Source of the DNA: Balanoglossus misakiensis
Taxonomy: Eukaryota > Animalia > Hemichordata
Assembly: GCA_040954595.2 (NCBI GenBank)
Contig: CM082579.2
Span: forward strand, 10,467,625 to 10,531,624
Direction of reading: 5' to 3'
Length of the DNA: 64,000 bases
The translations under genes and the position numbers were made by a program. The notes beneath the pieces were generated by a model. That model ran no database searches and had not been told where the DNA came from. It worked only from the letters and a program-made list of their open reading frames with translations. Of this stretch, positions 1-64,000 are shown in pieces; the stretch's first letter is position 1, and the number at the start of each line of letters is the position of its first letter.

Positions 1-1023
1 AGCTTGTCAAAAGCGGTCATCTCGGTATTACCACCCCCGATGCTATCATCAACACCATGTGGTACAACAACACAAAACTGTTTGCACAAAACCTCAGTAC
101 AATAACTGCTAATAAAATGTAATGCCCAATGCTTTAACAATGACTGATAAAATCTCCCCACTAGCTGTTCTAAGACACTAATAAAATATTTCCAATTTCC
201 CACCCAAAGCTTAGTGTCAAAAAAATGTTGCCTCTCCCCATAAACAGGTAACAGCATGCCTTGCTCATCCCTAACTCAACAAAATAAATGATAATGAATG
301 TAAAATGTTATGCTAACCCCAAGCTCTTTTCTATGACAGAAAATAACATGTCATTCCCACTCCTATTTCAGTACAATGACGATGATAAAATGTCCTGCCA
401 TTATGTAGCTCTGTTCAATGACTGTACACATGGATACCCCCTAGTGAATGCTAATAAAATGTTAAATTCACCGCTAGCTCTGATAGACTAAATGCGACAT
501 TAACACCAGAGGACGTGTACTGATCTGAGTGAACAGATCCCGTGAGGAGTACGGTGCCCAGAGTACAAGCGTCCCAAAATGAGAATGTCGCAAGTTGACT
601 TTCGGTGCGGCCTGCGGGGATTCTTCGACGCAATACCAAAATAGAGTCTACCAACACTGCAAGTGACAATCATCATCTCCAAACGGAGAGGTCTTTACTG
701 ATGACAGTCTGACGAATAAACCCTAAGACTGTAAAAGCGTCCGAACTCCAACACAAACTATGTCCCTCCTGAGGTCAGCACGAGGTGCCGTCATCTCATA
801 TATCTAATTATGCAAAGAAGTTACGCCTACCAGCCTCGTTCGCGAACGTAGGCCTACAGCTCGCAAAGTCTGCGGGCACAAAGAGTGTGTGTCATTTTAT
901 TAAGGAGTTAATTTGTTCAAAATGGTCACATGGTTTATTTGTGTACAGATTGCACTAGTACAACATTTTGTGAGAAAATAGCGAGACACGGACACTTTCT
1001 CACAATGTTCCTCGCAATACTAA

Positions 1024-1620
1024 GGGACCGTTCAGTTTTTACGGCTGGAGGGGGGGGGGGCGGCAAGTTTGTGTCATCGGTTGTCAAAATCAGGCCGACC
1101 CCCTTCACCCAGCACCAAAAAATGATGACCTCCCCCCCTTTGACAGACCCAAAAATATGATGACCCCCCCCCCACGCCGAAAACATTGGCCGTCCTGATC
1201 CTATGTACACTGTATCCAATAAAGGGAATGAGGCTCCTCACACCTCAATTATAAATTTCTTAAAAGTAATTGAAGTATATAATAGTATATCGTTGCAATA
1301 AAGAAATCTATGATTACCAATTCTAGCAACTATTGTATTGACAGGTCCTTTTCTACAGGTAAAACAAGAAAAGTGGCGGGGGTGGGCTTGGGAGGGGGTG
1401 TCCCCCTCCCACATGAGAAAATTCTGTAAAATAAAGGGCGCGAAACTGCAATTTTGTGGACTCAAAAGTAAAAGTTCGGTGGCAAAAGTATGTGACCCCC
1501 TCCCCTAAACGTTTAAAAAAAAACAGATGACCCCCCCCCCCCTTTGGACTTTGAAATTTAAGTGACCCCCCCCCCCCTGGATTTTGCCCCCCCCCCCGGC
1601 CGTAAAAACTGAACGGTCCC
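1024..1620. mobile_element. PIF/Harbinger-type MITE, copy 1
   Basis: TIR gggaccgttcagtttttacggc ... gccgtaaaaactgaacggtccc, flanked by a TAA direct repeat on both sides; homologous to 14407-15233 in opposite orientation. Confidence 0.85.
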
Positions 1621-1628
1621 TAAGGTCA

Positions 1629-1728
1629 GCGAGAATTAAGTTTTCTCGGTCTGCCTATGCGAGAATTAACTTTTCTCGGTCTGCCTATGCGAGAAATAAC
1701 TTTTCTCGTTCTGCATATGCGAGAAATT
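1629..1728. repeat. 30-bp tandem repeat, about 3.3 copies
   Basis: Unit gcgagaattaa(g/c)ttttctcggtctgcctat repeated in tandem. Confidence 0.8.
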
Positions 1729-4489
1729 TTATTCCCACAGTCAACACCAGAAAGAAATCTGCAAGATATCCACAGCTTGAAGATCCGCCGCTGGCTGCGC
1801 TGTGGTGAAGGAGTTGTTCGCGAACGAGGCTGTTGGGCTGTGCATGCATTTATATGTTATAAATGGCCGTACTGAGTTGATCGAAGGGGGAACGCAGTTT
1901 CTGTACGAATTCGGGCGCTACTCTTGGGGTTTATTCCGCAGACAACCTGCTGTAAAAACCTCTCAGTCCGGAATATGACGAATGAGTAGGCAGTTTTAGT
2001 ATGACAATAAGCTGTCGGTTAGACTCAATTTGGTACTGTGTGGAAAATTCCCCTCATTCACGCACCAACTACAAAGCTGTGGCATTTCTCTTTAAGGACG
2101 CTTGTACTCTGGGCACCGTACTCCTCACGGGATCTGTTCACTCAGATCAGTACACGTCCTCTAGTGTTAATGTCGCATTTAGTCTATCAGAGCTAATGGT
2201 GAATTTGACATTTTATTAACAGTCATTGAACAGACCTGGGGAGGGGATGACATTTCATTAGTAGCAGTCAATGCTGAGCTGGGGGTATGGTTACATTTTA
2301 TTAGGGGTGGACCATATGATATCAAGGGGGTGTCATTGGATAGTGGGGAAAATATCGAATAAAAGGTATTCAGTCGCCTCCAATTTACATACGCCCATAT
2401 TTGGCTGAAATGGGGTATTCGAGCGTTCTAAAGAACATATGGTGGCGCTTTTTTTCGCGTGTGCCACCCACTGAAAATCTGTGATTGGCTAGATCTCAAG
2501 GCTTACACTAGTTTGCGGAACGGAACGGTATAGCCACACGAAATAAAAAATAGTTTCTCCAAATCCAAAAAATTGTCCACGTTTTGCTTTTATCACCACA
2601 CGGATTTTGAACGGAATGAAAAAGAATTTCGGATCGAAAGCAGAACTTCAGTATGCATATTATTTTTTGAAGTTTTTACTGTTTTTCCAAGATAAAACTC
2701 GTGTATTCTACTACAGAAAATAAGGCTGATTCCAATTTGAAACCACGTCTGAGTCCAAATCTTACCTCGCATATTGATAGAGGACGCTCTAGGTACCATG
2801 ACGTACAGTCAATGTGTCAAATATTCGAATGACATGGCGCCTTAATTGCCGTTTCCTCTGGCGGGAAGGTGAAACTTTGGCGGTAGTAACTTCTCACCTC
2901 TTGCATATCAAAAAAGACTTGCATCAAAATTCAGACAACTTTTGTTCACACCTTTCAGAATGCTTAAAAGAATGCCATTCTCTTATTATCATTCACAAAA
3001 GAAAGTCGGAAGGGGACTGACATAAAGTCTGAAACATTTAGCTTTCACTTTGTCTTCTAGAATTAATTTTAATCATACATAGCACATTCCATACCCTCAG
3101 GGCATGTATTATTCACAATTAGCTTAGCAAAACAGTCAGATCTTATAATTACCTACAGTTTCACTGTTAGCTCCACTATACACTAACTGTGGTTTGCAAA
3201 CAGGATGGGGAAACAAGATTAAGAGTTGTGATCGTAATAGCAATCAATAAAAGTCAGTAGTGTCTTCTAATTCAAACAACTTTTCATGGCAATTGTGTCT
3301 TAAAAGTGTGAAGCAAAATGTCTGATCATGTTGAAATTAATACTGATGATACTGTGACTTTTGAACATTTAATCTCTGGAATAAAAATGGGGGGGGGGGG
3401 TCAATCAACTGGATTTGGAGGGAAGCGCCCTCTATGGTAGCACCTTTTTAAGGTTTTGCCCGTGTTCGTAGATCTTTGTAAAACGGCTTCATAAACAAGT
3501 ATTTTGGGAGGGTCGTCATATTTTTTTATTTCACCATTATAGAATCTAAACTAAATGAATGTTCTATTTTTAGCAATTTTGAGATTTTATCTTGTAAATG
3601 TTCAATATGATTGATAATCGCATATCAATACATCTGTTATAACACATAATTGCCTAAAAATCCAAATTTATATGATTTTTTTTACCACTTCTAGACTTAA
3701 AACCTTGTTTAAAACTTGGTAGATACCTCACTTGAAATAGATCAAATCAATTTAAGGAAAAAATTAGGGGTCACTGCAAAAAATTTTGCGACACAGGAAG
3801 TTAAACATGGCTTTCGGCATCTTCGACAGCCCAGGATTGTCTGCAAAAGAGTTTGGTTGCTATAGCAACTATTAGTATTGCAAACACACGAAATGTTCAG
3901 TTCCAAATTTAACAAATACATCGTGTGTACAAAAATAACATCACAGCACTACACTACAACTTTGTTTGGAACACACTGGAAATAAAATTTAACTTTTTAA
4001 ACTCTGCGCTGAACCCCCGTGTAAACATGTAAAATTTCAGATTTTTTCATTTTGAAGCCCACTCCTAATTTTTTTATTGCTACCATACACAATCCCCCCC
4101 AACCACCACCACCACCAACCCACCCCCAATATACGGTAACTATGCATTCAGCTGCAATTTCAACAAATAGTCATAACTTAGGGTCAAATCACGTGATACT
4201 TATTCTAAATTTATCAGATCTATATTGAGATAATTGCCTTCAATAGTATGACCATCAGAAATAAGAGAAAATCAGTTGACAGCTACTTGGGTTCTGTTTT
4301 GTTGTCATGGATAACAAGTAGAGAAAGTCAAATTGTGTTTAGATTTGGAAAACATCATTGTCATCACATGTTTTTGGATACATTTAAGGTAAGGATTGTG
4401 ACCCTTTATGATGTAAATTTTGGTGGACCAGAACTGTCCTCTGCATCATGTGGCTAGAAGATTGATCCAATTTGGTGAAAAGCTGATCA

Positions 4490-7400
4490 TCACTCTGGCT
4501 CAAAGAATCCATGTGCACTCCAGTGAACACGTACAGGGACCTCAGCTCGACCAATCTCTTCAAAGGACTGGCCATCAAGGACCAGCAGAAATGATGGTTT
4601 GTCCCCAACATTCATCACAGCAGACAACACCACTCCTGTTTTAGAAAGCAAAATATCCATGCAGTCATCTCTAGGGAAAATACAACAAATAAATTTGTGG
4701 ACAATTTTGACATCTCTGCATATTGACCTTGTTTTTTTTTTGTAAAATGTAATCTATTGAATACTGGAATGTCTTTGTTTGTAAATATTGAAGTTCCACC
4801 ACAATCATACTTTGATGTTGCCTAGAAAACTGCTCTGTAAAGGGAATTGTGGGAAAAGGGATGATTCGCCCAAAATACATGTCATTATTTGCAATAAGAA
4901 TTCTTGGTGTGGTCGTGGTAATATTATATGAATACATGTATATATCATATATGAACATTGGTATTATATGAATACATGTATATATCATATATGAACATTG
5001 ATATGAGATATTTCTCTGAAATTTTGGTCACTTAACCGTTGTAGCCAATAGTTGAATTAGCATAGACAGTAGAAGAGTGTCTATGGTTGAATACAGTCTG
5101 TACAAAATAGTTCTCATAACAACAGTATCTTTTGTGACCATGAAATACGTGCTTGTCACTTGTGATAATTAATATTCCCACCTTCATCCTCAGTCTTTGC
5201 ATTTGGTGCCGGCACAAAGATTGGTTCAGCCGGAAAGCAGTCTTCTTCTTCCCAGTCCTTGTAGCTTTTATCTTTTAAGTCTCCCTTCACGAGCTTCAAT
5301 GAAACATATATGCATGTATAACCTGTCTAAACCGAATACCAAAGGGACTGGGGATATTGTTCAGTTTGCAGAGGTGTCTGGTTTGTAGAGGTTATTTTAA
5401 CATGTCAAACGGACGGGAAAATATGTTTGGTATGTACAGGTTCCAGTATAGACCCGGTTTGGTTTGGACAGGTTTATATACATGTGATTGTGATTACATG
5501 TATTGTTGTGAACTTCACTGATCATACATTGTTAAAATCAAAGTGTGCACAGCCAGTTACTGTACTGGAGTTAGTACATCTGGAACTGATATATGAACAT
5601 TAAATAGATATATTTCAGTTACCTTCTTAAACTCATCTCCAAAACAATACAGATATCTGTATTCTTTCCCATTATATTTTCTGTAGTTTATTGTTGGAAA
5701 TTCTAATGCTGGAAGAAGAAGAAAATGAGAGAATGTCCAGTCAAACATCAAAGGAAAGACAATTCAAAGTCAGGTTTGAGTGCCAGAAAGGATTTTTCAA
5801 ATTTCAAAGTATATTTAGAGAATAATGTATGCCTTGAAGAAATGGAAGAAAGCACACATTGTGTGTCATAATGTACGAGGCAAATGCTGAGTACATTATG
5901 GAGTACACAAGTAACCACGAGTTCAGGCAATAATATGTAAAACTGTGTACTCTATACTACTTTATACAATACAATTGATCTATTTGCACTCACTGTATCC
6001 AACATCAAAGATGCTTTCGTACGTACAGTAGATGGAGCCATCACTCTCTCTGACAGCAGATGCTGTTATGTTCTCCAAAGTTACAAGGTTTTCTCCTGAC
6101 TTAGCACTCTGAGAGAAAAAAGAAGTTAATAACAAGATAATCATTGTGATATACTTACACTGTATTATTAGCATGATTTTGTCAGCTTGGAAGAATAATC
6201 AGTAATGAATGATGAAATGTATGAGGACTGTATTCTAATGGGATAGGAGTAATATGTTGATGAACACTGTTTGAAATTATCAAACTGCATGCACTCTGAA
6301 AATAAAGAAGAAGAGAAGGTGTTGCTATATTTATCCAATCCTGTTTAGCCATCTATCCTTATGAGTGTAATGAGTTTGAAAAAAAACAACAACGGTGGAC
6401 TACTATAAATCAAATAAAACATTTGCTGTAACAGTGGTTTCACAAATTGCTGACTTCCCCAATTCCTCTATTTCCAACCTCATAGACTGGTAATTTTACC
6501 CAGAATAGATATATGCGTACCACAGCTATATGGTGACATACTAAAATGCAATTTAGTGATAACCTTACCTCTCCAACGTCTAATGGTAGAACAAATCTCC
6601 AGGGCTCGCCTAAGGGTGCTGGATTGCCTTCCTGGGCCGATTTCATAAACAACTGATCTATTAAATCAGCATTATGGAAACCAAACAAATCCACAACCAA
6701 ATGGCCCTCTTTCTCGTACGCATTGGCATGATGGAAGAGAAATATGGCGTCAGTGGTGTACTTGGTCTCCAGTTCCTCTCCAGTGTCCCGGCGTACCACA
6801 TGGAAATGAGTTCTCCATTCCGGATGCCACTCCAGACAGTCGCGGACCGGTCGTTGAAGTGGTTTGTACAAGAGAGCTTTCCATATGTTGACAATCAGTG
6901 GTTGTTCGATGTAGACATAATAATTGTCTGAGATTCCAAAACTGTGATAATATGCCGGATGCTTGTAACTCATTGGCACTGTGCAAGCAATGGTGGCTTT
7001 CTGTAGTGGATTTTGCACTCCTGAAAGAGGACAATTGGTTTATGATCAAATTATTTCAACACCAGATTCCACTTCACAAAGGGCAAACTATTAAAGGGAC
7101 AAAGTCTCTCTCTCCCTGCCATTTTTCCCTTAATTATGTTTGATACAAGACGCCATTTATGTTAATGTACATGTGATATGTAGTGATTCATACCAATTTT
7201 CAAATCAATCTGACCAGTGGTTGTCGAGGTTGTGAGTTTTGACAAATTTCATATTTTCCCAGCAAATTTGCATATTTTTGGCAATGACCACTTCATTTGA
7301 ACAAACTCCCATCTGCAGTCCCGCCTGCATATACACACCAAATATTGATGTGATACGCACAGCAGTTTTCAAGTTTTTGAGTTGACGGACATGCAGATAT

Positions 7401-10400
7401 ATACATACATCCATGCATACACCAAATAGTGCAGGAGCTAAACCCCAAATTTGTGTATAATTGTGCACTTACAAGTTTCACGCTTTTAACCCAACGTGCA
7501 CTATTTCAAAGTATGAATGTCTGTTTCTGGCCACTAGAGGGCGCTGTCATTTTAGCTCCACATTGGAAAATGTCCCCCGTGGGGCAAAGCATGACTGTAC
7601 CAAGTTTCATGCTTTTGACCTGAAGTGCACGATTTTTTGGTTAACTGGTAACTGCCCCACTAAAATGTGACCTAAAAATGTTATTATTTGGTAGACCAAA
7701 GAAATCCTGTCTTATACATTGCCGATTTTGAGCAAACAAACTGAATACAATGAAATTGGCCTGATTCGTTATCTTCACTCTGTCTAGACAGACGCCAGAC
7801 ACAATAGTAATTTATTGTTTGTACATGTACAAAGTTTAGATCACCTTTATCTGCAGGTGGTATTTTCACAATGTGATAGGTGGTGTAGAGGCCATACTTC
7901 ACCGCAATGTTGTACACAGTGCCATCATTGTCTACATGTGGATGGGCTGATGCTCCGTGGACTGACACAACTGAAGAGTAATCCACCTGAAGATTGTGGG
8001 AAAAAAACAATTTGGAAAATAAAGACAAGTACTAATAAATGTTCCTACATATCAATTTTCATGCTTGTATCCCAATTTGATACATTTTGCAAAAATATCA
8101 CTCTAATCTGCCCCACTAGTATGATCGGCAAGAAATTGTTTAATATTTTGTTTTTGTTTTCCGGTGACAATGCAGAATGGAAATGCTGTGCTATACCTAT
8201 AAAGATTCACATAAAGTTATCACAATGGACTACCTTTTCTCCCATTGTTTCCAATGTCTTCGGATCGACTTTTCGAATATAATGGGTTTCTGATATTCCA
8301 CAGAAATCTTCTCCCATCTTCACGATGTTAACAGCTCCATTGTCAGTGACTTCTCCGATTTTGAAGTAAGAGAAAAACCTCTGGAAAATGTTCTTGCATG
8401 GGTCTGGATAGGCAAACGTCCCAAATGCAGAACGGACAACACGATTAGCACCTGTAGCTTCTTTGAAATCGTCACTTCTTAAAAATCTGCTTTGGTAAGT
8501 AACCACGCCCTTTTGGATATTGAACCGGTGGATGTTAGAAAGCCCATCGAAGAAATGGTTGTAGTTGTCTTGACCAACTTGATAGACACTTGGGCCATTC
8601 CTAAGTAAGCTTCCTGATATCCATGGTGGTATGGTTCCTTTTGAAGAAGAAAAAATATATATAAACCGTAATTAAAACGGCAAGCAGCGTTATAGCAAAG
8701 CAGGGCCCATGGTGATGTGCAAAGGTAAAATACACAGAAGAGACCTCTATCGACATAGACGAACGGTAATTAAAAACCAACAAGCAGGAGGTAGTGGTTT
8801 TGTGAATAGCATTACAACATATTGACGATCATTGTTGCAGAGCGGAACAACATAATGCACTGCAATCACGGGCATCCTGGGACAATTAGGCTAAAGCTGA
8901 TCGACTGTTTCGCGTCATACGAGCACTCACGCACATCACTCGTCGCTCATGTCCTACCGCCTGAGGCGCACTTTTCACTGGCGATGTGACGAGCCCAGTA
9001 AGCCAACTTTTGGACGAACATTATCAACTTTCGGACCGACATTTTAAACTCTATCGAGCCAACATTTCAACTTTTGAACATGAAAACAGTACTCTAACGG
9101 TCATAGTAATTTTTGCAGTCCGTTCCCATAGAAACAAAATTTTATGTACGTCACTATAGCAATTATATCCTAGGGGAGGGGAACTAGCTCGAGCTTGTTC
9201 ATAAGAATATATGCTGACACCGGCATGCGTGAATTCATCCAATGTTGCAAATAGGTGATGAGAGAGCTAGCTGAAATGTTGGCCCGGACTTGAAGCTCAA
9301 ATGCGAGTCTGAATGCGCTGGCCTCGATTATGCGCCGTGCATGTCACGGTGGCAACTTGGTCGCGTCTCGTCCCGGGTGACACGATGACCGTGACTATTT
9401 TCTTGTTAAATTAGGTGAATTCTGACATAATTTTGACCAGAACGGGCCCCCATATTCTTCCGTCGACCGTAATCTGTGACGTAGGGCTACGTAATGGAGA
9501 GTAACACCTGATTTGACAAGACGACCGTGGCTATATGTAAGTCATAAAATTGTATTCAGAAAAAGGAGAAGGACGGCGAAAGACGGTGAAGGACAGCATC
9601 ATATCCATGAAATATAGAAAACGACTCTCACTGATAAATCTACAAAATAAAGCCGGCTACACTGATCACTCCAGATGGTATACAAGGCAATAGACACCAA
9701 TAACACCACAAATTATTAAAACTTGTAAAGGGCATTACCATTTCCCGACAAAAATCAACCGAAGGACACCAAAATCGCCACAAAATCAACCGCGAAGGAC
9801 AATGAAGTCTCCACACAATCAACCTAAATCCAATTGAAGGACACCAATGAGAAAATTGCCCGTTTTATATGTTACCTGCATGGCCCTCGCCATCGGCATC
9901 TATTATATTTTAAGATATCTATATAATTTGTTTTGTTTTGTGGAAATTTGAGCAGAATTCAACATCAACTACATTCTAGTCGTTTTTATTCACAAGCGGA
10001 GAGCTAGTGTACATCAGGTAGAAAGAGGTCTTTTCGTTCTTCTGTTTTCCCCGTGATTAGCCTAATGTATACATTAATTCACCTATGCAAACTTAGTCTT
10101 CGTTACCATGGTCGCGATTTAGCCAGTCACATTGGTCATGCGAGAAAAAAAGAACAGCGTCGCCACGTGTTCTCAACAAGAATACTTTTAACTATTTATG
10201 TGTATGTGTAATTACGGGCGAGTGAATTCCGCTGCGAAACAAATGTCAACGAACTTTTCTGTAGCCTTCGCGATCGCATCGCGTAACAACGTCATGTAGT
10301 TGCGTAACAATATGTTGGTTGGCATGTACAGTTTGTCAGGTATGTGGTTCTACACGATCGCAGAAAGTCCTTGCGGCCAATGTCTTTTGTCCGATCCGTA

Positions 10401-12806
10401 GAACCCATGAGTAACCTTGATGTTTGCTAAGTGATTGTGTTAGATGTTAGATTTGCTTGGGATTTTTCACGCACGCAAGCTTGAGTCATCTGTTGCCGTA
10501 AAGAGGTCGTGGTTTACGACGATGAGAAAAGGGGAGGTTTTGAAACCAAATCCACTCGATCTACCTGGCTGTCCGCTGGAAAGTAACCTACTGAGAAAAC
10601 ACATGGATAACCAATCATAACACCACTTGTCTGGGAAAGTAGCACGAATGTGGATTGAGCGTAGACTAGCCCACTAGTCGCTTGGTGATTTTTTAAATCT
10701 CACTACTTTTTGTGTTTTCTGTGTTTTTTTTGTCTTAATAAATAATTGCAATACTTTTTGCGTGCATGCTTGCCTTGAGCGTGGTTTTGGTAGTGAGGTG
10801 AGTTTCGAATTTTGGACTGAGCTTGTGGTTTCGGGTAGCGTCGACCAAGCCTACGCGTTCCCTACACATAATGAAACCCATAGACTTGGAGCAAGTCTAG
10901 GATTGAGCGTAAAAAGCGTAGTCATCCTCAGAAGTGAGATCGATGTAGTCTAGTGAAAGACAGCCTTCAGTTTTCTTCTTACAACAAAAAGCAGCACTCA
11001 TGTCAGGGTTTTTTAAGTTTCTGTATGTCAGGTTTATACATGAGTGAGCTTTATTATTTCGGATTTCCAGAGTGTATACTGTAGATCGTGAACGTACAGT
11101 ACGCAATTCAAACATTAGTTTAACAGTGGTCACGTGACATGCGTTTTCGTGGACTTTAAACAAATCAGCTGATTTCCGGTTGAAGTTGGTGAATTTAGAA
11201 ATCATGGCAACAGCATTGAAAACCAACCATGTCGCAGATTTTTTTATACGTGATTTTCTTTCAAGTCTTTTTGAAGTGCGCTGTTGAAGGTGGTACACGG
11301 GTGCAATTTCGGTATACGAAGTTCCAGGCCTATATGACGTCATAGGAATGGAAAGCCAGATGAAAAAATCGCAGACGCTTGCTTGATGACTGTTATCAAG
11401 GCTTGAGAACGGATGAATACGCAGAAATCATGTAGTGGTTTTGCAAAATTCCAGGGTAAAACTTATTTTTCTAAGGCATGTCTCGTGACCAATTTGTGCA
11501 TATTGTAGTTGCCCGAAATTTTCCCCAAATCAGAAATTTAAGCAGGGGTAGTAGGATGTTGATATAATAGCATTAGTATCCAACAAGTTTTAATATTTAT
11601 TTAATGTTATACTAACACTGTATCGTAATTATGGTTATGTTTTTTTACACAACAATCATATAATCTATGTACATGCCATTTATGAACTCGCCATTTTATT
11701 AATGTTATTTGGCACGAGAACAAAATCAATCGAGAGCTACCGAGACTTTGAACAACCTTGCACTTATTCTAATTTTCCGTTATCTTTTTGTGCACTATCG
11801 ATCGTCCTTCTCATTGTCATTGTGCAAACAGAAGTAAGGCGTGAGCAATTTACGCCTGCCCGTGTCCATGCACTGTATGGAACTAGATCTTCTATATCTG
11901 CACAATCAACACATTTTTCTATCACTGATAATAATAGTTCAATGTCCGAGTTTAATGTCCTTCCCGTTTGAGGTCGATGTTAAGGGGAACACAATGGACA
12001 CGTCTGAATATCAAGTTTATTAAACTGATGTATGTATGTATGTATGTATGTATGTATGTATGTATGTATGTATGTATGTATGTATGTATGTATGTATGTA
12101 TGTATGTATGTATGTATGTATGTATGTATGTATGTATGTATGTATGTATGTATGTATGTATGTATGTATGTATGTATGTATGTATGTATGTATGTATGTA
12201 TGTATGTATGTATGTATGTATGTATGTATGTATGCATCTATCTATCTACATGTATCTATCTATGTATGTATGTACATGTATGTATGTATGTATGTATCTA
12301 TGTATCATATGTATGTATGTATGTGTATGGTTGTATGTCTCCCATTCCCTCGCTCCCTCTTCCTCTACAGACCGTTATAACATCATCTGACAAAATGTCA
12401 TATCGCAAATCGGTTTTCACTGCACGCGAACCGTACGTACTACTGATCTGATCGATGATATTCCCGTATCATTTGGATGTTATGTCGCGAATCGTAGGCC
12501 GTTTATGGCCAATATCATGAATGTGCGCCTTAAGGTCATGAACTGGGCCCCCATGACGTGTCTACAGCTCGCATCGCCATGGCTGATATTTGAACGTAAT
12601 GATTTGTCTATTAACCTAATTCTACACATTCGTCAACAATTTCCGTTTTTTTTTAAATATTAATATGAGATACACAGTCGATCATGTTCCATACCTTTCA
12701 CAGTCGTTTTCAGTGGTTCTGGATGTTCCTGTGACGCAGGCAATGTCGTAAACAGTTTGGAAATTGCGTCACTGAAATCGTTCGCTTTCTTGTCCGTCTG
12801 AGCCAT
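4490..12806 (-). CDS. Carotenoid cleavage oxygenase (BCO1/BCO2/RPE65 family), paralog A, 8 exons, about 522 aa
   Basis: Exons (minus): 12695-12806, 8234-8637, 7845-7986, 6569-7020, 5994-6108, 5623-5708, 5182-5293, 4490-4635. All introns GT-AG and phases give one open frame. Motifs: [23 protein letters not shown], and Fe-ligand His in SAHPH, YYHSF, FHHAN, SAHG; also EFPTINY, EPIFVP, EDEG. Confidence 0.93.
5320..5475. mobile_element. Short MITE-like repeat (related copy at about 42262-42415)
   Basis: aacctgtctaaac ... gtttggacaggtt inverted ends; internal gtttgcagaggtgtctggttt shared with the copy in a pirin intron. Confidence 0.55.
12028..12325. repeat. (TATG)n microsatellite in intron 1 of oxygenase paralog A
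   Basis: About 200 bp of perfect tatg repeat followed by a degenerate tail; explains the MYVC/HTYI pseudo-ORFs. Confidence 0.98.
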
Positions 12807-13206
12807 TGTGGTTTTGTAGTGTACAAAAGCTCACTATGGTACGACACACATACACAACACACGTCGCTTTCAGAGCTAACACTGCTATTGAACTGCGAAC
12901 GGGTCGATTGCGGCGACTAAAGTGGAGTCGAGTACATAAAGCATACCACGTGATCCAGATATACCCAGGGCATACGGTACATACATTGACACCGAGAGAA
13001 TGCAAACGAACTGCCAGAGTGTAGCCATAAATTCCCCTAGTATAAGTACATTACTTCATACATCGTGGTAAAGCCTTCAATTCACGTTTAACCAAAGAGT
13101 ACCCTGGCTCCTAGTTAGGAAATTGTCATAAAATATTTTAAAATTAGGTGTATCGTCATGCATTTATCGCCGTCGTACGTTGTCCTCGTACTGGCGCTGT
13201 TGCTCG

Positions 13207-13246
13207 TGACCTTATTTAAGGTCACCCGTGACCTTATTTGAGGTCA
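13207..13246. promoter_or_regulatory. Cluster of four perfect nuclear-receptor half-sites (ER6-IR4-ER6) about 400 bp upstream of oxygenase A
   Basis: TGACCT-tattta-AGGTCA-cccg-TGACCT-tatttg-AGGTCA. The motifs are seen directly; function is inferred. Confidence 0.4.
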
Positions 13247-13379
13247 CCCGTCTCACGTACTAATTACCATGCCAGACGCCAAATTCAAATCTATAAACGC
13301 TTGTATTAAATACGGAATACCAAGTCACGAATGAGCGACTGTGGTACAATGCGACCTGTCTTTCATCCTGCCTAAACCT

Positions 13380-13812
13380 AGGCATAGGAACCGGGGGTGG
13401 GGGTGGGGCACGTGCCCCTCCCCCCCCCCCATGCTGAAGTTGGGGAGGCAAAGACATGCTTCCCCCCCCCCCAACTTTAGAGACTAGAAATTACTTTTGA
13501 GCCCACAGAAATGCAGTTTTGAGCTCCTTAGTTTAAATATTTTCCCACACCCACAACCTTCATTCTCCGACACCTTTCATTCATTGACTGGTTTATCTAG
13601 TGTACCAGCCCCCCCCCCCCCCGATGCTAACTTTGAGTGGCAAAGGTAATATTTGTCCTCCCCAACATTGTTGAGTTAATTTGCTTTTGAGTTCATTATT
13701 AAATGCAGCTTTGAGCTCTGTAACATTTTCTAACGAGGGAGGAGGACACCCCTCCCACATCCATCCCTTCACTTAATTCCATTGCTTTACCAATTCTACC
13801 AACTGTTGTAAT
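13380..13812. mobile_element. Non-autonomous repeat sharing internal modules with the Harbinger-type MITEs
   Basis: Shares ttgagttaatttgcttttgagttcatt, ggacacccctccca and ctggtttatctagtgt modules with 14407-15233 and 60887-61635. Confidence 0.5.
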
Positions 13813-14406
13813 GTCTTGTCATTTTTATTCATTCATATATTACTTAAATTATTTAAATTTATTATTCATACGCAAAAAATCATCGTAAGTCATTCACCAC
13901 CAGAATGTTGGTTTCATTCAAGGTTCGCTACACAACACCACATGGTGTTTCTCCTTTGCTTAACGGTTGAGGGCGCCTCAGTGACGAGTCTTGCAGCGAA
14001 CCGTTGGCTGTGAAAGTGTCTAAATGGATGAGATCGCCTTAAAAACTAAAACAATTCGATTATTATGATTAAAACTTGACTGTTTAAAAGGGTGGATGTG
14101 ATTTTTATGTGATATCAAGAATATACGGAATACTTGCATTAGGTCCCCAATGCGCAAAATAATGATATTTCACGATTCAAACATTGCAAAATATTTAACC
14201 CTCTTGATGTATGTAAAGAAAGCTAATTTGATGAGCGTGCCTGATAGCGTTTACAAGACACTCCGCCATGCGCACTAAACATTTTCGGAGTTTTCCAACA
14301 CTGTGAACTTTAGTTATCATCATATAACTCGACAAACACTAACAAGGACGAAAGACATGCGAAGAAAAAATAAAATCTGCAAGCAGCATTGAAGGGACCC
14401 AAGTAA

Positions 14407-15233
14407 GGGACCGTTCAGTTTTTACGGCCGGGGGGGGCGGCAAAATCCAGGGGGGGGGGGGTCACTTAAATTTTGAAGTCCAAAAGGGGGGGGGTCATCT
14501 GTTTTTTTTAAACGTTTGGGGGGGGGGTCACATACTTTTGCCACCGAACTTTTACTTTTGAGTCCACAAAAATTGCAGTTTCGCACCCTTTATTTTTCAA
14601 AATTTTCTCATGTGGGAGGGGGACACCCCCTCCCACACCCACCCCCTTCATTCTCCGCCACATTTTGTTTTTTGCTGGTTTGTCTAGTGTACCAGGCCGG
14701 GCAGACTTCTTGCCACCCCACCCAGATGCTTACTGTGAGTGGAGTGCCAAAATTAAATTTTTTCCGGCATAACATTGAGTTAATTTGCTTTTGAGTTCAT
14801 TAAAATGCAACTTTGAGCACCGTATTTTACAAAATTTTCTTATGTAGGAGGGGGACACCCCCTCCCAAGCCCACCCCCGCCACTTTTCTTCTTTTACCAA
14901 TTCTAGCAACTATTGTATTGACTTGTCATTTTATTTGGATCATACATTTCTTTATTGCAACGATATACTACATGTATTATAAACTTCAATTACTTTTAAG
15001 AAATTTATAATTGAGGTGTGAGGAGCCTCATTCCCTTTATTGGATACAGTGTACATAGGATCAGGACGGCGAATGTTTTCAGCGTGGGGGGGGGGTCATC
15101 ATATTTTTGGGGCTGTCAAAGGGGGGGTCATCATTTTTTGGTGCTGGGTGAAGGGGGGGTCGGCCTGATTTTGAAAACCGATGACACAAACTTGCCAGCC
15201 CCCCCCCCCCAGCCGTAAAAACTGAACGGTCCC
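14407..15233. mobile_element. PIF/Harbinger-type MITE, copy 2 (longer)
   Basis: Same TIR as 1024-1620, TAA target duplication on both sides, inverted relative to copy 1. Confidence 0.85.
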
Positions 15234-15289
15234 TAAATAGAGATAATCATGACAAATCCATTGCATCAAATGTCAATGCTGTAACTGCT

Positions 15290-15724
15290 GTGGATGCTGA
15301 GATATGGGAAACTTGGTCAAAGGTCATCTGGTCACCCAGTTTTTACTCCATATTGGTCCATGTGCAACATAAACCAGACTTCTAGCCCTTTTGGTCAGCC
15401 TGGATCTAGGTATGCCCATAATTGATGAGTTAAGCAGGTGTCACAGGTGATCCCCGAATTTGGCACCGTATTATGGTCCCATCCCTCCAATTGCCAAGGC
15501 TGTACCTGCTCTGGATGCCGAGATATGGGAAAGTAGGTCAAAGGTCACCTGAGGTAACCCAAAATCTGGGGAGAAAAATTTGACTCCAAATTGGCCCATT
15601 GTAACAAAAAGCAGACCTCTAGCCCTTTTGGTTAGCCTGGAATTAGGTATGCACATAATAAATGAGTTTTGCAGGTGTCACAGATGATCCCCGAATTTGG
15701 CATTGCATTATGGTCCCATCCCTC
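15290..15724. repeat. Two-copy tandem repeat of about 235 bp
   Basis: gagatatgggaaa...ggtcaaaggtca...gcaggtgtcacag.tgatccccgaatttggca...attatggtcccatccctc occurs twice (about 15290-15487 and 15510-15724). Confidence 0.75.
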
Positions 15725-16489
15725 ATTCCAATCACAACGCTTCATAAAGTGACTGAGCCATAGCTGAAACTATTTTATGATCAATTATTTTCTTTGTCAT
15801 GTGTAAGTCATTCTTTATTACAAACCCATAAAAGTATTACAATAAATCCTAGTCCGCAGCCAGGTACGAAAGAAATAAACTCAACAACATATGAAAGTAT
15901 AAATGGATTTAACACAGATTTTGACAAAAGACCAATCCCACAAATTATGCAGAATGAGCCAGGGAAAAATTACATCAAAAATTACCAGACTACTGAAAAC
16001 AACATTAAAGCCCCTATAGTTGCCAAATTTTGCATTTTTACCAACGATAACATGCTACAATCTTCTCCCCCTTAAGCCACATTTAATAGCTGTATTTGCA
16101 CGAATTTTGGCAAGTAGAGGATGAATAAAATTGAGGCCTGGGGCCTGCCCAATGCAAGGAACACTCTATAAAGGTCTTCAGCAAGAAGCGGCCAAAAGAA
16201 AAATGATTCATTGCGATGCCTATAGAGATATTTATGACGTAATTTTTGAGGCTAGATTTGGCCCAACATTTGTGAAATAGTTGCAGAATATGTCTGCGGT
16301 TCTTGCACTGTCAGTAACTATCCAAACATTATCAAGCTTCAAAAATTTGGAGTGAAATCTTTTGTGTTTCTGTTGTGCACTTCATTGATTACTTGTCATA
16401 TTTTCCCTGACTTATTCTTTGCATTAATTAATTTTATTACAAAAATACAGTTTCAAAGCATGTTTTAAAAGTTTTGACAAAGTGTTTCT

Positions 16490-16690
16490 ATATTTCCTAA
16501 AATAAAGTACTTCTACATTTCCTAAAATAATGGGTGATATTATCATTTTCCGGACTTCTTTTCGCTTTTCGAGCACGGATGTTTTTCCTTATTGAAATGA
16601 GAAGACCCTTTGCCAACCATGGTTTATAAATTGCTATTTTACAGCTGTTCTTTTCTTTGATTGAAAGATTCTTTAAAGCTATACTGACAA
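16490..16690 (-). mobile_element. Degenerate LINE (CR1/L2-like) ORF2 fragment
   Basis: Peptide KPWLAKGLLISIRKNI...HYFRKCRSTL resembles the PW..gl..si..kn linker between the endonuclease and RT of CR1/L2 LINEs. Confidence 0.4.
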
Positions 16691-17034
16691 AACGGAAGGT
16701 TTTAATATCCTGTAGCTTGAGGTTTATCTTATAGCTTGAGATACGCATATTTTAATATGGAACAGTTCAGATCCGAATAAAACCACATTGCATTGGTACC
16801 TAGTTAAGTTGTCCTCACTTCTGACACAAAATTTTGATGTGCAATGCACGCGTCTGTGAAATTGGCGAATAAAAAAAATGTGTACCAGGGCAAAATTAAA
16901 AACTTGTAAAAGTCTGTCTGTATTGTCTTGTGTTATTTGCCCTCATAACTCTGTTGGGTATATCAATACATAATTGTTATGTACTTATGAGTGGAGAATT
17001 TTTTATACATCTGACCATGTGATGTTTGTGTTAA

Positions 17035-17431
17035 GGATGTACGCGCAGAACATAAATCAGAAAACTGCGCGCACCTGTCTTTTTCCCCATAAGATTACAT
17101 TGATAATTGCTAGAAAACAAACTTCTACTATTGTCATTTTCACAAAATTTTACACATAGCTCAGTCAAGTAAATATAAATTCAGTGGTCATCGCGCTCTA
17201 TTTTGAGATAAATTGCGTTAAAAATTTTGCCCATAGAAAAACCATTGGTGAAAAACGCTGAGTCAGCAGTTTTCTTCTATTATCAACTGAATTCATGGCT
17301 TTTTATTTCAAAAACAAGCGCGGTGACCCCTATATTTTATCACAGATTTTCATTATACATACACAGGATAATCCAAAAAATCCACAATTAAAAGAAATGA
17401 CAATACTTTCAATTTTGACGAACATACATCC
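17035..17431. mobile_element. TTAA-targeting MITE (Kolobok-like termini); partial second copy at about 63540-63796
   Basis: TTAA|ggatgta ... tacatcc|TTAA; the internal sequence from gcgctctattttgagataaattgcg to gacaatactttcaatttt is repeated inside the LINE at 63.5-63.8 kb. Confidence 0.75.
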
Positions 17432-17873
17432 TTAAATTCAAAGGGTACTGTCAGCTAAAGTATGATACATATAATTTTCAACAAGATTAAGAGATCTTGT
17501 TTGGTCTGTCATGTATAGACTATAAAGGTGAACAGTGTACTTGATATGACCAATCAAATTTGCATCAATTGATCCTGTGTTCATAATTAAGCTCCAGTCA
17601 TACTTTATACCACAGTAAAGCTAATCTATCTCCAATCTTTACCAGAGAAAATATTATAGCTTCAATCTTCTTTTGACAAAATCAATCAGTCAAACAATGG
17701 CATATCTATGTCTGGGATATGTATCATTATACAATTCATGAAAGTAATCATAATTCAAACTCTTTTAGAGTAACTGAATTACATACAAAATGCTAAATAA
17801 ATTCATATCTCTAGATATATGCCTGCATAGCAACTGCCTGTACAACAAAGCCTTCCCAAACACTACCGTACAA

Positions 17874-20800
17874 TTATTCTTTTTCAAAAATTCCATGCAG
17901 TCCATATGTAATATGGACTGGAACTTCAGCTCTGGCTATTTCTGTGAAAGACTCTGCATCCAGGATCAGTAGGAATGATGGATTGTTTTCTCCAACTGTC
18001 ATCACTGATGACAACACTATACCTGAAAGAAATCAAATACCATAATATTTATAGTCAATCACACTGTAGCTTCAACAGTATATTTAGGATTCAGTTGGCC
18101 CAGTTGCAGGCACTAGAGTTGTGTACATTGTGGGACTGAAAGTGTATGGTTGGGTGGTAGTATATATTTCCAATAGTAGGGTAGGTCAAATTACCGAACC
18201 ACACAATATTTTTGCATTGGCCTTATCTGAATGCTTTAAAATGATAAATATCTCAAATTGCAGTAATTTTTTCCAAGGTGACAAAATACACATCATGATC
18301 ATAAAGATTACCATCACATGATTAACAATAATTATCATGTAAATTGTCATATTATTAAATTACCACTACTTATGTGGGGAAAAAACACAGAAAGTACCTT
18401 CATCTTCTTTAGTGGCACCTGGTTTGGGCACAAAGACAGGTTCTGAAGGAAAGGCATCATTTCCGGCACTCCATTCTTTGTAGGATTTCTCCAAAACATC
18501 CCACTTCATCAACTAGAATATATAATGCAAACGATACATTGAATTACACAGGAAAATGCATTTGACTAAACGATTTAGTCTTATATTTATCACCCACTAT
18601 TGACATTGCTGAGAAATTTACACATTACCACATCACGTTCCTCCATCTGGTCCAGGAGCCCTCAGTAGACCGTAGCATAAAACACAAAATAAACCCAGAC
18701 CGAATAAGCTGCCCAATGAAGAAGACCCATTTACAGTAATAACATCAATGAAAAATAGCATCAAGGACACTGTGGTCCCATTTAGGGATTACACAAAAAA
18801 GTATACACTGGAGTACATATACAGACAGAGAGAGAGAGAGAGAGATCAATAGGCAAACATCACTGATCTGACTGACCCATAAGCTGCCAATGACATGTGT
18901 ACTGTACAAACACCAAATAGAACAGCTGGTTTAACAGTTAGCGAGTTATGTAAACATGTGCTTATACATACTTTTGCAAATACTCCACCCATACTGTATG
19001 CATATCTGTATTCTTTGCCATTCATGGAGTAGTTGATTCTTGGCAGTTCAACACCTGCAAATGAACATACTCGTTTAGTTTCAAGTTCAAGGGAACAAAG
19101 TCCAATTAAAGCTGCAAGCAGCATTGGCGGGACCCCAAGCGGACCTCACCAAATGCCAAGTAGGTGTGAACATTGGTTTAGGATCCCTGTAAGTTCATCA
19201 AATACTCGTCCATGTCCAAGAAAAATCAGAATTCCAGCCCTCAGGATGGAACATATTTGAATATACACATATACTTACTCTCATCATCACCAACATCAAT
19301 GATCTTTTCGTAAGTGCAGTGGATAGAGCCATCATCCAATTTCATTGCGGTAGCCGTGCTTTTCTCCAACGTCACTAAATTTTCACCAACAGGAGCTGTC
19401 TGCAACAGTTTCAAATTAAGAAAATTACATGTCAAGATTGATAAATCACCTCATACTGACCACAACCTGAACAACAATGGGCAGTCACCTTGGTGACATG
19501 CCTATGCACGGACCACTATTTGTTATATACACAAATGGCAAATACATATAATGTATAGTAGTGCAGATTAGAGTGATTGTTCGGCCAAATGTTTCAAATT
19601 GTGATACAAGCATGAAAATTGGTGCATAGGTATATAAAAGGCCACTTTTTAAAGAAAATAACACACATACAAATGATTTGTCATCCTACCTACCTCTTCA
19701 ATGTTCAATGGCAGGACAAAACGCCAAGGATGAACCAAGGATAAATCCCCTCCAGACTGCAGATCATCCATGTACAGACGTTTCAGTACATGCACGTCGG
19801 AGTAACCACACAGATCGACAACGAGATGACCATCCTTCTCGTAGGCATTCACATGGTGAAACGTGAAGAAGGAATCTGCAATAAATCTCGTCTCCAAAGC
19901 TTGTCCGGTCTCACGATTAATAACTCGGAACCGGTTTGGCCATTCTGGGTAGAACTCAAACGTATCCACGAAAGACCAACTGAGTAGATTAGATGCAAGA
20001 AGTTTCCAGACGTTGATGATGACCGGTTGTTCGACGAAGATGATGTACTTTTCACTCATGCCGAAACTGTGGAAGTACGACGGGTGCCCACCATGCGAAG
20101 GGACAGAGCAGATAATGGACGCTTTCTGATATGGATCCTCAACACCTGAACCATTAGTTTGAAAGAGTTAATTATATGTCATTTATGCTGACCAGCTGTA
20201 ACTGTGAGTTCATCTTAAGAAACCAACCAATCAGTAGCAACCTCTCAAGACAGTTACATGCGATGCTGTATTACAATGGCCTTGGTTTTCAAGTAATCTT
20301 TTCATTATTTCATATTGTAGAAAAGGATGCTGTCTTGCTTATCAACAATCACAAATGATATAATTTTACAGATTTGGAGAACTAATATCCAATCTCAACA
20401 GGATGGTTTGATCACACCCCTTGTGATCACATTATCCTACACCAGTATTAGCTGTATTAGAGAGCTATATTCATAGACTACATGTTGCATCAACAGTGAA
20501 GTACATGTACCTTTATCGGGTGGTGGAATTTTAATGATGTTGTAACTGCTATATTTTCCATATTTGATACCCATGTTATAGACAGTGCCATCAGGATCTG
20601 TGTGACAGTGAGCTGATGCACCATTGACGGCCAAAACTTTGCTGATATCGATCTAGAAAGAAGCATAGGGAGAGAAGTTATATACCAGTTGTATGTCACT
20701 TTCAAAGACATACATGTACACATGTAGTATATGTACCCCTTTGCCAGAATTTCTGTTCGAACCAGTGTTCTGTTGGTGTTAGTGTTTCCATGAAAATGTA

Positions 20801-22195
20801 TGGTATGATTAGCCTCAAATTAGCAGTTTTGTATACAAAAAGAATAGTGGCTAGACACATGTATGACAGACATGTTCCAAAATTAGTTGAAATCACATCA
20901 GAATAATACTGTAAAACGGGTTATTTTCGTGACAGGAAATTTTCGCAATATTAAAAGAGGCAACTGTTACGCGAGGATTTATTTTCACGTTCTCGTATTT
21001 CATTGCATCTTTATCTCCGAAAAACATTTACGCAACTTTTTATTTTCACGTTTTGTTGGCTCTCGCGTATTTCGCGAAAATTTATTGCTCGCGAAAATAA
21101 CCTGTTTTACAGTATACATGTACACCCGTATGGGATTTACTTACTTTGTCGCCAAGAGCGTCTAATGTTTTCGGATCAATCTTTCGAATATATGGCGTCT
21201 CCGTCATGGCATAGAAATCTTCCCCAATCTTAACCAAAGCAACACTGTCATTATCCGTCATTGGTCTAGACTTGAAGTGTGAAAATAATCGATGGAAGAT
21301 ACTCTTGCACGGGTCTGGGTAGGCATATGTACCAAAACTTGTCATCGCTATTCGATTGGCTCCAATCGCTTCCTTGTAGTCATCGCTCCGGAGAAATTTG
21401 TTCTGGTACGTGACCTTCCCATTGCTGATGTTAAACCTATGCAGCAATGCAAGTCCATCGAAATAATGCTTGTACTGCTGCTCCCCAACTTTATACAGTC
21501 CTTGGCCATTTCTTAAAAGATTTCCAGTCAACCATTCGGGAATTGTCCCTGGAATTAAAGAGGAATATGCTAGAATGTGATCAATAACTTTCTGATATAT
21601 AAACATATACATTTATTCAAAAAATAGCGTCAAGGACACGGTGGTCCGATTTAGGGATTACACAGAAAAAGTCTTCACCGGAGTAATTATACAAACAGAC
21701 AGACACAGAGAGATAGAGATCAACAGGCAAACACTGACTGACCCATAAGCAGCCAATGACATGTGTACTAGTACACCAAATAGAACAGCTGGTCTCTTTA
21801 AAGGGACAAAAGTCTCTCTCTCGCTGCCCTTGTTCCATTAATTATGTTTATTACGTATGACACAGTTTATATTATTCTACATGTGGATATATAGTGAATC
21901 AACGTTCAGCCACACACAACTTCCATCACGGCGTTACACAGGAACACACAGACCTGTACGTAGAGGTATACCCTCAACATGTAGCAGCACCCGCTACAAT
22001 CATTGCAGCTAGACTAGCTCAGCTGCGTGCAGGTCTGTACGCAGAGCTACATACAGACCTACCTTTGACTTTGGTTTCCATCGGTTCAGCATGATCCTCT
22101 TCAACTGGTAGGGATAAGAAGAATTTAGAAACTTGCTTGTTGAATTTCACATCTCCCTTTTCCGGCTGTTTGTCTGCTACTTCAAATGTCGCCAT
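17874..22195 (-). CDS. Carotenoid cleavage oxygenase (BCO1/BCO2/RPE65 family), paralog B, 8 exons, about 532 aa
   Basis: Exons (minus): 22063-22195, 21145-21548, 20511-20652, 19694-20145, 19279-19399, 18972-19054, 18398-18512, 17874-18022. Same intron positions as paralog A (exons 2-4 are 404/142/452 nt in both). Motifs [65 protein letters not shown]. Confidence 0.94.
18765..18930. repeat. Dispersed repeat of about 170 bp, present in introns 6 and 1 of oxygenase B (second copy about 21625-21793)
   Basis: tcaaggacac.gtggtcc.atttagggattacaca ... gactgacccataagc.gccaatgacatgtgtact ... caccaaatagaacagctggt in both places, same orientation. Confidence 0.75.
20907..21114. mobile_element. TA-flanked MITE (tactgtaaaac TIR); related copies at about 26600-26806 and 43954-44164
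   Basis: tactgtaaaac ... gttttacagta termini and a shared internal tctcgcgtatttcgcgaaaatttattgctc motif. Confidence 0.7.
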
Positions 22196-24231
22196 TTTTC
22201 GAGCCGTGATGTACTGCACGTACAACTTTGGCCAACGTCTGACACTTTGGGTCAAACAGTCTGCAAAGCTCGTATAACGCGTCGTCCTGGTAGCACTAGC
22301 CCCGCGGTCACCGGACCAACAGTTCCAACAAGATTGAAGAAGGGTGTCGATTTCTTTTTCCGCAACGAAAATTACGCATATGACCTTTCTTGAAATGTTT
22401 CACCCACTATAAGCCGAAAGAGTCTGCCGCTGACTAGACTGTTGACAAATATAAATAACAATGCATGACCTGAAACCGTCTACTATCTAGACCTTTGTCC
22501 TGGATTATAATTCCGAATGTGGTTCCTAAACAGAAAGTGGACGGAGCCGTTGGACCGTACGCAACGGGCTGTCCAGGGTTTAGATACAGCCTACGCAACG
22601 AACACAAACGGCCCAAAATAATTTAAATGGGTTACCGTAATGCCAAACAGGACCAAACCAAACAACAACATATAAATTCCAGGGCATACAATGACCTTAC
22701 AGCAGACCTTACAGACCCTGCACTGACAGACGTTGATGGCGCCATTCAACACCGATCTGCCCACATATCCCTGCCCATGATTAATTGTATAAAACAAACT
22801 GTTGTCTACGTAAATTTTGCGTCGTAAACCCCATGGCATTTGGTCTTTTTACCTGATTTTCTCTTCTAATTTAAGGACCCCATCGTGTCTGAAGGCGTCG
22901 AGAACCCGTAGCCGGAAAACGGGGTCAGTCTGCGTTCATGGTTCGAGAACTTCAGTGGCATTCGCGGGAACCAAAGACATTTTGCTATGTAGATCCATGC
23001 CTTGGTAGTAACACGGTTACTAGTACATGTATGATATCACAAAACTCAAATCGAGGGAGCTGGCTGAACTGAATGCTAACATGAAATCAACCAAGATACC
23101 CTGTAGTTCTTTATGCGCCGCCCTCTTTGAAGGCCTAAGTGCAGGCTTAAACCGCATATCACTTAGGCGATTCTCTGAGTGTTCTGATTACAAATTAAAG
23201 GATAATTATCGTCTAGGAATTCTCCTTCAGGAACCTTTTATGGCGACTGAAGAGATTCACACATTTCACAACTTTTCCAGGGTTAAGCTGTTTTATCACT
23301 ACCTAACGTGAACAAAATTTCTTACTTCATTAATTTCAATCAGTTTAGACAAACGAGGGACCTGTCACTGAACGGAAAGAGAAATAAAGTAAACGTCCGT
23401 CGTGTTACACAAGGGAAGCAAATATTCCAGAAGCATTTATCGGGAAAACTGTCATTATTTGTTTTGAAAATTTAATTTAATTTGTACACAATATAAAGAG
23501 TAAATTCTAGGGTTATCGGACAATCCAAAATTGAGAAGACGCTCCAAGAGACGCCAAGTGTTATGAAATACCAGGCGTAGACAGACGACGGCGCAACGAA
23601 ATCATGAAAATGATATTAGGGAAATGATGAAGTCCTCAAATTGATTTTGATCAATTTGAGATTGTGCCACGCAGGCTCCAAGTGAGACAAGTTTATATTT
23701 GCACAAAACGAATCCGTTATTGCAACTCATAGGATTTTACCAAAAACTTGAAATTCCGGGGTGAAATCTTTGATATACAGTGAAATCTATATGAAACATT
23801 GATGTGTATGCATTGTGGGTTTGGTATAATTTTAAGGCAGATTTACGGGCGACATTTGGGGTTATGCGCGGGAGAATTATTGCAAGTGGTTGATAGATTG
23901 CACAGGCCAAACACTGTCAGACTCTACTGTTTATGTATCCCGCATGCCTTTGCTGTGCGATGCCAATTCATTATCGTGCATTTGGAACAGGGTCTTTATG
24001 GGTTGCCATTTGTTCCGGCCGCCTCACTTAGAGGAGCAACAGAATCCGCAGCGAGCCGCCACTCGTTCAACCGATCGAGGTCAACACCGATGTCCCAGCT
24101 GCCACACATTCACGCGGCGGCGCGGCAGTGGTCTCTCGGACATCACACGTTCTGAAGACTCGCCGTTTTGTTTTTTTGCGCCTGTGATTTTCCATTCGAA
24201 TCCCCGTGCCCTCGCCGTACAACAGACCAGT

Positions 24232-27200
24232 ATGAAGCGGAGAAAGTTACTGAGACCGAACGACCATCACGTACCAAGCTCATCTCATGCCATCCACCAT
24301 TACTATATCGTAGCGGCGCTCATGCTTTGGTGGATTTCTTCAGTGAACACTTTACAGGTATGGATATATCCGTTCAATTATACGCTGTTCCAATCTGTGG
24401 AACAGAAATCAAGTAAGTTTAGACACCAGTCGAAGAAAACTCACGTGTACGCATATCAGGCCGATGTCTGTATATTTCAGGCAGTTAAATATTCAAGTAA
24501 CACAATATGTGTAAACGTGGAGCTATTTCACTGGTAGACGACTGATAGGAGTCTATGTGATGAAGGGAATTATGTCCCTTACTATCTCACCGACCGATCG
24601 GGTATTTCGTATTCATATGCATGTGGCCAAACCCAAATTTTTCGTCCGTCCGTATGTGTACTTAATGCAATCTTCGGCTCACTGCTTTTACTGACATGAA
24701 GCACGGGACAAAAGGAGAGTCCTCCAGACAGCTAAAGTGTGTTCGCTCTGAACAACATCCATTGAACTCTGGACGCTCTCTACTTGTGAGTTAATCGTGT
24801 CGTAATATGAGACTCCTTAGTTCCGGATATGCTTTTCGGTCATGGTATTTAATCAGGATCTGTTGGTGAACCACCTTCATACTATGTAAATTTTTTAAAT
24901 AGCTCGCCTATCCAAGGGACAAAATCGATCACTTTGGACAATATTTTGGTTATCTTCGTCGGATTGTTTATGTTGTACTGTTCAGTGTGATATATGGTGA
25001 ATCACGGATTGTTACAACCAGTATTGATTTGTTATGACAGTTACCGTCCCGGGATTTGCGGTGTTGCCCTAGCAACTCAGTGTACACTTTCTATCTTAAT
25101 CTCCCCATTTTTTGTTCCCGTGACTGAATAATATATCACGTTCCTCCAAGCTCAAGCTTACTTTCTTCTTCTGGTGATTTGAACGCCTGGCCATGGTGGC
25201 AATGAATTGATACAAAGTGCTGAAGACTGATAACGATTAGAGTTGCCAACGACCCGGTGCACATGTGTCATTTCAAAACGCAATATGTTATTATACAAAG
25301 GAGGCTTACTAACAAGGCGTCAAGTTGCATGAGTGCAATACCATGTAACTTTGTTTATTGATATTTGCATCGACTTGAAATGTAAAGCGGAAATAATATC
25401 CGTCAACCGATAGGTTGCAGGTGTTAGTCCCGTTGCCATGGTACTTAAGAGGATGGTGCCTCGTAGGAGTATAAGGCAGTGTTTGGAGTATAGGTTTACT
25501 CATAGACCCTGGGTGAAACGTGAACTGTTCTCCATATGCAGAGGGGCAAAGGTCGGCCAAAGAACACGTTGACAAACATGTCAAACCCCGGTTGTAAAAT
25601 TGCTTAATCAGATATCCCGCCGAACTCAAAAGCCACATAGGATACAACAATCGTTAAAAAAAACAATGAACTATTAACTCACCACAACTTGAAAATTAGT
25701 TAGGGTCAGTCAACTCAAGAACTCTTAACTACCCTCTCACTTATTGACAAGAATCGTCACAGACGTTATAGGGACTTCAGTTTTCCCTTTAAATTTGAAT
25801 TAAAAGGAGTTGTAATTTGAGTTAGCGTCACATTTTATAACCAAAATGCCAAATTTCCCTACTCTTCGTTTAGGAGATTTATGAGAAATGTGATTAATAA
25901 GCTTTCTGTAGAACCTGAACCGACAACATCACTACTATTTGCGAAAATAAGGTTTCATTAGTTCTGAATCATTTCATCCGTCCCTGGTGCATGGGAAACG
26001 TACTTCTTCGGCGAGACGGCATCATCATTGAAGCAATTTCACGGAATGTATTTCGTTTTGAGTGGAGGGCTGGTCCAAAATGAACGAATTACATTGCTAA
26101 CATGACCCCTTTAACTCCAATACTTGTGTGAAAATAAACACTGCAGAATGGTAGCACACAACACTGCGAATATGGGTCAGCTGATCCAACGGCACCACGT
26201 ACCAGGTGGCTTCAATCCATGTGCATTGTCGCAGTGTCAGTCAAACGGGGAAAAAACATTGACTTGCACGTTCTTGTGTTATTTTGAGTCTAGTGTACGA
26301 CACACTGGTAAGAATTCGACGAATTCGCTCATCTCATGGAAAAATGATAATGCAGTATCTCGTGGAATTTTCTACAACAGCCTGCAAGCGCTGCATTTAG
26401 AGAAACGTGACTCGGATCGACGACTTTCGTTTAAAGCTGGAAATCCACTTTGAACGGTGCAGACTGGTAACTTGTAATTGCCAAATTATTTTGTTGTGTG
26501 ACTCCTTGAAGGTCGCTACACAGCGGGTACGTAGACGAGGTCACAGCCCATTCTGAACCACGAGTCTTATATACCCTCATCGTCCACATGCATATTGCTA
26601 AATGATTCCGATTTTCGCGAGTTGAAATTTTCGCGATATCGAGAGAGGCCACTGTTTCCCCGAGTATTAATTTTCGCGTTCTCTTATTACATTCACTGAA
26701 TCGTTATCTTCAAAAAAAATTTACGCGACTTTTTATTTTCACGCTATTTTGTCTCTCGCGTATTTCGCGAAAATTTATTGCTCTCGAAAATAAAGTGTTT
26801 ACAGTATATATATACATATGCGAAACAATGTTGTAGAGATTTCCTGCCAATCGTTTCTCCAGCTACCCTTACTTATTTTAAATTCTCCATCCACCATTTG
26901 TGGAGAGAAGTGCTTCCAATAATTGCCAGTGGTGCAATTACCCTGTCTTATACATTTGAAGCAAGGTCAACTTAAATTACCCTACAAATCCACCCTGTGC
27001 TGACATGGTAACTTGATATCTGGAAGAGCGATAGAAAACCCTGGTAATGTACTAATAGTCATCATTTGCAAATGTCGTCAATATATGATCCTCTTTACCA
27101 CGTTATAGACTTGCTTTTACGTAACATGTCGTGCCCATAATTCTACTGGAGTGCCACATGTAACATTATGTCATATGAAATTTTGAATGCATTTTTTTAT

Positions 27201-30200
27201 TTTGTTCTTTTATATCTTTCATAAATTAAAGTCTGTTGCTGAAGCCAGTGCCACGCTGCGCTACACTGAATTTGGACAGAGCTCGGTAATTGTTCTTTTC
27301 ATTGTCAAATTTTATTCCAGTTTTTGCATCCGCTCGAGCCTCATCATCACATCATTTTGCTTTCAAACGATACGCTTATGTCGATGTCTTTGCTACAGTG
27401 TCGGATGACGGACTCTTTTCAAACTATGGAAACAGCCACAGTTAAAATTGCTACCCCATCATCTCATGTCAATTTAATAGCAGTTTATCGACCCCCTCCG
27501 AGTAAATCGAATGGACCTACTATGAACAGTTTCATCAACGATTTCACTAACCGCTTGACTTGCCATCTTGTGCATGGAGTGTTCACCGCTGGTTATAGTT
27601 AGAGATTTTCACATACCTGTCGATGATCCTAGCTGCTGCCTGAATGCCATTAGATGTCATTTTCTGACATTTTAGACACCTTTTCTATGAATCAACTTGT
27701 TACTGGTCCTACTCATCGGTCTGGTCATAGTATTGATCATGTCATCACACGCAGTACGGATAATGTCATCTCTGATGACCAAGTAGAGCAAATCTACTCT
27801 ATTTCCGACCATTACCCACTGTTTTTCTCGATGAATACTGCTGTCACTCGCTTGACAACTTTTCGACGTATTAACACCAGAAGTTTGAAATCTTTCTCTG
27901 CTGAAATCTTTCATCTGCCTTTTCCCAATGCAATCAGATGGTTGAAACCGTCGACATAACAGCCAAGCTGAGTCTAATTAACGCCATCATTCGTGATAAT
28001 TTGACCATCATGTCCCTCAGCGAACACGAGTTGTCCCAAATCGCCAAACTGTATCTCAGTCAGTTCGAAAATCTTGGTGACATTTGTTCATAATATAATT
28101 TATGGGTCTGTGTGTTTACACATGCATCACGTTGCTATGCATTAAGAACCTATTTGGAAAACGCTGTAAAGTGTCTGTACACATTAGTGAGAAAAAAAGT
28201 ACCCAGGCTGTTTAAGGGGAAACAAAGCGTTCGCATTAAACACGAATGTTTACTTGACTGAACCTTTACGGTCTTTAAAAGTTGTTTATTTTTAACATAT
28301 GACTGTAAAGTAACAAGGGAGCTCCCTCTCGCCCGCAATCCACCTTCATTCTCTTCGATTGAATGATACACGACCGTGTCAGGCAATCGAATAGTCCGGG
28401 TGTCAACAAGGATAGGGTCAGCAAAATTCATTGTATACAGCAAATAAACTATTTTGTGATGATGAACACACTCCAATGTTCCATATTACCAAACTGTTAT
28501 TAGTCCCGACCCGCTGGTATAGTGCATGGTTTATCTGGGTGTCATACCACCAAAGAGGCCATGTGGTCTAGAAGAGTATTTAGTTTACTTTCTTGACAAG
28601 CCACATCTGCTGAAACTGGCACCGAGAATGATGCATTTCACAATGAGCGGTGTCAACATCGACGCTCGAACTGTGAATATCGGGCAATGACTAGCAGGGA
28701 GATAAAAAAGAGGCGCGGGTCAGCCAGAAAGACTTACAACAGTGATCGAGGGAATTGACATTTGTCTCGAGTAAATTCCATCACATTTCTGAACGTTTAT
28801 TTGACCGAATTAGGGTTCCCGCATACATCTGCGTCGGTTACCGATTTGGCCGACTCAGAAATCGCCCACGGGAACTTTGATAAACGATTAGCACTCAGAA
28901 TTATCGATGGCCCAAATATCCTCAAATCACCCAAAATATTTACTGTAATTTTGTAACTCCCGGTTGTTGGTTTTATGTAGGGAGGTATCATGTTACAGAT
29001 TCTGTTACTTGCCGTTTACATTGTCTAGACCTAGCCTTGCTGTAGAAAGTTCACTGTCAGCCCTATCATCATAAACATACGGGAACGGACACTTGTCAGT
29101 AATTATAGATAAAACGTACAAAGGTGAATCCAACCATCCACAATTAAAAGAAACGACGTTCAACTTTGACGATCGCATCCTTAACAGATACAACTTACAA
29201 ATTCACATGTTGGATATTCTTCTGCTGTGTTTTGTTTGCTTTGTAGATTTACAATGAAGAGCTTGCCCGACGAATACAGAATGTCACGACGGCAGAAGAT
29301 TTCCTTCGAGTGTTTTATCCAGATAGGAACCCGCGCGACGTGTGGCAAGAGTTAGTGCTGAACAGTACATTAGATAAAAATAAAAGACTGAGACGGGGGC
29401 GAGGATCTATCCTGAACGGTAAATGCCCAAAAAATATTAAGATAGGGATACACTGACTATGTAGGTTAGCGCTATCATTAACCATAATCTGCCAATGAGA
29501 GAAGAGAATTTGACATTTACCTTCACATGTCCTAATACATTCAAATATCCAAATGGTTCTACATTTCAAGGTCGCTGTCAAATACCGTACCGCAGGCTTC
29601 TTCGACTTCAGCAACTATAAAAAATCATAAGCTGCATATACCGGTAGTTACAGTCTCTTTTGCCTATATCAACCGTTTATCTTTACATTAATATTCTCGT
29701 CTTAATTTCTATTTCTGTTTCTGTTGCAACCTTGACCCTGTATACCGTTCCTTATACCTCCTCTCTGCCCCCCTTCCCCTCGCCGCTATCATTCCTCCCT
29801 CTGCCCCCCCCCTCCCCCGTCTCTTTCATTACTACATGTATTAACAGCGTGGGAGATGATTACGACTGAAACAGAGGAAGCGACTTGTCAGCCGCGAGAC
29901 ACAATCGTAGACGTCTATGAAGAGTTCGGCATTCCCAGGGGTTTTTCCAATAATTATATATTTCCCGAATGTGTTCTTGTCAAGAGGTGTAAACGCAATG
30001 GCTGCTGTGGAATCACAGAAGAGTGTATGGCAGAACCAGATGGAAAGAAAAATATTCAAATGATGGTAAGAGGATTATCCAATTGAAACTTCTCGCACTC
30101 AGATCAATGCCGACCACGCACTGCAGACGGTAGACTCTCTCACAGCCCACGGTTCGCTACAAGGCTCTTCACTGATGCGCCCTCAACTGTTTATCAAAGG

Positions 30201-31802
30201 AGTAGCCCCATATGGTGTTGTGTAGCGAACCTTAGGGCCCCTCTCGCCGGGCACACATGCAATCAGTCCACAAGCCTGCATGGACGACGACAGGGCCTGT
30301 GAGAGAGTTTATGCAGACGGTTGCGGAGATATATACGTTTATATTTCCAATATATATTATAAACTACTTTTCCAATTTGCCTCAGAGATAACGGTAATGG
30401 GCAGTGTAATGTGTGTGTTTACACAGAGACGTACTGTTGGACCGATGTTTACTTTATCAACTTAATCCGAGGATGGGGTACACAGATTAAGTAATTAGCA
30501 GGTGCTTAGCGGGAAATTCGATAGTTTGTATTCTGGATTAACAACTGATCAGCTGATAGGACAGGACGTGGGGGTAAACACACACAAAAATTGTAGATTG
30601 AATCATACTGTCTATGATCGATACAACACGGCAAAGCTAACATTGCAAAATAGCCAGTGTCTAATCGTACATTACCAGTTTACCAGAGATTGGTGAACTT
30701 TTTAACTTAACCTGAAGCGATTAGAGATCGGTGACTGGGAACAGTCACGTCACTGAGAGGGTTGCGCGTTCTCACACTGCGATCGCGCCTATAACTCATG
30801 TGACTGTGCAGGTGGCTGGTAAATAATAACAGGCTACTTACTTATTCTCACTGGTTACTGAACTCTTCCTTTCAACCTCTCTTAACGTTTTGCTCCCTCA
30901 CAAAAACAGCCGTCTACCTTGAAATTTGCCGCCAAATTCCGAGCTTTACTGCACAACTCATCTACTGTTACTTGTACTATGCCAGGATTCGCGGCAAGCT
31001 GATAAAAAGAACGACTGCATTCAGTATTGGCCAACTAAAATGTTATTTTGTATGTGTATGTGAAATGGCTGGAGAACGTTTGAAAACGCAGCAGTCCATG
31101 ACGATATGTTGCCTTTGTTTTACAAATCGGAGGAAACCTTTTCTTTCTCTTTGGCGGATTTTCATATCAAATAACTCAAAATAATCTGCTTGGAAACTTA
31201 AAGTATTATTTGTTGTTTATTTCCAGTTCATAACACCGGAACCTGAACTCAGGAGAGTTTCATCAGACACAAACTGCTCTTGTCAACCGAAGACAGAAGC
31301 GTGTCGTGAACCCAAAGTGCCGTGCCACGCGGGTAAAGTTTGGAATCCTGCAACATGTAGCTGCCAGTGCAAACGATGTCCCTCTCCGTTTCGACTGGAC
31401 GAGAAGAAGTGCGACTGCACTTGTCTCATGTCCGACAGGCGCTGCTTAGGCGCAAGAAAGGGCAAGAAACGATTGAGAGACGACGAATGCAGGTAATAAT
31501 CGCCCTCAATAGACGTAATTGAGTAATCTTTTGTTTATGTAACTTTGTGTTCACTGAAAGAATGCACCCCCCCCCCCCCCGAATCTGTTTAATGGTGTGT
31601 AGTACTGGCACTTATGAAGCATTTATATACTGCACCAAATTTGATTAGACTTTCATGCATATTACAGATAGCCACCTGGCAAAAAAAAAGAATAACAGGA
31701 CTTCATATTTTCATTATTAACAGGTGTGTCAAAGAGGAGAATTGTGGGATTCCCGACTGTAAAAGTGGCGATTTTAGTGTGAGCATGTGTCGTTGCATTT
31801 GA
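24232..31802 (+). CDS. PDGF/VEGF family growth factor (VEGF-C/D-like architecture), 5 exons, about 286 aa
   Basis: Exons 24232-24357 (hydrophobic YYIVAALMLWWISS signal-like segment), 29247-29418 (propeptide ending in basic KRLRRGR), 29848-30065 (CQPRDTIVDV...FPECVLVKRCKRNGCC...EC), 31227-31492 (CSC plus CXCXC repeats WNPATCSCQC and LDEKKCDCTC), 31724-31802. All GT-AG, frame open. Exon 1 is the least certain. Confidence 0.88.
27390..28060 (+). mobile_element. Degenerate LINE (CR1/L2-like) AP-endonuclease fragment in VEGF intron 1
   Basis: Broken frames encode VYRPPPSK, QLVTGPTHRSGHSIDHVITR and SDHYPLFF, typical APE motifs. Confidence 0.8.
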
Positions 31803-32211
31803 GAGCAAAGTTCGACACCATGCAGCATCAGGCAGACATCTTTTGACAAGAAACTAGCTGTCACTATATTGGATGTGGTCATTTAACATCAGAGGAGCAA
31901 GGAAATAAGAGATGGCTTTGGAACTTGGAACACACATACAAACTGTGCATCACTCAGCCATAGCAGGCCGGCGAACGTTTTGTTTATACTGCTTACCAAG
32001 TCAACCATGTCTGATGTGACCAGCTGGGTGGGGCACGTCATAAAATATTACGCCTATTGCCTGAATACATGGCGAATTGACCCTCAAAGACAGGAGACTA
32101 CAAACCCATGTAGAGTCAGGCAATAATATACACATATTGACTGGCCATGAACTGATATGTAATCTGATATGGGTATATTGTTGTTGTAATTGTTGTTGCT
32201 ATTGTCAATGT

Positions 32212-32575
32212 TATAGAAATAATGGACGACGCCCTGACCATTAATGTTTGTTTATGGGCGAGGGCGAGGGGAAAGCCAAAAATTTTGGCTTTCCTCGAGC
32301 CCTAGCCCATAAAAAACGTTAATGGTGATTGGTCAGGGCGAAGTCAGTTATTTCCATTTTATTACCAACGAACTCAAGAAAACCGTCAGAATTTACGAAA
32401 ATGTCCCATGCAAAAGACTAGGGGCCCCGGAACTCGTGTTACGCAAAATGTTGTATTCACTGAACTGTTTGTTAATATTACTATTCAGATTTACAAACAT
32501 TACTGAGTATTTGTGGTCAGTGACGTCGTTCATCTCGACCAATTAAAATGCGACGCACAGGCCATGGTAATATAA
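32212..32575. mobile_element. Non-autonomous element with a long subterminal hairpin (Crypton-like architecture)
   Basis: Imperfect palindrome at about 32225-32346 (cgccctgacca...tttatgggc...ggaaagccaaaa/ttttggctttcc...gcccataaa...tggtcagggcg); distal tggtaatataa is nearly complementary to internal ttattacca. Family assignment is inference. Confidence 0.45.
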
Positions 32576-32960
32576 TGTTGGATAATAAAATTGATTCCAT
32601 TACCTTGTTGGCATTGTAAATAATATGAGAAGAAAAACATAATTAATATGGCACAACGAAAATGCTGGATTACAGTTGGGGTTCAATGTCATTACTATAA
32701 GTAGATCACCAAGTGTGCTGATGACTATGGTCACTGGTTCTAACATAACACATATACAAGACAGACAAGAAATGGTTGTTTGTCTAACAGAGTGTATTTA
32801 CTTGGTATTGTCTTAGCACTTATTTCATTTCAATGTCTGCTCAACAATTTTGTTTACAGTTTCACATTTGTAGAAATATATTAAATAAAATATTTATTTA
32901 TTACATTATTTAAATTTTCTCAGAGTGTTGAAATACATACACCTTAGCCATAAATACTAT

Positions 32961-33590
32961 GAGGTTATTACGAAAATACCACAAAGTATGCACGAGGACA
33001 TTAGCGCTGAGTATCGCCCGTCGCGTAGCGGAGGGCGATGCGCTGCGCTAATGTCCGAGTGCATACTTTGCGGTATTTTCGTAATAACCTTATTATTATA
33101 CATCTTACATCTCCGTTAGTTCTTGTGTTGCATGTTACTTGGCTTTCAAAACGCCCAAAATGCCGATACAATCGATCGAAAACCGCTCAGTTGACTCAGT
33201 GAGCAGCCATCTTTCTTTTTTGTTTACGTGTGCGCACGTGCGTTGGAATGCGGGCGCCTTGAAACCGTCCGAACAGCGCATACCTGTACACGGTGAGTTT
33301 GGGGCGCCTTGAAACTAAGGCTTATTTAAAGGTATACGGTCACCTATACAAATTTAGCCACAGTTACCATGGTAAATCGAGATCTAACCAATCACAGATT
33401 TTCAGTGGGTGGCACACGCGAAAATAAAGCGTTCTTTAGAACACTCAAATACGCCATTTCAACTATATATGGCGATATGTAAATTGGAGGTGACCGTATA
33501 CCTTTAACGCGCGTTCCGTACGTACCGTTCCGTACGGCTTTTTATTGCACGCCAAAATCTATTGTTCTCGGCACTAGATGTATAATAATT
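32961..33590. mobile_element. Non-autonomous element with a hairpin of about 130 bp at one end (Crypton-like), containing a nested TTAA MITE
   Basis: aggttattacgaaaatacc.caaagtatgcac ... gtgcatactttg.ggtattttcgtaataacct palindrome at 32962-33090; terminal agatgtataataa complements internal ttattatacatct. The insertion is absent from the paralogous sequence at 40219-40403. Confidence 0.6.
33330..33503. mobile_element. Kolobok-like TTAA MITE (related sequence at about 2363-2500)
   Basis: TTAA|aggtatacggtcacct ... aggtgaccgtatacct|TTAA. Confidence 0.8.
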
Positions 33591-34752
33591 TTTTTTATCA
33601 AAGTATATATACTTGGAATTTACCCGACAATAAGTCAATCAGAGACTTTGTTTTCCTATGATTGGACAAAGGATATACATATGTGTAATTAAGGATGGGT
33701 AAGAAATTAGCCCTGCCTTCACTATAACCTTGCACCATTGTTCAGTTTATATGTGAGTGACTTCAAGGGGACGCTCATCTGGAAATTTGAATGCCAATGA
33801 TATAATATTTTAAGCCTAATCACTCCGCTCAAGAATATTGCCTATTGTTAAGGATTGGGAAGCTCGCATTGTTGAAGGCATATCCTGAGTGAAGTGCAGG
33901 CCAACAAACCAACGGAAAAAAGGGGGGGGGGGCGGGTGGGCGGGCGGGTGGGGAAATTGCCCCTTACAACTAGTGCCTATCCGTCCAACATTCCCTTTGG
34001 CCCCATTTCTTACCCCCTATCCTTTGTTATATTCCTTGTAGCTTCTGCCCTTCCCTGTGCGAGGAAATGACACAGAGTCTTCTGCCCTGTTCTTCTTTTA
34101 TACCTTTGTCATTCTTATGAATATTAATGAGATAACACCTGGCGGAATATTATCGCTACGTGATTAGGTTTTGAATAATATAATATTTAAAGCCTAATCA
34201 CTCCGCTCAAGAATATTGCCTATTGTTAAGGATTGGGAAGCTCGCATTGTTTCCGGCTATCCCCACCTCAGTGAAGGTCCTACCAGGTATCATAATTTCC
34301 CACACTCACACCTCTCATCTCCCAATCCTAACATACATTCCCCCTTTCCTAAATATCCCCAAACCTCAATGACCTGGTCCCTGTCTAGGGGCGCCCTCTA
34401 TGTCCCCCAGGAATATTGTTCTCTTACGCCAACTCCAATTCCCATGCTGGGATGTTCAACTGGAAAGAAACGATTCACACTATGATACCTCAAAAAATAA
34501 AGCATTTATGACCGTTTTGACTTCTTTTTTTTTTAAGAGGGCACCCCCAGACAGGAACCTGCGAATGGCAGGGAGCCGAAAAGGCAAGGGCTTAAAGAGT
34601 CGCCCCCCTGTCTGAGGATCCGGGAATGTCAACAAAATACCACATTATTCAAAGAATAACACATCAAGTGACTGGAATAACCGTAATGCGATTTACTCTT
34701 TATTGCTTTTAAGACACATGCTTACATCGAGTGACGTTTGAGTTACAACAAT

Positions 34753-37300
34753 TTATTTCTTTTGCTTACAATCTCTAGCAAAATGGCCTTCGGCACCACA
34801 GACGAAACACTTGGAATTTTTGGGCTTCGGTGACCTAGATTAACTATATCTACCATAAGGGGAATACTGACGATCAGGCTCCTTTGTATTACGAGTAAAT
34901 TTTTCAACTTTAGCTGCAATTTCCTCCTCCTCCTTATTGCCCAAAAGTAACAAAATTAATTGGCCAGCATCCTGACCAAACTCATTAGTTTCAAACTGGG
35001 CTAGCACGGCCCTATATCTAGTAAGCTTAGGATGAGCGGTTTTCGTGGCACGGTCAACAAGAACACGAAGAGCATTCAGCAGCTGTGGTCGTATGTTCCA
35101 CTCTCCCGACGTGGCAATCTCCATAACCTTTCGATGCGCGTCTGCTACAGAGTTGTTGTCTGCCATTTGCTGCAACTCATCCAATTTTTTCTGCATCACC
35201 TGCAGTTGTTGCTTCACCTGCAACAGAAAACACATTCTTACCAATTTGCATGGTACTTATTGTTTCCCCCACATTATGTAACACGACCCACTTCGGGCTC
35301 TGTCATTTGTGAAGCAAGTCTAAACCTCCAAGGCGTAGAACTAAGTACACCTATATTTTCCATACCTTTACGCCTTGACTCGCGTAAGGTGTAATTCTCA
35401 CATACTTTAACGCCTTGACTCGCGTAAAGTTTTTTATGAATACCATTACGCCTTGACGCGCGTAAGGTGTAATTCTCACATACTTTAACGCCTTGACGCG
35501 CGTAAAGTTTTTTATGAATACCATTACGCCTTGACGCGCGTAAGGTGTAATTCTCAAATACTTTAACGCCTTGACTCGCGTAAAGTTTTTTTTTTATGAA
35601 TACCATTACGCCTTGACTCGCGTAAGGTGTAATTCTCACATACTTTAACGCCTTGACTCGCGTAAAGTTTTTTTTTTTTTTTATGAATACCATTACGCCT
35701 TGACTCGCGTAAGGTGTAATTCTCACATACTTTAACGCCTTGACTCGTGTAAAGTTTTTTTATGAATACCATTACGCCTTGACTCACATAAGGTGTAATT
35801 CTCACATACTTTAACGCCTTGACTCGCGTAAAGTTTTTTATGAATACCATTACGCCTTGACTCGCGTAAGGTGTAATTCTCACATACTTTAACGCCTTGA
35901 CTCGCGTAAAGTTTTTTTATGAATACCATTACGCCTTGACTCACATAAGGTGTAATTCTCACATACTTTAACGCCTTGACTCGCGTAAAGTTTTTTTATG
36001 AATACCATTACGCCTTGACTCACATAAGGTGTAATTCTCACATACTTTAACGCCTTGACTCGCTTAAAGTTTTTTTATGAATACCATTACGCCTTGACTC
36101 ACATAAGGTGTAATTCTCACATTCTTTAACGCCTTGACTCGCGTAAAGTTTTTTATGAATACCATTACGCCTTGACTCGCGTAAGGTGTAATTCTCACAT
36201 ACTTTAACGCCTTGACTCGCGTAAAGTTTTTTTATGAATACCATTACGCCTTGACTCACATAAGGTGTAATTCTCACATACTTTAACGCCTTGACTCGCG
36301 TAAAGTTTTTTTATGAATACCATTACGCCTTGACTCACATAAGGTGTAATTCTCACATACTTTAACGCCTTGACTCGCGTAAAGTTTTTTTATGAATACC
36401 ATTACGCCTTGACTCGCGTAAGGTGTAATTCTCACATACTTTAACGCCTTGACTCGCGTAAAGTTTTTTTATGAATACCATTACGCCTTGACTCGCGTAA
36501 GGTGTAATTCTCACATACTTTAACGCCTTGACTCGCGTAAAGTTTTTTTATGAATACCATTACGCCTTGACTCGCGTAAGGTGTAATTCTCACATACTTT
36601 AACGCCTTGACGCGCGTAAAGTTTTTTATGAATACCATTACGCCTTGACTCGCGTAAGGTGTAATTCTCACATACTTTAACGCCTTGACGCGCGTAAAGT
36701 TTTTTTTATGAATACCTTTACGCCTTGACGCGCGTAAGGTGTAATTCTCAAATACTTTAACGCCTTGACTCGCGTAAAGTTTCGTATACAAGCCTTAACT
36801 CCATTTACCTTGTCTCCCACACCTGGTCGCCCACAAAGACAAATAAAACGATTAGCATACTAAGTAGGTCTTCAAAGTAAAAGGACTTGTAGGTGGCAAC
36901 CACCAATATCATCTACACGAGACTATGAAGTTTCCAAGCTCATAGAAATGCCACGACGAAGACAACAAGGAATAAAACCGACCTGCACCAAAAGTAACTC
37001 TGGGCTGCAAACAGAACGCACCTGTATGTCATGATGTTGACTATCTTGAGCCTCCGAAGGGGCTTCCAAAGGCTGAATAGCTTGTTCACCACTTGTACTT
37101 GCAGTAGTTGACCCCGTCGAAAGACTGGTAGGTAGGTGACGTTCTGGTCTGGCTGGTCTATCAGGACGATGGGCGTCCACAAAAGCTTGTGCGATATCAG
37201 AATCAGTGGCCGCTCCCCGAGTTGGCTCACGAAGTTCGGCAGCGTCTACAGCTACGTTGGAAGTGGTTTTCTGAGCAGCTACGTCTTGTCTCGAAGCCAT
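34753..37300 (-). pseudogene. Gag-like protein with CCHC zinc knuckle; two exons, one in-frame stop
   Basis: Exon 37022-37300 (MASRQD...HDIQ, donor CAG|GTGCGT) joins in phase 0 to exon 34753-35217 (acceptor tgtgttttctgttgcag|; VKQQLQVMQKKLDELQQ coiled-coil-like). After TAA at 34840-34842 the frame continues SRSPKPKNSKCFVCGAEGHFARDCKQKK* (CX2CX4HX4C). AATAAA on minus at about 34699-34704. Confidence 0.75.
35358..36783. repeat. Minisatellite of about 79 bp, 18 units, two hairpin cores per unit
   Basis: Unit atgaataccattacgccttgactcgcgtaaggtgtaattctcacatactttaacgccttgactcgcgtaaagt(n); 18 copies of ggtgtaattctca counted. Confidence 0.97.
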
Positions 37301-37336
37301 GTTCTATACCGGTGGAGACTGCCCTGACTGTGCGAG

Positions 37337-37375
37337 GAAATGACACAGAGTCTTCTGCCCTGTTCTTCTTTTATA
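37337..37375 (-). promoter_or_regulatory. TATA box and Inr-like motif inside the 5' repeat of the retroelement
   Basis: Minus strand TATAAAAG (37375-37368), TCATTTC about 30 nt downstream, then aacATGG at 37300. Confidence 0.55.
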
Positions 37376-37573
37376 CCTTTGTCATTCTTATGAATATTAA
37401 TGAGATAACACCTGGCGGAATATTATCGCTACGTGATTAGGTTTTGAATATGAATGCCAATGTAAGTGCCGCCTGAGCGCGTCTGACCATGGTCTGACCT
37501 TCTCTTTGTCTGTGGCTAGCTACATCACAACTCCCAGCAAGGGGTATCAGGTTTTCTTGGGCCTCTACTGTCT

Positions 37574-40106
37574 ATGGTGGAAGCAAAGCGGGCAAAATAC
37601 GGCTGGATACTAGACTCAATAATGACCCGGATTCTAGGCATCGACTTCGCCCCGTTGGTGGTGCCTTGGCACCGGCGGCTGGAGACGCTGGCGGCCGCCC
37701 ACTATGTCTTCAGCCGCGTCGTCCTGTGCACGCTCCCCAGTGTGCTGGTGCTGTACCTCCTGTTCGCCACCTCCTACTACTGGCTGGCCCTTCTCTACCT
37801 CACCTGGCTGGCCGTGGACTGGCGCACACCCAGACGGGGAGGCCGGCGGGCCTCCTGGTTCCGCCACTGGTGGTTGTGGAGGTACCTCGCCAGATATTTC
37901 CCGGTGAAGCTGGTCAAGACGTGTGAGCTGGACGCCAAGAACAACTACATATTCGGGTACCACCCGCACGGGATCCTGGCCGTAGGCGGATTCACCCATT
38001 TTGGGACAGAAGCCACGGATTTTAGTCAACTGTTCCCAGGAATCAAGCCCTACCTCTTGGTTTTGAAGATCATGTTAGCTTTACCATTTGCTCACGATTA
38101 TTACATGCTAGCGGGTAAGTAAGCACGTATGTTATCAGTAAACGAAATATTACAGAGGCCAGGTTTACAATCAGAGTAATCCATGTTCAACCACCAGTCA
38201 CATTTTACAGTGTTTACCAAAAATTACATTTTATTTTTCTGAAATTGGCATCGTAGGGTGCTGCGATGTGAGCAAAGACAGTATTCGCCACATCCTTGAA
38301 GAGGAAGGCACGGGCAATGCAGCCATCATTTTGGTCGGTGGTGCCAAAGAATCGCTGGAGTCGACACCCGGCCAATGCAAAGTGCTTCTGAAGAACAGGA
38401 AAGGTTTTTGCAAGATGGCACTCAAGCATGGGTAAGGTTTGTTTTTCAGTTTGTGTAGTTTTCTGTACAGGCACTGAATGACAGTTCACGCATTGTACGT
38501 AATCACATTATAAGAATTGCATTTTGGGTAAAAGGTCGACACCTCTCTGTAGTAGGACCTTGAAGAAATGATATGTTAACTATATTTCAACACTTTCTTT
38601 GATCAAACATTTCTGTCTTTGTAGTTATATTAAAATCACTCTACTTTTTTTTCACATTTTGTTATTTTTTCAAAGTTTCAGAATGACCCATTGTCACTTT
38701 AGCGGCTTATGAAATTCCATTTCTTAAACATGGCAAAATTCGGCCATCTTGAAATTGTGTCGACCACATGAGATTTTCATCACTCACCTATAAGGTAGCA
38801 AAAACCTATTTGAGGTAGCTCGAGAGTTACATATTATCGTAAAATGTATAGCCGCCAGTTTAGTCCTAAAATTTTAGCTCTCGTAGTAACATACGTGAAC
38901 AACCGTTGTGCCGTTTCTGTCTGTTTGTCCGTCCCACTTCCAGCCTGTCTGTCAGTTGACATGATACGATCATTCAGAAATTATCATTTTCTGTCAATAA
39001 TCGAAGTCATGACCCAAAAATTAACAACAATCTGACAAAAGCTGTCGACCATTTACATGTATGTAAATTTACCAGACTCACAGCCCTTTGTACTGAGGAC
39101 CCTATGTTTTCTAATTACCGGTTCTCTTCACCAACACAACGTTATCAACTCACTGTCTGGACGTACAACATATGTATACCCATTTCTCTGCAGTGCCCAT
39201 CTGGTGCCCGTGTACTCCTTTGGCGAGGAGGAACTCTACACAAAAGTGGACAATCCCACGGTCAGGAAAATACAGAACACGCTTAAGAGCTTGGTGGGCT
39301 TGACCATTCCTGTCTTCCACGGGCGTGGATTTTTCAACTACAATTTCGGACTTCTGCCTTACAGGCGAGCCATCAACACTTTTGGTAAGTTTCCAGTAGA
39401 CTGCGCCTATCTGCTTCAGGACGAGACATTTAAGAGTGAAGACTGTGAAGTCCAGAAAAGTGAAGCAGAAACGGTTGTCTGCTATAATTGTTAGATGACC
39501 TGAATGAATTCTGGCTACCATACATTGTACTAGGTTTTTACTTCGCGCTGAATTGAACTCTATAGGTAAAGGGTCGACAACTCACTGTAGTATAAAGAGA
39601 GAGAATAAGTGATGTGTTGATTGTATTTCATGACTGCCTTTTTAGTTACATTCAACTTTTTTTTCAAATTTTTATTATTTTTTCTGTTTCAAAGTATCAG
39701 TTTAGCTTATGACCTTCCATTTCTTAAACATGGCAACAATCGGCCATCTTGAAATTGTGTCGACCATATGAGATTTTCATCACTCACCTATAGGTAGCAA
39801 AACCCTATTTAAGTTATGGAAAATTATATTGCCCCCTTTTATTGCCCGTATCACTTCAGATAAGTGAGTGTTTCGATGGACCGTACTTTCCTTTTATTGT
39901 GTTCAGTAAGATGGAAGTGTATATCACTCTTGTTTGATCTTTGCTTTGCAGTGGGTTCTCCGATTCCAGTAGAGAAGGTACCGGAACCGACCAACGAAGA
40001 GTTGGACTCGCTGCATCGCCTTTACATTGAGAGACTCAAGGCTCTCTTCGACGAGCACAAAGTCAAGTTCCCAGAATATGCTAGCAAAGAGATCATCTTC
40101 ATATAA
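37574..40106 (+). CDS. DGAT2/MOGAT family acyltransferase (2-acylglycerol O-acyltransferase-like), 4 exons, about 353 aa
   Basis: Exons 37574-38114, 38257-38431, 39194-39384, 39952-40106, all GT-AG. Motifs FAPL...RRLET, TPRRGGR, YFPVKL, NYIFGYHPHG, VGGAKESL, RKGFCKMALKHGAHLVPVYSFGE, GLLPYRR, VGSPI, LFDEHK. The start could instead be the ATG at 37622. Confidence 0.93.
38520..38830. repeat. Dispersed repeat family (also about 39560-39815 and 52640-52925)
   Basis: Shared gtcgaca..c.ctgtagta ... ccatttcttaaacatggcaa..atcggccatcttgaaattgtgt ... gagattttcatcactcac. Confidence 0.8.
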
Positions 40107-40717
40107 ATTACGAAGCGCATCATATCGCGATGATCACTCGCGATAACAGGCCATTCAAAAGTCTCTTCTTCATTCCACGAGACCTCGTTTCCTCTCTGCC
40201 GGGACTGCTTCAACTTCAATTTCATTTCAATGTCTGCTCAACAATTTTGTTTACAGTGTCACATTTGTAGAAATATATTAAATAAAATATTTATTTATTA
40301 CATTATTTAAATTTTCTCAGAGTGTTGAAATACATACACCTTAGCCACCAATACTATTTGATCAAAGTACATATACTAGTACATGGAATTTACGCGACAA
40401 TAATAGTAACACAAATTAATATGTATAAAAGAGAGTTTTCCTACATGTAGCTTGCTTGAAACATGTACAATGATCACAATGAAAGGATAAAAGGATAACA
40501 AAATAACAAAAATATAGAACGAAAAGGTTAAAAACAAACAGATCATTAAAAAAATCTAATCAATACAGTAAGCCAACTTAAAAAGGTATGTCTTAAGCAT
40601 TGTTACAAGAACAAATATTCACTGGAAGCTGGTTCCATAAAAATGGGGCTGCAGAACAGAAAGCCCTATCACCATGATACTTGTTTGTATCGGTAATGAA
40701 ATGTATGATTAAATTTA

Positions 40718-43700
40718 TTACTTATCAAAACTCTGTGTCGCCAGATATTCCACACCAACCTTAGAATTCCATGTTTTTGAATTTTCAAATCCATTCTTTC
40801 CTTGTGAGTAATCCTGCCAGGCCTGCTTTGCTTCTTCTTCTGTAGTCATAACAAACGAACCTATTAAACAATTAACATAACTTTATTGATCAAATTATCC
40901 TTGTCGGTCGACTGACTTTGCTCTCTCCCTCTCACTCACTCACACACACACACACACCGTGACCAATATTTGCTTGAAATACTGTGTGAACACAACTCCC
41001 AGTGGTGTGTGTGTGGGCCTGTATTTATCTGTGTCTGTCTGTCTGCCTATCTATCTTAATATTGGGTTTTGTTTTTCCCTTGTTTATTCTTCGATATTAA
41101 ATGACGTCAGACGCGCTCTGGCGGCAGTTACGTAGGCATTCAAATTTCCAGATGACGGGCAACTTCAACAACGTGGTCCAGACGAAGACTGTGCAGACGA
41201 AATGCCATGAGGCTGATGAGGCACCATACCTGATACATGTTACGTGTTTGGTGGTTCTAAAGTAAAAACATACTCGGAAAAACTTTTACTGGATGTCGAA
41301 ATATTGCTTGCCCGTCATCTGGAATTGACTACATTGTGGGTCACATGGCCAGATCACATGATTGATAGTAAAGAATATGAATAAGTTCTCCAAAATCCTT
41401 CATTCATTGAATGTCAACTGATATCAGTGCCAAGATCTTTACCTTCCCACACAACTGGTTCTTTCAGAGGTTCACCAGCAATCAGGACAAAGTGGCACAT
41501 TTTGGAATCCTGAAACAGAATTTACACAGTATAGTTTAATCCTTTCACCCCAGCAAAATCTATCACCTTTAATGTTGCTGTGTACTGTTGTCTGCCAGCT
41601 GTTTTTAAGTGTCCACTGCACACGACCGGCAATGCCTGGCCACAAGCTTATACCATGGACGTCCATGCTTATACTAACACCGATTCGACACTTGTCAGTT
41701 TTTTATCATTCTTTTGTCAGTATTTTACAAAATATATGTGTGAAATCACTGAATGAAAGCCTCGAGTCGACACTTAGTCGTCAGTTTTTTATCACCTTTT
41801 TAATTTGCCAGTATTTCCACAGTCCCCAAAAGAAACAAAACACGCGTGTCTTTGTTGGTGGACAAGTACATGTACAAGGTTGACTGCCATGACAGGAACT
41901 TGTTCTGAGGTCAGAATCGAAACAAGAAAACCGTATATGACTCTAATAATAGCTAGACACAAAAATCTTGCTATAAAATGCACAGGAAACCATTCCCCCC
42001 CCCCCCCCCCCAGCAAAAACAACGACATGTCAACAAGTTGTAAGGAGTAGAAGAAGAAGAAGATTCAAATACTTGCTTTGTTTTCTGCCTCAATAAAGGT
42101 GCCATTGCTGAGAACCAGTGTACAATGCGTTTCCCCCAACACCATCTTTGATGCCGGACCTATGCAATAAATCATGTCAAATACAATTACGTTACATACT
42201 CTGTCCTTTTTGTATCAAACTTGATCTCCATGAAGTCAGCGGATGACGTGTTTTACGACGAAACCTGTCTAAACTGAAAACAAAAGGGACAGCAGAAATT
42301 GTTCGGTTTGCAGAGGTGTCTGGTTTATAGAGGTTCTTTTAACACGAGGTTCTATGTGAAAGGGACTGAAAAATGTCTTTGGTATAGACAGGTTCCAGAT
42401 TAGACAGGGTTTGGTGTACTAGATTTGAGAGAAACCAGTTCAGTTATGGCACATCATGGCAGTTTACTAGCACATGTACAAATTCTATTGCCATGGTTGG
42501 CATCAATCAAGGCAATTATAAAGATCGTGTCAAATAAAAGCTTGGCATGATGCTTTTCTAGATGCAAACTTAAAATCTCTTTCTGAAGACAGAATGTTGT
42601 ATATCGGAAATGAAAACTATTACCAAAATGACACTTTCCAGAGAGCACATAAACAAATGCTGTCCAGTCTTGAGGAATGGCTTGTTTCAGTTTAGCACCC
42701 TGTTTTAGTTTGAAGTCCAGATACATTGTTGGTGTCCGGGTCCTCACTTAAGACTTTGAATAGGGGAATATGAAAAAAATATACGAACAAATATAAAATA
42801 TTCTCTCCCTATGATACAATGACAAAAACAGTGCATACTTAGGACAAGCATCTGTGCATAATCATGCTCTCAGAAAAGTTTTGACCAAAAAATACTACAC
42901 ATACTGTCATTTTACCAGATTAAATCTGATAGTCACTTGTTAAGCCTCATGAGCTGCAACTCGATAATTTTTGAAGCTTTAAATAATCTCTGATTTATAA
43001 ATTGGTAGTCAGACAGACAGACCAGAGACGAATGGATGAAAATGTTTTAATTTGGATTTACTAAAATCAAAAATGGTCCCAAAAACAGAAATAAATTCCA
43101 AAATTGAATACCTTAACTCCCATGGACTCTCCGGCGATAATTTTAACCGTGATCCCATTCTTGTTGACTTTCGGTATGTCTTTATCTGCCAATTCTTGAT
43201 ACTGAGGATCTATCATCTTATGTTCTTTGCCAAGGTTAACCCAGAGCTGTAGACCATGAGCCTCACTTTGGCCAGCTGGCATTTCTGAATGAACAATACC
43301 TTTACCTGCTGTCATCCACTGAGTCACCAACCACCCAACAACCAAACAACAAACATAAAACATGGGTTATATATATTTCAAAATTTTTCATGTTGACTGA
43401 GGAATCTGCAATGTTCTCCACTAGGGCAGTGCATATGTACGTGGAATAGAAGTTTAAAATTAATTCAAATAAAACACTAGCATCATTTGAAAAAAGGCAG
43501 TACACTTTTTCGCACTTTCATTTCCTTTCACTAAAACATTTGATGAAACATACGAAATCAAAACATCCCCCCCCCCCCCCCCCGCCCCTGTGGTCTTCAT
43601 TCTGTGCTCTCTTTGGTTTATTATTGTTAAGAAAATACTCCAGTATGATGCAATTTGTGCTGCTGTCTTCCAATGTGTTAATTGTGAGTGAGAAACACAG

Positions 43701-44906
43701 TATCTAAGTCAAAAGTAATTATTCCTAGCCGGAATTTCAAATTGTCTGTCTAGTAGTGCGCAAATCACAAATATAAAATCTTTGAATCAACTTTGCAACA
43801 AGCCATTCCACTTTTGTAACTAAATTAATAAATACCAGTTACCTGCAGATCTCCTTTATGTATGGTCCCTTCATGTCCAAGGAAATCTTCATGTGTAACA
43901 GCACCACTCAACATGTACGTCACCTTCAATAGTAATCATGCTACCTTGAGAAATACTGTAAAACACTTTATTTTCACGAGCAATACATTTTTGCGAAATA
44001 CGTGAGAGCCAAAATAGCGTGAAAATAAACAGTCGCGTAAATTCTTTTGAAGATAACGATGCAGTGAATGAAATAAGAGAACACGAAAATTAATACTCAA
44101 GAAACAGTAGCCTCTCTCGATATCGCAAAAATTTCTACTCACGAAAATTAAGTGTTTTGCAGCATTCAACAATGTGTTGTTGTTTTTTTATATGTGTGTA
44201 TTGCTATACACCCTAGGGTAATGTCGTCTCCCACTGAGATAATGCTGTCAATGTCTAGAGTTCCCCTTACAAATTCGGAACTTCTAAGAAATTTGACACA
44301 CATACTTACAGTTTCAAATCCCCGATGTGGGTGATCAGGAAATCCAGCAGGCTGTTTCACTTTAAATTCATCTAAAAGTAGGAATGGGTCAAACAACGTG
44401 TGATCAAGCTATAAAATAGAGGATGGAAGAATTTATTATGAATTACTCTTTTTTGCCAAGTACGAAGGAGAACATGTCATCTGATTCCAGTTCAGGTATA
44501 ATTTACACATTGGTACATGTAAGTGTACTGCAATGGTTGTAGCGGGTGCTGCTAGGTTGACTGGTGTGTTGGGGGGGGGGGGGGGTGTGTGCAACCGTGG
44601 GGTTTTGAAATTTTATCGGAGGTAAGAGTTTAACGCCGCAACTGAGCTGACAACAGAAAGTTGATTGGCAAATTACAAATAAGGCCTTGTAGCGGTAGGG
44701 CTGCGAACACACCACAGTCAACCTAGCAGCAACCGCTACAATCAGAGACAACTTGCAACTAAGTATAATGACACCAAAACGTCAAAAGAGTCACTTTGAA
44801 AGTTTGACCTTACCTCAGGTCTCCCAATACTTCTTCTCACCATTGCTCCCAAGCCTTCCTCCGTTTCAACACTAAAAACAGACTTTTCCACATTTCGTGA
44901 CATCAT
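40718..44906 (-). CDS. PIR: Pirin (iron-binding bicupin), 8 exons, about 300 codons, apparent nonsense codon in exon 5
   Basis: Exons (minus): 44814-44906, 44310-44408, 43843-43923, 43112-43318, 42624-42753, 42077-42159, 41443-41509, 40718-40860. Motifs VRRSIGRPE, DPFLLLDEF, GFPDHPHRGFETVTYM, HEDF, LQWMTAGKGIVHSEMP, GLQLWVNL, TRTPTMYLDF, FVLIAGEPL. TAA at 42748-42750; GC donor at 42075-42076. Confidence 0.92.
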
Positions 44907-45140
44907 GAACTCAAAATCATGCTCGTTGCCACCGACTCGTTGCTAGACGCTAATTTGTGGCGTCTGCAGTTACTTCCGGTCCCGGGCCCGGTCGGGATGC
45001 ATGATGGGATCACGCAGCTTATTCCCGGGGGTGTCAAGCCCGTAAGTTTGGAATTTTAGCCACCCTGAAGTCGTTTATATTTTCAGGTTAAACGCATTGA
45101 AAGCGAAATATAGTCGAACGACAGTTTGATGAAGGTAAAG
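44907..45140. promoter_or_regulatory. Probable bidirectional promoter between pirin and the GH27 gene
   Basis: Head-to-head genes; CpG-rich patch with the ETS-type motif acttccgg at about 44972. The GH27 ATG is preceded by a splice acceptor (tttcag at about 47666), implying an upstream non-coding exon whose position is not established. Confidence 0.4.
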
Positions 45141-47689
45141 ACGAAGAATGTGCTGTATCTCAACGGCTGATTTTAATTACAAGCGAATAGTAGTTCCCCG
45201 GGGGCAGTGCCTATTGTCCAAGAGAGGTCATTGGACCTGCGAGGTCATATTTATTCACGAGGTCATGAATGTCACCTGACAATCAGATGCATCTCACATG
45301 ACTTGACAACCCGCACACTTTTGTACACCCAACTTCAAGGATCATCGCCATAAAGACATGGAATGTTGATTACATGGACACAGTGAGTATATAGCGTGAA
45401 AGACACTGCGAACGTGTTCTGAGCAATATCTAGAATTCCAATATCCTGATACGATCACGTTCGTAATTTTAAAAACCCAACTAGTGAACTGGTTTCACTT
45501 CAGCGCTGTCCCCGGTCACGCCCCCTCCCAGCCCAACCATCTTTACTAAAAATTCACCTCTTCAGAGCAGTATCTTCTAACAGTCAGCAAAATAAGAAAA
45601 AACCGAAACACAGTTTCGCCATGGTGGTCCAAATCCATTGTCTAAACTTGAAACGGGGATGAAAGCACAGGTGCAGGAATCACACTGACTGTAGCCCGAT
45701 TCAACATTTCTTATTTACATTACACGGTCTCCACCACAGCCCTGCAAGGCTCCATAGACAAAACTGGTGAGTCTGTGGTCCATATCCGAACCGCAGCTTT
45801 TGGCCAAAATTCGATACCTATCGGGGGGGGGGGGGAATCCTTTCCCTGTCTACTTCTAGTTCTACTCACCAGTTTTTAAGGTCAATATTTATTCACAATA
45901 TCCTCAGTGTGTCGTGTTTGTTGCTGTTTGCATTAATTGAAGCATTGTTGGTTTTTCAAAAATGAGTTATTATACAAAAGCCATCTGCTTGCCACCTGTG
46001 TTGTTTTGCAAATAAATCTGATGAAAATCATTATTTTCTTTGTCCTTCTGGCCTCAAGGATGCAATTAAGAATTAGTATTCGTGAAAGACATAAAACCAC
46101 AGAGCGCTGCATGAATACAAAATTTTACAGGTATCATATCAATTCTCAAATATGTGCAACATGTATATGCAATCCAGAAGACCTGAAAAGGGATTAACTA
46201 AGGTTAAATCATATTTGCAATGGGAGAGGTATACCAGGTTCACACACGAAAAAATTTGAGACACTATTTGCCTATGGTAAACACAGAGCATTAATCCTTT
46301 GAGTCGCTTGTGGGGACAAACAAAGTTTGTGTATAGGCGCTGAGGCTTCGCCCCATAGACAATGGGTTGCTGAGACCGGCTCAGGTCCGGCCAGCAAAGC
46401 CGTCTCAAATCAGAACCTCTATACACCGCCCACACATGTTCAAAAGACAGTATCTGATCTGAGACGCTTCAGAAGTGTGTGTGACCCCCATAGTATTGAG
46501 AAAGTATATGTCGAACTGCTGTTGATGTCAATAAACGTACAGGATTTCTTAACTAGCAAAAATTACCATTCTCTATTCATCTGATTAAGTGTATTAGAAA
46601 CAGTTTGCCTGGAATTGCTTAAAAGTTGGACTGTAAGGTGCAGTCATATGAGGGCATAGGTTGGAAGTATGGAGCGCCCTCGTGCGACTGTATCTTACAG
46701 TCTTCTTAAACGTGATCAAGGACTAAAGCTGAATGTAACTTTTCAGACGTAATCAAAGTTCTGAATAGAATGACAAATGAGAAAACTTTGAGATCACCCA
46801 CAGTTTGACAATCGTATTGTGTGGCAAGTAAAGTATGCCTGAATATGAGAAAAATGTTGGTAGAGGCATGTTCACTAATTTCATGGTCACACTCATCAGT
46901 ATCGTTCATCATATGCACAATATGACAATCAGTTCAATTATTGTCATTGTTCAATTTTATGGAAAGATCTCATTGCAGGTACCCTGGTTTATCAAAGTGT
47001 GACACTGTGATTACTTCTACTGACTGGTAGAAATTTTTGTGAATTACATCCATGTACAAAATCATGAACCATGTTTCTAGACTATGCAGGTATACATCTA
47101 GATGTAAAGTTCCACATGAGGACAACTGCCAGAGTATCCCAAATTGACATTGTCTGTCTCTATGATCTCAGTTTTGCACGTCATCACAAAGAAGAAGCTG
47201 ATAGCTGATAATTTGGGCATAAAACACTGTTCATAGCAGTGTCCATCCATAAATTGGCCATGAACAATTTTTATGCGGATTTAGCCTAATGGTTTTCTAT
47301 GCATCTCAATTAAATTGTTGTTGAAGGTCTGAGTCAAAACTTAAATACAAAAAAATACAAGTTGATTTCCAACATTGTAATATTTTCTTTTAGCGGTTTT
47401 CATATATGTGACATCCTTTTGAATTGGATATTTTCTTTATATGCTGGATTGATAATTTTGTGTGTGATTATACATGTATTATTGTATATGAACGTGTTTG
47501 TGTTTGTGTTTGAATATCTGAGCTTTTTCAGCTATTCAGTAGAAACTTAGAAACTTGTCCATTTTGCAGCTTTCCATGTAATGGGCTGTAAAGATTGAGT
47601 TGAAATTAATTAAATTAACACATGATTGAGTATACTATCAGATTATTTTGCATTGTATATTTTCAGGTCTATACTGATCATAAGCCATC

Positions 47690-50600
47690 ATGAAGCTGCT
47701 GATGATACTACTGGTGTTGTTCTACATACAAGACAGACGTGTACTGGTAGATTGCATGAATAATGGCCAAGCCAGAACTCCACCAATGGGTTGGATGGAT
47801 TGGGAGAGGTTTCGTTGCAATGTGGACTGTGCCAATGATCCGCTCAATTGCATTGGGTAAGATTCCAATTGAAGAAAGACGCCTAATTTCCAGTAATTAT
47901 CATTCTTTGAGAAAAAATGGCCACAAAATTGAAGAAATATCAGTACAGTTGAAATTTCTGTCAACTTGTACCTATCGTTTGGGAGAAGGCATTACCTGGT
48001 ATGCATCCTTGGTCATTTTGTAAAAGTGTTGGTGACTTCTTGGTGCTTTTTTATCCATTCCAGAGAAAAACTGTTCAGAGACATGGCTGATCACATGGTC
48101 AAAGATGGTTATAAAGACGCAGGCTATGAGTATGTCTGTATTGATGATTGCTGGATGTCCATGGAAAGAGATGCCAATGGCAAACTGTATGGTAATACAA
48201 CTCGATTTCCAAGCGGTATCAAAGCACTTGCAGACTATGTAAGTTGTGAGATCAGTTCCATTCTGGTGTAGTGGCTGCTATGGTACTAGCCTTTGGGGGT
48301 TGTCTTTTAAAATGTTTAAACAGTCTCTAGTTATTGCTGGTTTACATTAGGTAATGCTAGCTTATCTCAATAATGATGATGATGCGCCCCATAATGGACT
48401 CAAGCACAAATTGTACTCCATAATGTGCTTCACACATTATTTCGTAAAGTTTTCATTTTATCAAGTATTGGTCATTTGGGTGTACAGTTTATTTGAATAT
48501 TTACATGAATTTCATCTCTGCGAAATCCTGACGCTTGGTATAGCTTGATGCAGCATACAAAAATACCCTTTCAGAGATTTTGGCTTTCTGTCAATTTTTG
48601 AAGTCCAAAACCCCAAACATATATGATAGGGATTATAATTGTGATACTGACTACACAATTGAAAAATCCAGATTGACCTCATTTTGCAAAAAAAATATCG
48701 TATGGTTTCTGGTTTAACCCTTTCACCACCATGGTTCAGTCCAAACCCATCGTTGTACTGTGATTGAATATGAGAGTAACATATGACAATCAAAACTCAA
48801 TAGACTGGATCAAAACTAATTTATGCAATGCGCATATCTCAACTAGGTTCATTCCAAGGGGCTAAAGTTAGGAATCTATGAGGATTATGGAACGCACACA
48901 TGTGGTGGCTACCCAGGCAGTCTCGATCACCTCGAAGTCGATGCACAAACCTTTGCCGCTTGGGGTGTAGACTACTTAAAATTTGACGGTTGCTATGCTT
49001 CTCCTTCACAAATGGACAAAGGCTATCCACAGATGACACAGGCTCTGAATAGCACTGGGCGTCCGATAGTGTTTTCGTGTAGTTGGCCAGATTATCAGAG
49101 GGCAAAAGGCATGAAGGTAGGCATTGACATCTTTAATACTCGTTTGTACCGTAGGTTCACTCCAAAGGCTTGATGTTAGGTATTTACGGAGACTACGGTG
49201 ACAAGACATGCATGGGTTACCCGGGCTCCGTGAATCACTTGCACGTTGACGCGCAAACTCTGTCCGATTGGGGAGTTGACTTTTTCAAAGTGGACGCATG
49301 CCACGCTGACCCCAAAGACTTGAACGAAGGTTTTCCAAAATTGAGCAAAGCACTCAACAAAACAGGATCACCCATTGTATTTGCCACCACTTGGCCTCAC
49401 CACCAAGTCAAGCATGGCATTAAGGTAAGAGTCAGATACTCCGTCTGTAGTAGTATGTGACACAACCTTATATGCCGATGAAAATTGTTACATGTACATG
49501 TATCCCAGACCCACTAGGTGAACTTGCACCATAAAAATACACTGTGAATGAAATCCCAGCATGATCCCTTACATCAATTCATTTTGTACGTTACCTTAAT
49601 ACTTATTGCTCCCTGATGGAGTGGGTTTGTGTCCGACATTTGTCACTATGAGAGCAAAAATAACTGATAATTGAATGTATCAGTTCTAATAAAATAGGAG
49701 CATTGTTCTTTGACGTTGTGTACAGGTCATGTTTGAAAGTAGTGCGATATTTACAACCCAAAATGCTTATGTAAATTGTATGTGAATACAGATGACTAAT
49801 AATTAGCTTGGTGATGTTATACAGCCAAACTACACTCTGATTGGTGAAAACTGTAATCTGTGGAGGAACTACATTGACATCCAGGATTCATGGGAGAGTG
49901 TGACCAGTATCATTGATTATTACGCGAAGGAACACGACGTCTTGGCAGCAGCGCAGGGACCTGGTCAGTGGAATGATCCTGATGAGGTAAGACACAATGC
50001 CAGATGTTCATCTGTCTGTGGAAACATGTTTTCGGCCAGACCCGTTCACACCTGGGTTTTTTTTTTGCTTGGCCAAGTACCTTGCTAGGACAAGGGCCTA
50101 GCCTTTTTGGGTAATGTGAACGGCCTAATAAGCTCATATACTCAGTACATGTACATAGAGTCACTGATAGTGGTATACAACATGTTTGATATTTAGATTA
50201 TATGTAATTGTTTGGTACGGGTCTGGGTAATTGTTTCTCTTGAACACAATTTTGAAGGTTATTTTGATCGTTTTTTTCTCAGAAATGCAAAATATTTGAT
50301 TTGAACTCTTATTTGAATTTAATCATATACACTCTGCTGCCTCTTTCCCACACTTAGGTTTTATTTCACGGTGAGTGTTTCGTAAAACGTAATGGCCAAT
50401 TGGGGTATCTCCAATTGGTTTTCTGCCTGGTTTCTTTCGTAAGGGCATGAGCAATATGACATCGGGGAGGGTACATGTCATGAATATACATGTACCAGGA
50501 TATAATTTTTGATACCAAGATGGTGCGTGTATTGTAGCTACGCATGGCTGGTGTCGCTCTTGAATGTGATAACAAGTGTGAAGTTGTTTTTGAATGGTTT

Positions 50601-52085
50601 TACCAAGACTTCATTTTTTTGTTTTTCTTCAAATCACAATTTTAAGCTCCCATTTGGGCTATGGTAGCTTCCACGCAAATGTATTTGTGTATCATATAAC
50701 ATCAATTTATAATCACTAACTGAACATGGCTATGGGTACCACAAATCATGTCTACCAATCAAGACAGTCCTTTTATAGGTCACATCTTTGGGTTTCATGC
50801 TCTTGTGGATTGTCATTTGCATGAGCCCTAGATGAGTGGAGCAATTGCAGAAAAAGAATTTACTGGTCGGATTATTGCTACAATTCTTTACCTGTATATA
50901 ATAAGTCTTGGTAATAACAAAATCTTCCCTTATATGTACCGGTATTCTGTTAGATGAGTCACCTGCCATGTCAGGATTCAGCATGAATAGCAAGTTGCTA
51001 TAATGAAATCCATATTTCCTCTATTTTCAGTTGATCATTGGTGACTTCTCTCTGAGTTACGACCAGTCGAAGGCTCATATGGCAATGTGGGCAATATTTG
51101 CAGCACCACTGATGATGTCCACTGACTTGAGATCAATTCGCCCTGATGCAAGGGAAATTCTACTCAACAAAGAGATTATAGCTGTCAACCAAGACCCACT
51201 TGGTAAAATGGGAAAACGAGTAATTCAGGTATGTATTTGTGGATAGTGTAATTAGTATGTATGTGACTATGTATCTGTGTATGCATACACACACACATAC
51301 ATACAATGTATACATGAATACATATGGTACACATGCATGCATGTATGTACTGGTACGTGTACCAGTATATATAATGTATTGGGCTTCCCAATCCATTTTA
51401 CCAGGCTTACTCTCATCAGAATGTATTTCCATTTTTCTTCAGTCTTTGATGAGATATTTGAATGTTTGATGTACATGTATCTGTATAAAATTGTAGCAAA
51501 GGTTTACTTGTGTTATCCTATCCATAGTTCTGTAGTTTCAATGGTCAATTTATGCTACATAAATATCACCTCATCCATATAATATCCTCTGTGTCTGCAT
51601 CTGACACCTTTGAGTGACTCAGAGGCCCAAGGGGGAAATGTTTGAAAATGTTCAAACAATGACACCACTACAATGAATACAGTCAGCCCACACTGCATTT
51701 TGGTCAATAACAGTGTCTTACAGTTATAATATACTTCAATGTTATAATTATGATACATGTCATTAGATGAAAATTCTTATTCAACTCAAATCTATTTTTT
51801 TTTTGTCAGAAAAATAAAATTGAAGTGTGGACTAAAGAACTCGACAACAAAAACTATGCAACGGTGTTTCTAAACAGAAGAACAGACGGAATGCCACGGA
51901 GTTTTGGTCTGACTTTAGCAGCGATGGGATATGATACAGCGTTTCAAAACTATGCTCTCAGAGATGTCTTCTACCATAAACCTCTTGGATCCTTTGGCAT
52001 CAATGACACTTTCACGGCAACTATAAACCCATCAGGTGTTGTCATGGTAACAGCATCATCCAATCAAATTGGAGATAGCCAGTGA
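47690..52085 (+). CDS. GH27 alpha-N-acetylgalactosaminidase / alpha-galactosidase A-like enzyme, about 415 aa per isoform, with a duplicated alternative exon 3
   Basis: Exons 47690-47856 (signal peptide, [16 protein letters not shown]), 48064-48238 ([23 protein letters not shown]), 3a 48847-49116 or 3b 49155-49424, 49825-49986 ([23 protein letters not shown]), 51031-51228 ([21 protein letters not shown]), 51810-52085. All GT-AG. Confidence 0.94.
48847..49116 (+). CDS. GH27 alternative exon 3a (canonical active-site version)
   Basis: ag|[25 protein letters not shown]...[19 protein letters not shown]...[25 protein letters not shown]|gtag; 270 nt, phase 0-0; missed by the ORF track. Confidence 0.92.
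49155..49424 (+). CDS. GH27 alternative exon 3b (divergent active-site version)
   Basis: ag|[25 protein letters not shown]...[19 protein letters not shown]...[25 protein letters not shown]|gtaag; 270 nt, phase 0-0, no stops. Confidence 0.9.
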
Positions 52086-52155
52086 AGATTGGGCAGTCGG
52101 TATGTGTCTGTGTCTCTCTATCAGGCTATGTACACAAGATCTCAATAACAATTAA

Positions 52156-52457
52156 AGCGCCTAGCTCGTCTCACACGCATGTTCCAGCTGTAGCCGCTGG
52201 TTACAGACGTTTAGTGAACAGTCAATCCCATAAGGCAGTGCTCTGTCCTATCAATAGAGAAGATGGCAGCGACCATAATCTGTGTCTGAGATCGTGAAAA
52301 GACACCAACTTGGGTGAAAAGGAGGGACAAAACCAGAATCTACTTATACGGTGCGCATGAAATATGGAAGGAAGCGAAGGCAGTCCACTATTTGAATGCA
52401 TCGAATAGAAAATTTGCTGGGAAGTTACGCGCATGCGCGTGAGACGATCTATTGCCT
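52156..52457. mobile_element. Diverged TTAA-flanked MITE downstream of the GH27 stop codon
   Basis: TTAA|agcgcctagctcgtctcac ... gtgagacgatctattgcct|TTAA imperfect TIR. Confidence 0.5.
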
Positions 52458-53705
52458 TTAAACAGACAGTTTCATAATGACAAGAACTTGTTAGATTTTT
52501 GCTGGGTGTGCATATTAATTAATGTATCAGTGATCATTTTTGAGAGTGGTCTTCTATAGAGAGCACATTTACAGAATCAGCATATACACTTAATTCTGGC
52601 TGCCTTAAATACGTTTTCACTTTGCGCTAGGGGGTTAAATCACATTGCATTCTGGGCGAAAAGTCGACAACCCACTGTAGTAAGAGATAGAAGAAATGAT
52701 ATGTTTACTGTATTTCATGACTTCCTTTGGTCAAACATGTCTGTCTTTGTAGTTGGCATATTAAACTCATTAAACTTTTTCACATTTTGTTATTTTTTCT
52801 GTTAAAAAGTTTCAGAATGACCCATCATCACTTTTAGAGCTTATGAACTCCCATTTCTTAAACATGGCAAAAATCGGCCATCTTGAAATTGTGTTAACCA
52901 TATGAGATTTTCATCACTCACTTAATTAAGGCAGGGATAAATCTCCTCCTACAGGAGAGAATCCCGCAAAGTTATGGTGGTACTTTCTGTGCCCTGTCAA
53001 TTATCTCCTTATTTGCATGTTTAATGAACATTTTCAATTACTGAATGTATTTTTCTGAAATTACTGCACCACATTTGAAATGTACCACAGTTATTGATCT
53101 GACAATCTCCTTGCATGTGAATGGTTATAAATCTCCAATTTATTTGTATTTCCACTTCACACAAGACTTGGTTCAAGTCGATGATTTTACCAAAATAAAA
53201 ATATTTTGCAACAGATTAAATTCATGTATATCTTTTATTTCAAGTTTGCCACACACACCCCCCCCCCCAGCCTGGAGAAGCTTTTCATAGCAATTGATGA
53301 ATATATTGGAGCTGAGTCTGCACTGTAGTCAGTTCATACACAATTACATAATTACATAGCATTAAAGTAAATCCATCCTCACGAAAGTTCTGAGCTGATT
53401 TCAGACGGCCATCCCAATCTGATCCACACTATTGTCAACTTCGACCATCACAAGTTTAAATCTCGACAGGATTTTCCAACTAAATGAAACAAGTCTGCTT
53501 ATACCCCCCTAAGCGCAATCATACCAACTTGTGTCAGTGAAGTTTGTATGTCCAAAATTCTGTTGCTAAAGGAAATCAGTTAACGCTTTCACATATTACC
53601 TTATTCATGAGCTCTAAAGAACAAATAAATATAGTCTAATTACATTAACATTACATTCAGGAATTTAATAGCAGTAATTCCAAATGAAAGTTGTCAAGAA
53701 AAAAA

Positions 53706-54818
53706 TCACTGTAATTCCAAGTAACCATTGGCTTCTTGCTTCTTTCTATCTTTCAAATTCTGACGCCAAGTTATAACTGCTACCAAGCCCGAACTGAAGA
53801 GCACTAAGCAAGCTCCAAGTATCTCCCACAAACTGGGTATTCTATCGACTACAATGTACTCCAAAGAATAGGCTGCTACTACCTCCACGTTAAATAATAA
53901 CGTCGACGTAGACGCTGTCTGAAGTTGTAGGCACCGATAAGACGCCCATTGCGCAAAGGCCGTCGATAAAGCGACGCCTGCAAACTGGCCCATCGTTTTC
54001 GATTCTATATCCCAATCCACTTCGCCAAACAAGTACATGGCGGGGAGTGACACCAGGGAGGCGATGATGGCGTCGTAGAATAATGATGTCAATACATGAA
54101 GACGTTCTCCTAACCCACGTGCTACGACATAGGCGGTGGCAAAACCCACAGCACTTGCCACTGCCATCACGTTGCCCAAGAGAATCCTCCGACTTTCATC
54201 CTCTTCATCGGTCTCGTCACCAACATCGCCATGTTCACCCCCACCTCCTCCTCCATCACCATCGCCAAAAATGAAGGTTGGTTGTGTAATCATCAAAACT
54301 CCACTAACATTCAATACTATGGTGATCGCATCTTGTATACGAAGCATCTCTTTCAATGCGACGCAGGCAAAAAGAGACGTGAAGACCGGTAGAAGACCGT
54401 TGGTGATTGCGGTGACGTTGCCCGTGGATATCAACGTCAAAGCCACCACGTCTCCAACCATACCAACTGTGTAGCCGATGCCTTTACCAATAACCAGCGC
54501 AAAATCTTTCACACTTTCAAGCTTCAGTTTGACACGGTGGAAAATCATAGGCGGAACCACCACCAATCCAATCGCCAGGACGCTGATGAAGTTGATTTGC
54601 AAGGCAGGTACATCGTATCCAATCAGATGAACGAATATTGAACATGTAGCGAAAGAAATGCCCGACGTAAGTCCCAGCGCTACACCATACCCTGTCGTCA
54701 AGACTCGCTTCGTACTTTCCCAACACGTGTCGTCTTCTTTGTAGCGGCCATGATCACTGCTGAGAGTGCCATTACTGACGGGAGATGTCCCGTCTAGTAG
54801 CTGATTCTTGTCAGTCAT
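53706..54818 (-). CDS. SLC35G-like EamA/DMT drug-metabolite transporter, 370 aa, single coding exon
   Basis: About 10 hydrophobic segments in two EamA-like halves (PVFTSLFACVALKE, GVLMITQPTFIFG, EVVAAY, PSLWEILGACLV). A pyrimidine-rich acceptor 7 nt upstream of the ATG suggests a 5'UTR intron. Confidence 0.88.
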   Translation of the reverse strand: MTDKNQLLDGTSPVSNGTLSSDHGRYKEDDTCWESTKRVLTTGYGVALGLTSGISFATCSIFVHLIGYDVPALQINFISVLAIGLVVVPPMIFHRVKLKLESVKDFALVIGKGIGYTVGMVGDVVALTLISTGNVTAITNGLLPVFTSLFACVALKEMLRIQDAITIVLNVSGVLMITQPTFIFGDGDGGGGGGEHGDVGDETDEEDESRRILLGNVMAVASAVGFATAYVVARGLGERLHVLTSLFYDAIIASLVSLPAMYLFGEVDWDIESKTMGQFAGVALSTAFAQWASYRCLQLQTASTSTLLFNVEVVAAYSLEYIVVDRIPSLWEILGACLVLFSSGLVAVITWRQNLKDRKKQEANGYLELQ

Positions 54819-55910
54819 CTTACAACTACGGATATAAAGGTAAACGGAAGAAAGTAAAATCGTGTGGTGTCTTCAAAAAATCTTTAAAAAACATTCTTAG
54901 ATCTATATACTATCCAACAATAACCTTCTAGCACATCGCAAACCTGGTCCCATGCATAGCATAGCTATTATACAAAAAGTCATATTGTAATCTTATACCA
55001 ACCCGAGTTTTTGTAAATGCCCGAGAAAGAAGAAGCAAGCAGTCCAATCGCTAATTCATTAACCAGGTAGTTAGACACCCGCCAGATGCTTGACACCAAA
55101 TGGTTTGTTTCTGAGGCCCAGCAGAAGTCGATCAAACAGACAACCACACATCCGAACACTCTCAATATATTTGCAACAAAAATAGATTCGCAACCCTCCT
55201 TTATATGAGTGGGTTGATGGATTAAAAAAATATGAAACATATGGCATCGACCACATTAAGTGCAATCATGTATTTAATGACCAAATTGAGTTTTCGATCC
55301 GTAATAATTTAAACAATTAATACCAAAAGTTTTACAGTGTACACGTGAAGGTTATTGCTATTACAGTTAGCGAACTTGATAAACGTTTGTGACAAAAATA
55401 TGATGAGATAAAATAACTGTAATGATGCATAGACATAATTATATAGTGTGTGACTTGAAAGTTTATAAAATATAACATAGACTGCAGTTCATTTTGTCAC
55501 CTGTTCAGAAAAGAATGCAAAATTATCATTCGTAGGACGGAGAGCGCGATGACTAGAATCATATACCGAACATGGAAAGTGAACAAACACCGTCGAAGTA
55601 TAAGGTTACCTTGGCCAATTTTTATTTTTCCGGTTGAAATTTCTGATCCTACCAGCACTAAGGTTTCTATTACTACCGGTAGATGTGATGGGTGATGGAA
55701 TACCTGAGCCATATGGAGAATTGTTTTTTTTTTAAATAATTATAAATTTATAAATACAAAAATAAACGGCAACCTTCCTTTCCGGCATAATGGCGTTCGT
55801 AAACTTTCTCCAGATAACGGGATACTTTATAACACCATAGTTCATGAATATGTAATTAAGTACAATGTACATGTTATATGTGCTTCGAGTTTCGTTGCCT
55901 AACATCGGAA

Positions 55911-56001
55911 GATAATTTACGTACAAACGACAAAACCAGCATGTTATATAAACATCGTACGATAATTTACGTACAAACGACAAAACCAGCATGTTATATA
56001 A
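55911..56001. repeat. Two-copy tandem duplication, 50-bp period
   Basis: gataatttacgtacaaacgacaaaaccagcatgttatataaa occurs at 55911 and 55961. Confidence 0.85.
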
Positions 56002-59000
56002 AATTATGAACGGGTAACTTTAGCTTCTTGTTTTATTTTAGAGTTAATATTTGAATATATCCATTGGTCAAAATTTTGTCCGATTACATGTACAAATTTG
56101 ACTACAATTTGAACAAAGACAAGCATACAATGTTCACGGACGCCGGATAACCACCCTATCTGATAAGCTCCGCCTCCCTGGCAGCGGAGCTAAAAGACGA
56201 AAAGACCATAGACTACCATCTACCAGTTGAACTGGTGTAGGACGAACTTTTGTATCGGTAGCAAACAGATGACCGCAAACGACTGTCCCTTATCTCTGCC
56301 ACTTGTTGCTAGAAAGAGCAGACGACAGAGTGAATGCGTGACCTACAATCTGCCAATATGAAAAGATCGTGTTCTTGGATACTCCCGCAAGTCTTTGACA
56401 ACTGCAACAGCGTTTTTCATTGAGATTTTTTGTGTTTTGAATTGGTTTGCGAATTACATGTTTCAGACAAAAGGGGTCTGCTTTATTTTGATATCACGTC
56501 ATGTCAAAGGGTGGAGTATATACCCGCCTGTCGGTTCCTGATTGGTCTGTCAGAATTCATTGTATTGATAACAAATTAAGGCTTGACTACGACCGGCACA
56601 ACTTGATTGAAGTATTCAAGCACTCCCTCCGTTATCATTGATTACAGAGGACGATTTGAACAAGCCGGGGACACGGTCAGGTCACACGCTATACTCTACC
56701 GCCATTCAGTATAGTGATGCGCATGTAATGGAATTTATTAATATTTTATAGTATCTCAATTTATAAACTTTTAGACGACCGGATTGGCCCAGTGACTCTA
56801 TCTTACCCTGGGCTACGACCACGCTACTAGATAATTGTCCACTACTGTACGGGTAAGTTTCGACTCGATATTATCAAAATACGGCAAGATAAATGCATGA
56901 TTTTTTAAGAAATTTATAGTGATGGTCAAAACGGTACTTTATTTTCTTATTGCTAAGAGGTGTTTTCGCTGATTGTACAGCAGTAGATAGTAGATGTATT
57001 TAAATCGCACATATCTTCATGGTCCATTTTCTGCTTCCCTTGTGGGGCGGGGGGCGGGGTAGTAACCATACACTACGCCTGTGCGAAGTGAACAGATCAT
57101 TGCGATGCTGATGATTATGCATCAAGTTGCATGTGTGTAATGTTGCTACTGTGACACAACCTACTCTATTGAGATCTCTGAATATGTGAGAAGAAATGAA
57201 GTATACATTGAAATTATGATGTCATGGCCTCACAGGTGTTTTTAACCTTGAACTTTTAAATGCTTGTCAATATTCCCCTAAGTATCTTTTTAACGATGGC
57301 ATGTAACGTTAAACACAATCCAAATTACGGACCTTGTATGGCAAGTGTAAGTACATATATTTGTTATGTAGTACGAGGCTATCAAATTGAATCCTATTGT
57401 TGACTAAAAATCCAGGTACATTTCGTCGTCGTATCCCGAGCACGTAGCAGGCCCCGTGACTTTACATTGTTGTCTTTCTTGTACATGTACTATAAAATAC
57501 ATGTTTCTTGTTTTTCCTTTGTGCTTTAATTAAAGCAACATTCAGTTGTAAGTTTTTATGAATGATGTGAACCCTCTGTTCATAGTACCGGCCCGATGCG
57601 GGATGTCACAGGTTATAGTTGAGAAACGTTTATCGATATTTTGTGTACATGTAATACAATTACCCCATATTGATTCAATACGCTTTGAAAAACTGACACA
57701 CGAGAAACCAGAATTCGGAGTTGCTTGGTTTTAATTTTCCTCGATTGAAATATTTTATAGTTTTAATATCTTGCCTACTGGTGCTGAATCTGTTTCAAGG
57801 ATGTCAACGGGTAATGTTTTATATAAAACATTTTCAGACCAGCGAGGATATCAAATAGTACATCCCTAATTATGATCTTGTGGTTGACAGTTTACTTTCA
57901 ACGGTGCCCAAAATCGCACCATCTCGGCTGTTGCATTTGCGAAGGGGACCTTGTGAATCATCAGCTCTGAGATTGCATCATAAACAGAAAGGCGCTTACA
58001 AGTCTAGTGAGGACACGCACATATCAGCAAGTGACCTTATTTGTCATAAATCGGTCATATCCCAGTTTTTTCCCGAATTTTGGTGATCAATTCGACAATA
58101 CGGTAATCTCACATATTCTTCTCGTGTTTTTGGTTGTCAATATGGAATTCGGTTTTCTCAAGCGGTTTATACAAGCCCTCAACTAGATCGGTTGGAAAGT
58201 ATAGATCGGAAACGTTTGATACCAGAAATCAAGGGTTCAGATATAATCAGACTGATAAATATCTGCGATTTGGCAGTTAAATAGAGACATCACTAAGCAA
58301 AGGGCTAAAAGCATGTTAATTGAGGTCAGCGTCTCAGCCAGGTCAAGCCAGGCCATACTCTGGGCGATTCCCTTGTCATGAAACAAAATATCACTCAAAG
58401 TACTAATGATTCACCAATGCAAATTATATACAGACGAGCAATTTAAATATCTGATATCGGAAATTAATTGATACACAGTTAATCGGCGTTAGCAAGTGTG
58501 CGCGTTATCCCAAGTTTAAATGAAAAATTGCATATAAGTGGTATTTATGGTTCATAGTCTCCGGGTCGCCTGAGGTCCAGGTGACACTATTACTAAATGA
58601 TGAATGATATCGTGGACCTTTTTGCGAATTGTACCATCCAACTGACCTCAGACAAGGTGTCCCGCCAGACGATCGTATAAACCAAGCAGATAGCTGATAA
58701 TGAGTACGGTCATCTTGATTATAAAAAAGGGTTACCATGTTAGCGGAACTGGGTCATGGTAAAGCACATCCCATCCAGGCCAAAGCCCAACCGTTGCATG
58801 GTATTGGTCTGGATGGCCCATTTGGCTTTGACGTGTAAAGAAAGATATGAATGATGTTGTCATTCTATACAGGTGACTACGTGTTCCAAAGCACAGAAGA
58901 GTGAAGTGTTCTGACTAATGTAACCCTAACGTATCGTAGCGAAGTCGGATGTGAATAAAACATTTATTTGTCACAATATCATCGCCATTTCTACTTTTTT

Positions 59001-60213
59001 TTCGATTTTGAAATTACTTTTGCAGAAAAGAGCATAGTAATTATCATCTCTTCTTTCCAAATAAGCACTTGCGCTGTGACTTGTGTTTTTTTTCGTCACG
59101 AAGGGAATTCGATGTGGTTTTGGTTTAGGTAAAAATCATACTTTGCGAAATAAAAAAAATGCAAAACGTGCTTAGCGAGATTGTCCTAAGACAATGGGAA
59201 TTTTTCTGATTGTTTTTTTTTACCGGAATTAGGCAAACTCTGGCTTGATTTTTAAACACGAATTTTGACCTGCGTGTCTGTTAACATTAAATCACATAGA
59301 CAAATTATGCGTAAATTGTCAAAGGTCAACGGCTATATAAATCATCACATTGTGTGTAGAACACGATTAATTTTGGTTTGTCATTTGAAATATAAACAGA
59401 TTCTCAGTTTACCATTACGTGCCGGAGGTAGCTGTCACGAAAAACACTACGATTTTGAGCTCTTTGACCTATAACAATAAAATTGAAGTAAGACGGAGGA
59501 TTTGACGTCATCATGTAAAACGTGTTTTTGTTCAAATATGTCATATAGGCAATACTGAACGAATCAAAAATCCATACCCACAAAGTCGAGCATTGTTCAT
59601 ACAGCAAACCCACCCCGCTGTTAAAATAATTTGTTTTCCCAATACATTGTCGTCTGTGAGGGATTCATTTCTCAGTCTGTACATTTCTGTGACTTTGCAT
59701 TATGTTTCTGACCCCCCATACATTCTAATTATTGATATAAACCAGTGCACATCTACAGTTTAAGGAAACCTCATGTTATTTACACACGGTCCCTCCACAC
59801 GACAGCACATGCGCTCGTCTGATCTGTAGCCCGCTACCCCGATAACTGCGATTCCTTGTGAAGTGACTGTCTTAAATACCCATAACCATAGTCACGGTCC
59901 CTCGATCCTTGGTCAGGAACGGGTACCTGGGTCAAAGCTGCTCACTGTGGCGAAGAAATTGACACAAATCGACCACTATTCCGAAACTTCGATACATTCT
60001 CAATCATTTGAGGAGTGACCGTACTATCAATTTGACGTTGGATAGGGGCTGTGGGCATGCCCACAACCCTTATCACAATTTGTAATGTTTGCCGATTGCG
60101 TGTGGTGTGATCGGAGACGAATGTTGGCACTAAAAGTGTTCGGCCTACGCCACGAGTCCATCCAATACTCACCATCAATAATGAACTCAATGTCAACTTT
60201 AACTACATGTATA

Positions 60214-60380
60214 AACTAACTAACTAACTAACTAACTAACTCACTCACTCACTCACTCACTCACTCACTCACTCACTCACTCACTCACTCACTCACTAAC
60301 AAACTAACTAGCTGACTCAAGGCTGTTTGACTGACTGGCTGGCTGGCTGACTGGCTGACTGACTGAATGACTAATTGACT
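60214..60380. repeat. Compound tetranucleotide microsatellite (ACTA)n(ACTC)n(GACT/GGCT)n
   Basis: Direct reading of the sequence. Confidence 0.92.
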
Positions 60381-60886
60381 GGAATCACTACTATTTAACT
60401 TGTAGCTTGTAACAAGAATAGTATTGTATATAATAATTGTGAAAGCTAGCATGGGACATTTCGCAGAACAAACGACATGCCATTTTTTTCGTTTTCACAT
60501 ACCGCAGCCTCCATTCGATCAGTGGTAAATATAGCTGGTGGTGTATGTAAGGCCAGTTGGATTGGTGTAAAATTTTCAAAAAATCAGTCTGTTTCTAAAT
60601 CTTGATAGTCACACACCGCAGCCAGGCCGTGCGAAACGGCCGCAGGGAAGCTTAATGACAATTATACATGTATATGTGCCTTCGTCGCTGACAACCTTCT
60701 TTACCATGTTTACGGCGGCAACTACTTCATGAAAAGTACTAGGCCTACCAGTATTTTTAACTGACGATTGGGTAAAAAAAAGATACCATTTCATTTCCCC
60801 GTAAGTGTAATTTTACCTCCACATTGATAAAGGATGGCCTTATTATTACCCCCATAAAAATCGACGAACATTGCCTGATAAGGTTA

Positions 60887-61635
60887 GGCTGCATTCACAA
60901 ACACTTCTGGAGGGGGGGGGGGGCGGGAGAATTCAATTTTTTTACCGCTAATTTTCACATGCCCCCCGTACACAACCTGAAATATTTTCAAATCCCCCCT
61001 TCCGAGCTGCCAAAATTTTGAAATCCCCCCCCCCCTTTTTCTTTCTCGGGGCAAAACACATCACCTATCTATCTTGTAAAAAAGAAAAACAGCGCTCCCA
61101 TGAAAAGAATTTGAAACTGATGTTTCCCCTTATCAGTGGGTATTAAAACTGAACATTGTTTGTAATTTTTTAAGTATTTGTATTTGTGTTGGGAGACATT
61201 GTAAACCGAGAATGGAAGGGGTGGGTTTGGGAGGGGTGTCCCCCTCCCACGTAAGAAAATGTTATAAAATACAGAACTCAAAGCTGCATTTTAATGAACC
61301 CGGCAAAAGCAAATTAACTCAACTACCGGTATGTTGGGGGGGACAAATTTAACCGTCACCGCTCAAAGTTATCATGGGGTGGGGGCAAGTCCCCTGACCT
61401 GGGACACTAGATAAACCAGTCAATGATTGAAGGGTGTTGATGAATGGAGGGGGTGTCCCCCTCCCACATTGGAAAATTTTGTAAAATAAAGGGCGCGAAA
61501 CGGCATTTTTGTGGACTCAAAATAAATATTTAGTCGTCAAAGTTTTCAAGTCCCCCCTTTCAGTCCCTCAATTTTTTCAAATCCCCCCCCCCTCAATTCT
61601 CCCGCCCCCCTCCAGAGGTGTTTGTGAATGCAGCC
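60887..61635. mobile_element. PIF/Harbinger-type MITE with a different TIR
   Basis: TTA|ggctgcattcacaaacac.tctggaggggg ... ccccctccagaggtgtttgtgaatgcagcc|TTA; internal modules shared with the 1024 and 14407 family. Confidence 0.85.
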
Positions 61636-62769
61636 TTAACATGACACAATTGGTCATAATTTCTGGGAATGAGATGGCGAATCACAGACGCATGCAGTCG
61701 TTTCTGTCGTGTGTATCAAAAGCCCCTTAGCAAGATGTGAAAATTCGTCTCATAAAACAGATTTCACCCCACCTCTCTGAATAGGATAGACACATGCTAT
61801 TCAGAAAACGGGTAAATTATTTTGTCGCAAAAATGCTCAATATTCAGGTTACGTTACCACGGCCGCAACATTGCCTTAATATACGAAATAAAGTACGAAT
61901 AAAAATGCAGACTTTTAATTCAACATGAATGCGACGTCGGAATTTATCACATCTGCTGACAATTAAAGCTACCACAACATCGTACAATGCCACGTCAATC
62001 CTTATCAAGCAAAGATAACTGTTGTCATATTTTCATCCTTCCCTTGTAAACAGTTTACATTGACGCATTTTGCAACCTCGAAAATTGAACAGGAGACCTC
62101 GCCTCTGTGCGCGACGCGTCATTGCTGCATGTAAACATCAGACGTTGCCCTCTCACCCATAGAACTGAGACAATCCAGGCCCGTAGGCCCACAGGGTCAA
62201 AATGCGTGACGTGCAACTGAGTAGATAGACAATGCAGTTTATTCACGAAACTCTACGTGAATCTTTACCAGAAGGCGAAGTTACACCTTTCATTCGCTGA
62301 GGGCGCTGATGCAGCGGACTATTAACTAGGGAGTCCTTTACGTAGTAATTAGAAGCCCGTATAAACCAGTCAAATCGTATAAATAACCACCCTCATGTTT
62401 AGATATCTGACAGTACACTTGCAATATGTTTGACTAACCATACGGTAGACTGGGTTGACAAAAAGTGCACAGGTAAGCAATCTTCTCCCAACTATACATC
62501 ACAGATAACATACATCGTACATGTATATACATTCTTTACATTGCTTTATTTCAATTCTTACTATGAAGGGGCATGGCTGCAAAATTTTGTAATTTCAAAG
62601 CTGAAAATGAAGATTTTGTTCAATTGAGAGATGACTTTCATGGAACTTGTAGATTTCTGAGCCTGTTTGCCATGTGTATACATGTATATACTATGGACCG
62701 GAAGTTCTGTGCGCAACACAATCCCCGAGGGTGACTTTTAATTCAGTTTTAACAAAATACCGACTTGAC

Positions 62770-64000
62770 AAGATATGCACGTTGACCTTGAAGCCAAAGT
62801 GAAAGAAGTAATAGAAACAAAACTGGGTCTGTCTGGTACGTTTATTATTGAACGCGCTCAACGACTTTATGGAACGGTCAAAGGCTGTAGACCCATCATC
62901 GCCACGTTTTCGCTTTTCAAAGACAAAGAACAAGTGGTGCGTATCGCATTCAAACTGAAAGACACAGGTGTCAGCAGCGACGAAGACTTCGTGCCACGTA
63001 CTCGTCTTATCCGGAACAATCTGATAACTTCATAAGTGGCTGCTCTATGGGTTTAATTGAAATTTTCTACCTTTTCTTTGTCGATGATTTAGTTTTGATT
63101 GCGGAAAACAAAGATAAAACTCCCGAGACTTTTTAATCAGTTGGGTAAATTATTGTGATAAGTACAAATTGACTGAATTTAGACAAGACAAATATTATGG
63201 TTTTCAGAAAAGGGGGTAGATTAAGACACTACGAAAAATGGAGTTACAAAGGCAAGCCTATTGAAGTTGTCCCTTATTTTAAATATTTGGGTATAGTACT
63301 ATCAAGCAGGGGTGTGTGGACAAAGACACAGTCAGTACTAGCAGACCAAGCTTCCAAAGCCACTTTTTTATTAACAGCTCGCCTAAAATCCCTGGGCGAT
63401 GTTCCTATTAAATGTGTCTCAAGATTTCCGATTCCAAAATATTGTCCATTCTTACATATGGAAGTGAAGTTTGGGGTTATGTTGAAGCGCCAGTCATTGA
63501 ACGTGTCCATATTAAATTTTGTAAATCCAAAATTTAATATGAACACGTTCAATGGCTGGCGCTCTATTTTGAGATAAATTGCGTTAAAAATTTTGCCCAT
63601 AGACAAACCATTAGTGAAAAATGCTGAGTCAGCAGTTTTCTTCTATTATCGACTAAATTCATGGCTCTGTATTTAAAAACAAGCGCGGCGACCCCTATAT
63701 TTTATTACGGATTTTCATTATACATACAAAGGAGAATCCAAAAATCCACAATTAAAAAAAATGACAATACTTTCAATTTTACTGAACGTACATCCAAATA
63801 CCCAAGCGAATAATGCAGCAACCAGAGGTGAGGTTGGGAGGTGCACCATGCGTACAATGAGACTTCATAGAATAATGAATTACTGGTTAAGAATGTTACA
63901 AATGGGCGAAAATAGATACGTTCATCATGCATATCTTGAACAGCACAGCATGGCTGAGAGAGGGATTGAATGCTGGGCAAAAGCAATTTTGTTTTACTGA
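62770..64000 (+). mobile_element. Degenerate LINE: ORF1 fragment plus RT C-terminal region, interrupted by a MITE piece (about 63540-63796)
   Basis: ORF1-like IERAQRL...RPIIATFSLFKDKEQV...EDF; then FVDDLVL (YADD-like), KTNIMVFRKGG, FKYLGIVLS, and after the insert AATRGEVGR...YWLRMLQM. Frameshifted; runs off the window. Confidence 0.8.

Follow-up and report, generated by a model that had tools for sequence, protein, structure and literature searches.

A probable internal-deletion derivative of ALOG-type, PAT-like DIRS retroelements, flanked by a perfect 12-bp duplication, in the acorn worm Balanoglossus misakiensis

In a 64,000-nucleotide window of the Balanoglossus misakiensis genome (contig CM082579.2, positions 10,467,625 to 10,531,624; coordinates below are those of the window), we found a 3.65-kb Gag-bearing element of the ALOG lineage. 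On balance, we favor the reading that it is an enzyme-less internal-deletion product mobilized by a longer relative, and that the 12-bp duplication around it is a one-off scar finished by repair. New here are the palindromic, recombinase-site-like B/A junction and the perfect 12-bp duplication around this copy. Neither of these, nor a 1.4-kb array of 79-bp units in the gag intron, had been included in the original prediction, which described an intact, gag-only satellite of the Ngaro/PAT type.

The element lies on the minus strand and has the predicted order A1, gag, B1, A2, spacer and B2. The A1 repeat (37328-37450, 123 bp) forms the 5' end and is identical to A2 (34055-34177) at 123/123 positions, while B1 (34178-34251, 74 bp) directly adjoins A2 and matches B2 (33800-33873), the 3' end, at 73/74 positions. 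A2 and B2 are separated by a unique 181-bp spacer with a C-rich tract (33874-34054), and a C-rich tract is present in relatives too. This arrangement, with its near-identical repeat pairs, is the split-direct-repeat layout of DIRS elements. The TATA/Inr signals claimed for A1 were also located, with TATAAAA at 37375 and TCATTT at 37343, both upstream of the ATG at 37300, forming a putative promoter. A simple tandem duplication was rejected because the sequences following A1 and A2, and those preceding B1 and B2, differ. A LINE-type retrocopy was rejected since there is no poly(A), the intron is retained and both ends are complete, and a Penelope pseudo-LTR was rejected since the spacer is unique, Gag is present and there is no partial tandem.

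As predicted, no ORF for reverse transcriptase (RT), RNase H or recombinase was present; the ORFs of at least 110 aa scanned outside the element gave host families only, with one of the scans covering 22 of the 39 listed ORFs, apart from the array frames and several overlapping frames. Of the RT/RNase H and tyrosine recombinase (YR) that make up an autonomous form and are present in relatives, this copy retains only a stub of pol. The element thus shows what is expected of a non-autonomous PAT-like element, intact split repeats without enzymes, in several copies (one sample).

Gag exon 1 (37022-37300) has 93 codons of low complexity with an AFVxAH motif common to Ptychodera homologs, and matches the N-terminal part of a homolog from Ptychodera flava (P0012 residues 1-95, E 0.003 against the window). 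It ends in CAG/GTGCGT and is followed by a predicted phase-0 GT..AG intron of 1804 nt (35218-37021), behind whose pyrimidine-rich CAG exon 2 (34752-35217) is predicted to begin in phase 0 at 35217; relatives have the same exon/intron layout. The intron contains a tandem array (35362-36782, unstranded) of 18 units, each 79-bp unit consisting of two ~40-bp halves. Where relatives offered 900 nt or more of sequence ahead of the Gag core, 20/28 loci had an array there, and none of 47 had one within pol; judged from these loci, the gag intron and its array are thus inherited family traits, from which it would follow that the unspliced RNA is the copied template. Around the splice donor (36898-37103), a second subfamily ~92% identical to this copy was seen in read run X2, with the GT donor kept.

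Exon 2 is 50-59% identical to seven proteins, five of them from Ptychodera, and encodes a helical core followed by an in-frame TAA (34842-34840) and then a CCHC knuckle. It should be noted that "Gag" is a positional name, resting on position and the knuckle; a Foldseek search with the predicted fold, which has five helices (pLDDT 84), gave nothing at E ≤ 0.001. Many P. flava "uncharacterized proteins" (P0003-P0016, P0078-P0090) are the Gag of this element, and several of them end before the knuckle.

No letter other than those of the TAA was found at its position in the listed contigs of all three read runs, and 34843-34698 (146 bp), including the knuckle, is missing from a variant with a depth of 135 out of 361. 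Because of these two observations, the family does not appear to have retained a whole Gag, and the element's own knuckle-less Gag likely contributes little. The description of the element as intact and gag-only therefore does not hold, since the stop precedes the knuckle and a frame-broken pol 5' stub is present, and the idea that it keeps Gag as a maintained gene fails with the loss of the knuckle. A Ngaro satellite whose working Gag is kept under selection, as originally proposed, would be consistent with the open reading frames of both exons, with the length of exon 1, which differs between the main contigs and the window by a net 12 nt and so stays in frame, and with three of seven tested differences being synonymous. 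However, the common stop, the knuckle-deleting variant and the ALOG/PAT-like affinity of the element make this reading extremely improbable.

That affinity was traced through Gag. A Gag profile search gave 71 representatives, 20 of which were looked up, and the named ones came from Ptychodera, Branchiostoma, Mytilus, Acropora, Exaiptasia and Tegillarca; one match (P0029) was discarded as false. P0084, a cluster-mate of one profile match, combines gag, RVT_1 and ALOG, the combination by which ALOG-class DIRS1-type retroposons are recognized (PMC3537659). Our set of relatives consisted of 80 of the 108 metagenome loci matching a stretch of the P0084 RT. In this set, the same Gag family stood upstream of RT in 42/80 loci (38 of the 50 with room for it), the order gag-RT-ALOG-YR was found in 23/80, and the window Gag matched 30/80 at E ≤ 0.01 (best 3e-14). 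Both of the two relatives scanned with Pfam (L012, L053) contained ALOG (1.7e-26, 2e-24) and Phage_integrase, and both loci having both ends (L034 and L052) showed A1..B1A2..B2. The Gag/zinc-knuckle ORF is thus homologous to that of ALOG-YR elements, and by this homology it groups with the ALOG-recombinase (PAT-like) DIRS elements rather than with Ngaro. The Ngaro label is disfavored because of this link, and ALOG-type PAT-like is the better one.

A methylase-like domain, expected after RNase H in PAT-like elements, had no Pfam match in the two relatives scanned (L012, L053); DLMA/YxFPP-type motifs like those of that domain were seen in relatives. The ALOG class is reported to include a methylase-like domain where its domains are described (PMC3537659). 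Searches with the Gag profile in viral contigs and metagenome contigs gave pattern matches and no relative, and P0084 found nothing in viral contigs. In several relatives (L001 11900-12879, L004 1-799, L015 3970-4574 and L010 6003-6452) the sequence runs from YR through B/A back into gag or closes on itself, and L053 (1-55/6668-6722) falls in the same group; these loci may be tandem copies, circles or assembly collapses at the split repeats.

Downstream of gag, a predicted pol splice acceptor (AG 34461-34460) precedes a pol 5' stub of ~85 nt (34374-34461 in all; IPxWE ... GAPRQ) whose frame is broken. In relatives, pol also starts behind a pyrimidine-rich AG, in several cases with an [IV]PxWE motif, and NIPAWE and GAPRQ of the stub match the Ptychodera gene model P0016, which joins this Gag clade to pol. 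The two ordered motifs outscored 100/100 shuffles, for motif windows picked after the match had been seen. A profile of 26 pol N-termini gave no match to the stub, homolog searches with the stretch after gag (P0009) and with the Ptychodera pol start found nothing, and tblastx/blastn of 34760-33800 against the 80 relative loci gave nothing useful. The open frame FPDPQTGG (34641-34483) was rejected as pol, as it has no homolog and is probably intron-like sequence.

The internal deletion point lies at about 34374. One X2 read contig (depth 997) tracks the window over 34620-34374 with 3 substitutions, indels and more bases there, then leaves it at 34374 and continues for 246 further unlike bases, and likely represents the longer parent. 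The complete relatives L034 and L052 are 5.7 and 6.1 kb long, compared with 3.65 kb here. We therefore regard the element as a likely internal-deletion derivative. In the satellite proposed originally, non-autonomy and the split-direct-repeat DIRS order stand, while a purpose-built satellite gives way to a deletion product.

Between the deletion point and B1 lies a G-rich, putatively non-coding 3' stretch (34252-34373), assigned by position and composition relative to relatives, to which it aligns poorly; it occupies the place after the YR ORF in relatives and is comparable in length and G-richness. On the other side, a long predicted stem (34375-34559; ~34559-34538 paired with 34398-34375, z -3.26) ends at the deletion point, and could be a packaging signal or could have guided the deletion. 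Folded as single-stranded DNA, the 3' repeats did no better than shuffles (z -0.37).

The copy is young, because its repeat pairs differ by one mismatch in 197 bp, which puts divergence since insertion at no more than 2.8% (upper 95% bound), and the predicted recent activity is in line with this. Other copies exist, as the original prediction required. Six contigs in run X1 and five in X2 depart exactly at the A1 start (37450) into differing flanks, and depth over the 5' body was 349 (X1) and 735 (X2), compared with 22.6 and 113 over a neighboring host exon. These data suggest several to about 15 copies, with the cautions that depth does not translate directly into copy number and that all three runs come from one sample. 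No full-length partner was seen in the host among the read contigs of this sample. The contig continuing past the deletion point may derive from such a partner, and the predicted mobilization in trans would likely involve a full-length relative.

The element is surrounded by exons of DGAT2-like, PDGF/VEGF and RPE65-family genes. It lies upstream of a DGAT2/MOGAT-like ORF and faces away from it, 124 bp from the first ATG of that ORF (37450-37574), and may affect its promoter. Elsewhere in the window, we noted two tandem RPE65/carotenoid-oxygenase family genes (6440-8671 and 19649-21612), EamA transporter exons (53706-54872) and alpha-galactosidase exons (47933-48271). Other probable small mobile elements include a palindrome with 66-bp arms (32959-33093) and dispersed repeat pairs (32822-32960/40219-40357 and 38705-38792/39705-39792). 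A 182-bp MITE-like element bounded by perfect 20-bp terminal inverted repeats (33326-33507) had a summed depth of up to 475,000 in X1. An Rfam scan gave one chance match only, outside the element.

The B1/A2 junction (34160-34201, unstranded) is palindromic, with 18-bp inverted arms matching at 16/18 positions around a 6-bp spacer, TTATAT (34183-34178), and its palindrome score was reached by 0/200 shuffles. Tyrosine-recombinase sites such as dif and loxP are built in this way, with inverted arms on either side of a 6-8-bp spacer. Relatives have the same junction plan, mostly AATA, a 6-bp spacer and TATT. Their palindromes beat shuffles (0-2 of 40) in 14 of the 26 loci scored, a count in which some loci may lack the junction; three of the 14 are not B/A junctions, and the palindromes in L036/L037 (position 6123/5896) and L050 were accordingly excluded from the tally of ends. 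The architecture of the B/A junction suggests that it is likely the site for the partner's ALOG tyrosine recombinase.

The ends of relatives follow simple rules. All of the right ends (8/8) keep the whole spacer and run into TA, and at all left ends for which the donor is known (5/5) only the final 1-3 bases of the spacer are shared, so that the crossover always maps to the spacer/A edge. The relatives that give these rules are distant (Gag 22-41% identical) and older, and both ends are available in two only. On each strand, a tyrosine recombinase usually cuts at the spacer's 5' edge, which makes the spacer/A edge the cut of the antisense strand. Such a cut would be compatible with a single strand exchange and subsequent processing by the host.

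Perfect 12-bp copies of CATTGGCATTCA stand directly outside both ends of the present element, the left one (37451-37462) adjoining A1 exactly and the right one (33788-33799) adjoining B2 exactly, both on the minus strand. A paralog of the target (41106-41168) aligns to one copy without gaps and needs a 12-nt gap for two; therefore, 12 bases were doubled at the insertion site. The target is itself a dispersed repeat (37487-37451, 33787-33762, 41106-41168) with a depth of about 2000 in X1. DIRS elements are reported to lack target site duplications (TSDs; PMC8969392, PMC3266345), and the curated table of Ectocarpus split-repeat DIRS elements gives TSD 0 in all 14 rows with a value (PMC12477816). 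We classed the element as a variant and not a plain DIRS member because it departs from this feature. No split-repeat element with a TSD was found in our literature search, which does not prove absence.

Both end rules are broken here, as the right end has CA instead of TA and the left end has no spacer match. A single reciprocal exchange cannot use two target positions separated by 12 nt; repair therefore likely produced one of the ends. The duplication is most likely a one-off scar, with a small chance of its being a family trait. In favor of a one-off event, the duplication is absent from both complete relatives (L034, L052), and this copy departs from the 8/8 and 5/5 rules; against it, no sister copy was seen with both flanks.

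Alternatively, the 12-bp duplication could be the normal footprint of this lineage, produced by a 12-nt staggered cut of the partner (an altered recombinase or another nuclease) with blunt element ends. The perfect duplication abuts both ends with no bases lost or added, the empty-site paralog has a single copy, of about 2 million position pairs drawn at random from the window 90 gave a match of 12 or more (probably mostly through its tandem repeats), and the Ptychodera-like Gag clade stands apart from those whose ends could be read. However, the junction retains the family AATA-6bp-TATT plan, in P0016 this Gag clade is linked to the pol start that ALOG-YR elements have, and curated split-repeat families list TSD 0. 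The loose-end consensus of sister copies at 37450 also starts with a spacer-matching base, weakly (agreement 0.5-0.6), and one contig among these loose ends may be an internal junction. We consider a normal footprint unlikely. We would give similarly limited credence to the related proposal that in an acorn-worm-type lineage the recombinase makes one strand exchange at the spacer/A edge, the host finishes the process, and 12-bp TSDs are routine.

Capture of a linear cDNA at a staggered DNA break by host end-joining, without a recombinase, would explain why neither junction obeys the rule of the relatives, and DIRS-1 cDNA is reported as mostly linear and single-stranded in the work on that element (PMC7192593). 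Against such capture, which we think rather unlikely, both ends are base-exact at the spacer/A edge, suggesting recombinase cleavage of the junction, and the target appears to resemble the start of A (common ATTCAAA). An ordinary insertion followed by later duplication, through slippage or conversion with the empty allele, or else an assembly artefact, gains from the repeat nature of the target, from two CATT motifs 6 bp apart and from the fact that no read was seen spanning either junction. It is nevertheless quite improbable, since it requires changes at both junctions that jointly yield an exact 12-mer at each end.

Under the preferred reading of a repair-finished scar, an unspliced RNA would run from inside A1 to inside B2. 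By the established split-repeat model, the partner's RT would rebuild the ends on the internal B1A2, and the cDNA ends would meet as B/A, the presumptive site of the partner's ALOG recombinase. The crossover made by this enzyme would normally join the spacer/A edge to a short TA(T) and duplicate nothing longer. In the present case the target may have been an imperfect CATT site beside a second CATT, where the recombinase likely joined one end and repair the other 12 nt away, and gap filling would have copied the 12 bp.

Integration in the DIRS order has hardly been tested, and the specificity of the recombinase is stated to be unexamined (PMC7192593). A routine 12-bp footprint would mean a tyrosine-recombinase retrotransposon with a true TSD, contrary to the classification rule of the order; should duplications recur, the absence of a TSD could no longer serve as a classifier, and the second strand would be host-finished. 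Should this copy stand alone, a single scar would be all that sets it apart from ordinary non-autonomous elements. Because the family is young, multi-copy and has a defined recombinase-like site, it offers dozens of natural junctions to read, and its relatives show ALOG-type elements with split repeats and an array-filled intron apparently carried through reverse transcription.

TOC1 of Chlamydomonas, among the closest known systems, has an internal 76-bp array, and we know of no target duplication for it. Set beside the present element by its description (PMC9940879), TOC1 is likewise a non-autonomous DIRS retrotransposon of the PAT group, from a green alga. Ngaro elements share the A1..B1A2..B2 layout, but lack the methylase domain and ALOG (PMC9210276, PMC8547959), whereas the Gag of the present element is ALOG-linked. 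The ALOG-domain DIRS1-type retroposons, as presented in PMC3537659, have in common with it the zinc-knuckle Gag family of RT-RH/ALOG/YR-encoding elements and marine invertebrate hosts; unlike them, this copy has no enzymes. Iyer and Aravind 2012 (PMC3537659) mention no more than "terminal direct repeats of 159 bp" for the Ectocarpus ALOG copy, and the split repeats, introns and palindromic junction of ALOG elements were read from the loci of this analysis and not from that paper. The Ectocarpus elements PAT-N1_Ec32 and Ngaro-N1_Ec32 are alike in being non-autonomous, with A-int-BAB split repeats and internal tandem repeats, and PAT-N1_Ec32 carries a pol fragment, as here. They differ in having TSD 0, lengths of 7.8-9.5 kb and a brown algal host, with no gag intron mentioned in their entries (PMC12477816). 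Non-autonomy combined with split repeats, internal arrays and a pol fragment is already on record in the account of PAT-N1_Ec32 (PMC12477816), with TOC1 as a further case, and by descent and structure the present element is of that kind, except for its TSD.

Follow-up and report, generated by a model that had tools for sequence, protein, structure and literature searches.

The split-repeat layout A1-ORFs-B1A2-B2 has been described for Ngaro and PAT elements (PMC8547959, PMC4157794), and tyrosine recombinase (YR) elements are described as making no target-site duplication (TSD; PMC4157794, PMC3266345, PMC13465315). In a curated Ectocarpus library, the TSD is given as 0 in 14 of 15 Ngaro/PAT rows and left blank in one, and internal tandem repeats are mentioned in three Ngaro/PAT rows (PMC12477816). 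For the integration of cDNA by DIRS-order recombinases there is, for the most part, only a model so far (PMC7192593), which expects a recombinase insertion to have target homology right at the junction (PMC7192593, PMC3266345); Cryptons insert by short homology (bioRxiv 2022.05.23.493040). A further described group is the ALOG-containing DIRS1-type retroposons of marine invertebrates, with Gag/Zn-knuckle, RT/RH, MT-like and ZnR-ALOG-YR in that order (Iyer and Aravind 2012, PMC3537659); the accessible text of this source gives terminal direct repeats for Ectocarpus and has nothing on split repeats or target duplications. The available portions of three other papers (PMC9210276, PMC6681497, PMC5890265) have no bearing on long TSDs, and a non-exhaustive literature search, with Repbase/Dfam notes and subscription papers outside its scope, found no published long TSD on a DIRS-order element. 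The premise of the original prediction, that DIRS-order elements generally leave no TSD, is thus supported by the literature and by the Ectocarpus rows.

The window analyzed here is a stretch of 64,000 nucleotides from Balanoglossus misakiensis, and it contains a 3,651-bp (3.65-kb) element on the minus strand (33800-37450) that has the split direct repeats of this layout (Table 1). Read along the minus strand, A1 is followed by a gag-like gene, the abutting internal repeats B1 and A2, a spacer and B2. The internal B copy begins (34178) with the same sequence as the left end of the element, and the internal A copy finishes (34177) with that of the right end; internal repeat copies thus define both ends, independently of the flanking sequence. 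Both ends are complete: we found no poly(A), simple tail or 5' truncation at either of them, and no trimming or filler DNA at either element-target junction. By its repeat anatomy, the element is a new non-autonomous member of the DIRS-order split-repeat retrotransposons (PAT-like/Ngaro layout). Where the present copy departs from the order is at its insertion site, where a 12-bp target duplication flanks it.

Table 1. Positions of the features discussed, numbered from the first letter of the window
Feature	Positions	Strand	Remarks
Left copy of 12-bp target duplication	33788..33799	.	
B2 terminal repeat, 3' end of element	33800..33873	-	74 bp; 73/74 identical to B1
Spacer between A2 and B2	33874..34054	-	
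A2 internal repeat	34055..34177	-	123 bp; identical to A1 (123/123)
B1|A2 junction	34160..34201	.	18-bp inverted arms (16/18) around 6-bp spacer 34178-34183
B1 internal repeat	34178..34251	-	74 bp
Gag-like exon 2 (predicted)	34753..35217	-	
Gag intron (predicted)	35218..37021	-	Phase-0 GT-AG; splicing inferred from sequence
Minisatellite	35362..36782	.	79-bp unit; inside predicted gag intron
Gag-like exon 1 (predicted)	37022..37300	-	93 codons, low complexity
A1 terminal repeat, 5' end of element	37328..37450	-	123 bp
Right copy of 12-bp target duplication	37451..37462	.	
50-bp target paralog	41106..41155	-	Motif once; last pirin intron

The 12-mer TGAATGCCAATG adjoins both ends of the element directly and without a mismatch, as originally reported, and there is no third occurrence on either strand of the window. 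Identity over 12 bp at a fixed pair of positions has an analytical chance probability of 9.5e-8. When we drew random position pairs from the real window, a suffix/prefix identity of at least 12 was found in 50 of ~1.99 million, and these matches are probably mostly due to the window's own repeats. With masked arrays and the element left out, none of 59,737 positions is the center of a perfect non-simple tandem duplication of at least 10 bp, and 9 are the center of one of 8 bp. The 12-mer is target DNA present twice and not element sequence, because the internal A|B junction does not contain it and contigs from other copies leave the junction into different sequence. These two observations rule out the possibility, named at the outset as a potential refutation, that the 12-mer is part of the element termini. 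The likeness that had been noted between the element end TTTGAATA and the target TTTGAATG is correct.

The same prediction had pointed to an empty-site paralog in a pirin intron. When we compared the modelled empty site with 41155-41106, 46 of 50 bases were identical (E 9e-16), the motif occurs there once, and Pirin/Pirin_C exons lie on both sides of the intron. This part of the claim stands; as an empty allele, however, the paralog does not qualify. It departs from the 12-mer at 2 of the 12 bases, and its homology to the target reaches only ~50 bp; by sequence comparison, it is therefore a short dispersed repeat rather than an orthologous empty allele. That it carries the motif once is indirect, though good, evidence that the ancestral site had a single copy.

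At the B1|A2 junction, the crossover (34177|34178) coincides with the left edge of the 6-bp spacer on the + strand. Folded as a DNA hairpin, the junction has a z of –5.66 on the + (first-cDNA) strand compared to –3.68 on the – strand. By its anatomy, then, the junction is a recombinase-like site. Contigs from three sequencing runs of one sample (X1, X2 and X3) were compared over 33500-35340 and over the junction; the findings draw on 18 of 150 loose-end rows for the former and 12 of 21 for the latter. Among the contigs listed, three in X1 and three in X2 leave the junction behind 34177, and four in X2 leave it behind 34178. These 10 contigs come from three merged rows in two runs of the one sample, and their flanks are unpaired or merged. 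Both ends of the window's element are thus base-exact at the family crossover, and the A ends among the listed contigs break at the + strand cut only. In two listed left-junction contigs, which stem from other or related copies, the sequence continues into the A end for 3 and 7 bases (mismatches within these stretches are not visible). Such a run-on is the homology between target and element that an ordinary recombinase crossover should show. Neither of the two left flanks that are visible pairs with any of the three right-flank consensus rows, which is uninformative given the many copies. In X1, contigs of the element body reach depths of 226-341, against 24-26 for the least deep contigs listed, although depth does not give a copy number. 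Over ~1 kb, 3 substitutions and two indels separate the body contigs from the window. The element is a young copy in a young multicopy family.

The gag-like gene is the only coding capacity that we found in the element. Six Ptychodera flava proteins match exon 2 at 53-66% identity, and five of them have a CCHC knuckle (PF00098). Taken alone, these closest proteins suggest that the host is probably a marine deuterostome. In the element, an in-frame stop (34840-34842) precedes the CCHC knuckle at ~34768-34809, and the high-depth contigs keep this stop, with 0 differences at that place; the Gag-like ORF1, which in this order often carries a zinc knuckle, is therefore present with its CCHC behind a stop. 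Pfam assigned no family to the Gag exons, the Atlas leads for Gag fell below the Atlas thresholds, and no longer Gag fusion was found, which is weak evidence. A search with 124 RT/YR queries gave no credible match to an RT or recombinase in the element. Judged by this gene content, without RT/RH and tyrosine recombinase of its own, the element is filed as a non-autonomous derivative only.

A profile search widened the Gag family to Branchiostoma and Acropora proteins (Gag-Gag profile probability 99.1), and six metagenome loci with a coral-type Gag, ~26-30% identical to the element's Gag, were examined for pol. One of these loci, L002, encodes in order gag, RVT_1 (2.3e-7), ALOG (2.7e-26) and Phage_integrase (8.4e-5). 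Related proteins have ZnR-ALOG-YR with the catalytic motifs R, HxxR, HxGW and Y; the fusion of ZnR-ALOG to a YR catalytic domain was found in relatives only. A Ptychodera protein (P0020) with the N-part of the element's Gag subfamily continues into the start of pol, where its identity to the RT ORF of L002 is 43% over 54 aa. Through L002, the Gag profile link and P0020, RT/RH and a tyrosine recombinase are thus found in elements with homologous Gag. No other nuclease family, including endonucleases, was detected by Pfam or PHROGs in relatives with homologous Gag, and no relatives were found in viral contigs (queries labelled A1, A4 and A5) or in prokaryote genomes (query A5). In another locus, L005, the segment after RH matches a cluster named Dam-domain protein (Atlas 0.92) and has no Pfam or PHROGs methylase match; the relatives appear to carry an MT-like (Dam-like methylase) domain. 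At the 3' end of L002, the inverted-repeat score is 48, compared to a shuffled maximum of 54. The L002 flanks have no match of a 7-mer or longer, and they are not counted as a test for a TSD because the 3' end of L002 is undefined.

The domain order of these Gag relatives, and their occurrence in marine invertebrates, are those of the ALOG-containing DIRS1-type retroposons (PMC3537659); in contrast, the present copy has Gag only. The element resembles PAT-like elements (DIRS order; PMC4157794, PMC3266345) in its split direct repeats and zinc-finger Gag and, as a lead only, in the MT-like domain of its relatives, and differs from them in being non-autonomous and in having a 12-bp flanking duplication. 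Ngaro has the same repeat layout (PMC8547959, PMC9210276), and non-autonomous families that contain variable tandem repeats internally have been recorded for it in Ectocarpus (PMC12477816). However, Ngaro as described in the available text of these sources is without MT and has a curated TSD of 0, whereas the relatives of the present element appear to have MT. The split repeats and the putative MT-like domain of the relatives together point tentatively to a PAT-like rather than a Ngaro affiliation, and the mobilizing partner is likely an autonomous ALOG-type (probably PAT-like) element, with a recombinase that we infer from the relatives. Two other classes were considered and rejected. Troyka LTR retrotransposons (CG..CG termini, 3-bp TSD; PMC12440569) are ruled out by the split repeats, the AT-rich termini and the 12-bp duplication, and the LTR class as a whole is rejected on structure. 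A target-primed insert mobilized by a LINE or PLE is likewise rejected, since the ends are complete and without a tail and no endonuclease family is found in the relatives.

The target itself has a 6-bp phase, GAAATT TGAATG CCAATG. When we placed the donor crossover, which has AAT at –4..–2, at 32 target offsets, runs of at least 3 matching bases were found at offsets 0, 6 and 12 only, and offset 6 is the best crossover mimic, with 7 bases matching. The joins used are the outer two look-alikes: the A end is joined at offset 0 and the B start at offset 12, whereas in an ordinary exchange a single offset would receive both ends. The duplication therefore consists of 6+6 bp around the best mimic, and the donor spacer is also 6 bp. 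As background, AAT is found at a given position in 2.8% of cases and at two positions 12 apart in 0.086%, values to be read with the phase having been noticed post hoc.

We tentatively favor, with a little less than even confidence, the explanation that the 12-bp duplication is the sporadic product of a recombinase insertion of a non-autonomous split-repeat copy in which the second join was off-register. Reverse transcription in trans would rebuild both element ends from the internal B1|A2 junction, and the recombinase of the autonomous partner would then act on the + strand at GAATA^ATATAA. Rather than meeting at offset 6, the two ends would be joined 12 bp apart, one at offset 12 and one at offset 0, and the 12 bases in between would be copied by host fill-in or by replication. 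The second join could be made by the recombinase itself or by repair of a one-strand exchange. A one-off event of this kind, which the original prediction had allowed for, is plausible. Four points count against the explanation: conservative exchange by a recombinase gives no duplication, and an extra, unobserved step is therefore needed; the evidence for a recombinase comes from coral-type loci with Gags only ~26-30% identical, in which the repeats are not resolved; there is a single copy with both flanks, whose AAT phase was noticed after the fact; and neither junction of the locus is confirmed by a contig among those listed.

The same duplication could also have arisen without any recombinase if host repair captured a complete linear cDNA at a staggered break, or at a pair of nicks 12 bp apart. 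The geometry fits a classical TSD, most DIRS-1 cDNA is linear and single-stranded (PMC7192593), and the 18-bp arms could pair the two cDNA ends. We nevertheless consider such a capture unlikely: the ends are untrimmed and free of filler, both target joins lie at AATN^ sites that resemble the donor crossover, and there is none of the poly(A) or 5' truncation that LINE-driven target priming would leave. Distinctly unlikely, in our view, is a regular version of the recombinase route, in which ALOG-recombinase elements integrate a folded single-stranded cDNA by one-strand exchange and, through processing of the second strand at an offset, habitually leave duplications in multiples of the 6-bp spacer, here about twice its length. 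The curated Ectocarpus Ngaro/PAT rows (TSD 0 in 14 of 15) speak against it, as do two other left junctions in which the mimic lies directly at the junction, whereas the 6+6 arrangement with its 6-bp donor spacer, the listed A ends that break at the + strand cut only and the better folding of the + strand are what it would lead us to expect. Integron integrases do perform one-strand exchange on folded DNA (PMC8946536), and attC x attI recombination is similar in having a strand-biased hairpin at the recombination site and ends seen at one strand's cut; in contrast, integron insertion leaves no 12-bp duplication, and for the present element single-strand exchange would be an analogy only. If duplication did prove to be family-wide, the classification rule that tyrosine recombinase elements make no TSD would need an exception.

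Alternatively, two ordinary insertions may have occurred independently, one at offset 0 and one at offset 12 of different homologues, followed by recombination within the element body that combined the left flank of one with the right flank of the other. Both joins lie where the family could plausibly insert, and the family is multicopy and young, but two insertions within 12 bp would be required, a hot spot is not in evidence and the paralogous target at 41106-41155 is empty, which makes this history very unlikely. We rate as highly improbable the reading in which a 12-mer tandem existed beforehand and the element inserted without a TSD exactly between its copies. A 6-bp quasi-period favors slippage, the center of the tandem is an AATN^ site and the pirin paralog is not a true empty allele; however, no comparable tandem of at least 10 bp is centered at any of the 59,737 window positions scanned, and the paralog carries one motif copy. 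It is just as improbable that the duplication arose in assembly or through the merging of haplotypes around a heterozygous insertion. None of the contigs listed spans the left junction of the locus, which leaves room for such an error, but the ends are exact and the repeats near-identical, and such artefacts are uncommon in accurate long-read assemblies, if the present window comes from one.

The original prediction had offered a different integration chemistry for the family, and a 12-bp duplication is typical of target priming. For the family, a different nuclease or integration by target priming is nonetheless hardly credible: relatives with homologous Gag, linked through P0020, encode RT/RH and an ALOG-tyrosine recombinase, other nuclease families were not detected in them by Pfam or PHROGs, the junction is of the recombinase type, LTR/Troyka termini are absent, and the ends show neither poly(A) nor truncation nor filler. 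A recombinase-site junction, together with a recombinase in the Gag relatives and no other nuclease there, does not support a foreign integration chemistry.

As an off-register recombinase join, the insertion would matter because mis-resolved insertions are footprints of the integration reaction. If a few percent of copies turn out to have duplications or matching deletions in steps of 6 bp, these would tell us the strand that is exchanged and the way in which the second join forms; taken singly, the present duplication is a curiosity, carried by a non-autonomous element that is otherwise ordinary.

The 18-bp arm has matches in 2 viral contigs, of 18 bases each and no more, and we dismissed these contigs as relatives because matches of this length alone are due to chance. 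Within the element, the contigs of run X3 cover gag exon 2 alone. Exon 1 has an FVxAH motif in common with Ptychodera homologues (weak profile match, 11 columns).

We found that a tandem minisatellite is present in all five relatives that have DNA upstream of gag exon 2, among the six fetched metagenome loci encoding a coral-type Gag homologous to that of the element. In these relatives, the minisatellites have base units of 27-45 bp and lie within the predicted gag intron, in the same place as the window's array. From corals to the window's host, the place of the gag-intron minisatellite is conserved, and its repeat unit differs. For Ectocarpus Ngaro/PAT elements, too, internal tandem repeats have been recorded (PMC12477816).

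Minisatellites of the relatives (L001-L006, metagenome loci) and the window's predicted gag intron
Feature	Position	Repeat unit
Array-bearing predicted gag intron, window	35218-37021	79 bp
Minisatellite, relative L001	L001:387-1296	
Minisatellite, relative L002	L002:842-1128	
Minisatellite, relative L003	L003:2797-3212	
Minisatellite, relative L005	L005:378-712	
Minisatellite, relative L006	L006:2323-2840	

When the element was compared with read contigs of one sample, the high-depth family contigs were found to have in common an in-frame stop (34840-34842) before the CCHC knuckle, and one contig (depth 135) skips the knuckle-coding part (34698-34843). Loss of the knuckle therefore seems to have happened on two occasions in this non-autonomous family. 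Around the internal B1/A2 repeat junction (34120-34243), contigs reach a depth several times higher than over the body of the element, and in contigs over the junction related subfamilies part from the window sequence behind 34210-34226, indicating that the element termini occur also in further families or solo junctions.

A DGAT2/MOGAT-like gene (DAGAT match, 7.4e-41) has its likely start codon at 37622, so that the insertion sits some 160 bp upstream of it (interval 37451-37622), and the 5' repeat of the element points away from this gene. The insertion may affect the gene's expression. A PDGF/VEGF gene is present at approximately 29736-31800. The element and the MOGAT-like gene are bracketed by a direct repeat of about 185 bp, with two upstream pieces (32822-32960 and 33593-33633) that are 98% and 81% identical to the downstream copy (40219-40403); the upstream copy is interrupted by about 630 bp, within which lie a further repeat and a palindromic insert of 135 bp (32959-33093). 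At the target paralog, the edge (41143-41163) recurs as an inverted copy (41311-41327) at a distance of about 150 bp within the pirin intron, which suggests that the target motif is part of a small inverted-repeat element.

Elsewhere in the window, the minus strand carries what we take, from ORF appearance, to be two tandem carotenoid-oxygenase-like genes (6440-8671 and 19649-21612). Long inverted repeats (1011-1633 and 14406-15239) lie about 13 kb apart; they may be the two termini of a large DNA transposon, or else members of a single MITE family.

Follow-up and report, generated by a model that had tools for sequence, protein, structure and literature searches.

A tandem array of predicted hairpins in the predicted gag intron of a PAT-like DIRS retrotransposon of Balanoglossus misakiensis, a candidate tag of unspliced genomic RNA

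Results

A gag-only element with split direct repeats

The window, by which we mean the whole 64,000-nucleotide stretch of Balanoglossus misakiensis DNA analyzed here, contains on its minus strand a 3.65-kb element that encodes only gag and is built on split direct repeats. Its features are listed in the sense direction of the element:

37451..37462, no strand, right copy of a 12-bp target-site duplication
37328..37450, minus strand, split direct repeat A1, 123 nt, the same as A2 in every base; a TATA-like TATAAAA lies at 37375
37022..37300, minus strand, gag exon 1, 93 codons of low complexity, with an FV.AH motif common to the Ptychodera flava homologues
35218..37021, minus strand, predicted gag intron, 1,804 nt, phase 0, GT...polypyrimidine-CAG
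35358..36783, minus strand, tandem array of 18 dimeric units (A + B hairpin), 36 predicted stem-loops of 8-10 bp
34753..35217, minus strand, gag exon 2, a helical domain and one CCHC zinc knuckle (about 34762-34812)
34252..34752, minus strand, 3' non-coding stretch of about 500 nt, without pol or recombinase remnant
34178..34251, minus strand, split direct repeat B1, 74 nt, one mismatch to B2
34055..34177, minus strand, split direct repeat A2, abutting B1 to form the internal B|A junction
33800..33873, minus strand, split direct repeat B2, where the element ends on its 3' side, 181 nt beyond A2
33788..33799, no strand, left copy of the 12-bp target-site duplication

The repeats take the order A1..B1A2..B2, with the A copies 100% identical, a single mismatch between the B copies, and B1 adjoining A2. 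A Penelope-like pseudo-LTR layout was rejected, as the 181 nt that follow A2 differ from the sequence following A1. No pol was found in the window copy by tblastn of 121 proteins and an HMM of A6.

The unspliced gag frame closes 33 codons into the intron, and the array, as the first-pass annotation had placed it, lies wholly inside the predicted intron. Its distance is 238 nt to the donor and 140 nt to the acceptor. Exon 2 matches five Ptychodera flava proteins of 225-242 aa at 53-65% identity, in which the FV.AH motif and the helical domain occupy one chain and the CCHC knuckle is present in four of the five by precomputed Pfam; because these homologues join the exon-1 motif, the helical domain, and the knuckle in one chain, they support the predicted splice. 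The sequence has the character of an intron-rich animal genome and the nearest named Gags are from hemichordates; the knuckle was seen in all seven gag homologues scanned. In the window copy it is recognizable as PF00098 (E 1.4e-8), though an in-frame stop at 34840-34842 precedes it, and a Gag able to bind through its knuckle would thus come from another copy. A fold search with the helical domain returned generic helical bundles alone (best Z 9.4, rmsd 4.2, 100 aligned) and listed no capsid fold, a result that neither shows nor excludes one.

Assignment to the PAT-like DIRS elements

Comparison of sequences and predicted folds supports the window element being a non-autonomous PAT-like DIRS (tyrosine-recombinase) retrotransposon. 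Among its relatives, described below, locus L005 has after gag an ORF that is the start of a reverse transcriptase (RT; 465 protein matches; PF00078), and a Ptychodera flava gag model likewise leads on to this start of pol (E 6e-9). The model of one full-length pol relative matches RT (Z 18.9, rmsd 8.8, 418 aligned) and RNase H (Z 16.5, rmsd 2.1, 122 aligned), and its C-terminal residues 526-678 resemble adenine methyltransferases (Z 10.7, rmsd 2.6, 129 aligned; for T4 Dam, Z 10.1, rmsd 2.7, 116 aligned), a fold that the structural search did find and that a sequence-profile search of the PDB with pol, which returned RT and RNase H, did not. The motif YxFPP occurs in 42 of 51 long pol proteins. 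With regard to the recombinase, L006 has a weak PF00589 match (E 0.08), and a single gene model, P0065, runs on into an ALOG domain (E 2e-28), a domain derived from DIRS recombinases according to the available part of PMC3537659; no complete recombinase was seen beside this gag, and the pol-like tail of P0021 used as a query gave 0 of 20 candidates. The relatives accordingly present gag followed by RT, RNase H, the methyltransferase fold, and, in one gene model, Zn-ribbon/ALOG.

The split repeats, the methyltransferase, and the zinc-finger Gag together indicate a PAT-like rather than a Ngaro element, judged against the available portions of PMC4157794 and PMC3266345. Ngaro elements have likewise an A1-ORFs-B1A2B2 layout, and membership was rejected on the methyltransferase fold in the pol of the relatives, which Ngaro lacks in the available text of PMC3266345; the same partial source mentions a PAT family common to Nematostella and Saccoglossus. 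PAT-like DIRS elements (the echinoderm form Pat1/SpPat1, DIRS1-type with an ALOG recombinase) share the A1..B1A2..B2 repeats and the zinc-knuckle Gag, and the window copy differs from them in being gag-only, in having a predicted gag intron filled with hairpins, and in its 12-bp target duplication. The first-pass annotation had named TOC1 and kangaroo as algal split-repeat elements with arrays of similar unit size, and a family link is borne out at the PAT-type level by what is available of PMC4157794 and PMC3266345, where TOC1 of Chlamydomonas and kangaroo-1 of Volvox have PAT-group split repeats like those of the window element. TOC1 is a non-autonomous DIRS element, and the TOC and kangaroo Gags, unlike the window Gag, have no zinc finger (PMC4157794, available part).

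Layout and predicted folding of the array

The organization first noted for the array, about 36 cores in 18 units of about 79 bp at 35358..36783, was recovered in full: the 36 cores span 35367-36777, the units measure 78-87 bp with the last one truncated, and TRF gives a period of 79 with 97% matches. Four core 10/11-mers have no copy elsewhere in the 64-kb window. The core had been described as a TTACGC/GCGTAA stem around a near-constant 8-nt loop, set between two alternating fixed linkers, and these statements hold to different degrees. A short stem is indeed predicted, but the perfect hexamer pair is present in only 12 of the 36 cores, with 18 being of the B type (TTAACGC) and 6 carrying CACATAA; the loop on the sense strand is GAGUCAAG in 30 cores and GCGUCAAG in the other 6; and one of the two linkers is variable rather than fixed, containing a T-run of 6-15 nt that changes between units. 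These length changes break the reading frames, and a protein-coding repeat was rejected for that reason. On the minus (sense) strand the A hairpin reads ACCUUACGC-GAGUCAAG-GCGUAAUGGU and the B hairpin ACUUUACGC-GAGUCAAG-GCGUUAAAGU, and both are predicted to extend into the linkers to form a 9-bp stem with one bulge.

Folded alone, all 10 distinct 27-nt core variants give sense-strand hairpins of 8-10 bp, and in 9 of them the sense fold is better than the antisense. The CACATAA cores, which carry two CpG-type transitions, had been called stem-breaking, but on the sense strand the changes produce two G·U pairs and 9 pairs are kept, so that the hairpin is weakened and not broken (-6.4 vs -10.4 kcal/mol). 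In a local fold of the whole array the loop is closed at a probability of at least 0.9 in 25 of the 36 cores, and the closing-pair probability is 0.30-0.37 in the six CACATAA cores. A single unit folds with a z of -3.33 in the sense and -3.26 in the antisense direction, none of 200 shuffles doing as well, and since these values are nearly equal, stability alone does not choose the strand. Rfam covariance models run over 33500-37700 gave no match at E up to 1.

Between the A and B hairpins, 4 of 19 arm positions are different, among them a C-G to U-A swap, and 0 of 8 loop positions, while the spacer differs throughout. In a null of 20,000 trials, only 1.4-1.6% of the sets of four random arm changes left 9 pairs and the loop intact. 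Covariation in the array is limited to this A/B pair, and with units that are 97% identical the 36 cores represent few evolutionary events. G1 and G3 of the loop are invariant, but against a single loop variant, and in the three B cores with the GCG loop the predicted register shifts, burying part of the G-N-G.

Sister copies in DNA reads

Three DNA runs of one sample carry the element, with no RNA run listed among the runs found, which has no bearing on expression; this sample is possibly the source of the window, and the runs are therefore not independent of it. Contigs assembled from the reads were compared over 36705-38100, a span that takes in the right part of the element. Depths are 349-736 for the main element contigs vs 23-48 for X1 contigs on a neighboring host gene, with X2 host contigs at 113-386, depth being no measure of copy number. 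At the A1 end (37450), 6 and 5 contigs diverge into differing sequences (agreement 0.5-0.6), which indicates that this end is common to several insertions. In both X1 and X2, the main element contigs extend from exon 1 across the donor to reach the last array unit, and within this right part, and subject to the same dependence on the window, the array travels with the element, as had been asked of sister copies. The unit-to-unit joints reach depths of 1109 and 820 in X1, one contig with a likeness of about 92% links a core with intron sequence, and among the 16 loose ends listed (44 more are unlisted) none falls at the intron donor. The unit may also exist as a free satellite outside the element.

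Distant relatives have a predicted gag intron at the same codon

Close gag relatives of the window element were absent from metagenome contigs (0 of 596 candidate stretches) and from viral contigs (0 of 101 candidates). A distant Gag group, with one member named from the coral Oculina, is homologous to the window group (hhalign 99.6%, E 1.6e-24), and yielded six metagenome loci, L001-L006. In L001, L002, and L003 an ATG opens a 45-54-codon exon 1, which ends at a GT donor, and an acceptor precedes LAQQI, giving predicted gag introns of 717, 720, and 1,366 nt, respectively. Exon 2 starts in phase 0 with LAQQI in the relatives, at the alignment column where the window has VKQQL, and the codon and phase of the intron therefore agree with the window in all three loci that have both splice sites. 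In L004-L006 the acceptor alone is visible, the donor region of L005 being lost. As L001, L002, and L005 form one subfamily, these loci amount to about two independent introns.

The introns of the relatives contain predicted hairpins of their own. A motif defined after the sequences had been viewed, CGGT.G.GGCCG with at most one mismatch, occurs in 8, 8, and 9 copies in the L001, L002, and L003 introns, 0 times antisense and 0 times in the rest of these loci, and at most once in 300 shuffles of each. It corresponds to a predicted hairpin, CGGU-NGNG-GCCG, in dispersed copies on the sense strand only. Comparison of L002 with L003 illustrates its retention: their exons 2 are 78% identical over 508 nt, and their introns match in 8 short pieces (16-60 nt) around the motif and nowhere else. 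When only the arms are fixed, 19 distinct exact CGG-N6-CCG sites are found in 3,274 intron bases vs 2 in 12,913 other bases, and the unconstrained loop of these 19 sites has U in 19, any base, G in 19, any base, G in 18, and G in 18, which in the modeled fold is an N-G-N-G tetraloop closed by a U·G pair. The five such sites of L003 have five different loops.

For covariation we used 26 instances, namely the matches with at most one mismatch, without sites near-repeated between L001 and L002. In these, 82.7% of cells are paired, and both sides vary in 4 of 8 pairs. The covariation score of 0.215 is reached by 3 of 500 shuffles and exceeds all 6 slid controls, and the count of both-side-changed pairs is reached by 241 of 500, the shuffle control in each case ignoring relatedness. 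Excluding the closing pair, G·U cells outnumber A·C cells 20:4, in introns that are T- and G-rich, a composition that itself favors G·U. In 23 of the 26 the better fold is that of the sense strand, and one L003 stretch has the better z on the antisense strand (-2.51 vs -1.53 sense). There is no sequence similarity between the window hairpin and those of the relatives, and a common function therefore rests on position and shape; both loop types contain G-N-G. Sequence comparison across both groups suggests that in these PAT-like DIRS elements the gag intron has been conserved and carries repeated predicted RNA hairpins.

Discussion

A possible tag on unspliced genomic RNA

The reading that we favor, with a probability of roughly one half, is that the array marks unspliced genomic RNA as a multivalent tag, with Gag as its probable reader. 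Transcription would run from A1 to B2, as the split-repeat anatomy and the TATA-like box suggest, and the predicted splicing would yield a gag mRNA without the array, while the unspliced RNA would display up to 36 predicted hairpins and could by these be marked as the genome for packaging and reverse transcription. Many Gag molecules, each by its one CCHC knuckle, would probably bind the G-N-G loops, and a one-knuckle Gag could gain by avidity, in analogy to retroviral NC, the specificity needed. RT and recombinase would be supplied in trans by an autonomous PAT-like partner of the kind its relatives imply. The tandem form itself would be a recent amplification of one A + B hairpin pair, with the coral-like relatives keeping 8-9 dispersed copies of another hairpin.

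A retroelement should lose an intron unless its spliced RNA is excluded from copying, and the keeping of this intron across distant hosts would mean that such exclusion takes place. The intron is the sole difference between the two RNAs, and both lineages fill it with predicted G-N-G hairpins, which is what points to a multivalent Gag-binding tag. The idea of a multivalent packaging signal came from the first-pass annotation, and its central part, a signal confined to unspliced RNA, receives independent support from the predicted same-codon intron of the relatives with its own sense-strand hairpins; what failed was the view of certain cores as stem-breaking. Against the tag stands the spread of the weakening CACATAA variant to 6 of 18 A cores. 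As a more tentative extension, we suggest that a tyrosine-recombinase retrotransposon lineage spanning cnidarians and hemichordates may keep an ancient gag intron as a sorting switch, in which the retained G-N-G hairpin polymer would co-evolve with the single knuckle and select the genome.

Alternative explanations

The array could instead act as DNA, either as an intronic enhancer or as loxP-like tyrosine-recombinase sites. It holds 46 TTACGC/GCGTAA half sites, 6 TGACTCA, and 6 TGACG, which we take to be bZIP-like, has a CpG observed/expected of 1.95, and folds equally on both strands of the unit. Its cores, with 9-bp inverted arms around an 8-bp asymmetric center, have a geometry that presumably resembles loxP/FRT. 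The cores are, however, dissimilar to the B|A junction and to the target site, directly repeated recombination sites should delete themselves, and in the relatives the near-fixed U·G pair and the G·U substitutions pair on one strand only, and we consider a function of this kind distinctly improbable. A less remote alternative, although an improbable one as a full account, is a neutral minisatellite in which slippage or template switching amplified a small palindrome in a tolerant intron. The near-identity of the units, the slipping T-run, the patchy spread of variants, of which the CpG-type change weakens its hairpin, and covariation that goes no further than the A/B pair are all consistent with it, and such a process may still lie behind the copy number of 36. 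It leaves unexplained the shared position of the intron, the dispersed and conserved hairpins of the relatives around which the linkers have turned over, and the stem-preserving A/B differences that few random trials reproduced.

It is also conceivable, though unlikely, that a host factor reads the hairpins, which would then be a nuclear-export, splice-attenuation, or stability element comparable to a multimerized constitutive transport element. All of the positional and structural evidence fits this proposal equally. Retroelements must overcome the nuclear retention of intron-containing RNA (PMC10309623, available part), and the Copia element EVD needs intron retention or intronic sequence for its full-length RNA according to the available part of PMC5580714. 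The loop sequence, on the other hand, is wholly different between the two lineages, which would better fit co-evolution with a fast-changing protein of the element than recognition by a conserved host factor, and the G-N-G of the loop agrees with the preference of zinc knuckles.

Comparison with known systems

For the tag reading, the closest comparators are the HIV-1 SL2/SL3 packaging signals, which are short G-N-G-loop hairpins present only in unspliced RNA, in an element that encodes a CCHC knuckle protein. Here the hairpins number 8-36, are near-identical, and are predicted within an intron of gag, and Gag, which would come from the spliced RNA, has one knuckle, its binding being proposed by analogy. 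The knuckles of HIV-1 NC bind exposed Gs of GGAG/GGUG tetraloops and prefer GXG, as described in the available parts of PMC7599994 and PMC4100767. The analogy at the level of the loop is soft, since a swap of the GGAG loop of HIV had little effect on packaging (PMC7599994, available part). A second comparator is the Ty1/Copia element EVD, in which Gag is made from spliced RNA and the intron-retaining RNA is the genome (PMC5580714, in the part available). In EVD the intron sits at the gag end, with the unspliced frame left open, whereas the predicted intron of the window falls within gag, following codon 93, puts a stop to the unspliced frame, and bears repeated hairpins.

If the tag reading were true, the hairpin-carrying gag intron would be, to our knowledge, the first candidate packaging signal for the DIRS order, a modular RNA tag tunable by copy number, and it would account for the way in which gag-only elements compete for RT and recombinase supplied in trans. 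The intron holds a short, discrete, repeated candidate signal in two natural spellings with matching Gags, so that a 27-nt RNA and a small protein suffice to put the question to a direct test. TOC1 and kangaroo, too, have tandem arrays in their interior, of about 76 and 89 bp. A search of the literature, as far as its texts were available, found no paper describing these algal arrays, and none on hairpin arrays in DIRS/PAT gag introns, for which the additional files of PMC3537659 and PMC3266345, or Repbase, may hold prior annotation of the intron or repeats. The word intron has 0 occurrences in PMC4157794, PMC6681497, PMC3783388, and PMC3266345; tandem is absent from the DIRS/PAT/Ngaro surveys examined; and the string packag has 0 occurrences in the available part of PMC7192593. 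How DIRS-order elements choose the RNA to copy is unstated in the parts of this literature that were available.

The target-site duplication

An exact 12-bp repeat stands on either side of the window element. The internal B|A junction lacks it, and a paralogous empty site at 41106-41155 and one X3 contig each have it singly. DIRS1-type integration makes no target duplication and uses an NTT trinucleotide (PMC3266345, available part), and the 12-bp duplication seen here, in one copy, departs from that model; some copies may insert by a staggered route that yields a 12-bp duplication and falls outside the usual recombinase scheme. The target contains two ATT triplets six bases apart, and in this one copy the strand exchanges may therefore have used neighboring ATT sites; the sequence ATTCAAA is common to the target and the start of A.

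Hairpin clusters of the relatives and possible pairing near the array

The hairpin cluster carried in the predicted gag intron of the coral-like relatives, which are represented by metagenome loci, consists in part of a degenerate tandem, found at three of these loci:

L001, 2834-3021: degenerate 31/62-bp tandem in the hairpin cluster
L002, 585-729: degenerate 31/62-bp tandem in the hairpin cluster
L005, 938-1089: degenerate 31/62-bp tandem in the hairpin cluster

This tandem and the array of predicted hairpin cores in the window follow one pattern of amplification and divergence, with the tandem at the older stage. In L005, a deletion at ~930 joins exon 1 directly to mid-intron sequence, such that the donor is lost and the hairpin cluster is retained. 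L006 holds an element (1291-1974) with an internal deletion, in which the start of the RT passes directly into a putative recombinase tail.

In the window, part of the core recurs in inverted orientation as a 9-nt copy at 35329-35337, ~30 nt outside the array; in the sense transcript, this copy could base-pair with a core across its loop and 3' arm. A similar near-complement, giving an alternative fold, is present in the A linker of the array.

Gag coding sequence

The window copy has an in-frame stop at 34840-34842 on the minus strand, 11 codons ahead of the point where the zinc knuckle has its first cysteine, at a site that is read through in all five aligned homologues from Ptychodera flava. 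Exon 1 (37129-37237) differs at six sites between the window copy and the main contigs of two DNA sequencing runs of one sample, X1 and X2; these contigs also have 12 extra bases there, a difference that keeps the reading frame.

Insertion site and neighborhood

The following features flank or neighbor the split-repeat element:

33788-33799 and 37451-37462: 12-bp target-site duplication, both copies exact
41106-41155: empty paralogue of the target site
37520-38119 onward, plus strand: diacylglycerol/monoacylglycerol acyltransferase gene (PF03982, E 9e-41)
32202-32368, 32959-33093, 33326-33507, and 41144-41322: inverted repeats

A duplication of this kind is not typical of integration by a tyrosine recombinase. 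The insertion went into a small dispersed repeat, within which there are two ATT triplets close together and 7 nt identical to the start of repeat A. Because the acyltransferase gene starts within ~130-170 nt of the 5' end of the element and runs in the opposite direction, the insertion lies in the promoter region of that gene. The several inverted repeats nearby resemble miniature DNA transposons.

What the first reader, a model, noticed from the sequence alone, without database searches (positions are those of the whole stretch)
48847..49424. Mutually exclusive duplicated exons that swap the active site of a GH27 glycosidase
Seen: two tandem, homologous, stop-free exons of exactly 270 nt (48847-49116 and 49155-49424), both phase 0-0 with valid AG/GT sites, separated by only 38 nt (gtaggcattgacatctttaatactcgtttgtaccgtag). 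Established: this segment of GH27 enzymes carries the catalytic nucleophile (KxD; D156 in human NAGA, D170 in GLA) and the loop that distinguishes GalNAc from Gal (NAGA S188/A191 in SCSWPA, GLA E203/L206 in SCEWPL); a 5' splice site too close to the next branch point is a classical steric mechanism for mutually exclusive splicing. Seen: both exons keep the nucleophile (KFDGC vs KVDAC) but differ at the specificity loop (FSCSWPDY vs FATTWPHH). Inference: one gene makes two enzymes with different sugar specificity by splicing, whereas vertebrates use two genes. High divergence with intact frames suggests both exons are under selection.
Basis: partly seen in the sequence, partly recalled or inferred. 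Interest (0 to 1): 0.9.

Follow-up and report, generated by a model that had tools for sequence, protein, structure and literature searches.

The report
Swappable sugar-pocket exons in acorn-worm glycosidase
A sugar-cleaving enzyme gene, likely from an acorn worm, carries two side-by-side copies of the exon that builds most of its active site, and a related worm's annotated proteins use either copy, so the gene likely makes two enzymes, the second predicted to have a reshaped sugar pocket seen in no other relative examined.

Summary
There are two homologous, stop-free 270-nt exons, phase 0/0, 38 nt apart and 52/90 aa identical. Ptychodera flava RefSeq isoforms X1 and X2 differ only inside this 90-aa block, and X2 is the 3b type. 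Window 3b is 73/90 identical to P. flava 3b, as conserved as constitutive exon 5 (53/66), so it looks selected. No RNA run was listed, so exclusivity is inferred.

The exon carries 8 of 13 active-site residues. Both 3b copies keep the nucleophile but change the whole N-acetyl loop (S/D/Y to T/H/H) and lose a disulfide cysteine. Only these two of 338 scored homolog segments show this.

Single changes at two of these positions nearly abolish human GLA activity, so 3b may be weakly active.

Crustacean isoforms independently swap a shorter loop exon, including a true S-versus-E pair in crabs. The scan noted that crustacean case earlier on other DNA (e1-7500518). Five literature searches showed no description of either.

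The parts
47690..47856 (+). Coding exon 1 of a GH27 alpha-N-acetylgalactosaminidase-like gene (likely signal peptide; mature N-terminus with active-site W16, chicken numbering)
   Evidence: ATG and GT donor; residues 23-55 are 31/33 identical to P. flava; translation
48064..48238 (+). Exon 2 (substrate-binding D61/D62)
   Evidence: AG/GT; 53/58 aa to P. flava
48847..49116 (+). Exon 3a, conserved copy: Y103, C111, K138, nucleophile D140 (codon 48985), C142, C171, loop S/D/Y (codons 49081, 49090, 49093)
   Evidence: 86/90 aa to P. flava X1
49117..49154 (+). 38-nt GT-AG spacer intron. Branch-point-like TTGAC (49124) and TTAAT (49133) put the branch A 11 or 20 nt into the intron, likely too close for 3a-3b joining. 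Retention gives a stop at 49171-49173
   Evidence: <50-bp steric criterion from PMC5740500 passages; branch points are motif guesses
49155..49424 (+). Exon 3b, derived copy: keeps Y103, C111, K138, nucleophile D140 (codon 49293), C142 and the N-glycosylation sequon; changes G141A, C171T, S172T, D175H, Y176H (codons 49296, 49386, 49389, 49398, 49401)
   Evidence: 73/90 aa to P. flava X2
49825..49986 (+). Exon 4 (C193, R197, acid/base D201)
   Evidence: 49/54 aa to P. flava
51031..51228 (+). Exon 5 (end of the TIM barrel)
   Evidence: 53/66 aa to P. flava
51810..52085 (+). Exon 6 (beta-sandwich domain, stop). It is the only last exon found in the window
   Evidence: 73/85 aa to P. flava; tblastn with 26 queries found no second copy

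Best explanation
The gene holds two tandem copies of the exon encoding the catalytic nucleophile and sugar-specificity loop of a GH27 glycosidase; it likely splices in one copy at a time, and copy 3b is predicted to give a second, still catalytic enzyme with a narrowed pocket at the sugar's 2-position. Shown: the duplication, intact frames and splice sites, the matching isoform pair annotated in P. flava, conservation of 3b, and which residues differ. Inferred: exclusivity is enforced sterically by the 38-nt spacer (frame cannot enforce it, as 270 is a multiple of 3). Inferred: the duplication is old; 3b changed fast (stem 0.41 changes per site) and was then held, as expected for neofunctionalisation. 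Inferred: form A (S/D/Y) is the ordinary lysosomal alpha-GalNAcase. Form B (T/H/H, no C171-C193 disulfide) most likely excludes the N-acetyl group and acts on galactosides or otherwise 2-substituted sugars. It is a third pocket type beside the separate E-type alpha-galactosidase genes, not a stand-in for them.
For: P. flava XP_070552525/6.1 (X1) and XP_070552527.1 (X2) are both 405 aa and differ at 35 positions, all within residues 113-199 of the 111-200 block. Identities: A-A 86/90, B-B 73/90, A-B 52-56/90, with 20 fixed A/B differences. The two 3b copies group at 100/100, and joining window 3a with 3b is rejected (p-AU 3.9e-5), so the duplication predates the split of the two copies. Neutral simulation: no stop and at least 73/90 identity in 16 of 1000 runs at 0.15 changes per site and 0 of 1000 at 0.2 or more, while constitutive exons differ by 6-20% of aa. 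Both catalytic Asp residues and 10 of 13 listed active-site residues remain in B; the three changed ones are exactly the N-acetyl recognition loop S172/A175/Y176 (lists from PMC5445309 and PMC548690). Two of these positions switch GalNAc/Gal specificity in the human enzymes (PMC5645117 passage). The AF2 model of P. flava X2 has pLDDT 95.5 and TM 0.93 to chicken NAGA. Crustacean isoforms independently swap the same loop.
Against: No reads were seen: exclusivity and expression of 3b in this organism are untested. P. flava's RNA support, exon coordinates and spacer length were not visible; that RefSeq alternative isoforms usually rest on aligned transcripts is recalled. B changes positions that are nearly invariant in 112 homologs: G48 112/112, C78 112/112, Y83 110/112. 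In human GLA, C202Y gives 0%, Y207C 0% and Y207S 1.1% of wild-type activity (PMC3170878 table passage). B is left with an unpaired Cys. 3b evolves about 4-6 times faster than 3a on the tip branches (0.097 and 0.10 versus 0.025 and 0.017). The AF2 model was driven by an alignment of 112 non-B homologs and says nothing about activity. B-type was found in only two genomes; none was found for Saccoglossus or Glandiceps. The true neutral distance between the two genomes is unknown, so the simulation is indicative only.
Confidence: 0.58

Rival explanations
1. 3b is spliced in mutually exclusively and is selected, but form B is catalytically weak or dead. It would act as a sugar-binding pseudoenzyme or a damping partner for form A.
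For: It loses a cysteine invariant in 112/112 homologs and a tyrosine kept in 110/112. Matching single changes nearly abolish human GLA activity. A fly MXE that removes a metal ligand is a precedent for a likely lower-activity isoform (CRMP; PMC7954323 passage).
Against: Both 3b copies keep K138, D140, Y103 and the C111-C142 pair. The changes are clustered in one subsite and identical in both genomes. PMC5445309 reports an active starfish GalNAcase II lacking this same Cys. That support is weak, because all 5 A. amurensis RefSeq isoforms with that enzyme's N-terminus keep the Cys.
Confidence: 0.25
2. 3b is a slowly decaying or rarely used duplicate with no role of its own; the P. flava X2 model reflects low-level splicing noise.
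For: Faster rate than 3a. No B-type protein in two other hemichordate genera. No reads seen here.
Against: 3a-3b synonymous sites are saturated, yet frame, length, splice sites, catalytic residues and sequon are intact in this genome, and frame, length, catalytic residues and sequon in P. flava X2. B-B identity (81%) equals that of constitutive exon 5 (80%). The neutral simulation rarely allows this.
Confidence: 0.08
3. One reading: form B is simply this gene's alpha-galactosidase A equivalent, so that one gene replaces the vertebrate NAGA/GLA pair.
For: A bulky residue at position 175 would fill the N-acetyl pocket as Leu does in GLA (inference). A tree with 3b joined to the hemichordate E-type genes is not rejected (p-AU 0.20).
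Against: 3b has T/H, not E/L. Dedicated E-type genes exist in all three named hemichordates. The best tree does not place 3b with them.
Confidence: 0.07
4. The two exons are joined, or the spacer is retained, so the product is a 505-aa doubled protein or an NMD target.
For: The 3a+3b join is in frame with no stop. Retention creates an early stop.
Against: The 38-nt spacer is under the 50-bp steric limit; the other five introns here are 207-1044 nt. P. flava isoforms hold one copy each. A doubled barrel segment would be hard to fold (inference).
Confidence: 0.02

Closest known systems
Ptychodera flava RefSeq alpha-N-acetylgalactosaminidase-like isoforms X1 (XP_070552525.1/XP_070552526.1) and X2 (XP_070552527.1)
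   Same: Same 90-aa block swapped, same T-T-W-P-H-H loop in X2.
   Different: A different genome or copy (exons 80-96% identical; orthologue versus recent paralogue not resolved). It is an automated annotation with no functional note.
Crustacean NAGA-like RefSeq isoforms (Eriocheir XP_050734346/47/49, Scylla XP_063866965-7, Cherax, Penaeus, Panulirus, Artemia); earlier scan note e1-7500518
   Same: Equal-length isoforms that differ only in a block carrying the same specificity loop.
   Different: A shorter block (29-31 aa) without the nucleophile, 2-3 versions, canonical C-x-W-x-x-Y kept, and crabs have a true S-versus-E pair. The different 5' border implies an independent origin.
Human NAGA / GLA gene pair (PDB 3h53, 1r46; interconverted GLA 3lx9) and C. 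elegans GANA-1
   Same: Same fold and catalytic residues; the same loop sets GalNAc versus Gal specificity.
   Different: Separate genes (or one dual-activity gene), not alternative exons. Neither window exon has the exact S/A or E/L pair.
Homologous mutually exclusive exons in enzymes (PKM1/2, PFKP, fly CRMP and CG42249; PMC7954323) and steric-interference MXE clusters (PMC5740500)
   Same: Tandem duplicated exons exchanging residues near functional sites. Nine events affecting catalytic-site residues are reported; 57 (9%) of human clusters have a donor-to-branch-point distance under 50 bp.
   Different: The string 'galactos' has 0 word-start occurrences in PMC7954323's main text (supplements not seen). 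Here the exon holds 8 of 13 active-site residues of a glycosidase, including the nucleophile.

Membership tests
Glycoside hydrolase family 27 | Melibiase_2 profile; (beta/alpha)8 barrel plus beta-sandwich fold | tested here: met
   Pfam PF16499 above cut-off for both exons; P. flava B model TM 0.93, rmsd 1.4 to 1ktb
Glycoside hydrolase family 27 | Nucleophile Asp (D140) and acid/base Asp (D201) | tested here: met
   D140 in both 3a and 3b; R197/D201 in exon 4
Glycoside hydrolase family 27 | Retaining hydrolysis of alpha-galactosyl-type substrates | not testable with these tools
   Needs an enzyme assay
alpha-N-acetylgalactosaminidase subtype | N-acetyl recognition loop S172/A175/Y176 in exon 3a | tested here: inconclusive
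   3a has S/D/Y; D at 175 occurs in 36 of 112 homologs, A in 35
alpha-N-acetylgalactosaminidase subtype | N-acetyl recognition loop S172/A175/Y176 in exon 3b | tested here: not met
   3b has T/H/H in both genomes
alpha-galactosidase A subtype | E203/L206 loop | tested here: not met
   Neither exon has Glu; E-type loops are in separate hemichordate paralogs
Homologous mutually exclusive exon cluster | Adjacent homologous exons of equal length and phase with valid splice sites | tested here: met
Homologous mutually exclusive exon cluster | Isoforms containing one copy or the other | tested here: met
   P. flava X1/X2, annotation level only
Homologous mutually exclusive exon cluster | Junction reads into each copy and none joining them | not testable with these tools
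Homologous mutually exclusive exon cluster | Steric mechanism: donor to branch point under 50 bp | tested here: met
   The whole intron is 38 nt; the mechanism itself is not shown
Homologous mutually exclusive exon cluster | Exclusion by frameshift and NMD, or by U2/U12 incompatibility | tested here: not met
   Joint inclusion is in frame; donors are GTAAG/GTAGG/GTATG types, not the U12 consensus (recalled)

The most novel reading that the evidence does not exclude
Invertebrates have repeatedly and independently turned one GH27 gene into an exon-cassette enzyme. Acorn worms swap the nucleophile-plus-loop exon, crustaceans the loop exon (including an S-versus-E pair in crabs), a brittle star the nucleophile exon, amphioxus the acid/base exon, and echinoderms and amphioxus the whole C-terminal domain. 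The acorn-worm B form is an active glycosidase with a new 2-position specificity, not yet described for animal GH27.
Probability: 0.33. Interest if true: 0.78.

Novelty: new variant of a known kind. Interest (0 to 1): 0.57.

Why it matters
Homologous mutually exclusive exons are known, but cases that exchange catalytic-site residues are few (9 events in PMC7954323). This one swaps the loop whose two residues interconvert the Fabry and Schindler disease enzymes. It is a natural same-scaffold experiment: two proteins about 91% identical that differ in one subsite. The T/H/H pocket is a new GH27 variant that could have a new substrate, and one expression assay would test it. The parallel crustacean arrangement suggests convergent use of splicing, rather than gene duplication, to tune glycosidase specificity.

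Tried and rejected
No whole genome is held. No RNA holder was listed for 47600-52200, so no reads were laid. Searches for more B-type proteins found none beyond P. flava X2: 245 hits of 259 candidates, 120 listed; best 150 of 3619; 13 of 14. A motif scan of all 538 proteins held gave the two 3b copies plus P0328, whose match lies outside the loop. X2 was invisible to because it is a non-representative cluster member, so other B forms may be hidden the same way; only 28 clusters were opened. Where 3b attaches in the tree is unresolved: with E-type genes p-AU 0.20, with ptychoderid 3a 0.18, with all hemichordate orthologues 0.11. The Nematostella row was dropped because the anchor pattern failed. 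No strong docking/selector-type inverted repeat was found in 48239-49824; there were 10 weak pairs of 11-21 nt and no shuffle control. No extra GH27 exon or alternative last exon lies in the window. dN/dS between species could not be run because no P. flava DNA was available. The starfish GalNAcase II precedent for losing C171 was discounted. No internal block swap was found in the Amphibalanus, Tachypleus, Euwallacea, Centruroides or one Montipora isoform set, and one Montipora pair could not be anchored. The primary papers on NAGA/GLA interconversion and the NAGA structure were not held. The scan's sequence look-up for 3b returned nothing.

Full report
OBSERVATION. They share 162/270 nt and 52/90 aa. 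Third codon positions match at only 30/90, pS is 0.85 (saturated) and dN is 0.34. The other five frames of 3b hold 2-6 stops. This is far beyond chance: both match the same Pfam segment and the same stretch of chicken and human NAGA and GLA. A model with exons 47690-47856, 48064-48238, 3a or 3b, 49825-49986, 51031-51228 and 51810-52085 gives 415 aa either way. Joining both (505 aa) or skipping both (325 aa) is also in frame. Retaining the spacer gives an early stop. tblastn with 26 homologs found no other GH27 exon in the window.

ORGANISM AND INDEPENDENT SUPPORT. The closest proteins are from hemichordates. Exons are 80-96% identical to Ptychodera flava, so the window is likely a related acorn worm (inference; orthologue versus recent paralogue not resolved). 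Opening the P. flava cluster revealed RefSeq isoforms X1 and X2. Both are 405 aa and differ at 35 positions, all in residues 113-199, which is the block these exons encode; X2 carries the 3b-type loop. A-A identity is 86/90, B-B 73/90 and A-B 52-56/90, with 20 fixed differences. The two 3b copies group at 100/100 on a stem of 0.41, with tips of 0.097 and 0.10; the 3a tips are 0.025 and 0.017 (29 rows, Nematostella dropped). Joining the window's 3a and 3b is rejected (p-AU 3.9e-5), but the attachment point of 3b is unresolved (p 0.11-0.20). B-B identity (81%) lies within the range of the constitutive exons (31/33, 53/58, 49/54, 53/66, 73/85). A neutral 3b would pass 'no stop and at least 73/90' in 219, 16 and 0 of 1000 runs at 0.1, 0.15 and 0.2 changes per site. 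The real neutral distance is unknown, so this is indicative. I saw no reads for either species; that RefSeq alternative isoforms normally rest on aligned transcripts is recalled, not checked.

SPLICING MECHANISM (inferred). The other five introns are 207-1044 nt. Branch-point-like motifs in the spacer put the branch A 11 or 20 nt into the intron. PMC5740500 (passages) uses under 50 bp as the steric-interference criterion, met by 57 (9%) of human clusters. Frame-based exclusion cannot apply, and no strong pairing element was found.

ACTIVE SITE. PMC5445309 (parts 1-3 of 5 read) lists 13 active-site residues in chicken numbering. Eight lie in this exon (alignment; table). 3a keeps seven and has Asp at 175, as do 36 of 112 homologs. 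3b keeps Y103, C111, K138, D140 and C142 but changes all three residues of the N-acetyl recognition loop (S172, A175, Y176; PMC548690 passages) to T/H/H, plus G141A and C171T, identically in both genomes. Among 112 aligned homologs G141 and C171 are invariant, position 172 is S (80) or E (32), H at 175 occurs 0 times and Y176 110 times. Among 338 scored segments from 409 hits of 413 proteins, only the two 3b copies have T at 171; G141A is not unique (11 segments). In the human enzymes E203S/L206A and S188E/A191L interconvert specificity (PMC5645117 passage; PMC5478728 passages). Against activity: human GLA C202Y has 0%, Y207C 0% and Y207S 1.1% of wild-type activity (PMC3170878 table passage). 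C202-C223 is a listed disulfide (PMC3873411 passages), G171V has 3.6% (PMC7037350 passage), and PMC3016270 (passages) calls disulfide loss highly destabilising. These are single changes in another background; a concerted set may behave differently. The reported active starfish enzyme II with G171 is weak support, since all 5 A. amurensis RefSeq isoforms matching its N-terminus keep Cys and Trp. AF2 folds P. flava X2 confidently (pLDDT 95.5, pTM 0.91) as a GH27 enzyme (TM 0.93 to 1ktb), but the alignment was all non-B and this does not test activity.

3b is not a GLA-type exon. Saccoglossus, Ptychodera and Glandiceps each have separate genes with the E-type loop, so acorn worms also 'use two genes', and 3b adds a third pocket.

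RECURRENCE. Of 28 clusters opened, several held isoform sets with swapped blocks. Eriocheir and Scylla each have three versions of a 29-31-aa loop block, two S-type and one E-type. Cherax, Penaeus (two species), Panulirus and Artemia have two S-type versions. Logan-only proteins hold both shrimp versions and the crab E version (P0470, P0471, P0455). Amphiura swaps a 58/59-aa nucleophile block and shows 14 last segments among 16 isoforms seen; Antedon shows 5 of 5 and Asterias amurensis 5 of 5. Branchiostoma swaps a 40-47-aa block around the acid/base Asp. Amphibalanus, Tachypleus, Euwallacea, Centruroides and one Montipora set showed no such block. These are protein-level comparisons of annotated isoforms; I did not see their DNA. 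Different block borders imply independent duplications (inference). I found the crustacean case and then saw that the scan had noted it on other DNA (e1-7500518).

LITERATURE. Searches for this arrangement returned 0 papers, one lacewing paper, one mushroom paper and five papers whose titles are unrelated. I saw only listings for these. The library lacks most subscription papers, and supplements of the MXE catalogues (PMC7954323; PMC8373072, listing only) were not read and could list a GH27 gene. PMC7954323 (passages) reports 9 MXE events affecting catalytic-site residues.

VERDICT. A real, conserved, very likely mutually exclusive exon pair (about 0.9). It is already implicit in an automated annotation and I found no description of it. 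The best reading is a second active enzyme with a remodelled 2-position pocket (0.58); a weak or dead binding form is the main rival (0.25). New variant of a known kind; interest 0.57.

Noticed in passing
Crab, shrimp, crayfish, lobster and Artemia RefSeq isoforms (P0443, P0444, P0452, P0448, P0449, P0451, P0182, P0459, P0462, P0465, P0201, P0461, P0464, P0468, P0232, P0511): Equal-length isoforms differ only in a 29-31-aa block with the specificity loop. Crabs have two S-type and one E-type version, the literal NAGA/GLA swap by splicing.
   Followed up: partly
Amphiura, Antedon, Asterias, sea urchin and Branchiostoma RefSeq isoforms (P0130-P0136, P0139, P0144, P0145, P0150, P0242-P0263, P0414-P0434): Arrays of alternative last segments encoding the whole beta-sandwich domain (14 among 16 Amphiura isoforms seen), plus swapped nucleophile (Amphiura) and acid/base (Branchiostoma) blocks.
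   Followed up: partly
P0133 (Biomphalaria pfeifferi model) and P0137 (Littorina model): The models contain tandem copies of internal blocks (two loop blocks in P0133). These may be mis-joined duplicated exons in gastropods.
   Followed up: no
P0237, P0258, P0260, P0262, P0263 (Asterias amurensis): Their N-terminus matches the published starfish GalNAcase II, but they keep Cys171/Trp173, unlike the G171/A173 reported from peptides in PMC5445309. This could be a peptide-reading error or an unannotated exon.
   Followed up: partly
P0124 (Glandiceps) versus window 51810-52085: The Glandiceps protein is 80/90 identical to exon 3a but only 34/85 to exon 6; by eye its last segment resembles echinoderm alternative last exons.
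   Followed up: no
window 6440-8671 (-) and 19649-21612 (-): Exons of two tandem RPE65/carotenoid-oxygenase-family genes (Pfam PF03055).
   Followed up: no
window 37520-39494 (+): Exons of a diacylglycerol acyltransferase (DAGAT, PF03982) family gene.
   Followed up: no
window 53706-54872 (-): A 388-aa uninterrupted frame with two EamA transporter repeats, just downstream of the GH27 gene on the opposite strand.
   Followed up: no
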